From: Sphagnum compactum
Lineage: Eukaryota
Direction: 5' to 3'
NCBI GenBank assembly: GCA_965153455.1
Contig: OZ234493.1
Location: 124,001-188,000 of the forward strand
DNA: 64,000 bases
Each line of letters opens with the position of its first letter. The first letter of the stretch is position 1. The notes beneath the pieces are model-generated. The model was given only the letters and a program-made list of their open reading frames with translations, made no database searches and was not told the DNA's origin. Positions 1 through 64,000 of the stretch are shown here, in pieces. The position numbers and the translations under genes were made by a program.

Positions 1-3000
1 CACTATGTTGAGATGATCCACTCACATATGGCTAAGACTTAGGACCCAACATGTGAATGAGCCCTAGGAGTCAATTTTTTTTTGTGTGAAATTTTGCTAA
101 AGTGACCAATTTTTTTGGGGGCTATGACCAAAATCAAGGTTTATATATATATATATATTGGTAAAAATAATAGGGTTTTGGGACTCAATCTGCCATCTTT
201 AGATCATGTACTCTTGCAAGTTGCCAAACAAGAGCATTATTACAAATTGTTTTACAATCCTACTTATCATGAAGCCAAACTTGCTTAGATCCTCATGTGG
301 ATGGTTGCTAGTGTGGCTACACCACAAAAAATGGAAAAAGGAAACCTCGACCCCTAGCTAGGATGGGAAGCAACTTCTTTTGGCTCAAATAAGGATCGCA
401 TGCCCCTTAATATGACACCATGTAGGTCCTTTGAACCACAATTAGAAGGGCTATAATTAATTTAGAACTTTAGAATGTTCCAAACAATGTGTTTAATGAA
501 ATTATGAAGTCCCAAGTGTCAAGAATTTGAACTTGGGAATTGCCAAACTTTCATTTTTTGTGAGCTTTGAGAAGTACCATTTTGTTTTAAGTTTCGTGGG
601 AATTACAAAACATATTATATGGAAGGTATTGTTTCCCAAAGTGGTCCAAGTTAGGACGAATATAATGTGAATCCACAGTTGTCCTATGTTTCATTTCTAA
701 TTCCAACTACAAGAAACGCGTTCTTGCATCTAGTTTGTGTAATTGACGGATCAAAACCGGGTGGATGCAAATTGTCTTGTCCTAGTTTTATCTTGGAGCT
801 CCCAAATGACTTGTCATTTTGATTTATCAAACTATGGAATGTGCTCAAGGCTCAAACATGTTATTTGTAGCACACCACATCAAAGAGTTACTTCAATACC
901 ATTTGGTAAGCCTATGGAGGTGTGTCAAATTACACAAACCAGAGCAAGAAAGTGATTCCTATTGTCAAAGTTAGAATTGAAACACAAAACAATCACAAAT
1001 TCACATTGAAGTCATCGTGACCTAAGTTTAGAGGATCCACCACCATCCTTGTAATATACTTTGCAACTCCATGTGGTACCAATATCAAATCATCATTCTC
1101 CCCACCCTCCCAAAAGGAGCAATGACAAAATGCATGTTAAATGGGGCAAGAATCTAAATTTTCATCCCCATTTTGATTCTTCAAATGCCCGTAACTTCTA
1201 GCCATGAATTTTATTATGGCATTATGAACCACTAAATTATACCTCTAATTGAGACCTTGCCAATGATCCAAAGATCATACCATTTGGATGTAATTGTTCC
1301 TCAAATGGTCCAATGAACATTTGGGACTCCCATGTAGTCTCAATTCTTGGAAAGGTATTCAGGCATGGGAGTTTGTGTGAAATGTTGTTTCACTTCATCA
1401 AGTTCATGCTATCGCAATCTTGCTCTAAGAATGGAAGCCTTTGATTTGTTTCCATCTTAGGAATAACATTTACTTACGAACATTCATTACCTTGAAAGTT
1501 CATTACACACCAAAGTTAAAGCCACAAACAAAAAAAAACCTTTAATATGGATAATGCATATGGATTTGCTAATTTTTGTCTTCATGCTATTGTCCTATTC
1601 ATTAATCTTTCATGAAAGAGGTTAACATAGTCACAAGTTTTTGGATAACAAGGGGGTGAATCTATTGGGTGGCAAGGTGATAACTCTACCTAAATGGTTA
1701 TGCACAAATTCCTTGTATTTGGAATCACTAATTTTTTTGAAAAATATCGATTTCCTTACCAAAAATTTGAAAGAAACTATCAAGCACAATAGCTCCATTA
1801 TTTAATATAATGCCAAATTGAAATATATATATATATATTTATTGTAAATAGTAAATGACTCCCAAAACACAATGTATTAGGCACCTTGGTAAGGTAGTAC
1901 ATTGTGGCCTATATTTCTATTTGGGTGATGTTACTATTACAACATGATGACATCTATACATAACTAAATGAGGTCACTACCACTTTGGGTATTCTAAAAC
2001 TCCTTATGTAGTATGTTATTACAATTGAGAATTGCATGGGACCAAAGAAATGGCAAGGCCTAATGCCTACATGTATTACATTATGTGATTTTCAAAGCAA
2101 AAATCTATAACTTTTTTTAAAAGGTTTTTAATGTAAGTTTTTACTTCTAGTTAGGTGGCCATTTTCATTTGGTTGTTCAATAGTGATATTCGTAGTTGCA
2201 ATCACATGCCAAAGTGCAATTATTTGATAATTTTTATGCAAAGTATTTTTTTCATTCAACATTCTCAAAATACGTGAATGACAAATAAAATTACAATTGA
2301 AGAGATGAATCTTTGTATGGACTCAATATAAACCTCAATTATCAAGTCACGATGATCTATGATTTGGCTTCCAACATCTATATTTGAAATAATGATAGTT
2401 GGAGATGTTCATGTATGTGAAGCAACATACTAATTATGAATTGCAAATTCATTGGATGCATGATAAAGGTGAAAGGACATTGATTGCAATTAGACAACAT
2501 GTGTGCCCATAAATGTCAATGCTAATGGGAGTGGATACTTAGGCCAAACTAGGTTATATGGACCCTTGTCCACATTGTCCTAATCTCATTTAAAGATGCA
2601 TGGTGTTTCCATGTATGAAAATTGTAATGACCTTTTACCAAGACAAGAATGGATGGTTGCAACTTGTAACCAACTAGTCATATAGACAAATCATGGTTTT
2701 ATGAAACTAAGGTTAGAGCATTGAGATCATAATTGATCAACCTAATGATCACTTCCTTTTGCCACAAATTGGCCCAACAACTTTAATCACCCAAATAACA
2801 ATCACATTTGCCAGGATGTCCTTACAAATGCATGAAAGGACGAGTCTAAAAAATAATCCTACCCATTGCTATGGTTAAGTTTGACACAACTCACCATAAG
2901 CCCCAAACTTTGAATAGACAAAAACTCCTTAAAGCTAGTTAAAGAATGTAATGTATACATAAGCATGAAAACATAAGCTCATAAGTAGGTGCATGAAATG

Positions 3001-3295
3001 ATATTGATAATGCAAATTCAAGATGACCACTTTGATGGAGACTTAAGGCCTTAGGAAAGTCAATATGTCAATTGACAACATATGATGAAGGTTCAATGTA
3101 TGCCTTGGAATCACATTTAGAACAATAAAATACTATACCCTAAGAAATAGGGGGTTTAAACACCTAAACCACAAGTGATTTACAAAATTATGTGAAATAA
3201 TTTGTGAGGTGGAAAGGGGGGGGGGGGGGTCAAAAAAAAAAATGGAGCCATGTGTCATTCATCCATTAAATCCAAAAACAAAACTTATTAAAGAA

Positions 3296-3965
3296 TCCTA
3301 TATATAAAAGCTAACATGGTGTCTGTGTGTCCGTCTGTCCGTCTGTGTGTCACAAGACGTTCTGCGTTTTAACAGTGTCTGTCTGTCTGTGTGGGCAGTG
3401 CTTGGAAGATTCTTCCAGTCACTGCCCGTTCCCTGTGGAGTTCTTAACTGTCTCAGTTTTTGGCCACCTGGAGTTTACTTGCACTGGGGGGGGGGGGTTC
3501 ACCAAAACCTAGACATGGAATTTTTAAGGACATGATTTTCAGGACGTGAGATTTTAGTTTTGGGACGTACACGGTGTGGGTTTCCAAGACCCAAACTTGG
3601 AAATTTTTTGGACATGATTTTCAGGACGTGGGATCCTCAGTTTTTGGAGACCTGGAGTTTGCACTGCGGGTTTCCAAGACCCAAAAAAACCTGGGAAATT
3701 TCAGGACATGGTTTTCAGGACTTGGGATCTCAACTTTGGGGCCTGGGAAATTTTAGGATATGGTTTTCAGGACATGGTTTTCAGGACTTGAGATCTCAAC
3801 TTTGGGGCCTGGATTTTCACACTCGCGGTTTCCAAGACCGAAACCTGAAAACTTTTAGGATGTGATTTTCAGAATGTGGGATCTCAATTTTGGCACATGA
3901 TTTTCAGGACATGGATGGGGAACCAGGAAACTTCACAGTGTCCGAAGGTCACGGGCACCCACTAG
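3296..3965 (+). mobile_element. Non-autonomous Helitron (~670 bp) with internal tandem repeats
   Basis: Begins 5'-TC (TCCTATATATAAAAG) after an A, followed by a (TGTC/CGTC)n tract. Ends with the hairpin GTGTCCG-aaggtca-CGGGCAC and CACTAG before a T. A|T insertion with no TSD matches Helitron termini. More GC/CpG-rich than its flanks. Confidence 0.85.
3528..3915 (+). repeat. Internal repeats of the Helitron (GGACATGATTTTCAGGAC... / GGTTTCCAAGACC modules)
   Basis: GGACATG(A/G)TTTTCAGGAC-like motif recurs about 7 times; GGTTTCCAAGACC recurs 3 times. Confidence 0.85.
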
Positions 3966-6049
3966 TATATGTAAAATCCTACCTTCTTCAATTTTCCTCA
4001 ATTATTGAAAATTTTGGAAAACTAAATTTGAAATTATTGAACCTAATTTTTAAAACTAAATAATTATTTGGCAAAGAAGTTCCAATTATTAGTTGTAGGT
4101 ATGATAATTTAGTATGAAGGTTCCAGGTCCAAGTGAAAAATTTTAATATTACAAAAATTGTTAATAATTTCCTTCTTGAAACAAAATTTTTTTAAACCAC
4201 ATTTTTTGAAAATTTCAACATTTTTACAAATAATATAATTAGTGTCCAAGTTGCCAAGATATTACAATTCAACAATTAATAATTTTATATTAAGAATTGA
4301 ATTGGCATAAGGTTTTTTATGATGAAAACAATCCAAAACATTAGGATCATTTGTCACACACTTGTCAAAATGTTAACAAAGTTGTAGCTTTTGTTGAAAT
4401 AATGTAAAAAATGAAACCATGAAATGTAATATGTGATATCAAACTTGGTTCAAGGATTTCAAGTTGAATGGTGAGTTCATATATCATCATAAGGTCGAGG
4501 ATAAGAATTGAAAATACATGCATTGCCTACAAATCCACTTGAAGGAAATTTGCTATTTTAAACCAAGTAAATTGCAATTGCATATTGTTTTCAACTACAT
4601 TGCAAGCACATATTTTTTCCAATAATTTCACATGGACTGGTTGGAATGGCCAAATCAACTAAAATGTTTATTGAATTGGTACATGTTTACCAAATTGACC
4701 ATATTAAGGGTTTAAATGTTGGAGCATATAGTTAATATTTGGAATTATACGTTTAAGCTATAATCAACATTTCAACTACCTATACTTTCACATCATTGTC
4801 TAATGAGGCATTGCATGTGCTCTATGCATTTAGTGACTTTAATTATGTGGCATAACCTTTTGGTGACATTAATATGTCTTTTCAAATGCAGTTTCATAAA
4901 TGGATGGACGAAGTGAATTATTTGTTAATAATTTTATCCTAAGTATATTGGTCCAATACACTTCCATTTTTATGTTGATCACTTCCCAATTTTATTTCAC
5001 TATTTGGCAAATGTGCTTTAACTAGAATGCAGTTCATTCTTGACGTGATGTACACTTCTATAAGTTAAACATATAATGAATTAGTGGAAATTGCCAAAGG
5101 GTAATATTCCAAGCTAATTAAAATGTTCATCACTTAGGGTATATGCCTTCAAATTGGACCACTAACTCTCTTTGTAGAATTTACTCCCATGTTTCCTACA
5201 TCTTTAAGTTGCCACTTGACTCATTTAGTTTTAATTAGGTATAACCCCAACACAATTTGTGACTATTGGTGCATATGGTGTTGTGCTTTGTGCATTCAAT
5301 TTTGTTGCATATTTATTTGTGTTGATGCCCTCACCATCTAGGTTATGTGTCAAGAAACGCATGCCTACTTTGAAGCTCTTGTGTAAAGTAATCTTCCCAT
5401 GGGTTGTATTCGTTATATTGGTTCATAGAAAACTTGTTAAGAACTTGTGAAAGGAAAAAAATGGTTTGTTGTTATGAAACAACCTGGATAAGAAATTAGC
5501 CAAATTAGAATACATTCACCAAATTGTTTATAAGTTGTAATACCATACTTATTCAAGCCATTCCAAACCCATTCACATCAAAATAAAATTACAACATCAT
5601 GAAGATTATGCCATAGTTTATTTGCGATGTATTAACCCTTTTAAAAGTCCAACCATATATAAATATCTCCCCAATGACTAATTGATGTTGTCACCATGAC
5701 TAAAAATCAAACACATTAGTGTGATGAGTAATTATTTATTGATGTGTGTTGTATCATTTGCACAAAAGTGGTTCCCATAAGCTTTGATTTTGTTATACTT
5801 TTATGCTCTTGTGTTTCATCGAATAGACAATACAACATCAAGGTTTTGACATGCGCCCCCATGACTTGTTGATTCTCCCATATGGCCATTGGCCTTGGAA
5901 AGCAAGATGTAAAGCGGAGGCATGCCATACATTGGGTTAGAAACCCTTTCCAATTTCTATTTCTTTCAATACACAAAACACAGACACTAGTACAATAGAA
6001 GGAAAATAGTCACTTTTAACCAACCAATTTGTAATAACATATCATTTTA

Positions 6050-6830
6050 ATTGTAATTCAACCTTAAATTTTATTATATCAATAGCATTCCCACTCTTAC
6101 TAGTTCAATGTGTAAAACCATTAAAACCAAATGTTGTAAAAATTTATACACTTCTATCATCATCAATTACTTGGAAATTGTTATGGTAAGTAAGGACATA
6201 AAAATAAAGTTGTATCTTTTTCCTATCTCATGCAAGGGGCCATTACATTTGTGTTATTAGAACACAATGGTGCACCATACCCAACATTACAACTATCAAC
6301 TCTAGTTAAATACACGATCCTTCCAAAACTTCCCCAAACTACATTGTCTTTTTCCTTTGAATCTCATATTTGTTGCCTACTAGGGCTAGAAATTATTGCT
6401 TGTACTCTATAATTGTCCCAAATGTTTTGTCCATTCAAAATAACCCTCTGCCAATTGTTATCTATTGGGTCACACGATTCTAGTTCTTCCACCAAGTGAA
6501 AGACCAAGTGTGTCATTATGTTGAAAAATGAGGGTGACATAATCATTTGTAACATGCACATAGTGATTTTCATGAATCCTTCCACAAGGCATCCATTTTA
6601 GTTGGATCCAAAACCTTTACACATATGAACCTAAACACATGATTGAGACACATAATTAGTTTTTGGCTTTATCTAGCTAATAATCCACAAATACATAGTG
6701 AAAGTAGTTGTTGCATGAACATGCGAAAATGATATACCTTCATAGATAGATTCTTGTTTGCAATGTGCTTCATTGGTGGATTGCAATAATTATGGGTTCT
6801 CACATTCCCATATTGGAACTATTGATTTCA
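6050..6830 (-). mobile_element. Degraded CACTA/EnSpm transposase remnant (DUF4218-like region)
   Basis: ORF 6364-6585 reads PSFFNIMTHLVFHLVEELESCDPI, similar to the CACTA motif FFDIMVHL.VHL..E...CGPV. Adjacent frames read MFMQQLLSLCICGLL and FICVKVLDP. Many stops. Confidence 0.7.
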
Positions 6831-8791
6831 TCCACTTGTCAAGTAGGATGTTATTTTACTAAATCCCATTGCCAAAACAAACTTTACCATTAAAATTTAT
6901 GACCATACAAGGGATGGCAATAGGAGTGTGAAGTCTGAGTGTCTATCATTTAAAACATGATTTGGGGGACCAAAGGATATTTTATCGAAAAGTTTGATAC
7001 AACACTGAATTATTATTTTTCAAGGCCTACAATTTAAAGCTTTAAAATGTCCCAATCCCACATGTTTTATGGACATCATTACTTATATAATTGCAAAAAT
7101 CTAAATGTTGGAATGTTGTGACTCCCACATTTGGGAGTTTTGGGAAGTGCCACTTTGATATAAGTCATGCAAGGAGTTGGAAATTATACTATAGGGAGAA
7201 CAGTGCTTGAAAATCCTTTATAGCTTTACTTGGTTGGTTGGTTTTTGCTCCAAACTTGATGATAATCCTCATGATTCATGTCATTTTGGGTGTTATATTT
7301 GTTTTTTTTGGGTTTCTTTTGAATGATGTGCACGTCAATTTCATAAAATGTAATTGTGGATGAATAGCAAGGTGGGCTACATGCGTTCATGACATAAAAC
7401 AATTAGTCTTAAATGTTTTCAAAAAATTGGCAAAGTGAAGCTTCCACAATATTATTCACAACATTGAAGGCATCAAAATCACAACCCTTTTGTATGACTT
7501 GCTCATGAACTTGCTTGCCCTTTTCAAATGCCACCACACTAGCACATGCATTCACCAACCCCATGAATGTGACAACATCAAGCTACACACATTCAAGATC
7601 AAATTTATTGAAATAATTTTGATGTGTCCTACCCTTGACCACATATCTAAATATTATGAGGTCATACAATAGAAATTTTTTACACATCCCCAAAGGCTTG
7701 TCACAATGTATTGGAAAAACTTTTCAATGTAATGTGTTACATAAGACTTAAACCTTGGGTGCACTCTTTAACTTCACATATCCATTACAAGAAATCATGA
7801 CTTTTCAAGTGTTCAATTTTGACTATCTTATTAATCTTGACCAATGAAGATGTACAATTTAACCAGAAGCCCAATACACGAATGGCCATTGTAATTTTTG
7901 ATTAATCACCTTGACTAATGTGACCCATTGATTAATTATCAAATGTTTATACATCTCTAGTCAAGTTGAACAAAAAAAATGCTTCATAAGTGGTCAATAT
8001 ATGGCGAATGGGAGATTTAATCAAGTTGGAGAAAAAATTAAACATTCTTAAAATCAAGATGACCAATGGGTTCTATTAAAATGGGACATCCTATTATGCC
8101 AATATTAGGTATACAAGTTTTCAAAATTGTGGCCCAACATTATAAAGACCATGTTATGTTTGTGCATGGTTAGCAATTTGTTAGTAAACTATGTTCTACC
8201 CACAACCTCCTTATTTAAAGCAAGAGGTATAGGTTGGAGGTAGGTAATTATAAAATGTCCAAAAATTTGGACACATCCTAAATTGAAGTATTGAATATAG
8301 CTCAACTAGGTAGGTGGGTAGACTAGCTAGTTAGATAAGGTAGCTTAGGCTTAGGCCTCGTTAGTAAGCTACTTAGTCTCATAAGAGTGAGCTATTTAGG
8401 TTAGCCTAGGCTAGCTTACTTTTCCTTTGTTCTATCACCCTTAAATTCATGTTGAGTGGAAGCACCTTTCAAAACATGAGCATCCATTGGGCAAATTTCC
8501 CCATCACAAACCCACATGTGCATAATATCACACATCAACAATCCTTGTTCCTTAAGCATTAGAAAAATTTAGTTTTGATCACTATGCCAATAACATTTTG
8601 CTATCTAGGTAATTAGATCATGATTTTCACATGAACCCAGTTCTTCCCAGAGCACACCGAATACAAACAAAGCTGGCAAGCAGAGATCAATGCAGATGTA
8701 AGCTTGCTTGAGTTTTTCCTCTCTGTCTGTGTACTGCCTTCTTCTCACAGTATGTGGTCTGATAGGAAGTTTTTCTGCAGTTCCTGGATGT

Positions 8792-8810
8792 GAGAGAGAG
8801 AGAGAGAGAG
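8792..8810. repeat. (GA)n microsatellite in the 5' region of the PPR pseudogene
   Basis: gagagagagagagagagag. Confidence 0.9.
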
Positions 8811-9039
8811 ATTGAGAGAATAACACTGGTGGGAGTAATTTTTGGATCCTTTGCAGTGATGAGATCACAGATCAAAGAAGGTAAGTGAACATCAATCCTG
8901 TCAGAGTTCACATGTCAATGGAGCCAAAGCTCTTGTTGGCGACAATCTTGTTGCTCTCTCTCTCTTGGTTGCTATCCTGCCATGGTCTAAACTTTGGCAG
9001 AAGTTCTTTTCAGATCCTGTGCACTGGTGGGATAATAGT

Positions 9040-9595
9040 AGTCAGATGGAGAAGGCAAGTAAATGCAATGTGTGGTTGTGAGAAAATTCTCTGGCTGATG
9101 GAGGTTGTCAGTGCAGCATTCCCTGTTTGTATGATGGCATGTATGCCTGGGAATTGGAGAGTGTATGGCTGATTGGCTTGATCTAGATTTCTGGTTGTAG
9201 CAAATGCAAGGTATGTGGACTTTCAAACATAAGAAGACACAAGAAGCACACTGGCGTGAGGACTGATGAAACTTGCCATGGGTGGCAACAGAGTTGGCTG
9301 CCATGGCACCCGGCACAGTGCAATTGAACATTTTTGCATGGAATAAGAAGCTTACAAAATATGTGAAGGATGGGCAACCTGAGAAGGTGATGCAGCTTTT
9401 CCAACAAATGCAAGGAGGGATGAGTTCCAACAAATTTACTTTTGTTCAGTTGATTCACGCATGTGCTGGTTTAGAAGCACTCAAAGATGGCAGGCATGAA
9501 CACAGTGGATGGGATTCAGATGTCTTTGTGGAGACTAGCTTGATTGACACATATGCAAAATGTTGGAGCATGGAGGATGCTTGGAACATGTTCAC
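9040..9595 (+). pseudogene. PLS-class PPR pseudogene, N-terminal part (targeting region and first PPR motifs)
   Basis: VRWRRQVNAMCGCEKIL... leader, then NIFAWNKKLTKYVKDGQPEKVMQLFQQMQ-GMSSNKFTFVQLIHACAGLEALKDGR...DVFVETSLIDTYAKCWSMEDAWNMF (P/L/S motifs). Contains in-frame stops, a frameshift and small deletions, and is truncated at about 9595. Confidence 0.9.
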
Positions 9596-10337
9596 ATTAT
9601 ATGACATAATTTTCTGGTGGTGATTGTTCACTTGTAGTTCAGTGACCAAAATGTGTCTGTTCAACATGAATTTTTTTCTCTTCAAATCATTGAATCTGCC
9701 ACCCCAGACCTTAATGTCATGGAATGGTCTTGTCCTTGCCCATATGTTGGGTGTGTCACCTACCTCTCCATAATGGGATTGCCTGGCACCTAACCCAACA
9801 TAATGGGCAGGGTTTGGGGAAGGACTCTGCATAGTCATTAGGGTTTGGTGCCTGAGAGACTCTTCCAGGTTGTTCACCATCTCCAGCCACAAGTTTCCTG
9901 CTGCAAACCCGATGAGCCTACAAAATGAGGGGAGCCTCCGCCAGGGTGCACATTACATGACAAAGATCAACTTAGCTTTGTCGAGGTCGATTAATCTCAC
10001 CTTCATGTGAAGCAATTCTTGCAAGGGGAGGGGAGGCAAGCAGATCCTCAAAGAGAGCCGTTTCAGGTCCGATGGCTTGAGGGAGTGCTTGAATCAGAAG
10101 CCTTCTTGCAGTAATGAAATATGTTGAGGAAAGATGTAGTAAAACTTGCAGGTCCAAAACAACGTCACGTGAAAAAATCACAGTAGCGGAAGTGCAAATT
10201 ATAGAAAGCGCATGGTCTGAAGACTTCTACTGCCGAGTGCGATCGCCTGCCTCTTGCACTCTGCTGTGAGCTGCTCGCTCGCACGCAAAAGAGGTAGCAG
10301 CGCGGAAAGGGCAGGGACAGGAGGCGGGGTTGGGAGA

Positions 10338-10383
10338 TTTACCATACGCTTTGGCACGGTAGGCGGAACGAAAGGGTATAAAA
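10338..10383 (+). promoter_or_regulatory. snRNA-type promoter: TATA box (TATAAAA, 10377-10383) and possible USE-like element (TTTACCATACG, 10338-10348)
   Basis: The TATA box lies about 28 nt upstream of the U1 5' end. The upstream element only loosely resembles the angiosperm USE RTCCCACATCG, so that part is tentative. Confidence 0.6.
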
Positions 10384-10404
10384 CCGGCGAGCGAACTCAA
10401 CGAT

Positions 10405-10565
10405 ATTACTTACCTGGGCAGGGTCGATCGGTGGTCAGCATGGCCGATGGCCTAGGGAACTCCCCACCATTGCACTGCGGAGCGGGTGACCTTAGCATTT
10501 TCCTACGGGGGGCATGCACGTCATAATTTGTGGCAGCGGGGGCTCGCGTTCGCACGGCCCCTACC
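10405..10565 (+). ncRNA. U1: U1 spliceosomal snRNA (variant)
   Basis: 5' TACTTACCTGG splice-site recognition sequence. Stem-loop I ATCGGT/GCCGAT. Loop II ATTGCAC (U1A site). Stem-loop III with a cUACGg tetraloop. Sm site ATAATTTGTGG (10523-10533). Terminal stem-loop GGGGGCTCGCG-TTCG-CACGGCCCCT. Length about 160 nt. Confidence 0.95.
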
Positions 10566-10769
10566 AAATAAACAAAACGTGGACTTGCGATTTATCACGC
10601 AACTACAGTCGGGATAATAAATTGGAATGAAATCGAATTGTCTTTGCGTCTATTGATGTGAGTCGTTTCATTGCACGTATTATGTGATTTCTATGTATGT
10701 TGCCGCAATGATTTAATTTCTGGTGCTAGGGAAATTCCACCCAAGCTATCATGTTGGGGTTGGGGATCG

Positions 10770-11307
10770 TTTTGGCAATTGGATCCCGAAAATGCTGCTG
10801 GTTATGTGCTGCTATGAAGCATCATCTATGCTTCCGCTGCCAACAGGCATTTCTGTGAGAATGTTGAACAGTGGAGGACAGAGAGAGGTGTTAAGGAACA
10901 GCTGGGTTGCACCTGGCATTGACGTGAATAGTGAGGGGCATACATCTGCAGTAGTTGATCAAGACCACCCTCAGATGATTGAAATCTGTGCAGAACTGAA
11001 GAGGTTTTCAGGGCTCATGCATGGTGTGAGGCATGTGACACATACAAAGTTTGTGCTGCATGATGTGGAAGAAGAAAAAAAGGTTTTTTCATTATCATAG
11101 CAAGAAACTGGCTATTGCATTGGGGCACATCAACACAACTCCTGATACTCCACTCTGAATATTAAAAAATCCATGGGTTTGTGAAGATTGTCATATGCTT
11201 CCACAGAGTTCATTAAAAAAATTAGTGGGAGGGCAATCATGGTGAGGGATGCCAATTGCTTTCATCACTTTGAAGATGACATTTGTTCTTGCCTGGACTA
11301 TTGGTGA
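10770..11307 (+). pseudogene. E/E+/DYW C-terminal part of a PLS-PPR RNA-editing factor, pseudogenised
   Basis: Reading across frameshifts: LDPENAAGYVLL*...ERGVKEQLGCTW/IDVNSEGH...DQDHPQMIEICAELKR...KFVLHDVEEEKK/HSKKLAIALGHINTTPDTPL*ILKNPWVCEDCH/...AIMVRDANCFHHFEDDICSCLDYW*. Contains stops and frameshifts, and HxE is changed to HSK. Confidence 0.95.
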
Positions 11308-13849
11308 TGCCAGTTGTCTATCTTGTGAATCACTACATCAAGTTAATTTTGCTCGTAGCATGTCTACTGGTACCATTGCACTGCCCATAGTTGCAAACTG
11401 TTATCAGATGAAGTACCACTAAAAAAGTGGCCATCGAGCATCCCTGTAGTTTTGATTTCCTTCCTCTACCATTTGTACCACTTAGGTCTGGTGCTTCTTT
11501 CCTGTTATGCATGGAGTTATTTTGGAAACTGAGCAGAATTTGCAGACTATAACAAGCTTTCCTAGGGTGTCTGCTCCACTGATGCCTGCAAAAAAATTAC
11601 TCATAAAGAGTTGTCAAATTTCTGTGGCACTTGACTATTGGTCCATTTCAGAAAACTCTTTTGTGGATTAAACGACATTTGTGAAGACTCTCTCACTGTT
11701 GACCACCTACTGCTGGGAGCAGTTGGAATGCTATGGTAGGCAATCAATATGATACATGCTGCCATCAAAGGTCCTGAACATGTGTATGCCTATGGCTGTT
11801 TATCAACCCCTCCTCAGTTTTTCATTTTGTTTATTTTTTTCTGCAGGGTTTGGGTTGTTCTTCTTCATTCTGGCTGTTTTCATGCTGTTATGTTGTTGCT
11901 CTGAAGTCTCTGTAATCTGGAAGCTTATTCGGTAGTTGGCTATCTCTCAATTCTATTCAGGTTGCATTGAATCATATGGACAAATTGTCAGTACTGATGA
12001 AGATATATGTCTTAGTTAAGACATCATGCCTACAGTTGCACAGGGGATCTGCCATCAACACCTCGATACTGTGCCTGGATTTGCTTGGCAAGGTGTCACA
12101 CCAAAAAGGACTAGTAACTATCACCATTTTTGGTCACAGTCAATTCCCTGCAAGAAAGAACTGGGATCATTGTGTGTTCATTGACAGCAGCTCATGGACA
12201 CCCTTGATTTCCCTTTGGGAATAAAGGCTCAGTGAAGTGTTTATGAGCAGTTCTAGTAAACAACGACTGATTGAGGCGTCTAGTATGAAGTATAGTATAG
12301 TGTTCTAGTGATTCCTTGAGTGCCAGTTGATGCATAGCATCAATTACATGAGGAAGGACAAGAATTAGGGCCAGATTCTCTCTTCTTTTTGTGATCTTAC
12401 CATTACATAGTGGGTGAAATCATGTCTCAAAGATGTTAATTTGCATAGAAGATGACAATGTAGTCTAATTTCCTAGTAATTTTTTGATAGGTAACATATT
12501 GGCTACTTTGTGATATTATGAAAGTGGAGCCTAATTTTCTAGTGGGTGTGCTCCTCCTTAAATGCAGCTATAGTAATTTGTGACAATTCTCCATCTCTTT
12601 GAGATACAAAAGAATTTTTAATCATTGCCATTCCTCATCACATTCCTATACCCCGTTTTAGACCTCATCACCGATCAAAATTGTGCAATGCGATCTCTAT
12701 TAATGCAATCTCACATTACTTTTAATGTGTCCATTTGTTTGGGGACATGTTAAGATGCATGAGAAATATTGTATAACGCTCAATAATTCTAGGATTGAAA
12801 TCCTTGGATGAAAATAACACTAGAAATGTGGCTGAAAATGCAACAAATAAGTCCAGAAATGCCTCAATTCCCTACCACTGCCAAAATCAATTTTAATTTG
12901 GTGAATAGGTGGATCCAAGAAGAATGACGTCCAGATAAATTGAGTGAAAAATGTAGTATGAGGATGAGATGCCTGATGAACTTTTCAGTGATGGATTAGG
13001 TTAGAGAGTGCTGTTTAAATCCAGATGTTACAAAAACTGAAAAGGAAGATTGGCATGTAATCTGAGTACTAAGGCTCAGTTTGAATGCAACTGAAATCAA
13101 GACTTTCCTAGTATGGTATGCAAGAAATAAGCTTTGAAGTTTGGCACAGGGGCTCAACTAGAATCTAGCTTTTAGGAAATTATGCATTCTGAAGATGAGA
13201 AAAAAGCTCAGGTATTCATAGGCAATCTATATTAGAATTCTAAGTGCATGGTGGTTTGATCACCTACAAGCAGGTGAAGATCTATATGATTTGGTCAACA
13301 AGAAAACATGACCAAGGTAAAATGCTCTTGTTTTGAGTATTAAGAGGTGAATGAGCTAAGCTCAATACAGTTGCAAGCTGTTTCAAAGTTCTTGCACATG
13401 ACACACAGTCTACAAGCTGAGAGCCCGCTTCCAAATTTTCCTTCTAAATTGAACCCTTGTTTGTTGAAACTGATAGCTCTTCAGGCTAACCTGCAGAGGG
13501 GAATGATTGCCAGCCAATTAAAGGCTACTGGAAAGGGAACAAATATCAATTTCACAAGAAGAGGGGGTGTGCTGTGAGGTTAAAGGCAAAAAACTTAAAT
13601 TTGAGAGCAATGGGGCTTCTTATCCAAGAGACTTGAGAATGAGAAGAGTCCCAAAATTTCAAAAGAAAATTCAAGCACATGAAGCATTGATGTGAATGAT
13701 AGGTCAACGTAAGGCAAGACCTTCCATGCTATCTGAGAAGATATGCATCCAGCACTAAGACTTCATTTGCAAAGACCTTGAAATTCATGAAATTGATGAG
13801 GCATATCTCCATGCACTATATTGCTATCAACAGATCTTTGGAAATGACT

Positions 13850-14390
13850 CTTGTTCACTACACTTGTTCCCATATGCAATGCTTGTGCTAGGTTGTGAGC
13901 ACTTGAAGATGGCGGATGTTGCTCATGAACAGAGCAGTACTCATATTGGTTGTCAGGAAAATGTGTTTGCCAGAGTAGCTTGGTTGACATGTATCACAAT
14001 GTGGAAGCATTGGAGGATGCTCCAAGAGTGTTCAACAAGATGCGATCATGCAATGTGGTCATCTGGGCTGAATGATACAGTGGCACATGTAAAACAATGG
14101 AAAGTCCAAAGGCAATGGAGCTATTTGAACAAATGCAATCAGAACATGTTCAGCGGGACCCTGTTACTTTTTTCAGGGTACAGAATGAATGTGCCACTGT
14201 ATTGGCATTGCTAGAGGGTAGCCATGCCTATGAACAAATAACAACATATGGTTTTGAGTTCTTCACAGGGAGTACCTCATGGGATATGTGCAGCATGGAT
14301 GATGCTTGGGGAGGAGAGTCTTCAACGGGAAGCCCTTGTGCAATATGTGGCTGTGTAGACAGACTTGCTTGGTGCTGGGAAAATTTATAG
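13850..14390 (+). pseudogene. Second degraded PLS-PPR fragment
   Basis: SSLVDMYHNVEALEDAPRVFNKMRSCNVVIW... and KAMELFEQMQSEHVQRDPVTFFRVQNECATVLALLEGSHAYEQI...CSMDDAW, with stops and frameshifts. Confidence 0.85.
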
Positions 14391-16610
14391 TGATCTGAAG
14401 ATCAGAGAATTGCTACACAGGAGCGAGGTACATAATGAGCTGCATATTTTCAAGTAGATGATGGAGATCATCTTCAAATGGCTGACATTCCTGCAGACAT
14501 TGTTGGTGCAATCTGTCTCTGTAGCTTATGTCCATTGCTTTGTGGCATGTGCCTTTGAATGCTTAATCTCAATGTTGAAAATATGCTGAACAAGAAGTAA
14601 TAAGAAGTATTGTTGCAATTCTCAAAAGGAGAGGAAGAAAGTAGAGATGAAACTATCAACCTAGGCAGGTAGTTAGATGCAAAATTGTTCATGTTGGTGT
14701 TTGGTACAACAAATGGACATGAAAAGGCCAACTGAATTGATGTGATAATTATAGCTATAAAGTTGGAGTTGCTAAGTTTTTCTTTGGTAGCCTGTTCTCT
14801 CTCCTTTTACATTGATTGTAGCATTGGTATATTGCATTGTTCATCTCTCTATGACATCAAGGCTGTCTTAGACATCATCATCTTTGCCATTGCTGTTGCA
14901 TATGAGTTTGCATCAATTGCAAGTCTTTGCATAGAATATTTTTTACTAGGTTGCATTGCTTTTCGTCTTGACTTTTTTGGGTCTTGCTTTGCACAAAAAG
15001 CACCAAACACTAAAGAGCATTTTGGTTTCAATCCACAAGTTACCCAAGAACCAAGCAAATGTTCAACACATTGGGGAAACATAGGACAAGCAACAAAAAG
15101 TAAGAAAATGTCCCGCAAAACATTCTCATGGAAATAACTGATTTGTTGGGTTATACAACATTTTTGTAGAGTAGGAGACAATTTCATCTCACCATGTAAT
15201 TGACATTCATTATATTAGTACTTTGCTTAGAGATTGCATACAAAAATTCCATCCATCTTTTTCTATCAGGTACATGTGGTTGGTCCATCAATTTGGAACC
15301 TTATGTGTGTGGCGGGACTGGTGTGCTGGATGGCAGTGGGTTCTTGTGGGAGCAAAGAGAAATCTGCTTGGCTGGGTAACAACATAGGTTCAAATACTTT
15401 CAAGATCACTTCTAATATTCAGTCTCTTCTCCCACACATTTAAGATTTTTGAGCTAGCACACCACAAGTATAGCTTCCAATGGAACTGCATCCAAGCTAA
15501 TTATATACAATTATGAAATCCAAGACATGTGAAATTAATTTCATTATGAAAATCCAGCAATAATATGTTGCTACCCCCCCACATGAAATAAATGGGTAAC
15601 ACAACCAAGAACTTAGATTGCATTCAATTAAAAACTTGCTAGACCAATACAACAAAGCCCCAAATAAAAGTCAAACACAATAGCTGCACAAAACTTATAT
15701 GTTCCAAACAACCATGAGAAAAAAACATCAATACATTCTCACACAAGCAATGTAGAGAATCTAAAGAGGTCGCTACATTGTACAATTGTAACCAAGAAAG
15801 TCAGGAGGATTAAGCCATCATTAATGTGGATACATTTCATACACCATTTGTGCCATTTAAAGCAAAACAATATCATGAAAACATGTCCCTTTCTCTTAAA
15901 TAGCCATGCTAAGTAAAATTATTTGCACTTGCTCCAAGGAATAGTAGAAAGGAGATGATGAAGCTGAAATTCAAGAGAGAAAACACAACACTAATTGGGA
16001 ACCAGGAAATACATGCACAAGACTTCACATATGCAGCTCTGCATCAAAGTTTTAGAAAAAGCTCAAAAAACATCATTTTGCATAATTTGGAAAGTCCCCA
16101 AAACATTCTCCAAAGCAAAACGTAAATTACAAATTTGCCTTGCTACAAAAGCTATTGGTTCTAAAAGTGCAATGACTGGGTGGCTGATTCTTGGTCTGCT
16201 TACTTGTAAAAGACATATGTCCACATAAATAGCACCTGGAAAAACCCATTCCAGGTGCAAGGTATTGTGGAATCAATGCTATTATTTTAAAATTGCAAGC
16301 AGCAGAATTACATTCCATGGGCATGAAGCAAGTCTGGCTTTAAAATCTTAAATCTTTCTGCACATTAAAGCAGTCACTTTGAAACAGAACCTAAACCTGC
16401 CATCAATCAGTCAGGGGGACAGACATCATCTTCACTAGTAAATTCATAATGGTCAGGAACATGCCTTCTTCCTTCACAGGTTTGTTGTCTCCCAAAACAC
16501 TAACCACTACACTCACCACTTTGCAACATACAAGCAAAGGGAAGATCCCGACTTTTGGTGTTCTTGTATTGCCTAGTATTACAGGTGGGTTAGGGGGAGG
16601 GGGGGGCGCC

Positions 16611-19600
16611 TCACCAGTTGCTCCCTGGATGTCTAACTATAGGCTGCCAAATTGGCTGGTGGTGGTGGTGGTAAGGAGGTCTGGAGTCCTGCCCAGAAGG
16701 TGGTGGTCGGTTCACATAAGTAGGAGGAAGAACAGGCCTAGAAGAAGTGGGGTCAGACCACTGACTATGAGGAGTGTTGAAAAGTAAAGGTGGCAGCAGA
16801 TGGCCTGGGAAAGATTGTGATGCTCGTGATGTGGCCCACACAGCAGCAGCAGGAGGAAGAGGAGGAGGAGGAGGAGGGGGAGGAGGATGATTTTCAGCTC
16901 TGAGTAGTCTGCCATTTATTTCCTGAAACTCCTGCGGAACCTGATGTCTGATTTGAGACATTTCTGCTGTGTGAGACCAGCTAACATTCAGCCTATGGTT
17001 TGGAAGCACGCGTTGGTTAGCTGTTTGTGTCAAATTGTGGAGTACACCAACATGATTACTCGCAGGGGTACTTGCATGGCTAAGTCCAGCGGGCCACACT
17101 CCACTATGTATCATCATCATCTGTCCAGAATGGGAGGATGCACCACCCAGTGCTACATTAGTTACATTCAAAACCGGAGGAATCCCAGAAGCTGTACTAA
17201 CAGATAGCTCATTAGGAGTCAAAATGAGAGGAGGCTGCCTGCCTCTCCCATATGGAGTATTGAATTGTTCAGATACTGCCTGTGCATGATGATGAGTATT
17301 TGCTTGTTGTGGCCAACCCGAACCTCCAGGCCATTTTGCCGAAGTTGCTGACTCTGGCCAGTTTACTGCTGTTGTGTGCTGCTGTACTGAGGAAAGGTGC
17401 TCAGCAGGATTGTTTCCTTGTGTAAGGATAGGTGTCCCTGATGGCACACCTGGAGTCCAGCCAGGTGAATTCCACTTGGGCATTGCATCTACAACCACAG
17501 GCTTTGTTGCCAAACTGATTGGCTGGCCCCCATTACTCTCCATTAGAACAGGCCTTTCAGACTGCTGACCCACTTGACAACTCCCCAAAGCAGGAAGAGG
17601 TTCTTGACATTTCATTCGATCAGAATGCTGCACAAATCAGGCACACAATAGAGCACAATCAAATCTTTTTCCAGTTCAGACAAAAGCTTAGCAGAGCCCC
17701 ACAAAGTAGCATTTCAGCAGCCCAGGAATGTAGTACAAGAAAAGTAGAGAAAAGTCAAGCCCTCCAGCACCTGATCCAGGATAGGTGACACTGCCTCAAC
17801 TCCCAAGTGAGGACTGGTCAATGTGAGATCCTGTACCCCAAATTTGCTGGGAGCAATATGATCAGACCTGGGCATCTGGCCATTGATGGTTTTTTCTTTA
17901 ACAAATTCCAACAATGCTGAAACACTCCCATCATTGCTACTGTTAGTTTGCAAGGAAGTAAGCTGTGAAATTAGGCCTGGATTGCTGAGGAGTAATTTAA
18001 GTAATTGAGGATCATGGCTATTCTCCTCTTGTGAAGGTGCAGGTGCATCCTTGCTGACTGACTCCATCCCCACAGTGCTAGCTGTTGGTAGGCTACTGTT
18101 GTTGGTACTGTTGTTGTACTCAGTATTTGGAACTTTGATATTCTCATCCTTGATGTTCACAGTATTCAAGCATGGCTCAATATGCTCAATCTCTGTTGCT
18201 GGTGCTATCTCACTTGGAATTACAGGTGTCAGTGAGTCATCATAGCTAGGTTCCTCCTCCCACACGTCTTTAGGGTCAGCTGGAATGGAAGTCAGATTGG
18301 GATAGACAGCTTCTTCCTCCCGCTTTACACGAAGAGTCTGAGCTTCCATTTCCTTGCTCTCTTCTCCTGCAGCTAAACCCCAGCTAGATTTGACCTTCAT
18401 CTCTGCAGGTGCATCACAGAACTGTACTGAGTATATTGTGCAAAGAAACTGAGTACCTAAACACAAAATGGCAACAAGGTTTCCTTATTCTGCATCTGTT
18501 GACACATGGAGCTCTCAGCCTCATGCTTGAAACAGTCCTGATATTTCATAGAAGAGATTAGATGTTGACTCCCATTAGACAAAGGAATAAGTATCATGGA
18601 TACTTTCAGGTACATCTTGGAAAAGCGCCCAACTACCTGGTGGAACAGTCCATGCAAGAAAGGTTGCTTGGTTGCCATCAACAATTCCTGATGTTGCATC
18701 ACCAGTTTGTGAATCTGGTATGATTAAATTCTGCTCCTCCTTTACTCCCTCAATCTTACTTTGTCCTGAATTTTCCAGCAACACCACATACTTAAAACTG
18801 AGTAGAGACCAACATGTAACTCCACTACAAATTTCCATTATATCCTGTTTGAACAATGGAAATCTGCAGAAACACCACTGTCCATAATCTGGTTGCCATC
18901 GTCGATTGGACTCATTGGTATCATCAACCAGCAGGGATATTCCTATTTTTCAATCAATGTTTAGAGCAGATGAAGACCATTTCACTCTAAGTCAACCCAC
19001 CTATTCAAAAGAAGGCAGCCAAACCTTACCAGATTGCATCAATGAAGGCATATCCAGAGACTCTGCATCACCAATATGTCCTGAAGGAACCCTTTCTCCA
19101 ATCTCAGAAGATGTGAATCTGTCCAGTGACCAACCATCACCAACTTGTGTAGGCTTCGCACGGCCTTGAGCAGGCTCTTGAGTGACTGAAGACTTGTCTA
19201 CTCCCACACCTGAAGTAGGGGCCTGCAGAAGCCGGGCACGCTGTTTGGCTCTACGAATTTCATCTGCAGAGAGGGGTCGTGACATCTTGTCTCTTGACAC
19301 AACTGGACGCCTCCCATTAATGTCTCTCCAGCGACTTCCACCCCCCATATCTTCGACAGGTAGCACTGTACGCCTCTCCTTCGCTTCTAATTCCTGTCAA
19401 GGACTTACACATGGGTCCTGACCTTACACCGCTACATAGTGCAGAAGGTAGTGCTTACTGACCAGAGCTGAATATTGATGGTCAACAAGAACTAACACTC
19501 AGGCAAGATATATATCAGTGTGACTGCAGAGAAAACTCCACAAGAACTGATGTTCTGTCAGTTCTGGCCGAGTCATAACTCATAACCTTGTGAGTGTCAC

Positions 19601-22600
19601 TCGCAAAGTATCAGACCATCGACTTTTATCAAGTGGTACTGACTAGTGACAAGCTGACATGACATCCCACTGACTTCATCGGCTCCCAAATAGCGGGTGC
19701 AGATAAGTGAAAAAATTCTGCTCTAAATCAGACAAGTGATTATATGAAAATCTGTGTCCTAAGATTCTCTTGCATTCCCAGAAGAAATGGGAAAACTTAG
19801 TCATCAATTTGGCTTCCATTCAAGAGACAGCTAAATCAGAAAATGGTATCCTCTTTCAAGCTCCAACAAGCTTGTGAGGGTAAGCTTCATTCCATTTTGC
19901 TTGCCTCTGTACAAGCAAGCATCTAATCCTCAAGCACAGAGACACCTACACAGAGGGCATTGGTGGGGATATCCTGCACACCTTTCAGCACAGCACTGGT
20001 GACTACTTGATGCAGTATGTATAGTTTTAAGTATAAAACAATGTGCTAAAAAATCAGGGCAAGATTGAGTCATGATGTTGGCTAGCACTGACAGACATAG
20101 CCAATCAAAAACATCAAGTATCTGGAAAGGAGAAGGGATTGCTACTCAAAAGCTACAGACAACATTAGGAATGAGGGGGATACGATCAGCGAGAGACCGC
20201 TTTCTTGATATTGGTACTGCACTGGATGCACTTTCTGACACCTGAAAAGTACCAGAGCTCCTGCATGCAACCAACCAAAAACTCAAATCAAGAAAATCCA
20301 CCAGTCTCAAGATTTCCCTATCTACAGAACCAGAATGAACACCTTGCTCATGGCTGGAACTCAGATCACCCAACTCACCAAGTTCATACAGATCTTTCCA
20401 CTATGGAGTCATAACACAGGCTCACATAATATACTGGACATATAGGTCTTACCTAGCTAAAGGAACAGGTGATGCTGGCAGACCATTGCTAGAAGATGGA
20501 ACATCCAGAGCTTTCTGCAAGGATCCCTGCAAGATGCTCAAGAAAACATGGAAACTCATGCAGTTGAACTTAAAAACATTGGAACAAGCTCGTGCAAAAA
20601 AACCATACCAAACACATGCAACCTGCAAACCTAGACAAAGTAGAAGATGACTAATGGTTTTCTACCAGAACTGCCAGTTGGCACCCCAGTGACAGCTTTA
20701 ACATGTCAAGATCCTGCCAATTCCTATCAACTGGAATGTCATACTGGAAGATGTCAACAAAACCTGCGCAATATACACTCACCCTCTCAGTTGAAGCCTT
20801 CTCATCCACTGTCATCTTCTCTGCAGCAGGAGATATTCGATTTTTGGACTGTGCTACCTCAGCTGTCAACCCTATAAAACACAGAGGATGAGAAACCATT
20901 GGTACATAGACCTCTGATTCTTAAAATTAAGATAACTGGCCCAACTCCCATCAGGACCACCAAAAACCTAACAGCACTACATGCACTTACATTCATTTTC
21001 ATTGCATAATGTTTGCAATATATATATCCAGGAATGCTTGAGAGTGATTCTTAAAATTAAGATAACTCGCCCAACTCCTGTCAGGACCACCAAAAACCTA
21101 ACAGCACTACATGAATTTACATTCATTTTCGTTGCATAGTGTTTGCAATATATATATCCAGGAATGCTTTAGAGTAAGGGTGAGTTCTCCTCCAAGAATC
21201 ATTCATTTAAAGCCTAAACATACCTATCTTTGTTTTCTTTTTCTGGTGGTCATAGCCCGTAACCACAACTGCGGCATCCCTGCACATGTACGAGGCCAAA
21301 AAGGGCTGACAAAAGAACAACTATACAAGCTGTACACAGAATGGGATTGATAGCACATTGGTACCCAAGCCTCTGAAAAAATTTGTCATCAAAATTGCTA
21401 ATAAATCATCCAAGCACAGTTGTGGAACTGAATAGGACTACATGAGGTTATTCTTCTGAATGGCGTGCAGCCATGCTAGGTATATTATCATTCCCACTGG
21501 CTGCAAAAAGTGATAAAATTAGAATACAGACCTCTGTCTTATCCGTAAACCAGGTGATGACTCTGACAAATCTGCCAACAAGGCACAAGCCATTGTCACT
21601 CTCCAATTCATAGAACAACAGTGCACCAGGGTGTTTGTAATCCAGAAGAAAAAATAAGTATGAAAATTTATTGGAGTCCATGGTGCCCACAGAGTGGCAT
21701 CACACAGAATGCCAAGGAATGGCTCCCTCAATTAAGCCAGTGTGGCCCATACCCTGATGAATATTGCAATGAGGATAACAAAGTCCAGCTCATTTCACTA
21801 CACACATATGCATGTACCTTTTGGAGCTGTAACAGGTGCAACAGATCCTGCTGTCCTCCTTGCATCAGCCTTACTCATCAAGAGCTTGCTCCACTTGGAC
21901 ATTAACCCCCGAGCAAAGGTGGCAACATCTAACTCCCCCATCAAGACTCCAATATCAGATAAGGGCAGGAACTACTGTAGGATGAAAAAATCACAGGGGA
22001 ATGAAGGGACACTATTAGAAATTGGAAGTGTTGCAAGCTCACCAGACAAGTGATAAAAGCGGAGTTTGTTAACAGGCTGCAACAAAGCAGACATCTGAGG
22101 GGGAATTGCATGAGTCATTGGCAAATGAGACAATACCTGCAACCAGGAAAGATAAGTTCAAAGACACTCTATAATCACCATGCAATTGCTACATATATTG
22201 AAGATAATCTCTCTCTAGTTGTGACCATCGTAATGTCTACCAACACTTCAATTCGTATCCTGACCTAAATGGGTCAGAGCAGATTTTCTTGCGGGGGGTG
22301 GGGTCTGTATGGGTGGGCTGTTGGGGGACCCTGTGAATGACATCACATGAGCCTGAGTCCATCAGATTGTACCCAGAAAACCAATAATAAGGGCTAGGGT
22401 TCAGGTTTTTGAGCACAAAAGACATTGCCTACCAGTGGCCCAACCAGACTGGAAACTTGTCACCTGTCCCTTTGAACTGGATGACTGCCTATCAGCTCTT
22501 CTATTTCATTATGACTGCTGGGCCATATATATTACATGGCCAGTTAACATAACAGATTCTCTATTTGTGCCAGGAGAAGGCAGTGGAGCCCAAAGGGACT

Positions 22601-25600
22601 TCACATATTCCATTTTTCATTATATGCAAGGCACCTTATGTTGTGTTTTAGGACCTTGGCATATCATTCCCCAGTCTGCATCATCCATAGCAGTAAAGAG
22701 GGAAAAGATCATCAAACCTCAAGCAATATCTGAAGAAGGCTGGACTGATTGTCTGAGCTGGCTTGGATCAGCCACCTGTAAACAATCTTTAAACCCCCTT
22801 TCTCCAGAAACCTGAAATCCAGCAACCCCAAACACATCTACTTGCTGTAAACCCAACTGATATGATGCTATTATATGCCTGCAGCATAAACAGTGTACAT
22901 AGAACTATTTGGCACTAACAATCATCTAAACCTGACTTTGGGACCCCACAATCAAAGAACCATTAGATATGCATATATGGCCTCAGCAATCCTTCCCAGC
23001 AATCCATGTCTGCATGAAGGCTAAAAACATTATGCAGATAACAAAAGAACAGCAACCAATAGCCCTTTCTAGATGCTGTCAGCTAAACTGAGTCAAATAT
23101 TTGACAGAACACACTTCAGCAGTTGTAGTGAACTGCTGAAAAGTCAAAATCAAACAAAGCAGGTTCTTGGATATGATGACACACATTAGTTCCACCCAAA
23201 ATTTCAAGGAGCCTAAACCATTGGGACCCCTTCTGCATTGGAAGAGTAAGGTTCCTCTGGCACATCCCTACACCTCTAAAGACCATTCATACCTCCTTAA
23301 GATCAGTCCAGGTTCAGTTTGCAAAATAACTTGAAGCAGCTGTCCTTGCCCTTTGAAGGTCCTCTCAGAACGCATTAACTCAAGCAGCATGTCTACAGAC
23401 TCCCCATCAGTGAGTTTTGTAAAGCCTATGTTGCTCTCAGCAGTCGCTGTACTTGGAGGCTGCTGCAATTGCACCTCTGCATTTGTGACCAAATTCCTCT
23501 CCCCCACATCAGAGCACTTCTGCACCAGATTTCGTAGATGCGACCGCTGCGTAACAAAATATTCTCTAACCTGCATGAGATGCAATGGTAACAGAGGAAT
23601 GTCAAGAAAACCAGGAAACCATGTACTAAGGTTATGCACCATACCATAACACAGGGAAATAAAATTCTGCAAGATCTTGCAATGAATATGAATGGCTTTG
23701 TTTGAATCAGTACAACATTCCATGTCCAGCACAATAGGAATTTATTAGGATTTCAATGCACACACCTGAGTAAGGGTAGCACCGGAGAGGGCACAAATAT
23801 CTCTTGCCTCTTTCTTTGTGATGGTGTCCTTCACGGCAAATACAGCACGCAAACAACTCAACGCTTCTGGAGAAAGTGCACCACCCAACCTCTTCCCTGC
23901 CAGTATCACCATCTCATAACATCAGACAAAAAAGACATAGCATTCCTTCATCTCTGTTCATCTACCTTTGGACAGCATATTTGGTCAGTCCAAGATATCT
24001 TGTAATACAAAACAATTGTCTGTTATACCCAACATTCCAAACTGGAGTGGAACAACCTGGTGACAGACAGAAAATGGAATTCTGTCATTGATCCCAAACC
24101 ACTACATCAACCACCCTTCTTCCTGAACCTTGCCAATGTAACTAATTCAAATGCAGATCCTAACCAAGCAAGAGCTCCCTCCACTACCATATACCCATAA
24201 ATGAGATGCTCTTAATCCTCTGTAGTGTATCTGTTTACAACTTCTAACTAATAGCTGTGACCAATTTCTAGACTCTCCAGGAATTTCTTTATCAAAGTTT
24301 ATTTTTTGTGATGCAGGCTAAAACAAGGGAATGGGCAAGCAAAGCAAGAAAAAAAAGTAATGAAAATCAGTGGGTAGAAAGGATCTGAACCAGTTCAGTT
24401 TAAAGACCATCCTATTGCTCCTGACTACCTCCTAAACACACCTTTATACATAGTTTTGGCTGTAACACTAAGAAAGCGATGAAAATACACAAAATGGAGC
24501 TCACCTCCATTGTTTCCAAGAGCTGTTGCCTGCCACAGGCACACAACCAAAGTTCAGAATTTGATAAGCAGTCAACAAAGTACACAACCTTTGTTAGAAT
24601 CCTGGGTTAAGTCAAAAGTGCAGAAGTATGCTGAATGAACTCATCCTCTAAGCAGGCAACTGACGGCATGCTTTTGTTCCACAACCCTTACACTCCTTGA
24701 CTCTCAACCTAATGATTGGACAAGTGAAACTATGAAAATATCTTCCAACAGCATAAAACCACTTTAATAGTTCCAGGCAGTTGCCAAGAATATGCACTGT
24801 CCCTGTCACTGAGAATAATCCTTCATGGCAGGAAGCAGATACTACAACAGCTCCTTTCCACTGTACAGATCCGTTTCAACAAATTTCTCTAGGCTCTGTG
24901 CTCTCAACTATTGGACAAGGAAATGTTACAAACAACCCACAAAACAAGAAGAGGATCGGAGAAACAAGCCCACGTTTTAGGCACCAAAGACAATGTCCAC
25001 ATACATCATCTCCCCACCATTACAGCCATACAGTCAATCTCCAAACCCTAGGTTTTCTAGAAAGACTGAAAATCCAGGCGAGGCTCTCAAAATTCCACCA
25101 TAAACTCACATGCTCAAATGTGCAAGTTTAAAGAGCTTCCAAACCAACAAAAAAGTTCACCTACAAAAGTTTCTACACACTTTTGTTTCTACAGGATCCC
25201 CAATTTACTTCTGTTAGCAAGTGAAGAAACTGCATACCATTGCTTGACGTAAAGGATTCACGCCAGTTAAACCACACTGAAGAGTCACTATGTGTTGAAG
25301 CTCCTCAATCTGAAGATGAACCAACTTCCTCTGCTGTTCCAGCATACTCACCAATTCTCCGACTACTTCTTCTTCTGTCCTCTCCTCCACCACCACCTCC
25401 TCCTCCTCTTCTTCCGCCTTCTCCTGCCAAGAAGAAGTGCTTTACATACACCGACGCCGCTAAAAAAATGCCACAAACTCTGACTGTTGCACTAACCTTC
25501 TAACCCTAACGAAGGAAAACAAAAACAAAAAGGACGACGCCATGAAATAATAGTCCTCCGCCGTTGCGCCATCACTTCCTTCAACAACGATTCAAGCACA

Positions 25601-25828
25601 TACATTGCCACTAGTGTATTCCTTAAGAAAAGGCTTGATGACGGAAGGATAAGAAAATCGGAACGTGAAAATAAATTAAAGAAAACACAACATACATACC
25701 ATGTAACTGGATGATGTCGTCGTCTCTGAAGAACTGACGACTCCGTGAACAGCAGCAGGAGAGGAAGCCAACGGAGACGGCAACACGAGTGAAGCAGAAG
25801 CAGGAATTACATCAACCGGAGGAGCCAT
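16611..25828 (-). CDS. LD: LUMINIDEPENDENS-like homeobox / TFIIS-N domain protein (multi-exon)
   Basis: Exons with GT-AG ends: 25700-25828 (MAPPVD...), 25238-25423 (QIEELQHIVTLQCGLTGVNPLRQAM), 24505-24529, ~23767-23866 (VFAVKDTITKKEARDICALSGATLTQ), ~23292-23570 (VREYFVTQRSHLR), ~22718-22811 (FLEKGGLKIVYRWLIQA), ~22044-22135 (VLSHLP...MSALLQPVNKLRFY), then ARGLMSKWSK, RPLSADEIRRAKQRA, IPADPKDVWEEEPSYDDSLTPVIP and DPQLLKLLLSNP. The motif order matches LD as I recall it. Middle exon boundaries and the Pro/Gln-rich last exon end are approximate. Confidence 0.9.
19523..19688. repeat. Short dispersed repeat, copy 1 (in an LD intron)
   Basis: ACTGCAG..AAACTCCACAA...TGTCAGTT(C/T)TGG...AGAC(C/T)ATC(G/A)ACTT...TGACTAG...CCCACTGACTTCATC(G/A)GCTCCCA, collinear with 39727-39897. 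Confidence 0.75.
20915..21174. repeat. 130-bp tandem duplication in an LD intron
   Basis: TGATTCTTAAAATTAAGATAACT...GGAATGCTT starts at 20915 and again at 21045, with few mismatches. Confidence 0.95.
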
Positions 25829-25943
25829 GCCTGCAGTGACACGAGCAGCGGCGTCAACAACGCTCCCCGTCGTCTTCTCCCTCTCGCGCTCTGCAACTCC
25901 TCTTCTTCCATTGCCCTTGCGCTCCGCCACAACCGGGGAGGGG

Positions 25944-26835
25944 GTTGGGGCGGAGTTGTTGTCTTTTACATAGGATCTTTTGTCTTTCCCTCTTCCGTTT
26001 TCTTTTAGGGTTAGTAAACCCTTCCTTCTTCGGGTTGTCTCTTCAATCACTAGGTACGTCCTTCTCTTTTACCTATCACATTTTGTCTATCTTTTGCCTA
26101 GTGCAGTTTTCTTCTTTTCCTCTTTTCTCTCCCAGCGGTTGTTGAACCCGTGTTGGGCGGTTGTTGTCTTTTACATAGGCCTTTTTGTTTTCCCCCCTTC
26201 CTTTTTGTTTTAGGGTTTGCAGCGATTCTTTCTTCGGGTTGTCTTTTCAATTGGGTGCCACTTCCTTCTGTCTTTTACCTAACGTAATTCTCTTCTTTCC
26301 CTCTTTTTCTCTCCACCTATGGTTGAACCCTTGTTGGGCGTTTATTTCTTTTACATAGGCTTTTTAGTCTTTCCCTCTGCTTTTTTCTTTTAGGTTATGC
26401 AGCCCTTCTTGCTTCGGGTTGTTTCTTTAACATAATTCTCATAGTTTTCTTTGTCTTTGACCTACTGTAGTTTTTTCTTCTTTCCCATTTTTTTTCTCTC
26501 CAACTGTTGTTTAACCCGTGGTGGGCAGTTATTTGATTTTGTCAAATAACCTACGGTTCCAATTCTTCAGACAATTTTGAGAATCAAAAGAATATCCGGA
26601 TCTAGGACGGTTATCTATTTTTTTCTTTCACATAGGGTTTGTCGTCGTCTTTCCCTTTTCTTTTCTCTTGGGTTTTGTAGCCCTTCTTCGGGTTGTCTCT
26701 TCTTTAACTACTTCCTTCTCGCGTTTGTCACAGCGTTTCTCTGTCTTTTACATAGTGTAATTTTTCCTTCGTTCCCTCATTTCTCTCCAGCTGTTGTTGA
26801 GCCGGTGCTGGGCGGTTATTTGATTTTGTCAAACC
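25944..26835. repeat. Degenerate ~180-210 bp pyrimidine-rich tandem repeat directly upstream of LD
   Basis: Recurring modules GTTGAACCCGTGTTGGGCGG, CTTTTACATAGG, TTCGGGTTGTC and TTTCTCTCC; about 4-5 copies. Confidence 0.8.
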
Positions 26836-26981
26836 CTAGAGTATCGAGTTTTCTGAAAATTTTGGAATCCGAAGAAATTCTGGTTCTAAGACGGTTATCT
26901 GATTTTAAAAACTACTCTACAGTTCCCATTTCTAGGTTCTTGGACAGGGTCTTTCAGTTTTTGCAGATTGCATTTGCCTAG

Positions 26982-27165
26982 ATAGCCCAGATAGGGAAAC
27001 TGGCCATTTAATTCAAATATCTAAATATTAATATTTAAGCATTCTTAGTATTTTAAAAATTCAGGCATTTAATTCAAGGAATATTTAATGCCTAAATATT
27101 AAATTCCTAGATATTTAAATATTAATATTTAGTTTCCTACATAGCCCAGATAGGGAAACTGGCCA
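26982..27165. repeat. 25-bp perfect direct repeats flanking an AT-rich palindromic spacer
   Basis: ATAGCCCAGATAGGGAAACTGGCCA at 26982-27006 and 27141-27165. The spacer contains AAATATTAATATTT twice. Confidence 0.9.
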
Positions 27166-29724
27166 GTTCCTTGAAATTTTTGAGAACCTTGAGTCAAGGA
27201 TGCACATACCCGACCCTTATCCACCAAATTTTTCTTTGGGAAAACTGTCCAACATTGGTTACAAGGTTCAACGGGTGTTGGGAGGTTCTCACTTTTTTGG
27301 AACTTGCAATATGTATATATTGGTGGGTAAGAGTAGGGTTTATGTTCACCAATAATTCTGTATACTTTTATAAATTCATACTTGTTAAAAAATGATTAAG
27401 GTTTTTTTTTGATTTATTGGGGCACTTCTAATGACTTTTCATAACAAGTTGTCAAAAAAAATCATTCATATGAAAAAACTATTTTGGGACAAAAGCACAT
27501 GCAGTTTTCATGTAAAATAACACTTGTGGCTCATTTGGGTGCGTTTTTACCCTTTTGCCAATTGCAAAACTATCTAATCCATATCACCCACGATTTTTTC
27601 TTTAAAGGTTTTGAGTTGGGTGCTAGGTTGTAAAGGAAAATAGGTGGTGAAAGAAGTTGCCAATTGAGGGACTTTTTAATCCAAATGACCCATCATGCTT
27701 CTTTGAAGGTTCTAAAATTGGGTGTTTAGGCTGAAAAAAAAGCAATGAAAGAAGTGTTTTTTTGCCAACTACGGGATTGTCTAATCCAAATGATTCACCA
27801 CCTTAATTTATTTTGAACACACAAGGGATCTTGGGGATCCTTTGTAGATTGTAATGTTTTTCCATAATAAAATTGTCCATTGTTTTAACATTCTTGTTTT
27901 GGGAAAATGCATGATTAGTCATAAGTAAGTTGTAATAAAAATATGTTCCTTTAATCTTTCAATAACATATTGAAGTGAGGTCATGTTTTTGATATCCTCC
28001 TACATCTAAACAATCTAAAATTGATACTTGTTTGTCAAATTGGAACCTAATCGACAACTAATTAGAACCTATCCCAACCTAACTGTTAATCGAGCGTGAG
28101 CAAGGTAAAGTAGACATCTCATGGCTCCTTGTTAAAGAATTACATGTAGCCATAAAAAGGTTTTAATGTATCAAAAGTAATTTTTTTTTTGGTCTAATAA
28201 TTAACATGATGATAATCTTTCATTTTATATTTGAAAATTTGAAAAACCCTATCTTGAAAATAGGATTAAGTAGAATTTTTAAAAATGTTTCTACTTATAC
28301 AAAATGTTTCATCTTGCAAAATGGGTTACATGTAGATGAAATATTAATTCTTAAAAATTTTCAATTTTAATGGAGCTCTAAAAGATATTTATGTATTATC
28401 AAATTATGGATGTTATTATCATAATATATCAATTTATTAATATGAAGTAGGTTTGAACATCATTTTGACCTAATTAATTTCAAATGTACTTTCAATTCAC
28501 TTTTATGATATCAAAGTTATTCAAACTTTGTATTCAACTTCCCATAAATTAAATGCAGAGACCTATGGTTTTATATTTCTATTTTAAAATATTTTGAATC
28601 TACTTTCTTGCGTCCATATCAAAAATTGTTTCATTTTTTAATTGGATTTTGAAAAGACTACTTTTCTTATCTACTTTACCTTGCTTACACCCAACCAACC
28701 TATCTAAACATAATTACTAATTGGGAACAAGAACAAACATTAAATTTTTTTAAAAATTGAATCAAAACTGACCTATTTGAACATAATTGTTAACAAAGAA
28801 CCATCCTATATGAGTTTGAAGTTATAGGATGAAAAAATATAATAAGTTTGGACATATATAGTTTTGGCTAAACTCATTTAGGATGAAGAACATATCTCCA
28901 AACTTTTGTAATATAATCCATACAAAGAAAAGTAGATGATAAAAGAGGAAATAAGACCAAAGTACTTTAACATATGCAAGAATGAAACTATTGATTACAC
29001 TAGCGATTCAATGTCCTTCTCATCTTTTTGAGGATGATGATGATGTGTTTTTTCTTCCATCTCCAACAATTTTTTTGATCGTCAACAACATAAACATTTC
29101 AGAAAACAATTTCATAATATTTCATTGAAAAGACTTTTAAAAAAGTAAAGATGATAACAAAATTGAACATGACAAATGTTTAAAACCAACAACTAATTTA
29201 ATTTTATGTGTTCATTTAAATTATTGCACATGAGTGACATCATAAGTTTAATGATTTGTTGAAGCAACAACTTGACATTATCTAGTGTTGCTAATAAGAA
29301 CAAAACGTATAGTTTCACACACTTCAAGCAATCCTACTCATACCAACCCATGTGTTTGCAACTTGTGTCCAAATGAATCATTTTTGTTATTGCCATTTCA
29401 ATTGTCATTTGTGCCACCATGGTAAAAATGATTTGTAACCATGTATTCAACGACAAAATGGTTTTAAGTTGTAAATGTGACTATGATTTATGCTTATTGT
29501 TAATTTGAATGAAAACAAAAATGAAAATTGTTTTCATATCATCCACAATTAGTGGTGTCCAACAATAGATGAAAACTTGATTGTTTTTATGATTAGTAAA
29601 TTTGGTTCATATGTGATTAGACAACATGTGATGTTTTGTTCAACTTGAATTATGATTATACATTATAGTTGCAAATGCACATGTGTAATGGCTAATTAAT
29701 GCATGCAGTACGTCACATTAATTT

Positions 29725-30120
29725 AAATAGTCTAAATAGCTTATGCAACCTTGAAGTAACCTTCAGGTAGCTTAGGTAGCCCTTAAGTAGTCCAAACAAG
29801 CGTTAAATAACTAAGAAACACCTTTGTAAGCCCCTAGGTAGCTTAATTAATTTAAGCAACATTTAAGTAACCCCTAGCTATGGCCATAAGTATATTAGTT
29901 AATTTAAACAACCCTGATGTAGGCTGCCAAATACCATAATTAATTTAGGCAACCCCTAGGTAGCTTTCGTAGACTTTAAATAACCTAAATAACCCTTAAA
30001 TAACTTAGGCAACCTTTAAATAATTTCGGGTAGCCTAAACAACTCCTAAATAACCTAGGTAACCCCTAGATAGGCTTGTACATAACCTAGGCAACCCCTT
30101 GGTAGCCCTTAATACCTTGT
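29725..30120. repeat. Degenerate CCTAG/TAGGTAGC-rich simple tandem repeat
   Basis: Repeated taacctag(g)/taggtagc/aacccctagg words. A similar tract lies at about 8305-8420. Confidence 0.65.
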
Positions 30121-33100
30121 AATGTCTTTCACAACAAAAAAATTATGATTTGTTCAAGGCAACTAAAAAAAAAAATAGTCACATGTGTCATTTACAACCA
30201 AAAATAGTCGAATAAACTAGTTGTGAATATGCAAATTCTTGGAGAGACAAAACAAACTTAAGAAGTTGTAAAGTTTACAAATCAAATTCCTACATCCATG
30301 GAAGGGATTTTTAAAAATTCATGCTATGAACTAGGGTTTGTAGAAGAACACCTCATAAAATAGAAAGAAGTTCAAGGATTATTATTGCAATAACCATTTG
30401 CATGACCATTTTCATGTGTGTTGTGTTTCATTCAATAAGTAGGCATTTTGAATGGCGATAATGAGTATTCAATAAATAGGCTCTATTTAATTCCATACTA
30501 ACTTGCAATTTGTTTGATTTAATGGTCATAGGTAACTTGGTAAGTTCAATTATTTGTGTTATCAATTTGAACATGGGCATATTTAAGCTTTAATGAGTAT
30601 TAATGGACAAGGATGTACTAGTGATTGAAATAACCCATTCCTAAATGTGAAACAACATTTAGTGTAAAATGGAAAGACTTTATTAAATAGAATTTCCCTC
30701 CACAAAATAAGGAGCTCGGATGTTTTGTTTTTTTGGGAGGTTCTTATGTTTTAAGGGGGGGTTTGTAGATTTGTAATTCCCTTCTTCATCTTTCCTTTCA
30801 TATGAAAGAAAAAAAATTATTTGATATTATTTATTCAATTTTACTTTTAATCATTGATTAATAATTATCTTACAATAAGTATGACAATTTAAAATTTTAA
30901 AATAAAAACTATATTAAATTGAATGTAATAAACAAATAAATTACAAGAAGTTTTACTTTGTTATGACTCAAAAAGGTGAAAATCTAATATGAAATGAAGA
31001 TCATTTGTTTAATCTAAATACAAGCATGAACCTTCAAATCAAGACTCATGCAAAATTGAACAATTATTTTTGTAGTCTATCACATACAAGTTATCCAAAA
31101 ACTCTATATTGGTGGGATTTTAACAAAGTATACAACAATATGTCAAATGATTCTTCATGTTTGTGTATGTTTAAGTACTCGAAAATGTAATTGCACATGA
31201 TGTACATGAAATTCAAACATATATTATTCCTTCACATGGCCTTGCATACTTTGTAATAAACTTGTAATAGAAGATGTATTAGAAATAGACAATGTCATGT
31301 TTCAATTATTCAAATTTTGGAATTAGTGGCTACCCACATGGGTCACAACAATTGGCTACATAATTAACTATTTGTCATGTTGTATCAAGATGTCCTTCAC
31401 CGTTATATATACAATTTTGGAATGCAATGTTTGTTTCTTTAGTTAGATTTACCATGGCTTTTGACATAAATGTGCCTCCTGCATTCAAATTAAGAACAAC
31501 AATGCATTTCATTTATTCCAATGGCTCTCAATTTTCCTTGTTTGTTCGATTAGCAACCACCATCATCAAAGAAAATGCAACATTGAGGTCTTCATCCAAA
31601 TTAGATTTTATCAAAATTCAAACAAGTATGTTGAAAAATTTGAAGCAATTATGAAAAAATATAAATACCTTCAACTTCTTTATAGACTTTTCAACAAATT
31701 TCTTTTCTACAATTTGTTCCAAGCTTTTGCCATATGCAAGATTATCAATTACCACAGCTAGAAAAGATCTCACAATAGATCTATACATACAAAATAATTT
31801 CCCGTTAAACCTTAAGTGTAACTATCTTATGGGAATCAAAATAAACAAAAAGACAAATATTCTTTGTTTTTTGAACAACTCATGTTTTTCAAACAACACC
31901 TTTTCTCATAAGTGAAAATGTAATCACAATTGATTTCACTAAATATTATACTTTGCAAAGCGCAACTATGAGTGTCTTGATCTACACGATCATATATGCA
32001 CAACAAAAAAATATCAAACCAACAAAAACCACTAAATGTTTCAACAAACATTTTGTTTTAAAAACAAACATGTAACTTACTTTGAATAACTTTCAAGGTC
32101 CTAGTGCCTTGTAATTTTCATGTTGTATTCCATAGGCACAAGAGCCTTTAACCCCTTTGTTATAACGATCCCATGGCTTTACTTATTTGTAATCTTTTTA
32201 CCTTTTAATTCTGGAATGTCCTCAATACAAGTCATCTACTTAACAAATCAAGAATATTTTAAACTAGAGTTTTAGAAAACCACACTTGTTCACTTGAGTC
32301 TTGCAATCTTGGCTTCAACTAAAAGAAAAGAAGACGAAATCTTACATCAACATCAAAATTTTAAAAGTGCTAATCACATCGTGAACATAATAGTTAATCG
32401 GTGGTCAATGGTCTTTCACTTTGTAGTGGCCAACTTCAAAGTTCTAATTTTTATTCAACCCCCAAGTTGATACGTACAAAAAGGGTATAGAAAAGGATAA
32501 TATAAAAATTAGAAATAGAGGAGAAAGCATATATAAGTATGCACATACTCATCATGAGTTTTGTGAACAATAACAAATTAAAACAATTGTAGAACAAATT
32601 GAATCATAAAAATTTGAAAAAAAATTATATTTTAAAAACACATGAAGGTCATTTGAATGTAATGAAAAATCTATGTCATCCACCTTCTTCAACTCATTAG
32701 CACCTATGGTAAGATAATTATACATACAAAAATATTCAAATTTCATAATAACATCGCTAGTGTGTTAATTTGACCTTATTTTTAATTTATAATGATCTAC
32801 TTTTCAAACATGGTTAAGGCATCCGACTTCTTAATGTTTCAGTTGAGACCAATGATATATGGCCTCCTAGTGACTTCATCGGTAGCAAATTTCATGCACT
32901 GGTCAATATGCAACATTTATGTGAATATTGAACCCTACCATAGACTTTCCGAAGGCAACAACATTAGATTTTTCCCAAGACCTAATGACTCACCCTAGAA
33001 CCCTAAATAGACTTGTAATACTACATCACAACATTGTACACTAATTAGGTGAAACCAAACACAAACATAAATAAACACATAAAAAAGGACAAAGGTGATA

Positions 33101-34829
33101 ATTCAAAAACATAATCACAAACAAAAAAAAAACCTATTTAGAAAGGTTATATATGGTTTCAACAAAAAGATTGCTTCCATTGAAACAATTACAAAGGAAT
33201 GGCAACCAAAAAAAAAACCAAGCAAGAATAAATATAAACACAAGAACAAATGAAATTAACGTGTATGAAAGTAGAAAGGAATGTTGAGGAGGATTAAAAT
33301 GACAATGAGCCTTCGTGATGTAGGCATGTTGACTTTTGCTACAATAAAAACCAAAGAATTCTTGCAACTAGCAATAGAGGCACAATGTTGTTCAAAACAT
33401 TGATTCACCAAGAATGTCATGTGAAAAAATATGGAATGGAGAAGTTACAAATGGGAAGCAATTTAAAACACATCAAGAAAACAAAAGTTAAAGACAAAAA
33501 CACAACAAAATAAAAGTTTTGTTATTGTAGCTATGTAGAGCTTCACTATTGTAGCAAAGGGGAAGGTGAAATATGCAATGAACATATGTGTAACATCCAC
33601 AAAAGATTTCCACCATGTCCAATCAAAGCAATTTACATCATCAAAACTTCATCACCGTGTCACTATTAAACAATGCACATCTAACCACTTTTACCAAACA
33701 ATTAGAAAAAATTCACCATCCGATCTCATTGGATTTGCCACTAATCCAATCTACTTAATCGCGAATCTCAAATAAGAACCAAACTCAAAATCCAATGATG
33801 AATTTTGACAAATTTGACATTAAACCATTTAATTATCAATTTTAAAAAGGTTAAAAGATTGATCCAATAGTGAATCTTTAAATAACACCGAAGATTTGAC
33901 CTTTTTCGACCATTCAATTGTGACCTAAATTGTTATTTGATACAAATGTTCACCGCTAGTGTAACATATCATTCGTCCATTCTTTTCTGTTCAATGGGTT
34001 TGTTCAATGAGGGTATCCAATACTTATATTTAGGGTTGCCACCTTTTGATTAAGCAGATTGTGGTCATTGATACTTGGCTTTTGATTTTTTCACAAGGTG
34101 GTCACATTTTTGTTCCAATAGGTAGCCAATAATACAGAAGGTTGTTTCAACATTTTGATTTGAATATATCATTTATAACCAAATTTGATTAAATCTTCCC
34201 ATGGGTGGGGGTTACATCACCAAATTGATAGATGGGGGCATTTTCTCCTTAGTGCACTTTGTAGTTTAACCAAGCTTAAAGGTTTATTAGTGTTTAGAGT
34301 GCAACTTAGACCCAACAACTTTGTGTAACACATAAAGGACACATAATTAAACAATTTTATTTCATCTTTCATTCACTTATAATTGAAACTAAATAATAAG
34401 CAAACATGAAATGATTTTTTCAATACACTATGAAACAATTCACAAACACTTTCATGTCTATGCATTTTCATGGAAAAAATATTTGCTCCATGGCATGGCA
34501 TGGCATTCGAGCTACAGTTTCACAATCTTGAGTCCCTGGCAGAGCACTCAGAATTGAAATAACAACAAAGCGTCTACACGAAACACAAACAATAGTTTAG
34601 CATGCAAGTTTGTTCACCAAGCTCTTAGTAAGTCTGATGCCAGGCCGACCAATGCACAATTGACCAGACCTCTGAACACCAGTACCAGGCTTCACAAACT
34701 TTCTTCAAGCCAGGAATTCAATCTCCTGGAGAAATCTGAGAAACATTTCAGGAGGTCCTGACTCCGGATTGAAAGATAGCACACTCATGAAATGAGAGAA
34801 TAACTCAATCAATGAGCAATCAATGAAAT

Positions 34830-37626
34830 TCAGCAAGCTCCACCCACTTGACAGTAACTTATGGGACCTGCATCTGCTGTCATGTTTCCCACCATGGTAG
34901 AAGGCAGTGCAACGAAACTAGTGGCTTGGGTGTCGTAGATCGTACTGTTCCAAAAGGAGGAATTTCTTGCACCTGAGGGTGTGAAGAAAGCGCCATTCAA
35001 GAATAGGTCACCGGATGATGTCCAATTCCAAGTGTTTGCGGATCCAAAATCACTGCCTCCATCATCGATGCGCATAGTCACCTGCAAAGTGTGTTTTATG
35101 GATTCATCAGCGATGGACCCTAAATTATTTGTCATCATCAGATCATTGCAGCAGAGAAAAAACAGAGCCCTGAGCTGGAAGAGAATATAATATTATGTTG
35201 TGGAATCAACTTGATTGACGCTGTAGATTATAGTAGTTTGTTGACTCTGCCCTTAAGGGTAGAGACATTGTGAAGCACCCAGAGAAACGGGCCAAAGTTT
35301 GGTACCGCTACATTCTAGTGTCATGTGGAAGTGCACTATTAAAAAACATTTCCAACATAACTGAAGGATCTACTTAGGCTTCGCCATGCTAATCACCATG
35401 TGTTAAATCCAAATCAGTATGTTGAATATCTATAATCCGTATGGATGTCATTTCAAGGCTAGAGCGCTAGGTAGCTAAAGATCATAACCAGCTTGATTTG
35501 ATCACGAAGAAGAATTCTTACCTCCTTCGAGGTGCTGACATTGGGAGCAGAGTAACGATTTCCCTCGCTGTTGATGGTGGGAGCCTCACTGCCTCCTACT
35601 GCATATATCCCCCATGATGTGTAGTCGTTGTTCACCACATGAAAGAACCCATGTCGGCATCTGCAATGTCGGAAAGAAAGGGGGAGGAAAGTCTACTAAG
35701 TTGAAAGCTCATCAAGGGTTAAGGGTTTATCAAGCTCATCAAGCTGGTTATTCACAACATTCTTGAATCATGTGATTTGTTACTGTTTTATGGCATCCCA
35801 ATGGCATGCGCCTCGTACAAGCAAGATCTTGAGATTAATTAGTATGTACCATGATCTAAGAAGTGAGCAAAAGAGCATGACAAATGACTGACTGACTGAC
35901 CTTGGCAGGCGCTGCGTGAGATTGGCCCCAAAATGGTTGAACGCAACTGTAACCCGCAAGTTGCCGTCCATAGTGTCATTTGGATGTGCACCAAGAAGCA
36001 TCACCTGCACGCGTGGTTGCGAACAACACCGTGGTTAGAATAAACGATTTCCTTCTGACTGGCAACTTGAGAGCAACGTCCTCAGCGAGAAAGAAAACCA
36101 GATCACGCTTTCAAGCAATCGTTCACTTAGCTAAGACGACCAAGAAGAACAAGAGGACAAGGTTTTGCGCACTGGACTTGCACACCTTATCATGGTCGGT
36201 GAAATAGTTGTTGGAAACGGTGATATCAGTTGATCCCATAATGACATCAACGAGTCCATCTGCGCAATTGGCGAAGTAGCAGTGATCAACCCAGATGTCC
36301 TGAGACCCGAAGATGTTAACAGCATCGCCGTCGGTTGTTCCTCTTTGCCCGAAATGTGTGCTATTGCTTCGAACTACCGCAGGTCCGGTAGAGATGCAGT
36401 CGTGGATGTGAACTCCGTGAACGATGACGTGAGTCACGTATTCCAGCGTTAGACAAGCGCCACCAGCGATATGGATATCGAAGCCTCTGCCGTCGATGGT
36501 CTTGAAACTGGACATGATAAGCTCTTCTTTGAGAGTCAGGTTCATATCGCTGGCGAAGATGATCCACAGAGGCTCTGCCTGAGTAACACCGTAGCGCAAC
36601 GTGCCTGGTGCGGGGTTCACAGTATCATTGTCACTGTTATCGGTAACAATATAGATCTGCCCTCCTTGTCCACCGACGGCCTTACTGCCGAACCCGAGAG
36701 CACAGTCCGCAAGGTTTTGCCGGTTATTTTCCCAGTTGGGATCACATCTCCAGCAATCATCGATCGGATTTCCAGATCCACAGCCGCTTTGGAGAACTGA
36801 TCTTCCAGTGTAGTCGCGGATCCTTCCCTCTGTCTGCTCATTGCTGCACATAAACTCGAATGTTATCCTTGATTGCAGGTAAACTACCTACTCGGTGCTC
36901 TGGACATCGAAATCCCTGATGAAGTACGAGAATCGATGAGCGGTCACATACAAGGCCTAGAATGGAAAGTTCAATGCAATAATTGCTTGTAATCTAATAC
37001 ATGCAGCACTAGAACAAATATCACTTTCTAAGGAACCACCGAAAGCACGCGCAATGAAGAGGTTGCAACTGTCTGTAATTCATGAATGATATCGCATCTT
37101 GTGCAGTCTTCTCGTGTTAAATCGAAGTTTATACGGATCATAATGGTTGTAATTCTCACTGTTATCGCAATTGATCGCTACTGCAGCGGCGCAGGTACAT
37201 ACTTTTCGGTTCTGTATTGATCTTACTACAACCGATAGCGACAACCTGTTCTCTTTGCAGAAAAGACGACTTCGTATGTATAGGAAACGACTTCACCGCG
37301 TTGCAAGGTGAAAGAATTACGAGAAACAATTTATGTCTTGACTACGAATCCGAGCGCAATCAACAAACAATGACGAGTTGCAAAACTTACCTCGACCCCA
37401 CGTTGAATGCCGCCCACCCGTCCGCCTCATCGACCCTGGAAGTCACAACTCTTCCTCCACCACCAGCTAGCCGCGAAGCCAAATCTAAAGCTGGAACCTG
37501 TCTGACAGCTCCGCACACAGAAACACTCCCACACATTACAGTAGCAAACACGAACAATGGGACCACGACGTCCCCAACCGAGTGCCGCATTGACGAATTA
37601 GCTGAGCCAAATAATAAACGCGCCAT
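34830..37626 (-). CDS. Pectate lyase (PL1 / Pec_lyase_C), 5 exons
   Basis: Exons 37391-37626, 36186-36843, 35901-36004, 35522-35660 and 34830-35081 have GT-AG ends and join in frame. Motifs [68 protein letters not shown]. Hydrophobic N-terminal segment. Confidence 0.96.
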
Positions 37627-39726
37627 CGAAATTCCCCGATCTGGATTCTGCAATATATTTCTTGCAATTCGGAAACGAATTCCTTAGGAAATTCTTCCCG
37701 CACGATCACTCGCAACCCGATATAATAGGATAATACTTCTCTGGACAAAGCTAGAGATGTAAAGAAAAAAAGAAAAACCGGAGCAAAAGTAAGCTTGATC
37801 AAGAGCTCGAGACAACAGGTTCCCAAATTAACCACAAGCAGCGTATAATTATAAACCAAGTTAGAAAAAAATTGTAAATAGAACACCAGCTTCACTTGTA
37901 TCAGAATAAATAAATACCAAAAGTCGAGATCGATCGGACCGATCGGATGGAGAACGATTGCAGCTAGCAGCGCTTTGAGAATACTATTAAAGCAAAGATA
38001 AATTGGGCGTGAAGGAAGAGATTATCAGGAAACAACAACAGTACACAAGTCTGATGCAGCTGCAAAGACAAGAAGACAGGGATTATATATAACTTCCAAT
38101 AGTGTACTAGCTAGTTAGCGAGAGGAGAAACAACAGCAGCAGATCACGCAGCAGCACAGAGAACACATGCAGGATGAGAAGTGCAAGCAGAGTTAGGGGG
38201 GGGGTTTGGCCACGCAATAGTAGGCAGGATCCGCGGAAACGAGCATTGAAGCATTGTCGGAATTGCATGCATGTTGTGATCCTCCCTCCTTCCGTCCTCC
38301 CTCGGGAATCGGGAGGTGTGCCGCTGGCGGCGTCGCAGCAATGTACTATGTAATGGTGGAAGCTCACAGTTAGTATATTGAAAGGCATTGAGGCAATTCC
38401 ATTTGAATTTTTTCACTACTTTTGACAATCAAGCTTGAAATTTTGACATTTCAGGCAATAATACATTTCTCCAAAAATCAATCATTTCAAAACTAATTTA
38501 ATCGATGTTGAATATGTTCATGTAGTACATACAGCATGTCATTACAAAAGTTGAGATAGAAAGATTCACCATTCTAAAAGGGCTATGTACATACTCCATG
38601 GTTGAGACTACCCATGGTTTGATTCTAGCACTAAAACAATGAAGTTGCCTAAAAAGCTTTATTCAATTTCAACTAACGGACCTAATGACTCTCTGAGTTT
38701 AGCCAAGGCAGCCTATATTTTTCACTTTTTAACATTCTACCATTTCTTATCCAACTTAGCTTGAATGATGCAGGGAACCGAATATTGTTTCTGTCTTAGC
38801 TTTCCTAACATGCCAAAATGATGTCCTCTCAAGTCTTTGAATTACATATCCTCACTTGTGATATAACAAATTCAAAGAGAAAACTTTTGGTCAAGCTCAA
38901 CAAAAACAGAGTGGTTGAAACTTAACATGTTATAGATCTATTTTCAATGAAATTTAAAACCGAAGCAATGTAGATCTACAAGTAAAGAAAACATTGAGTA
39001 ATTAACTACTAATCCATTGACAAGTACAAATGCAGAAGGTTCAATCCAAGTGGTGGATGTTCTAACAATGTGCACATATTTCTAGACGTCTTCTATGCTC
39101 CTACATTTAGCACACATCATCGAAGTTATTATCCACATGGCCATCAATTTCACCACCACTTTGTGTGTTGTATCAACAATCACATCCAACATCAAGCACG
39201 TCCAAACTAAGAACACTCATCAAAAGTGAACCGAACAAAAGTTCAAGAAACTGTAGATCACTTACTGCCCTCAAGAGTCAGAAGCAAACGACTGAACCTG
39301 TCATCTTACAGAGCATTTGGTAGATCTCTGTGGCAAGCATTCACCCATTGCGTGCCACATGTGCAGCATACAGTGGTGCATCAAAGACAACCAAAAGACT
39401 CAGAAATTGATTGTATTTCAACATTATCGATGTGAGACCTCTCAACTGTCTTGAAGCAGTGTGTTGACGAAGTCAACAAAGGAAATGGAAGAGATACTAG
39501 AGACGAATACAAATGATGGTCCTTGCTAGAGACCCTGGTAGACACAACAATTGTTGCCCTCATTTCTAGACACAACAATTATTGCCCTCAAGAGTTGTAG
39601 AACAAAAATATATAACTTCTTTACACGCATTCGATCCACACATTCTTGATGGCAGACAGTTCCACACTGACCCTGTAAAAACTGCACCAAAAACTCCACA
39701 ATAACCATTCTGCATATCTCTTGAGA

Positions 39727-39897
39727 CTGCAGCAAAACAAACTCCACAATCACCATTGTGTCAGTTTTGGAAAAACCAAAAACTAACACAAACAAGAGTG
39801 AGTGCAGTTATAGCCTATGACAAAGACTATCAACTTCACTGTGAAATAGCATTTGACTAGCTGCCAGGACTCCCCCACTGACTTCATCAGCTCCCAT
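39727..39897. repeat. Short dispersed repeat, copy 2 (downstream of FAB1)
   Basis: Collinear with 19523-19688. The terminal 23-mer CCCACTGACTTCATC(A/G)GCTCCCA differs at one base. Confidence 0.75.
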
Positions 39898-40572
39898 TAC
39901 TCCATCTCGCTTTCTGCATGTCCATTCCACATGTGAAATTCTGCAGCTACCAGATTTTGAAATCACTGGAAGTATGAGTCCTCAGGAAACCTAACCTGAT
40001 GCACCTGATGATGCACCCGACAAATCATCCCCCTTGATGAAGTCATTTTAGTCTGCAAACTGCAAATTAGTAGTCTTCACTTTGTTCAGTGACATGTCCT
40101 ACTGTAAGATGATTGACTTTCATAATATGTAAGATTACCAGCTTGCTTTCTGGCAATACAATACTAGATTCTGACGTGAAAAACATGAAAGATCATTACA
40201 TGGCGAGAGATACTTGAGACTGCAGAATGGAACATCTTACAGGTCACATGGTGTTAACCATGACTTGCAGATTGAAGAATCCTTAAACGGCAATAAGGGA
40301 CTAACCTACCTAATCCATTAGACCAGAGAACTCTGAACAGCCCCAAGAAACAGATCACAGTGCTTTTTGAACATCACAGAAAACACACATCTGTGAGGGA
40401 GGGCAAAACCTGTCGCTGGGGAGGTGGGCAGGCAAGGGAGAGGAGAGCCAATGACTGCCTAATAATCATAGTCACCATTCTAACTGGACTTTTGCTTTGA
40501 AATGTACAATTACCCATATCAGCAATGGGAGAGACAATGCCTGGTATATTGTTGCAATATGGCCCTTCTGCA

Positions 40573-43500
40573 CTACATGCTACTTTGCATCTCCCTTGGA
40601 GCAACTGCAGACTGTTGAAGAATCTCAGAAGATGCGACAAGCTCACTACTAGACGGGTTCCCTGTACTAACTAGTGGATCGGGAACCACAACAAAATAGT
40701 CGGACATGGCTTTACGAAATCTCTTCTTGTATTCCTTTGGAGAGATCACAGTTGGTGGAGCGTTTTTGGGTCCCCCCAGGATCCCAGATGCTTTCACCCA
40801 TGTCTCAAGATGTTTATCCCACGTATACTGTCGGATGAAATCAATAATTCCTACCACTAGCTCCTGGTGCGTTTCATCAACTCCAACCAATAGAGAATAA
40901 TCCATTACATTCACCTTTGCAAGGAAACTTGTGTCATTATACACAGCTCGGTCAAGCACAAGTTTGGCCTTGTTGTTCACAAAAATCGGGGCAGTGGGCA
41001 TGGTCTCAATCAAATTCTGGTCCAGCAACACCTTATTCATCCCTGATGCATCAGCATTGTACCGTGACCGCTTGGAACCCTTCAAGTCATACAGGCGGGT
41101 AGTATGACGACCATAGAACAGATTCTCCATCACCAGCAGGTCCAATTCCTTCACCGCTTTACCACCCTGCTTCAACTGCACTGTATAAATACCCAGAATC
41201 TTGGCTAGACATGTGGGACTAGCAGAATTCAGTAAGTCACAGAGATGAGTAAAATACTGAGGTGCAAATTCCAAGAAGGAATGTTTCTCTGTGCTAGTCA
41301 CTTGTTTCACAATAAATCGGTCATCCATAGTCTTTGCAAAGTACACATTGCTCTTGCCCCCTTGAGCACCCCATTTCTTGCACCTACTCATTGATCGAAT
41401 GTACTCCAACTCCCCTCCACAACACTTGACCCGGAGAGCCTGGAACTGCTTGGCATAATGGCACGTTACACGAAACTCTGTCTTTCCTTGCTGACCAGTT
41501 TCTGCAAAGTGCACCTTCACAGTGGTAAGAGTTGGGGACTTCAAGGAATCAGTCACAGAGGTCTCCCTTCTTGACTTAGAAGCTGCTAATTGTTCTGGAG
41601 GTGGAGTAGTGCTTCTTATTTTCTCATCACCCTGGTCTGCAACAGGTAATCCCTCAACTGCAGTTGCAATCTCCCCTCTGTCTTCATCTTTCACCCTAGG
41701 CTTTTCCATCTCCACATTTTGAAGCCTGTTCTGGTACTCATAAGATGTAAGAGCATAGGCAATAATGCTTGTGGGTTCATCATCATACACTGCAACAACT
41801 GTGCCATTGACACCCGGAGGCAGACGGACTCGTGCAGTCCCATGTGCCACCAGCTGCACAAGTGATCTAGTGGGTGAGATACTCCATCTATTCTGGGAAC
41901 TATCCATACTACCACCCCGGAGTGAGCTGGATCGACTGTACCCTTTATCCAGGCTCATGGAAGGAACTCCTGCAAGTGCTCCAGACTCATCACTTCCTTT
42001 CACTGGTGAAGTTGGTACACTCACCTGTGAAATGGCATCTCCAGCAACTTCATCACCTTGGACTGGCTCACTCCCACTTGTTGACACTGGCATGGGTGCC
42101 AGATCACTGAGACCAGCTTCCCCTCCAGGTACAGATTCTGTGTCCCTACTGCCCTCAGTATCCTCTTGCTGTGTCACATGCATGGAGGAAACATTATCAG
42201 ACCCAAAAGCACCTCCCCTGGCTGCCGCCACCATATCTGGGAGATCAACCAAACTTGGAAACTGCCCCTCTGATAAAGTTCTCCGCTCACCCAGTTCTCC
42301 AGCTGCAGGGGACAGTGAGCTTGCAGCATCCCTGTTTAGCATGTGTTCACTATCTCTAGAGGGTTCCCCAAGAGCAGTATTAGTTTGATCCGTGCTATTG
42401 CTTATTGAAGGGAGAGGGCTTGATGCTTGCCTGTTCAAGGCAATCGCATTCACTAACAGTTGTCCAGAAGCTTCACTGCCTTCCTCAACATCCCCAGGAT
42501 TAGCTTCAATGACTTTCTCTGGTGCCACTGCCTGTCTCAAAGCCTCAGACTCTGATTTTTGTTCAGAATCAGAGACAGTATCCTCCTCAGTAACACCTCT
42601 CGTACCTGTTGTTGATTCTCCAGAGACAACAGAGGGATTCATGTCCCCTACATTCTCTCCTGCAGGTAGCTGCTCCAACCTGCTGTTTGCAACACCAAGG
42701 TCTTCACCAACTGCTTGGGCTTCCAGTACATTCAATTTCTTCATTGCAGGATCCAAATTTGAGCCAGGTGCACCATATGCCTCTGTAAGCTTGCTGATAC
42801 GCATGTCCCAGTCACCTGAAAGATCTGCAATGGTCTGTCGAAGCTTGTTGAGGGCCAGAATATCAGCCACTGGCTGAAAAGGCTGGCACTTGCCTGGCGC
42901 TGCACTTTGCAGTTCCGCCTCAAACTCACCTTTCTCCTTCTCTAGCACACCCATTAGCTCTGCAACTTTGTGACTTCTCATGCTCTGGTAGGGTCCTAAG
43001 CTTGCAGAGTTTTCTCCAAGTTCTCGCAATGTTTCTGCTACTTCCACAAATAGCACACTTCCAAGCTCTGCAACTTCACTGGCCTCATTCAGAAGCCACT
43101 CTTGCTCATCAGGATGATTGAACTCCAATTGTGGGGGAGGAACATAGACAGAGTGCATTTTGATTGGGGTGTAGTGGAAGCATGCCACTGCATTTCCCAA
43201 TCCAAAAAACCTGAGACAATTCCGGTGCACCGAGTGACCACAGGCAGCACTCCGACTAGCAGCTGCATGATTAGAGAAACTGAGCTCCAGAAACTTCCCA
43301 AATGAAAGGTCCAGGGCTGAATCTGAAATCAGAATCCTTCGTGTAGCAGGATAGTCCCCATTCACACGTGCACACTGAAGACAGCGATGCCACATCCATA
43401 TCTTCCCCTCTTTCTCACCTGGTAGAACAGAGTCTTTCAGGAGCTTTGAAGAGATGGTGAGGCTGCCTTGGGGATGTGTGTACCTATGTTCATGCGTCTC

Positions 43501-45417
43501 CAGTGGCTCGTCACATGACGCACACTTCCCGCTTGTCTGGCTAAGAAATTCCTTGAGAAACCTCCCAAGTGGTTTATCATTTTTGCCATAATAGTAAATC
43601 CGTGTGAGTTCAGGACGCTTGCATTGTGTTCCTTTACGAAAGATGCGACTAGAAACTAACACCAGAATATACTGATCTGGCAGCGATGGAGGAAATTCGT
43701 CAACCTTTGCTGGCTGCTGAGCTTCTGAGTAATCATTGCTGTCCTCCAGAGGTGTCACACCTTCCATCCTCTCTATTTGTGAGTTACTTTGCTGCGTTGG
43801 TTGAAAACCCAGGTCAGGAGCACTGATTTTCCTCAGGTGATAATTGGCCACCTGTGTTGTTGAGAATGTGGAACCAGACAAGAAAGGAATGGAACTGTCT
43901 GAGTTGGACCGTTTAGTTTGTACAGGAAGGTAGGGAAGAGTGGCCCCCTCATCTGCCAGAAAGGAAGTCTCCAGTGCCAGGTGGTATGCAGCAAACACAG
44001 CATATTGGACAACCTTCTTCACTTTTTTCAACTCAGCAGTGCTTGCCCCGCGCAGCAAAATGGTGCATCCCAAGGGTCGTGGACAACCCTCAAAGAACAT
44101 GAGATACTTTGAGGTTTTCTTGCCTGCTTGACTCACCAAATTGTGCTCCTCATCAAACTTCTCAATACGAAAAGTTTCACAGTGCCCAGCTTTTGCACCT
44201 GTAAGATTATCTAAGGATGGCACCACTTCTGCCCCCGTACAGCGTGCTATGCGTTCCAACAGTGGCCGCTTGACATTCAGCACCACTGACACCTCTTTGG
44301 CCAAAAGCTTATCCTGGGCCAGCCCAACCACTGTTTTCTCCACCAACAAGACATTGGGGTGGTGAGCCTCAATGCGAGCTACAGTCTCTTTCAGATAGTC
44401 TATTTCCTGCTGCAATAAAGTCTCCAATGAGGACAGTTGATTGGAGACACGCTGGTACTCCAATGCTCCACGCAACAGTAACAGTCGTGGATTCTTAAAT
44501 CGAGAAGTCATTCGCCTGTTCTGTACATTTTTATGACAAACCACACCCTTCACCACTACACTGTCTGCAATCCTCCCAGATGCAATGCACTTGACTTTCA
44601 CATAACCCCCTGGATCCATGCTCCCTCCCTTACTTGTGTTAGGTTTGACCAGCTTTGCAGCTTGCAAGCTTCTTGTGCTCACAATGTCCAACCAACTATT
44701 GTCATCACCTTCTTCTCCCACTGGGAGGCCATGTTCATGAAGCAGCTGAGCAACTAGTGCTCGAAAATGACCACTCACAACTGTACGTAAGGACGCTCTC
44801 CTCTGGGCTTTGTTGCTATTGTTGCTGATATTCCCAGAAGAGGATTGCGACCCCCATTCCGCCTCATCATCATCATCTTCATCCTCATCAACAAGGTTCG
44901 TTTCAACTTCCTCATCATCAGTTTCTGGAGGAGGAGGTATCCAGATTGCAGCATTATTCCACACGTGCTCTGCTATCACATGCTCAACTTCCTCTGTCAG
45001 TGTTTGTGCTTTTGAGGGCCCTTCAACTTCACCATACTCTCCATTGATGCTTTCACTATCATCAAATGACTGGGCATGTGATGAAGATCCATCATAGGCA
45101 GCATCCCTGCTCAGCTGATAATCAGAAAGCTTGTTGTCACTGCTATTATCTGCTGTCCGGCTCAAGCTATCCAGTATACTGTGTCTGAGGTCTGTAGTAT
45201 CCAAGTCCACCCCACTTTCATCTTCATAGTCTAAATCTTGATGGTGTTGCTCATTCTTTTGCTCAAAATCTTCCTCATCGTCACTCATGTTGCTTAAACT
45301 CTCACTAGGGCTTGGTGACTGGTCCCTTTGGGGTACCACCCGCAAGGGCAGGGAACTTGTCAGCTGGGATTCTCTTTCATTGCCCATTTTGTGCCGTGTG
45401 TCTTTGGACATCTCCAT
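40573..45417 (-). CDS. FAB1: 1-phosphatidylinositol-3-phosphate 5-kinase FAB1/PIKfyve-like, no FYVE domain, single coding exon
   Basis: GHFRALVAQLL, MDPGGYVKVKCIASG (Cpn60/TCP-1-like domain), KIWMWHRCLQC, LSFGKFLELSFS, WGAQGGKSNVYFAKT, YDLKGS, VMDYSLLVG, GIIDFIRQYTWDKHLETWVK. The first ATG after the acceptor (tagcag|GT ATG) is at 45417. The ORF-track start at 45489 is not an ATG. Confidence 0.96.
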   Translation of the reverse strand: MEMSKDTRHKMGNERESQLTSSLPLRVVPQRDQSPSPSESLSNMSDDEEDFEQKNEQHHQDLDYEDESGVDLDTTDLRHSILDSLSRTADNSSDNKLSDYQLSRDAAYDGSSSHAQSFDDSESINGEYGEVEGPSKAQTLTEEVEHVIAEHVWNNAAIWIPPPPETDDEEVETNLVDEDEDDDDEAEWGSQSSSGNISNNSNKAQRRASLRTVVSGHFRALVAQLLHEHGLPVGEEGDDNSWLDIVSTRSLQAAKLVKPNTSKGGSMDPGGYVKVKCIASGRIADSVVVKGVVCHKNVQNRRMTSRFKNPRLLLLRGALEYQRVSNQLSSLETLLQQEIDYLKETVARIEAHHPNVLLVEKTVVGLAQDKLLAKEVSVVLNVKRPLLERIARCTGAEVVPSLDNLTGAKAGHCETFRIEKFDEEHNLVSQAGKKTSKYLMFFEGCPRPLGCTILLRGASTAELKKVKKVVQYAVFAAYHLALETSFLADEGATLPYLPVQTKRSNSDSSIPFLSGSTFSTTQVANYHLRKISAPDLGFQPTQQSNSQIERMEGVTPLEDSNDYSEAQQPAKVDEFPPSLPDQYILVLVSSRIFRKGTQCKRPELTRIYYYGKNDKPLGRFLKEFLSQTSGKCASCDEPLETHEHRYTHPQGSLTISSKLLKDSVLPGEKEGKIWMWHRCLQCARVNGDYPATRRILISDSALDLSFGKFLELSFSNHAAASRSAACGHSVHRNCLRFFGLGNAVACFHYTPIKMHSVYVPPPQLEFNHPDEQEWLLNEASEVAELGSVLFVEVAETLRELGENSASLGPYQSMRSHKVAELMGVLEKEKGEFEAELQSAAPGKCQPFQPVADILALNKLRQTIADLSGDWDMRISKLTEAYGAPGSNLDPAMKKLNVLEAQAVGEDLGVANSRLEQLPAGENVGDMNPSVVSGESTTGTRGVTEEDTVSDSEQKSESEALRQAVAPEKVIEANPGDVEEGSEASGQLLVNAIALNRQASSPLPSISNSTDQTNTALGEPSRDSEHMLNRDAASSLSPAAGELGERRTLSEGQFPSLVDLPDMVAAARGGAFGSDNVSSMHVTQQEDTEGSRDTESVPGGEAGLSDLAPMPVSTSGSEPVQGDEVAGDAISQVSVPTSPVKGSDESGALAGVPSMSLDKGYSRSSSLRGGSMDSSQNRWSISPTRSLVQLVAHGTARVRLPPGVNGTVVAVYDDEPTSIIAYALTSYEYQNRLQNVEMEKPRVKDEDRGEIATAVEGLPVADQGDEKIRSTTPPPEQLAASKSRRETSVTDSLKSPTLTTVKVHFAETGQQGKTEFRVTCHYAKQFQALRVKCCGGELEYIRSMSRCKKWGAQGGKSNVYFAKTMDDRFIVKQVTSTEKHSFLEFAPQYFTHLCDLLNSASPTCLAKILGIYTVQLKQGGKAVKELDLLVMENLFYGRHTTRLYDLKGSKRSRYNADASGMNKVLLDQNLIETMPTAPIFVNNKAKLVLDRAVYNDTSFLAKVNVMDYSLLVGVDETHQELVVGIIDFIRQYTWDKHLETWVKASGILGGPKNAPPTVISPKEYKKRFRKAMSDYFVVVPDPLVSTGNPSSSELVASSEILQQSAVAPREMQSSM

Positions 45418-45921
45418 ACCTGCTACACAACAACCAAATTTTAAAAGCTGGCTTGGAGAACAATTCTGAAGCTGAGGCTGGCCTGGCACATTCAGAACTC
45501 AAACTATAACCACTAAACAAAAGAGCATTCACCCTAAAATGGTCAGGATTGTTGTGCATGGCTGAATGACGACCATGATACATAATCACAATGTATAAGG
45601 ACTCAACGTTGCAAAAGCTACAACAGCTATCCCAGATCAAAGTCATGCGAAACTTCACCACCAGCAACCATAACATTAAGCATGCCATAGACATAAGGCA
45701 ACAAGTTGATGAAAAAATCCCAAGGACTCTTGCCACAAGAAATGAAGCAGACAACATTGCTTGCTGGCTTTGTTTGTAAAGAAGCAGGAGGACTCCTCAC
45801 CAGTTCACATCCCTTGACTCTCCTCGTTGGTTGTCAGGTGATCTGATAACATGCGTCATATGTGATGCCAGGAGCCAGATGCCTTCATCCTCCACTCCTC
45901 CTTGTGTAACCGGCAGCTACA

Positions 45922-46062
45922 TCACCCCACCATATCGAAGACCTCATGGGGTACAAGAACCACATGACAATAGCAACCTTTGGTGCTCATACAACAGGGC
46001 CTGTTGAAGGGAGCCTTGAGGGTTGCTTCTTCTATTGCAACTGATCTACTTTGACTAGGCAT
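45922..46062 (-). CDS. Candidate upstream ORF (46 aa, Cys-rich) in the FAB1 5' leader
   Basis: ATG at 46062, TGA at 45924-45922. Peptide MPSQSRSVAIEEATLKAPFNRPCCMSTKGCYCHVVLVPHEVFDMVG. It lies in a predicted exon bounded by tgacag|GAG (~46080) and CTG|GTGAG (~45801). Confidence 0.55.
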   Translation of the reverse strand: MPSQSRSVAIEEATLKAPFNRPCCMSTKGCYCHVVLVPHEVFDMVG

Positions 46063-47934
46063 CAGGAAACTCGCATACTCCTGTCACAAGAAGTGTCTAC
46101 AAGATGACATCTGACTGACGACCCTCATCTCTAATGTCAAACTGACATAAGGCCAGTCTTCTTCACTTATGGATTTCAAGATTTTCAAATAAGTGTCACC
46201 TATGTTAACCTTTCAAGTGAAAGAGTTTCCCAAAGAAACATCCCTCCTTTCCAGGTTCAATATGCCACACTGATGCCTCACTACATCAGATACCACATTC
46301 CTCCACTCCACGTTCAATCTGCCACACCAATGCCTCACTACATCAGACATATCTTCGGCCTGGAAATACTATCATTGTGTGGATCCCCAACACAATCGTA
46401 TGTGAAAAGCATCCAAAGGCAACAGATTTATGTATCAAGTCCTCAGAGACTCTTACTAATCAAGTCCATTTCCCATGTCATTGTCGTAGATTTCATTGAA
46501 CTCACATTCAAAAAGAAGTAAGAACTCCCAGGACGTTTGAGCAGAAAATTGAAGAATAACGAGTCAGAAAATACAGTTTATAAGAAAGAAAAATTTGGTC
46601 TGCATCCAAAGTGCACAGAGGAGAGAAAGCTACTCACTTTGAGCCTGAGTTGCACACCTGACACTCCAGATGTTATTTTTTACAGATGTGAAGACTGAGT
46701 TGCTCACTTAGTACCGTGCTCTCACTCCTTCTCCTCCAGACAAGCTGCAGATGTAATCCTCAAATTTCATGAACTTGCCCTCACACCCACCGCCATGGCT
46801 GACTGGAAGAAACAGGCACATAGTTGGTTGGTTGCCAAAAGGTTGAAAAACATTATGTGGATTTTCCGCAATTGTCAGGACCAGTCTTTCCTTCCAATGA
46901 GCACACCTCCTACCGACCTTACCTGCTGCTGCATCGATCAAACCATTGCACGGGAAAACCTCCACACAACCGTATTGCTTGCTGAATATACTTCACTATG
47001 GTTTTGGTCCCTTGAGAACGATTCAATTCAGTAAACAGTTCCAGAAAGCACCCAAGCATATACTCCAGAGAGAGTCCAAATGGAAATGAAACACTGAAAA
47101 GAAGAGGAGGACACGACATGAACCAGCACACAAATGATAAATAGCCTCTTCTTCACCCTTCCAAAAAAGGCCCCGGTTTCCCCACACCCTCAACGCGCTC
47201 CTCCTCCTCCGTCCTCCTCTCCTCAACCTATTGCCTTGCTCCTCCTCCCTTCAGCTCGCGGAGAAACCTCGAAGAATAATTTATAAACAAACAAGTACAG
47301 GGATGAAGACGAAACCCTGACCTAAAAACCCAGGAACTAAAAAAAAAAAAAAAAGCTGCTTCAAATTACACAGACCGGGGGCGAGAGAGGCGGGAGGAAA
47401 CTTAAAACGCAAGAAACCTCAAAAAGACACAATGAAACAAAGAAAGGGTATAAAAAGAGAGAAACGGCCAAAGCCAAAAAAAAACACTCACCGGAGAGGA
47501 GAAACACACAAAAAAAACACAAAAAGAAAAAAGAAGACAGCAGAAGAACAAGGACGAGGATGAGAAGAACAAGGAGGAGGAGGACTGTTTACGATGTGGA
47601 TTGACCGATCGGAGATGATGGAAAGATCGAAGAAGACGGCACTGAAACAAAACAACTGCGGAGGTGGGGGGGCAGACAGGAGACATAACATCAAACGGCC
47701 GAAGCTACTAGCTGTTGCGTATTAAAGAGAAGAGAAAGCATGATGAGCATACGATGGAGTGAAGAAAGAAAAAGAACAAGTATGTAGTAGAAGACCAGAG
47801 AGAGAGAGCGAGAGAGAGAGAGATCGCGCGATGGAAGGAAGAAGATGCGCTACAGCAGCAACACAGCAACGACAGAGAAGCAAAGCAAAATTCCTAAACC
47901 CTAACCACGCATCGCGCAACAGCGCCACACTCCC

Positions 47935-48182
47935 AAAGCACATACATAATACATACATATACATAACATAAAACATGCATACGTCCATGCATTCTTACAG
48001 GCATGCATATATAGATCTACATACATGTGTCCATCTCCATACATCCATCCAATCAATGACATACAAACATGCATGCATGCAAATATCCATCCATGCATTC
48101 ATGCATGTGTATCCCAATATGTGTTCATTCATTCATCCATCCATCCATCCATCCATCTGCGTGCATCCATTACATCCATCCA
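47935..48182. repeat. CATA/CATG/CATC low-complexity tract and (ATCC)n microsatellite
   Basis: catacatatatacat..., catgcatgcatgc, atccatccatccatccatcc. Confidence 0.85.
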
Positions 48183-49139
48183 GCTTCATTAGAACACACA
48201 TTGCAAGGATTTATTTTTCTTTTTATCATGGCCAATTTTCGGAACCAAAAACAAAAATCGAGAATTATAACAAGAATAGATAATCTGTTTGTTGCAGATT
48301 TCTTTGGTTTTTTAAAGAAGAAAAAATCACCAAATATTGGACAAAATCTTTTTTTTCTAAATTTTGGGAGAAAATGTTTTTTACATTTTTTATTATCATT
48401 TTTTGTTGTGTGTCTCAAGGTAGTTTGTTGTCACTTTTTCTATTGTTCAGATAATTTTCTAATACATTTTCTATTTAAAATTAATGCTAAATATATCTTG
48501 GATTAATGCTTGTCACTCACGTAATTTTTTTTTAATTTTTTTTAAAAAGAAAATCCTACATACATTTTCATAAACTGTTTTTCTTTTTTTCTTTTTTTTT
48601 CATTTATTTGGTTTTCCCACTTTATGTGCTTTTTTTGGATCCCTATTGTTTTGGAGTTCTTGCTTTTTTCTTCTTCTTTTGTGTGGGAGAGGGGACTTGG
48701 GTTCTTTGCATTAAGAATTTTTAAGAACCTACCAAGTGAGGTGGGTGGGTAGGTCCAAGGTGGTAGGTACTATAACAAATGGTGGGTGGCACATGAATGT
48801 TTCTTTTTCAGGTCTATTTTCCACTACTAAAAGGTGATTCACCTTGGAAAGGAAATTTTTTGACCCATCCCCAAAAGCCCAAAAAAAAAAAAAAAAAAAA
48901 AAAAAACCATCTAAGAAAGGAGAAAAAAAAAAAATTGACCCACCTTGGAAAGGAAAAAAATATTACTATAGACATTATTGGTTGTTTTGATGTGATGAGC
49001 CCAATTGGGTGAGAAGTTAATCAATTGTTGTGTGTTTAGTTTGTTAGCCCTTTATTATGTGGTTTAATGTTTTGTAAAGTAATAAGAGTCATTTCATCAA
49101 GCTTAGTTGTTCGGGTTAATCATGTGTAATTCTTTAGCT

Positions 49140-49602
49140 TAAGCAGCTTTGTTATGCAAGATAACAAGATTTAGTTCATCTTAGCCTTAAGCATGCTTAG
49201 TTCTTTGGCTTAACAAGCTTTGTTATGGAGGATAGCAAGAGTTAATTCATCTTAGCCTTAAGCATGCTTAGTTCTTTGGCTTAACAAACTTTGTTACCGA
49301 GGATAGCAATAGTTAATTCATCTTAGCCTTAAGCATGCTTAGTTCTTCGGCTTAACAAGCTTTGTTATTGAGGATAACAAGAGTTAATTCATCTTAGCCT
49401 TAAGCATGCTTAGTTCTTCGGCTTAACAAGCTTTGTTATTGAGGATAACAAGAGTTAATTCATCTTAGCCTTAAGCATGCTTAGTTCTTTGGCTGAACAA
49501 ACTTTGTTACGGAGGATAGCAAGAGTTAATTCATCTTAGCCTTAAGCATGCTTAGTTCTTTGGCTTAACAAGCTTTGTTATGGAGGATAACAAGAGTTAA
49601 CT
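49140..49602. repeat. 71-bp tandem repeat, ~6.3 copies
   Basis: Unit CAAGAGTTAATTCATCTTAGCCTTAAGCATGCTTAGTTCTTTGGCTTAACAAGCTTTGTTATGGAGGATA(G/A) starts at 49165, 49236, 49307, 49378, 49449, 49520 and 49591. Confidence 0.97.
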
Positions 49603-50449
49603 CATAATGCATAACTATTAGCCTTTGTAAAGTTTTCTTTTATTTAAGACGATAAGAATCATCTTTAGTTTTAGCATTATATATAAAGTGTGTTATAAGA
49701 TAATAGGAGCCATTCCGTCATACTTAATTATTGATCTAATAAGATGTTTTTAAAAGGTAATTAAAAGACCATTTTATCAAAGCTTAATTGCCGAAGTGCT
49801 TTTTATTTCCTTAAGGTATTGTGGTATTATATGACATTTGTTCATTGTTGTAACCCTTGTGAGGTGCCCTAAAGTGAAAGAGGAACATTCAAAAGCTTGT
49901 AAAGTTGGCAATGTAAGTGATATTTTTGTTCATGGCTTTTTGCATATTGTCAAGATGAAGCCTTTTTATTACCAAATTCATCATGTTGTCACATGTGAAG
50001 TGCCACTTGTTTTACCTTGACATTTTGTTTTCTATTTTGACATTCTAGTACATATTATTTAGTTATAATACCTTGTGATCTTCTGTTGTGAATTATATTA
50101 CCAACAATAATCTAATTGTACAATTTTTTCAAGATCATCATAATACATGATCAATAATTCAATGTATTTTGGCCTAACCCAGACTTTGATCTTTTTTCAG
50201 CTCAATAAACCTGGATAACCAAATACGGAGTGGCCTTTGAGCTCTTAACCTTGCAATCACATAGAACCCAGTTAAGGGTTTCAATTGGCTTTTATTCAAT
50301 TGATTACCTCTCTTTGTGTGTTCAATATGACACCTATATTGTCATGATTAGAAAGCAAGGTTTTTTTTTTCGCAAATTTTTTTGAAATAAAATATTTTCT
50401 ATTGAAAACACCTACATAATTCAAATCAAGCTTCCCTTCTTGTTAAATT

Positions 50450-53400
50450 GAAACATAAATAGATAGTTCATGCATATCTTTTTTTTTATGTTTAAACCTT
50501 TGCTTGTAAATGGGCAAACCAAAATAAATTAATGAATGTTTTTGTGGTGACATGTAGTAAATTAACTATGGGCCTTTTTTTATTCTCCAATATGTATGTG
50601 AAATAAATGAAGATATCAAACAAAGAAAATTTGTGAAAATACACAAAAAAATATGGAACAAATAAAAGAACAATAAACACTAAATGACAATATGAAGCAA
50701 AAAAATGGAACACAACAAGAAAGAAATTATGAAAAAAATAAAGAGACAATAAATGATCGTGGAATAAATGAAAGATTAATGGTAAATAAAAATGAAAAAC
50801 TGAAACAAGAAACAGATAGAAATGATGAGAATTATACCAAAAATCAGTGGGTGGACATGGAAAAAATGAAAAAAAATTGAATATAAATGAAAGTGTGAAG
50901 TGAAAAATAAATAAATAATGCAAGAACATACCAAAAAATAAATAGATCAACTTCATCCACTTGTTAGTTTACATAGAGGAAAAATATAAATCTTGATGTA
51001 TTTTTTGATGAAAATTTGCCAAATAGGTTTGAAAGATGTAAATTAGCAACCATGCATCCAAAAGTGCAAGTTATGTTTGTTCATGTTTTGGTGGATGCAA
51101 CTTAAACTTATTTATTACGTGTTAATAAATAACACATGAAATTGAAAAAAAAAATGTGGAATTCTTGGAATTATTCAACTTATTATGGTTGTTATGAAAC
51201 AACTTTAAATGGTTATATATATAATGGAATGCAAATGCCCCAAATCCAAATGAACTTGTGGAAATTCTGAGAAATGATAGAAATGTCAAAAATGACCTAT
51301 TAAACATTTAAACAATATTATGTCAAAATATCCTTACTTGTGACCCAAAAATAATATATGAAATGACTGAATGTACGAATCAACAAATATTTGTTCGTGT
51401 ATAACAAGACCTTATAATGTGAATCAATATTCAATTTCAACAGGATTTTCACAAATTAATGAATACGTGTAATTGATATAAATGTAATCTTGCTTGTTAC
51501 AAGAATAATAAAGATTTTGAAAATCAATTTTGTAAATATGGATTCCCTAAAACATTAGTATTTTGAACATGATTCTAGACTTTTGCATATAAGAAGAAAT
51601 GATAGGTGGTGGAACAATGCTAATGGACATGGATCATGAATGTTTGTTCATTATAATCATGATTTAAAATTCATGGTTGTTTATGGAAAAGATAGTAAGG
51701 CATCACTTTATTATATCACAAATTACATCACGTATGTATTCATTAATAAAAATTGAAGAAACATATTTTAAAAGCAATTCAAAAGACCATCTAGAGAAAA
51801 ATCATTGTCTAATCATATGTTCATTAAATACAATTGGTTCTCAACAAGAACTATTAGTTATTTGATGAAATTCTATGATCACATAACAAATGTATATTTT
51901 TCTAATATACCTTATAGTTTATCTATGAGCGTTCACAAACATGAAATACTATTGGATGATATTTATGATGATTTGAATACATATGTTTTTTTAATATAAA
52001 TAAGGATCTTAAATACATCAACATACATAACTCATAATTTTCAAATAAATTACCAAAATAGGCCACATGAGTTGGAAAATATTTTTTCCTCATGAATTTG
52101 TTAGTAAATATTTTAAGGTAAATAATACACAGTATTATCAATTTTTTGAAAACACACACATACACTTCACAAGTATAATATTCCTCACATTCCAATTATA
52201 CAAGGTTGTAAAATACCATTACCAAAAAAGGAACTTGAAAATTATGGTTGTGTTATTTGTATTTTATTCATGCCTTGGAAAATCTACAATAATATTCAAT
52301 AAATGCTTCATGGATACAAAATTTACATGTTATTTATCCACATATTTCATCTTTTGATAAACGTATTATTAAAAACATTGAAATTTACATGACTATAAAC
52401 AATCAAGAAATGCTAACATCATGATGAAACAAAATGAAAATGACTGTCAATTTTTTTTATTAAAATATAGATAACTTCATAGATCCCCTTTACATTAAAA
52501 GTGTTAATGATAATGATGATGATATTGAAATATGTATTAACAATCCAATGAAAACAATGTAAATAAAGAATTAGATTTCAAATCAAATCTAACATTTAGC
52601 ATTGAATATCTTATGTGGCATATAAGTAAACAAAATATGTATCTCACATATCAAAGTTACTTATCTCCACGCATAAAAATGATATGCATGATCATATAAA
52701 TAAACAATATGGTGGAATAATCAGAATTTTAAAAGCCTTTAATTTAGAAAATAATATCAAGACATTGAAATGATTACATAAAAATTATTTGAATGCAAAA
52801 GTTCAATCAACCAATAGTAATTTGAACCATGATTTTTCCAATAGGATTAATAATACATGTGAAAATTTTAAAAACTAAATATTAGACTTTCTTTATGAAT
52901 GCAATGATGAAAATGTTCTTTTTGACATGGTCATTAATATTCATAATTTTTTTTCACCAATATTAACCAATATTCATAACTCAATCCAAATTGAAATATG
53001 TTTAATTTGAATAATTTGCAAGTTAAAGCATTTGATGAGTTCATAGTTGACCCATTATTTAGTATGCTTCAAAAATATATATATTTATATAAGCAATGTT
53101 GTTGGGATTGGAAAAATTCAAAAAAAAAAAAGTATTAGTTTTTGAAATTTGAAATAAACCCACAATCTAGTTTTCTAAATGGTTTTTCAAGAAAATTGAA
53201 GGTGCCTTTAGTTTTGGTTTTGGATAGAAAACAAATCCTATTAATCCAATTCATGTGTTTTAAAAAAGAATTTCAAACTTGGTATAATTTGCAATTAATT
53301 TCACCTTAAATAAACACAACTCCCTTACTAAAAAAATGCATGATATTAATGTTATAAAATTAATTTAAATTGACCTTGTGATTAATCAACACATCTACTT

Positions 53401-54200
53401 TGTATCTTTTGAAAATGTTGATTGCTTAAATTATTTAAACCTATGCAAATAAAAACTACAACATTGATTCAATCTAGTTTTTTAACACTTTAATTGGAGG
53501 TTAATAGCATAATCCAAAAAGTGGTAGAAAGTTAATAACATAATCCAAAATAAATTCCTTGTATGAGGAAAAGATGGATGTCCAATTATCTAGGCTTGGC
53601 CATGGATCCTAGAATCAACCAAATTTGTTTTATGTATTCCTTAATCAAAGCCCTGAAACTTTTAATGAAAATATGAAATTTAATCATGAACGATTTGAAA
53701 AATCTCTTACCACCTAACCTTTGTTTACATTCATGTTACTTCTAATCGAACCTTTTGTTAAAATTTTAGTTCATCCATGAATGGTCCATGAAAAAACTAA
53801 CCATTGAATTCAAGTTAGTTTACACATTCACAAAATTTTTAGTAAAAATTTCATTCAAAATCAATTGGGTTCAATAAGATAGCAAAACGATATCAACCTC
53901 CTTTAAAACTAATCAAGTGTTGTTAAAGGGTGGATCCATAGTTTCATAAATTAACAAAAGAAAAACTCAAACATAACATTCATAATGACTAAGTGGTTGA
54001 ATTTCAACTCAAATTGTAGTCCTTGAAATAAGAATAAAACCTTATTATTTAAAAAATGTGAACATAAATTTGAAGACATTTAAAAAGGGATAGCAACTTC
54101 AAAAGGAAGTTCAATTAAATCGAATAATGTTAAAATGAATATGTCAACTCATAATTAAGTTTTCAATGTAGTCTGTCACTACCCATGTGCAACCCCTACC
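50450..54200 (+). mobile_element. Highly decayed AT-rich transposon-derived region, possibly a Helitron Rep/helicase relic
   Basis: Very AT-rich, CpG-depleted DNA with coding-like remnants, e.g. VGIGK (Walker-A-like) near 53101. No intact ORF; the family assignment is weak. Confidence 0.3.
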
Positions 54201-55281
54201 ACTTTATTGATGCACTTTTATTGAATGCATGAATGTTAAAGTTTCAATGCATGCACTTATTTGATCAAATCCTCACCCAAATCCTCAAAGCACTGGTCAT
54301 CCATAAGAAAATGTTCGAAAGAACACACAATATTGTAATTTTCAATCTACATTCATAAATTTCACCAATATGAATGTTTAAGAAAACATACAATGCTACA
54401 ATTTCAAGGTTTTTGAGTATTTATTTCTCATTTATCTTTAAAGTCTCAACCCAACATTTGTTCTTGCATTTGAAAATCTCAAAAACCAAACTACAAGCCT
54501 TGATTTCACCTAGTGCCCCAAGTTGAGAAATAAAGAATTCAACACAATAACCAAAACACAATATGAGCGAGTCCTTCATTCATTTATCTTATGTTAGAGT
54601 TTAAAAACACTCTAGTGTGTTCTGCAACAATCGACTTTTGAAAGGACTTGATTAAATAATACAACAAATCCTAAAACTAAAACATTAGCAATTTGTAATT
54701 CATCCATTATGAGTTCAACCAAAATTGAAAGCACAAAACAATGGAAAAACCAAAGAACATAATTTTAAAAAAAAAACAAAGAAACTCAGATGAGGTGTAA
54801 GATGAAGTTATGAAATTTAGGTGCAAAGCAAAACATTATAAGACATGGCAAAAACAATCACGAATTTTATAAGAGGCAACTATTTACAAAAGTTGATGCC
54901 CAAAGATAAGAAGGTGTTAGGCAACAATAAGGGAATTGACACAATGCAAATGACAAAAGCGTCATGAGTGCAATAAGAAAATGTTAAGAATAGAGTTTTG
55001 GAGACAAAGGCTTATGACACTAGTGAGCTATTTACAAATGAAATAATGTTTATAGATGTACATGGCAAAGCTTCAATACGAAGAAAAACCATGTATGTAT
55101 ATATAATCAAGGATGGCAATCCATCCACAAAAAGTACAAGGCATGTCAAAGCAAATGTAAACGCATGAAAGGAAAACCAAAACAACCAAATCAGTAGTAA
55201 CGAAGTAGAAGACCTAATGCTAAAAGGGCATCCTCTACCACAAATTAGCAGCTAGTGATGGAGGTGCACTAACTGGTATGT

Positions 55282-55410
55282 GAAGAATTGTAACTAAACA
55301 AAACAGCCCATTGAAGAATCACAAGAAGAATTGTAACTAAACATAACAACCCGTTGAAGAATCACAAGAAGAATTGTAACTAAACATAACAACCCGTTGA
55401 AGAATCACAA
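55282..55410. repeat. 43-bp tandem repeat, 3 copies
   Basis: GAAGAATTGTAACTAAACA(A/T)AACA(G/A)CCC(A/G)TTGAAGAATCACAA at 55282, 55325 and 55368. Confidence 0.95.
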
Positions 55411-55684
55411 TGGCTTGCACACATTGGAGGGCTATTGACATTCATTGCCTATAAGCTTCAACAAGGAACACAAATACAAAGGGAGAAACTTACTTGCAAA
55501 CTCGAAGGTTATTGCAATATAACAAAGTTCACCAATTGATGATGACATGAAGCTCCTACAAATTCATGGTGATAAAGGTAACCATTTATGCCTTTATGTG
55601 AATGTGTGATGAAGTTAGTCATAATGATGCTTGTCCTATCAACCAACAATGTCCAAGGTGCGAACATGAAGATGCAGGACACAA

Positions 55685-56225
55685 ATTCTGCATCTTCTCC
55701 AGAGATTCCACACCCTGGAATGCATAGCCTACCACTCTGCAACCTTCTCTGGAGATTCCATGCTCTGGAATACAAAGAATGCCATTTCTGCATCTTCTCT
55801 GGAGATTCCATGCTCCTGGAATGCAAAGCATACCATTCTGCGTCTTCTCTGGAGATTCCATGCTCCTGGAATTGCACGGCCTACCATTCTGCATCTTCTC
55901 TGGAGATTCCTTGCTCCTGGAATTGCCCGGCCTACCATTCTGCATCTTCTCTGGAGATTCCATGCTCCTGGAATTGCATAGCTTACCATTCTGCATCTTC
56001 GCTGGAGATTTCCATGCTCCCAGGATGCACTGCCTACCCATTCTGCATCTTCTCTGGAGATTCTCCGGTCCCAGAATGCACACCCTTCTCTGAAGATTCC
56101 ACGCTCTCACAATCCATACCCTACCATTCTGCATGTTGTATGAAGATTCCACGCCCCGGGAACGCACACCCTTGTCTGGAGATTCCACGCTCCCGGAATG
56201 CAAACCCTACCATTCTGCAAACCTG
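55685..56225. repeat. ~50-51-bp minisatellite, ~10-11 copies, upstream of the SURP/CCCH gene
   Basis: Unit CCATTCTGCATCTTCTCTGGAGATTCCATGCTCCTGGAAT(T)GCA...CCTA, e.g. at 55833, 55884, 55935 and 55986. It degenerates towards both ends. Confidence 0.95.
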
Positions 56226-56757
56226 CTTCTCGCCGGTGTGGGGGCGTCATGGCATGCTGCCAGGGTCTTGATCGTCGTTGCAAAATTCTTGAACGGAAAA
56301 CTCTCGACAAAAAAAGCAAGCGAGGATCAAGAAACTCTCCTTGTCGTTGTATTGCAACAAATAGATCAAATATGTAACTATACTACTTTGGAGAAAGAGA
56401 AAGAGAAGAGTCGAGAGAGAGACAGAGACACAGAGACAAAGAGACATCCCAGAGAGTTTCCTCATTGTGGGCTGTGAATAGCGATGAGCAAAATGTGGGT
56501 GGTTGTGCGCACCCTTTGTGAGTGTTCTAGGATCCACTCGATGTCCTCTTGCAAGCTGCGGTTGCATGCGGCAGCCTTGGGTATCAACAGAACTTGGAAC
56601 TGACTTCTCAAGTTTTTAGGGTTTGCAGCAGCAGGCTGCGAATTGTGTGGGAGGGAGGGGAGGGAGTCTTCTCAGCTCTGTTGTAAGTAAGTATTCCTTC
56701 CTGAGAGTGCAAGGGGTTCTTCTTCTTCTTGTGAAGAAGTCAGTCAGGAGAGAAGCA

Positions 56758-59700
56758 ATGTTTTGGACAGGGCGAGACAATCTGTATGGGCACATGAGAA
56801 GCAGCCCCGGTAATCATCCAGCAGCTCAACCCCCCTTTGTGGGAATTCAAGGAGGAGGAGGAGGAGCAAATCCAGGAGCAAATCTAGCAGGCCACCCACA
56901 CCCAGGGTTTCCACCCTCCCCTTCTCAGCAGCAGCAGCAGCTCCTTGCAGCAGCTGCTGCAGACAATTTGCTGTCCATGGACAATCCGCCTGCGATGCCT
57001 CGGGATGCTGAAATGCTGAAGAACATTCATGTCTTGTCTAGTTTTGTAGTGAAAAATGGGCCAGACTTTGAGCAATTGGCACGGAAGAAGCAGGTTGGGG
57101 ATCCGAAGTTTGGGTTTCTGTTTGGTGGTGATCCAGACACGGATGCTGGAATTGGACAGCGATACTATGAGTGGAAAAAACGAGCCTTAGAGGCTGGCTT
57201 GCGGGTAGCAGCTCAGGCCAGCAGTGGCCTTCTAGTTTCTCCTGTACAGCCAAGTGCTCCTCCATATGCAGAGAAATTGACGTCAGATGCTCCAGCTTCT
57301 CCTGCGGGTTCTGACATGGATCTGGAAGGTGATCTGAAATATTCATAACCTCATCATTGTTGGTGTCTCTTGTTTCCATTTGGGTTGACTGCAATCATAA
57401 GTATGAAGTTCTTGGTATACTTACGAAGATTTGATTCTTAGAAACCTGGAAATTTTCCATTATGTCTTGGGTGGTGAGCTCACTGATCTACATGGAATAG
57501 CATGCCTAATTGTGTCATGACAATTCATCCAGCAGATGATTCTGCTTCCCCTCCTCCATCAGCATTTGAGAACAAAGTGGCAACATTTGTACAACCAGTG
57601 GAACCCAAAGTTTTCCTAGGAACTGAGGTTAAGGGGCAGGAGGAAGCTGCATTGGTACGTGGTGAAGGGAGGGACTTTAGAGCAGCTGCTCCAGGAGTGA
57701 AAGTGCCTGAAACTGGGACTGGTCTGAAAGAAGATGCACCCTCAGAGTCAAGAAGAAGAGGTGACACAGATTCCAATGTTTCTCAAAATGTACAATTCTG
57801 ATGCCTGAAGTGATAAAACTATGTCGGTCACTACATTGAATCCCCTTGTGATATCCCAACTTTCAATTTGTGGTGTGGTGTTGCAGATACTCGACGGTGG
57901 ACGGGATTTGACAGACCATGTATGCAAGAAATAAGCCCTGTGAGAAAACCAGCAAGCCCACATCAAGATGCACTTCCACGCTCAAGTGAGAAAGTTCCAT
58001 TTCAAGAGAGAAAACCTTCTTCTGTAGCAAATGGACATCACGCTGCTGAAGTTACCATAAGAGCATCCCGCTGGGCCCCTGTGGAGCCTAGTGTGATTCC
58101 AGAGGCCCCGAAACCTTCAGTTGGGGATTCCTCCCTGCAAAAGCCCGAGCAATCAGAAGTGGTGCAAAAGCTCGAAACTCCTCCATCGGCAGATAATCTG
58201 GATCTTCCTGGTAACGACAACAGCTGCCAGCTATTGTTTTCGAATAAATATTGATATTTATTGCTGGATCAGCACTGATGGGATCTTTCTTCTGAGATCT
58301 AATCTTGTTGAGCCGGGGATGAGTACACAATGCTGGAGAAATCCTGATGCATTTCTGCCTTTAAAGAGATAGGTGTTTCTCAGTTGTAGCAGTACAACCT
58401 GGGAACCTGGTATTCTTGGCAAGAAATCTTAGATAGGTAGCTTGAATATGGATTGGGATCACTCCTGTGGGGACTCTTGTTGTTCTCCAAATCACATGAT
58501 CAGAATACTTTCGGTGTCTGTTCTTTTCTGTTTCTCCTCATCCTCTTCCCTTCTTTTCTCTCTTTGGGTGGTGATTTTTCTTCCTCATGCTCCCTTCTTT
58601 TCATTGTTTCCTCTTTGAACTTCCATTCCCATTATGTTTTTGAGCCAACCAACATTATGGCTGGAGGCTTTCAGGTACTTCAAGACTTTGTGGGAAATTA
58701 TAATTTGGTTCTATTTGACATTCATGTATTTTTCCAGGAAACTGATGAAGTTCTCGGGGATCCTCTGATCGTCTCAGTAAGTATGGATAGTTCTAAACAC
58801 TTATATAGTTCATTGATTATTTGTTGCTGATTCAGCAACAACACCTTGGACTTTCCAACACAAAGTGATTTTTAGGGTAAATGTGATATCTTTTGTATGT
58901 GCTGATTCTTTGATGAAGCTCAGTGCAACTAGTGTTGATCTCTCTATAGGATTTTACGCTTTTAACTAGTGTATGTTTTGTGGGTCATGTGTTAATGAAG
59001 AAACCCAAAATAGGAGTGATGGCAAAGGTATGCGGGATGCAAAGAATATCAGACCTGGTCGGAGCTCCTTGGTGCTCGAGCAAGAACCTCCAACAATAGA
59101 TGAGTTTGGGAGGCTGAAAAGGCCTGAGTCAAGTGATAGTGAAGAAGAGGATGCCTATTATCGTAAGAGACGAAGGAGAAGCCCAAGCTGGAGTCACAGT
59201 CGAAGCCGGTCTCCTGGAGAGAATCGATGGCAACGCCACAGTCGCAGCCGATCCCCACCTCGGAGGCACCAGCGCAGCCGATCATACAGGTTTGTGCTTT
59301 GAGCAAAAGCACCCTGAAAATCAAGCTTAGACTCTCAGTAGAAGCCTAGCAGAACTTAACATTTGAGTGAGAATTCTGCTCAATCCAGATTTAGTGATGG
59401 TGCATTTTCTCTTTTTATGTTGGTCTCTCGATGCAGTCACTCTTCAAGGCGACACCGAAGCTACAGTCCATCACCTCCCCCACGGGATTCTAGAGCAGGT
59501 GCCAAGAGCAGTTGGGGTGCTGACAGCAAGTTTCAAGAGCGGGGGGGAGGAAGGAGGGGAGGACGGGGAGAGACAGGTGGTGGGGGTGCACCACCTGCAT
59601 GCCTTGATTTCTCTCGGGGAAAGTGCCATCGTGGAAGTTCATGCCGGTTTTTACATGCAGACCACAACAACACTGATGGAACTTCTTCTGGTGATCCAGG

Positions 59701-62106
59701 CAGAGGAGGGGGATGGTATGGGTCCAGGGGTGGTGGTGGTGGTGGTGGTCAGTCATCTTCTGGGTGGGCAGATGAGAGTTCCAGGGCAAGACAGAATTGG
59801 GATTCTACCACAGAAACAGAAAAGGAGAATGACACAGAGAAGGTTGTGGAAGATAAAGGGACACACAAAGCTCAGGGATCTCCAGCAAAGAATTACGGTG
59901 ATGACCTTAATGCTAACTTGATAAAAACAGAGACAAAAGAGACATCTGACAGTAAGAGTGTTGTGGTTAAGCTAGCATCTTTTACAGATCCTCCTCCTTT
60001 GGCTCGCCTTCCCACAATTGCACCAATTCCTTTACCCCGTTCCTCTAGTAATTTTCCCTCAAATTTGGTCAACCCCTTGGCTGCAACTCTTCCACCACAA
60101 GATCCAGCAATTTCTGTTTCACAAGCATTTTCATCAATTGCTTCTGCCCAGCCAGTAGCAGCCTTTGCCATGGATGTGCCAGAAAAAAACTACACTGCAA
60201 ATACTTCTCTGATGCAGCTGGGATTTGATGGTCAATTACCAACACCTTCACTGCTGCCTGGTTTTATGGGGCTTCAGCATCATCATCCCTCATTGCACCT
60301 CCAGGAGTCCTATTCAGCTCCTGTGCCTCAACCACCTGCTTATTCTCAGACTGCCATGCACTCACATCCACACCCAGGTGGTTTTCCACAGATGGCAATT
60401 CAACACCAACTCCTTCCTTCTAGTACCCCTGGCTCAGTGTGGCCTATGGGTTATACAGTTACTCAAACAATGCAGAACTATGGGCTGCGAGGCACTACAG
60501 CCTCACCTGCTCAGCAGACTAATCTTCAACCTTTCTCCCAACAACAACAACATGCAGGTGTATCTGCCTCACAGGAGCCATATGACCCATTGATGGTAGA
60601 TACCTTTGAGCCGGAGCTTGTGGGTGCAAGAGAGGTGGAGCCAAAGCCAGACTTTGGTGGACCTGGGGATATGAACATGGTTATAATGGAAAGCGTAAGT
60701 CCTGGGCTACCTAGTCGCCATCATCATCATCCTATGACCACTACTAGTGTGAATCAAGGTGCTCCTGATGCCTTGGTAATGGAGAGTGTAAGTCCAACAA
60801 CCCTTCCATCAGGCACACAACAACAACAACATCAACAACGTTCTCATTCTGTGTTAGAATCATCATTGCCTTTGCACCAAGCAGCAATTGTAGTGTCATC
60901 AACTTATGGGCTGTTTCCATCCCAGCCTAAGGACCGAGGTTTGTGGGGTTTGGAGAATGGGATCTCAGCTGCAGATGGAAACCGGAACTGGAATTCAGGT
61001 TTGGTGACCTCGGAGAGAGAATCAGAGAGGCAACCAACTGGTGACATCAATGATAACAATACAGCTGGTCACCCATCACAACAACCAGCAGAAAAACATG
61101 AGAAAGAGGGAGGGCAGTATAGAGAACTTGGGCAAGATGATCAGGAAGGGAAAGAAAAAGAAGGGCGTGGTTTAACACTTGTTAGAGCTGCAGTGACAGA
61201 ATATGTGAAAGATGTACTGAAACCCACATGGCGTGAAGGGCATATGAGCAAGGAGGCGTTCAAGACTATTGCCAAAAGAGCGGTTGATAAAGTCTTGGGT
61301 GCCTTACAACCACACCAGATCCCCAAGACTGCAGAAAAAGTGGACACTTATATGTCATGTTCACGACCTAAGATTCTTAAACTTGTTCAGGTTTCTGCAT
61401 TCAACAATCTCTCTTCTTTGGCTCTTTTTTTTGTTGGGGGCTTAATTGCTGAATTACACAGTTTCCTTGCATTAACTTTTAACATAGACAACGTTGAAAT
61501 TCAGAAAGCCCCATTTTTGGCACATATTCCCAAGAGGTGAGAACCACAGTATTGAGCAGAAGATCTAATTGTCAATCTAACACAGCTGAAAATGGAAGTT
61601 TCTGCCCCACCATACACATGAAAAGCAAGAAATAGCTGGTCAGGTGTTCTAGCAAAAGATAAGACTGTAGGAGGGTGCAGGTTTTTACACCCTTTGCTTG
61701 ACAGTGCTGAAAGAGAAGAGCTTGGAAATTGTGACAATTTTGAAGCAATTCTTCTTGAAAGGCAATTGTTGGAGCTGTTGATGTTGTCCTTTGTTTGCCA
61801 TCACTGTAAATTTTCCAAGCTTTGCTGTCTCTTGATGTTGTTCTGGTCACGTTATCAAAAGGTGTCAGGGGTGGGGGATGATGATGGATGCCAGATGCTA
61901 GAATTCCCTTTGATCTAGTGTAGGATCTAGACACTACTTTTACCAAATTCTGAACCCTTCATGAAATGCATGAAATGTGTAATCTTTGTGTGTAGACTGT
62001 TTTGAAAATGTAAAATGAATGGTGCATGCATGCAAGTGCCCTGATGCAGTTGGGTGTGCCTCTACTGAGTTTGCAGGGATATGTGGACAAATACGTGAAG
62101 ATTTGA
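56758..62106 (+). CDS. SURP(SWAP) + RS-rich + CCCH zinc-finger protein with a FES1/C3H55-like C-terminal domain
   Basis: ATG at 56758 (MFWTGRDN). SURP motif IHVLSSFVVKNGPDFEQLARKKQVGDPKFGFL...YYEWKK; DEFGRL; RS repeats; CCCH CLDFSRGKCHRGSSCRFLH; C-terminus EYVKDVLKPTWREGHMSKEAFKTIAKRAVDKV...KILKLVQ|GYVDKYVKI*, with the last exon at 62077-62106. Some internal exon limits are uncertain. Confidence 0.9.
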
Positions 62107-64000
62107 AGGTTCTGAGGATACACTTGTCCCCACCCCCTGCAGTTTCCTGTTATATTTTAGAGCTGAAGGTTAGCGACAGACTTCACAAGACTTTACACTA
62201 TTTCCCTTGAGGTCAGATGCAGCTTATTCTATTACCAGATGCTGTGTACTGCTTGGTTTTTTGCAGAGCAGGATTGTACAACTCTCTCTTGTGGATTAGG
62301 TGAGGCTTTTGGGTAGTAGTAGAGGATATGGTGTGTCTCCTTTACTGTCTTCTGTCCTCTCAGAGGGAAAAAAAAGACACATTTGTGCATCATTTGTGTG
62401 TTTATGCCTCTGCCTCTCTCCATCAACTAAATCTTATACATCTATGGACAAGATTTAAAATCACAATTTGAGAGAACAGAAGAAAAGTTTTATTGGGTTT
62501 TCTGTGTTGTGGAAATTACATGATGTTCTTCTCCACCCCTCATTCTTCTCCACCCCGCAACAATAATATCAGACAAACAACAAAATCCTTGGGACTTTCG
62601 TGTTGGATGTTACCCAAGCCACCAGCTGTGTGCTTTGTGTTGGAATTTGCTACTTGCACAACCAGAGATTGAGCTTCTTCTTCATCTTCATCTTCAAATT
62701 GAGTACTTGTTTGTTAAATTTGTAGCTTCAATGTTTCTGTTGAAGTGTGTTCTAATTTTTACACCCAGATTTGAGCTTCTTGTCTGGACTTGATGCAAAG
62801 CAACAGGTAAGGCTTTTGAAGGACGTCAACATTTTGATTGGTTCCTTTTTCTGCAGAAACACTGCTGATTGAGCAGCTTATTTGTCTTCAAATCTTCAAA
62901 TTGTACATTTTCTTTCTTAGAATTAGGCAATGCAATGTTTCTGTTGAATTGTGTTCTAATTTTTGCATCCAGATCAAGCTTCTTCTCAGTAAGAACATGT
63001 CAGATTTTTTTAAGGACTTCCAATACTGCAATTCCTCCTCGGCAGAAAAACCTCTTTTGGGAATGAAGAAGATTGTCATACAGAAATTGTCCCATATGAT
63101 TTGTGTGGAATATTATCATCTAGTACATATTGCAAAATCTGACAACTTTATCTACTTTTGTAGAATGTGAACCCAAAGAATTTGGGATTTGAACTTTGAA
63201 AGAAAAGCAAAAGCAAAATTTGCAGTTGAGGAAGCAAAATAATTTTCAGTACTTTGTGATTTGCTTAAAATCCACAGAATTACCAATTTTGAATTTATTG
63301 AATTTATGAACCCTGAAAAAATGAAACAAATGGGGGAAAAAGTCCTTTTTTTTGTTTATTCATTTATTTATTTATTTATTTTATTTACTTATCTCAAAAT
63401 TATTAGTGTTGGGCAGATACCACATTTTTTATATATTTGTTGATTTTGGTTTCAAAATAGGTTTTAAGAACTGGGTTGGATCTTCTTCTTTTTTTTTTTT
63501 TTGCAAAATACAAAAGAAGAACACATTGTGTGCATTGTTTATTAGTTCATGCTAAACAAAAATTTAAGATTCCTAACAAAATGAGAGTACTAAGTAAATG
63601 TGTTTCAAAAATATAACACACAAATGTTGTGCAAGTGTAAATGTCAAAATATGTTCTACAAAAAAATGTAAACATAATAACTCAGCATGAAAATGCAAAG
63701 CATTATTTTGGTTATTTATTTACATACTATTTATTGCTTTGTTTATTTGCTCATTTGTTTAGTTATTTACTTATGTGGCATTTATTACTTTATTTATTTG
63801 TTCATTCATTTAGTTTATTTAGTTATGTGCAAATTTTGAAAGTAGAGAAATGTCATGAGTGGTGTTATTTTTAATATTACGTATTTGTCCAAAATTTTTT
63901 GAAAAAATTGGCCAAATTTTCAATATATCCACACACACACATACACAAATAAATTTAAATAAATAAATTACTTAAAATATCATTAATAATAATAATAATA

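Follow-up and report, generated by a model that had tools for sequence, protein, structure and literature searches.

How does a U1 snRNA gene with its own promoter come to lie between two pieces of a PPR-DYW gene? The question is raised by a locus of Sphagnum compactum located in the 64 kb stretch of DNA analyzed here, referred to as the window, the features of which are listed in Table 1. The reading in which we place slightly more belief than doubt is that a plant-type U1, probably transcribed and unmethylated, is carried on approximately 965 bp of non-PPR DNA replacing the centre of a single dead Sphagnum PPR-E-DYW gene.

Table 1. Features of the locus (positions are those of the window)
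Feature	Position	Strand	Remarks
N-terminal conserved motif KLWQKFFSDPVHWWDN of PPR pseudogene	8989-9036	+	frame 1; 11/16 identical to P0010 aa 89-104
Leader and first P-L-S repeat triplet of PPR pseudogene	9222-9617	+	91/141 (65%) identical to P0010 aa 116-256
Degenerate PPR continuation, probably P motif and start of L motif	9618-9750	+	same frame; ends in 'PPQTLMSWNGLVLAHM'
Imperfect inverted repeat (hairpin) at left breakpoint	9734-9812		left arm in PPR-derived sequence, right arm in insert
Left part of non-PPR insert	9753-10262	+	no family match; unique in window; CpG observed/expected 0.43
CpG island around U1 gene	10100-10760		observed/expected 0.9-1.25, sliding 332-nt windows starting 10051-10551
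U1 transcription unit (promoter, gene, ~30 bp 3' flank)	10263-10594	+	common to L012, another moss-like U1 locus
USE-like element TTACCATACGC	10339-10349	+	-67 to -57; same position as ATCCCATAGGC in L012
TATA box TATAAAA	10377-10383	+	-29 from 10406; same position in L012, L063, L069
U1 snRNA gene	10406-10564	+	Rfam RF00003 match, full length
Right part of non-PPR insert	10595-10716	+	AT-rich yet CpG-rich, observed/expected 1.75
S2/E1/E2/DYW remnant	10717-11307	+	ends in DYW and stop; 31/47 and 71/130 identical to P0010 aa 586-761

The identity of the U1 gene is well defined. Rfam RF00003 has a single match in the 64 kb window (101.5 bits against a gathering value of 69.5, E = 2.3e-24), spanning model positions 1-166 of 166, and this is the sole Rfam match at E ≤ 1 within 8800-11500. 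Transcription may begin at A 10405. The gene DNA contains ACTTACCTG, ATTGCAC and AATTTGTGG; read directly, the 5' splice-site pairing sequence ACUUACCUG (10408-10416), the AUUGCAC of loop II (10469-10475) and the Sm site AAUUUGUGG (10529-10537) are all intact. The four-stem-loop U1 fold, taken as the RNAalifold consensus of seven sequences, comprises 48 pairs, 44 of which are formed by the window copy compared with 43-47 in six relatives, while the single-sequence MFE fold fails to give this consensus structure. By these features the locus holds an ordinary plant-type U1 snRNA gene, normal-looking for a peat moss, the RNA of which would have the same role as any U1, pairing with 5' splice sites via ACUUACCUG. 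A preliminary description had claimed a complete U1 with a TATA box 28 nt upstream, and both are present, the latter at -29.

Retroposed snRNA pseudogenes are recognized by the lack of upstream promoter homology, an A-rich tail and flanking direct repeats. The animal examples resemble the present gene as dispersed snRNA copies at odd genomic sites, but here promoter homology and a full-length 3' end are observed, and both a poly(A) tail and flanking direct repeats are absent. The shared unit (332 bp) aligns with positions 3854-4186 of L012 at 79% identity over 337 columns, and the homology takes in 143 bp upstream of U1, including the TATA box and the USE-like element. The short A-rich stretch 3' of U1 is also present in L012. 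Retroposition is ruled out by the upstream homology, the A-rich flank common to both loci and the missing direct repeats; on this homology the U1 is a DNA-level copy that includes its promoter, as had been proposed. Outside the 332-bp unit the window and L012 have nothing alike at the DNA or translated level, and the U1 locus of L012 is without PPR flanks.

The base composition of the locus is equally distinctive. Across the 64 kb, 332-nt segments have a median CpG observed/expected of 0.22 and a 95th percentile of 0.89, compared with 1.04 for the U1 unit (10263-10594), in agreement with the locally CpG-rich island described before. The ratio rises to 1.75 at 10595-10722, and is 0.09 in the 5' PPR piece and 0.15 in the E/DYW piece. 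The island is probably kept unmethylated, and the USE-like/TATA promoter of the U1 gene is probably still driving its transcription.

That the U1 copy is instead a decaying pseudogene, duplicated and silent, whose intact look reflects no more than youth or slow decay, is unlikely but must be weighed seriously. Of the nine moss- or plant-like U1s compared, it has the poorest Rfam score (101.5 against 105.9-141.4). Four consensus pairs are broken and four private changes (10420 A, 10492 T, 10499 T, 10554 A) occur at columns invariant among the relatives; all four are G-to-A or C-to-T transitions, and two of the G-to-A changes disrupt pairs. However, these counts are within the range of the relatives themselves (1-5 broken pairs, 2-9 private changes), the functional motifs are intact, and the CpG island has been kept in a genome otherwise strongly CpG-depleted. 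The promoter can be argued both ways. Its USE-like element has ACCA where the usual core is CCCA, which is kept at -75 to -55 in 34 of 47 TATA-bearing U1 sites (metagenome loci), with ACCA variants in 4. Nevertheless, the ACCA-type USE is also found in L018, L033, L053 and L096, and the first two have U1 genes scoring 135-138 bits; moreover, the antisense ORF P0119 of another contig, with codons read by eye, implies a TATA box and an ACCAT variant too. Finally, the strict plant 3' box, CA(N)3-10AGTNNAA as given in the accessible text of PMC5079582, is missing downstream of the window U1, which would fit decay, but it is equally missing in the eight relatives examined. Since all nine compared sequences are without it, the Arabidopsis consensus is uninformative and non-transferable here, and its absence tells nothing about decay.

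The flanking gene is in a very different condition. In a tblastn search with 54 PPR-DYW proteins, N-terminal homology falls at 9222-9617, where the frame contains two stops and has lost 5 codons, and E/DYW homology at 10770-11304. The E/DYW remnant has at least three frameshifts and in-path stops, and HSE is changed to HSK, with CxDCH retained. Pfam recognizes PPR_2 (E = 2.1e-12, 9270-9623) and DYW_deaminase (E = 3.6e-11, 11185-11307); five of the seven ORFs scanned at the locus gave no match, nor did the ORF with the N-terminal motif, nor 9618-9750 alone. For the latter stretch, alignments of P0031 and P0012 reach 9746, and the paralogous antisense ORF P0126 has 9659-9799 in common with the window. 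The locus does not hold the one ORF with a full PLS array and an HxE...CxxC zinc site required of a functional PPR-DYW. In the Sphagnum PPR-E-DYW family (P0010, P0090, P0094/P0095 and others) the leader, first PLS triplet, E1/E2 and DYW align with it at 55-70%; in contrast to this family, the window copy is without some 270-300 central codons, is interrupted by stops and frameshifts, and no longer has the catalytic glutamate of HxE. By this homology and damage both pieces are pseudogene remnants of one PPR-E-DYW family, presumably without function. The preliminary description of the gene as broken was correct as to damage but understated it, as both pieces are long dead. Its central observation, that the PPR array is missing with unrelated DNA in its place, is confirmed by tblastn and Pfam, but the limits require revision: PPR sequence extends from 8989 to probably ~9750 instead of ending at 9595, the 3' piece begins at ~10717 instead of 10770, and the non-PPR DNA measures ~965 bp instead of ~1.15 kb. 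Read-through from U1 into the DYW remnant would give non-coding RNA only, owing to the frameshifts, the stops and the HSK in place of HSE.

Regarding the insert itself, a coding origin was considered and rejected, as no insert ORF has a Pfam match. In a representative protein search it retrieved near-identical short ORFs, which are the same locus on other contigs, together with one weak repeat-like match. A MITE- or miRNA-like element at 9620-9830, suggested by P0126, was likewise discarded: the strong match ends at ~9760, within PPR-derived sequence, and Rfam is empty there. An 8-nt direct repeat, ATGTTGGG, occurs near both junctions, but it is located 35 nt within the right PPR piece, and by a rough estimate chance would account for it. 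At the left breakpoint, the hairpin ranks second among short-range inverted repeats of the 64 kb window. It folds modestly better than shuffled sequences (z = -1.55, for a hairpin picked post hoc), and its spacing of 40 nt exceeds that of typical snap-back products. Local 8-mer repeats are enriched at this break (5 compared with a shuffle mean of 0.76, P about 0.011). No snap-back-type scar is observed at the right junction.

In the favoured reading, the two PPR pieces would once have been a single gene, whose centre (~270-300 codons, the central PLS repeats) would have disappeared through a deletion or at a double-strand break. The break would then have been repaired with copied ectopic DNA bearing the U1 unit, and templated end-joining would have left its scar on the left side in the form of the inverted repeat and the short local repeats. 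We infer from the sequence the direction of this event, namely that the U1 unit moved in as opposed to PPR remnants coming to lie around an older U1. The latter course, in which an ancestral U1 locus lay between two tandemly duplicated PPR-DYW copies and deletions cut the upstream copy short on its 3' side and the downstream copy on its 5' side, with nothing moved, is rather improbable though by no means negligible. A 7-kb stretch contains no fewer than three fragments of PPR pseudogenes (7442-7684, minus strand; 8989-11307 and 13860-14501, both plus strand), and with this other debris present, a U1 locus with a different copy on either side is plausible. The fragment at 13860-14501 is an independent, internally deleted copy, showing that large internal deletions are common locally; its own E-domain remnants mark it as separate and also exclude that the missing central array was simply moved there. 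In addition, the CpG island extends to both insert edges on the right side. Against this, two deletions would have to happen to leave collinear, same-strand halves in correct order, with a gap of ~965 bp close to the missing coding length of ~800-900 bp (relative to P0010), and at the left break the last PPR bases recur in inverted orientation, which a repair junction would be expected to show. Similarity to individual homologues points in both directions. Among 55 of the 109 fetched proteins, those matching both pieces over enough length, N- and C-terminal scores are uncorrelated (rho 0.17, p 0.21; a low-powered test of a common paralogue), as two source copies would predict, whereas P0094/P0095 give the best N-terminal match and also the second-highest C-terminal score, as one gene would.

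Construction of the PPR and U1 mosaic by a gene-fragment-capturing transposon (Pack-MULE, Helitron or similar) is very unlikely. Pieces of unrelated genes are joined here in a gene-poor region, where the long ORFs of 0-35 kb have no Pfam match other than PPR, and this has the appearance of such capture; however, no terminal inverted or long direct repeats surround the mosaic, the insert is unique within the window, no transposase-like ORF is found nearby, and the PPR pieces retain gene order and strand. An assembly artefact joining unrelated sequences has nothing in its favour and is practically excluded, as independent contigs run through the left junction unbroken.

The latter point is documented in some detail. 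ORF tiling on independent metagenome contigs covers 8990-10400, which takes in the left junction and the U1 promoter: P0125 covers 8990-9589, P0121, P0122 and P0124 cover 9593-9907 (95-96% identity), and P0117 and P0119 cover 9975-10400. Antisense ORFs from other contigs (P0110, P0117, P0119, P0121, P0124) match 9753-10262 at 88-96%, and junction-spanning ORFs occur on at least 11 contigs in the cluster tables. On this tiling the arrangement is real and conserved for its left half (8990-10400). Mis-assembly, named beforehand as a way in which the observation could fail, is countered on the left side by this recurrence at 88-96%.

The proposed repair has known counterparts. Genomic DNA is captured at plant double-strand breaks. 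According to the available portions of PMC5728401 and PMC2943611, synthesis-dependent MMEJ with snap-back synthesis gives templated insertions at break repair junctions. The window resembles such filler insertions in that a deletion is replaced by unrelated DNA, with an inverted copy of break-proximal bases 40 nt away and short local direct repeats at the junction. It differs from them in that the insert (~1 kb) carries a whole gene and is far longer than typical patches, the right junction is without such a scar, and the mechanism is deduced from sequence alone. A wider and distinctly speculative proposal is that the U1 gene and its promoter were copied as filler into a break in the PPR gene, leaving a fold-back scar; that ectopic-template repair would offer promoter-bearing snRNA genes a way of spreading through moss genomes; and that the unmethylated island would have persisted in methylated pseudogene DNA in several Sphagnum lineages. 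The earlier suggestion of snRNA gene dispersal through PPR turnover is not supported: among 128 other U1 loci, a PPR-like match lies near only L029 and L030, which are overlapping pieces of one contig (24% identity), and none lies beside the six most moss-like U1 loci. The locus offers a clean, dated example of a small RNA gene inside a wrecked protein gene that has kept its own promoter and unmethylated state. It changes nothing in the known function of U1 or PPR proteins and is a local curiosity, not a new kind of system.

With plant Pol II-type U-snRNA genes (USE, TATA at -30) the likeness is close: a full-length U1 preceded by a TATA box near -30 and, at about -65, by an upstream element, in a member of a divergent multi-copy family copied including its promoter. 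The Arabidopsis U1 family has 14 copies (Wang and Brendel 2004, PMC545797, as stated in the accessible part of that paper). Departures from the plant genes are the ACCA core in place of CCCA and the lack of a strict 3' box; compared with the U1-U4 pairs of Arabidopsis, no U4 gene follows the window U1. The gap between USE and TATA is 27 nt (27-28 nt in the moss-like relatives), compared with 32-34 bp quoted for Arabidopsis in the available excerpt of PMC8287931, a figure perhaps measured differently. Among the moss-like loci, TATA and USE-like element of the window are in register with L012, L063, L069 and L082, and the USE-like position in L063 and L069 is occupied by GTCCCATAG/T. This provides a first view of moss-type U1 promoters, with an element like TCCCATAG near -65 and TATA at -29.

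The arrangement is read, with some preference, as a probably active U1 snRNA gene carried on ~1 kb of copied DNA, which would have replaced the middle of a single dead PPR-DYW gene and reached fixation in several Sphagnum lineages. Nearly all top protein hits for the PPR pieces are from Sphagnum, suggesting a peat-moss-like genome. The 5' piece, which is interrupted by two in-frame stops and lacks five codons, aligns with aa 116-256 of P0010, a Sphagnum PPR-E-DYW protein of 761 aa, at 65%, while the N-terminal motif KLWQKFFSDPVHWWDN at 8989-9036 aligns with aa 89-104. The pseudogene start (8989-9036, 9222-9260) carries KLWxxFFSDPxxWWD ... FKHKKT, which is also present in intact Sphagnum PPR-DYW proteins (P0010 aa 89-121); in the window its halves lie ~185 bp apart, through an intron or insertion. 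The 3' piece aligns with aa 586-761 at 55-66%, the alignment crossing a frameshift. By direct frame reading it contains at least three frame changes, with stops inside, and the deaminase HSE has become HSK, with CEDCH and the terminal DYW retained. Beyond the 9621 stop, the frame of the 5' piece carries on through 35 codons as far as 'PPQTLMSWNGLVLAHM' (9699-9746), a stretch covered by two tblastn alignments. Moreover, P0126, an antisense ORF of a paralogous locus on another contig, matches 9659-9799 at 54% identity, so that a diverged paralogue of this PPR part exists elsewhere. Together, these observations place the left break near 9750; the right break would lie near 10717. Between the breaks, ~965 bp of other DNA occupies the place of ~270-300 missing codons. 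The preliminary description of a U1 gene inside a broken PPR-DYW gene is confirmed with these adjusted coordinates.

The same left-side order was found on independent contigs. When an 84-aa antisense ORF inside the insert was searched against 1.84 billion representatives, it matched a 69-aa protein at 96% identity, the cluster of which has nine members from metagenome contigs. For a 165-aa antisense ORF across the left junction, a word-based search (6 hits among 17 candidates) returned four proteins at 95-96% identity and P0125. Since ORFs of other contigs tile 8990-10400, the 5' PPR piece, left junction, insert, and U1 promoter occur in the same order in other assemblies, junction-spanning ORFs being listed on at least 11 contigs. 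P0119, P0124, and P0115 each come from a contig of 47,223 bases, and P0122 and P0125 from one of 10,963 bases, probably one contig in each case. In our codon reading of P0119, residues FIPF and MV match the reverse strand of the TATA box and ACCAT, respectively, and both thus appear to be kept in that genome.

Features located in the window and the basis of each assignment
Feature	Position	Strand	Basis or remarks
PPR patch	7442-7684	-	tblastn, 54 PPR-DYW proteins; ~80 codons with P and L motifs and a single stop
5' PPR piece	9222-9617		tblastn, 54 PPR-DYW proteins
3' PPR piece	10770-11304		tblastn, 54 PPR-DYW proteins
PPR-E fragment	~13857-14501	+	tblastn, 54 PPR-DYW proteins (13857-14309), and own E-domain remnants
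ORF P0125	8990-9589		tblastn back-mapping
ORFs P0121, P0122, P0124	9593-9907		tblastn back-mapping
ORFs P0117, P0119	9975-10400		tblastn back-mapping
U1 snRNA gene	10406-10564	+	Rfam, full-length
Pectate lyase gene	36126-36887	-	
FAB1/PIKfyve-like lipid kinase	40576-45498	-	single 1641-codon open frame, Cpn60_TCP1 and PIP5K domains
SURP module	56620-57345	+	
CCCH zinc finger	59360-61537	+	
Tandem repeat arrays	3502-3914; 20915-21175; 25948-26906; 49116-49605; 55685-56219		self-comparison

The left break is marked by an imperfect inverted repeat (9734-9752 / 9793-9811), second-best of the short-range ones in the window, which extends to a ~25 bp hairpin at 9734-9812 and has the last PPR-derived sequence as its left arm. 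This hairpin was noticed post hoc, and its fold is only modestly better than shuffles (z -1.55). The 78 bp past the break have five 8-mers in common with the surroundings, where shuffled sequence would give 0.76 (P ~0.011). The left break looks like templated end-joining; no comparable repeat mark was found at the right junction. An inverted repeat at 27024-27121 outranks all other short-range ones in the window.

U1 is the single RNA gene that Rfam detects in the 64 kb (score 101.5 bits, gathering threshold 69.5, E 2.3e-24), and a permissive RNA-family scan of 8800-11500 returned nothing further. It contains the 5' splice-site pairing sequence ACTTACCTG, a loop II reading ATTGCAC, the Sm site AATTTGTGG, and a GC-rich terminal stem capped by a TTCG loop. 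For comparison, metagenome contigs were scanned by a pattern of two U1 motifs, yielding at least 128 loci; L012, L063, L069, and L082 are the closest relatives among the matches listed (80-84% identity). The consensus fold of a seven-sequence alignment has the four expected stem-loops and 48 pairs, 11 with compensatory changes; the window U1 forms 44 and its six relatives 43-47. Four changes, all G-to-A or C-to-T and two disrupting a pair, are private to it at columns invariant in the relatives, which have 2-9. By Rfam score it ranks last among nine U1 sequences (the others 105.9-141.4). Taken together, these values put the gene body within the range of its relatives, at the weak end. Another metagenome contig, L043, is an snRNA gene cluster, with U1 (1952-2115, +, 141 bits) and U2 (3113-3319, -, 136 bits) ~1 kb apart on opposite strands and part of a second U2 at the contig end.

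Plant snRNA genes require two signals, USE and TATA (PMC545797), and the spacing between them selects the polymerase (PMC8287931). In the window, TATAAAA begins at 10377 (-29); in the four closest relatives the motif starts at -27 to -29, with a (T/A)CCCATAG-like element at ~-66. TTACCATACGC at 10339-10349 lies in the same register, with ACCA in place of the usual CCCA core. The fetched loci contain 121 distinct U1 sites; TATA is present at -36 to -24 in 47, of which 34 have CCCA at -75 to -55. ACCA-type variants accompany four other TATA-bearing sites (L018, L033, L053, L096), two of which adjoin U1 genes of 135-138 bits; the variant appears unusual, not disqualifying. The strict 3' box, given as CA(N)3-10AGTNNAA in PMC5079582, is absent from all nine U1 sequences compared, so this criterion is uninformative here. 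Upstream of the USE-like element, 10263-10340 and L012 3854-3935 contain perfectly conserved blocks, TAGCAGCGCGGAAAG near -135 and GGGGTTGGGAGAT near -80, which are candidates for additional promoter elements in moss U1 genes. CpG is strongly depleted in this genome: observed/expected is 0.33 over the window (median 0.22 in 332-nt windows) and 0.09 and 0.15 in the two PPR pieces, against 1.04 in the U1 unit and 1.75 in its right flank. This island would reflect long-term absence of CG methylation and fits an active promoter. A handful of others lie at ~25.4, 26.5, 33.7, 36-37.7, 47.5, and 56 kb. Separately from the origin of the locus, a silent U1 copy seems rather unlikely.

The main rival, an older U1 locus lying between remnants of two PPR copies, is considered rather unlikely. 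The pieces share strand, correct order, and a matching gap size, which favour one gene; other PPR debris nearby speaks for the two-copy reading. Of 109 fetched proteins, 55 matched each of the two pieces at sufficient length and were compared. P0094/P0095, which scores highest for the N-terminal piece (180 bits), ranks second for the C-terminal one (198.5, maximum 200.9); across the 55, the two scores are uncorrelated (rho 0.17, p 0.21), the C-terminal domains being too uniform to discriminate. The fragment at 13860-14501 has L-S-P-L-S motifs followed by weakly recognisable S2 and E2 remnants, is broken up by several stops and large internal deletions, and lacks a DYW end; it was rejected as the missing centre, as its own E-domain remnants mark a separate, internally deleted copy. 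Retro-copy origin of U1 is rejected, and the earlier claim of a non-retroposed gene with its promoter stands: 10263-10594 is 79% identical to L012 across 143 bp upstream, the gene, and ~30 bp downstream, including a short A-rich 3' stretch, with no similarity beyond at DNA or translated level, and no flanking direct repeats were found.

The suggestion that PPR turnover disperses snRNA genes was not borne out, a PPR-like hit near U1 occurring on one other contig (overlapping pieces L029 and L030, 24% identity) among the at least 128 loci and at none of the six most moss-like ones among the matches listed. No report of snRNA genes within PPR pseudogenes was found in a literature search that was not exhaustive for that claim; the locus joins known kinds and is of modest interest. 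Elsewhere in the window, the tandem array at 49.1-49.6 kb has a unit of ~71 bp, with copies 87-92% identical.
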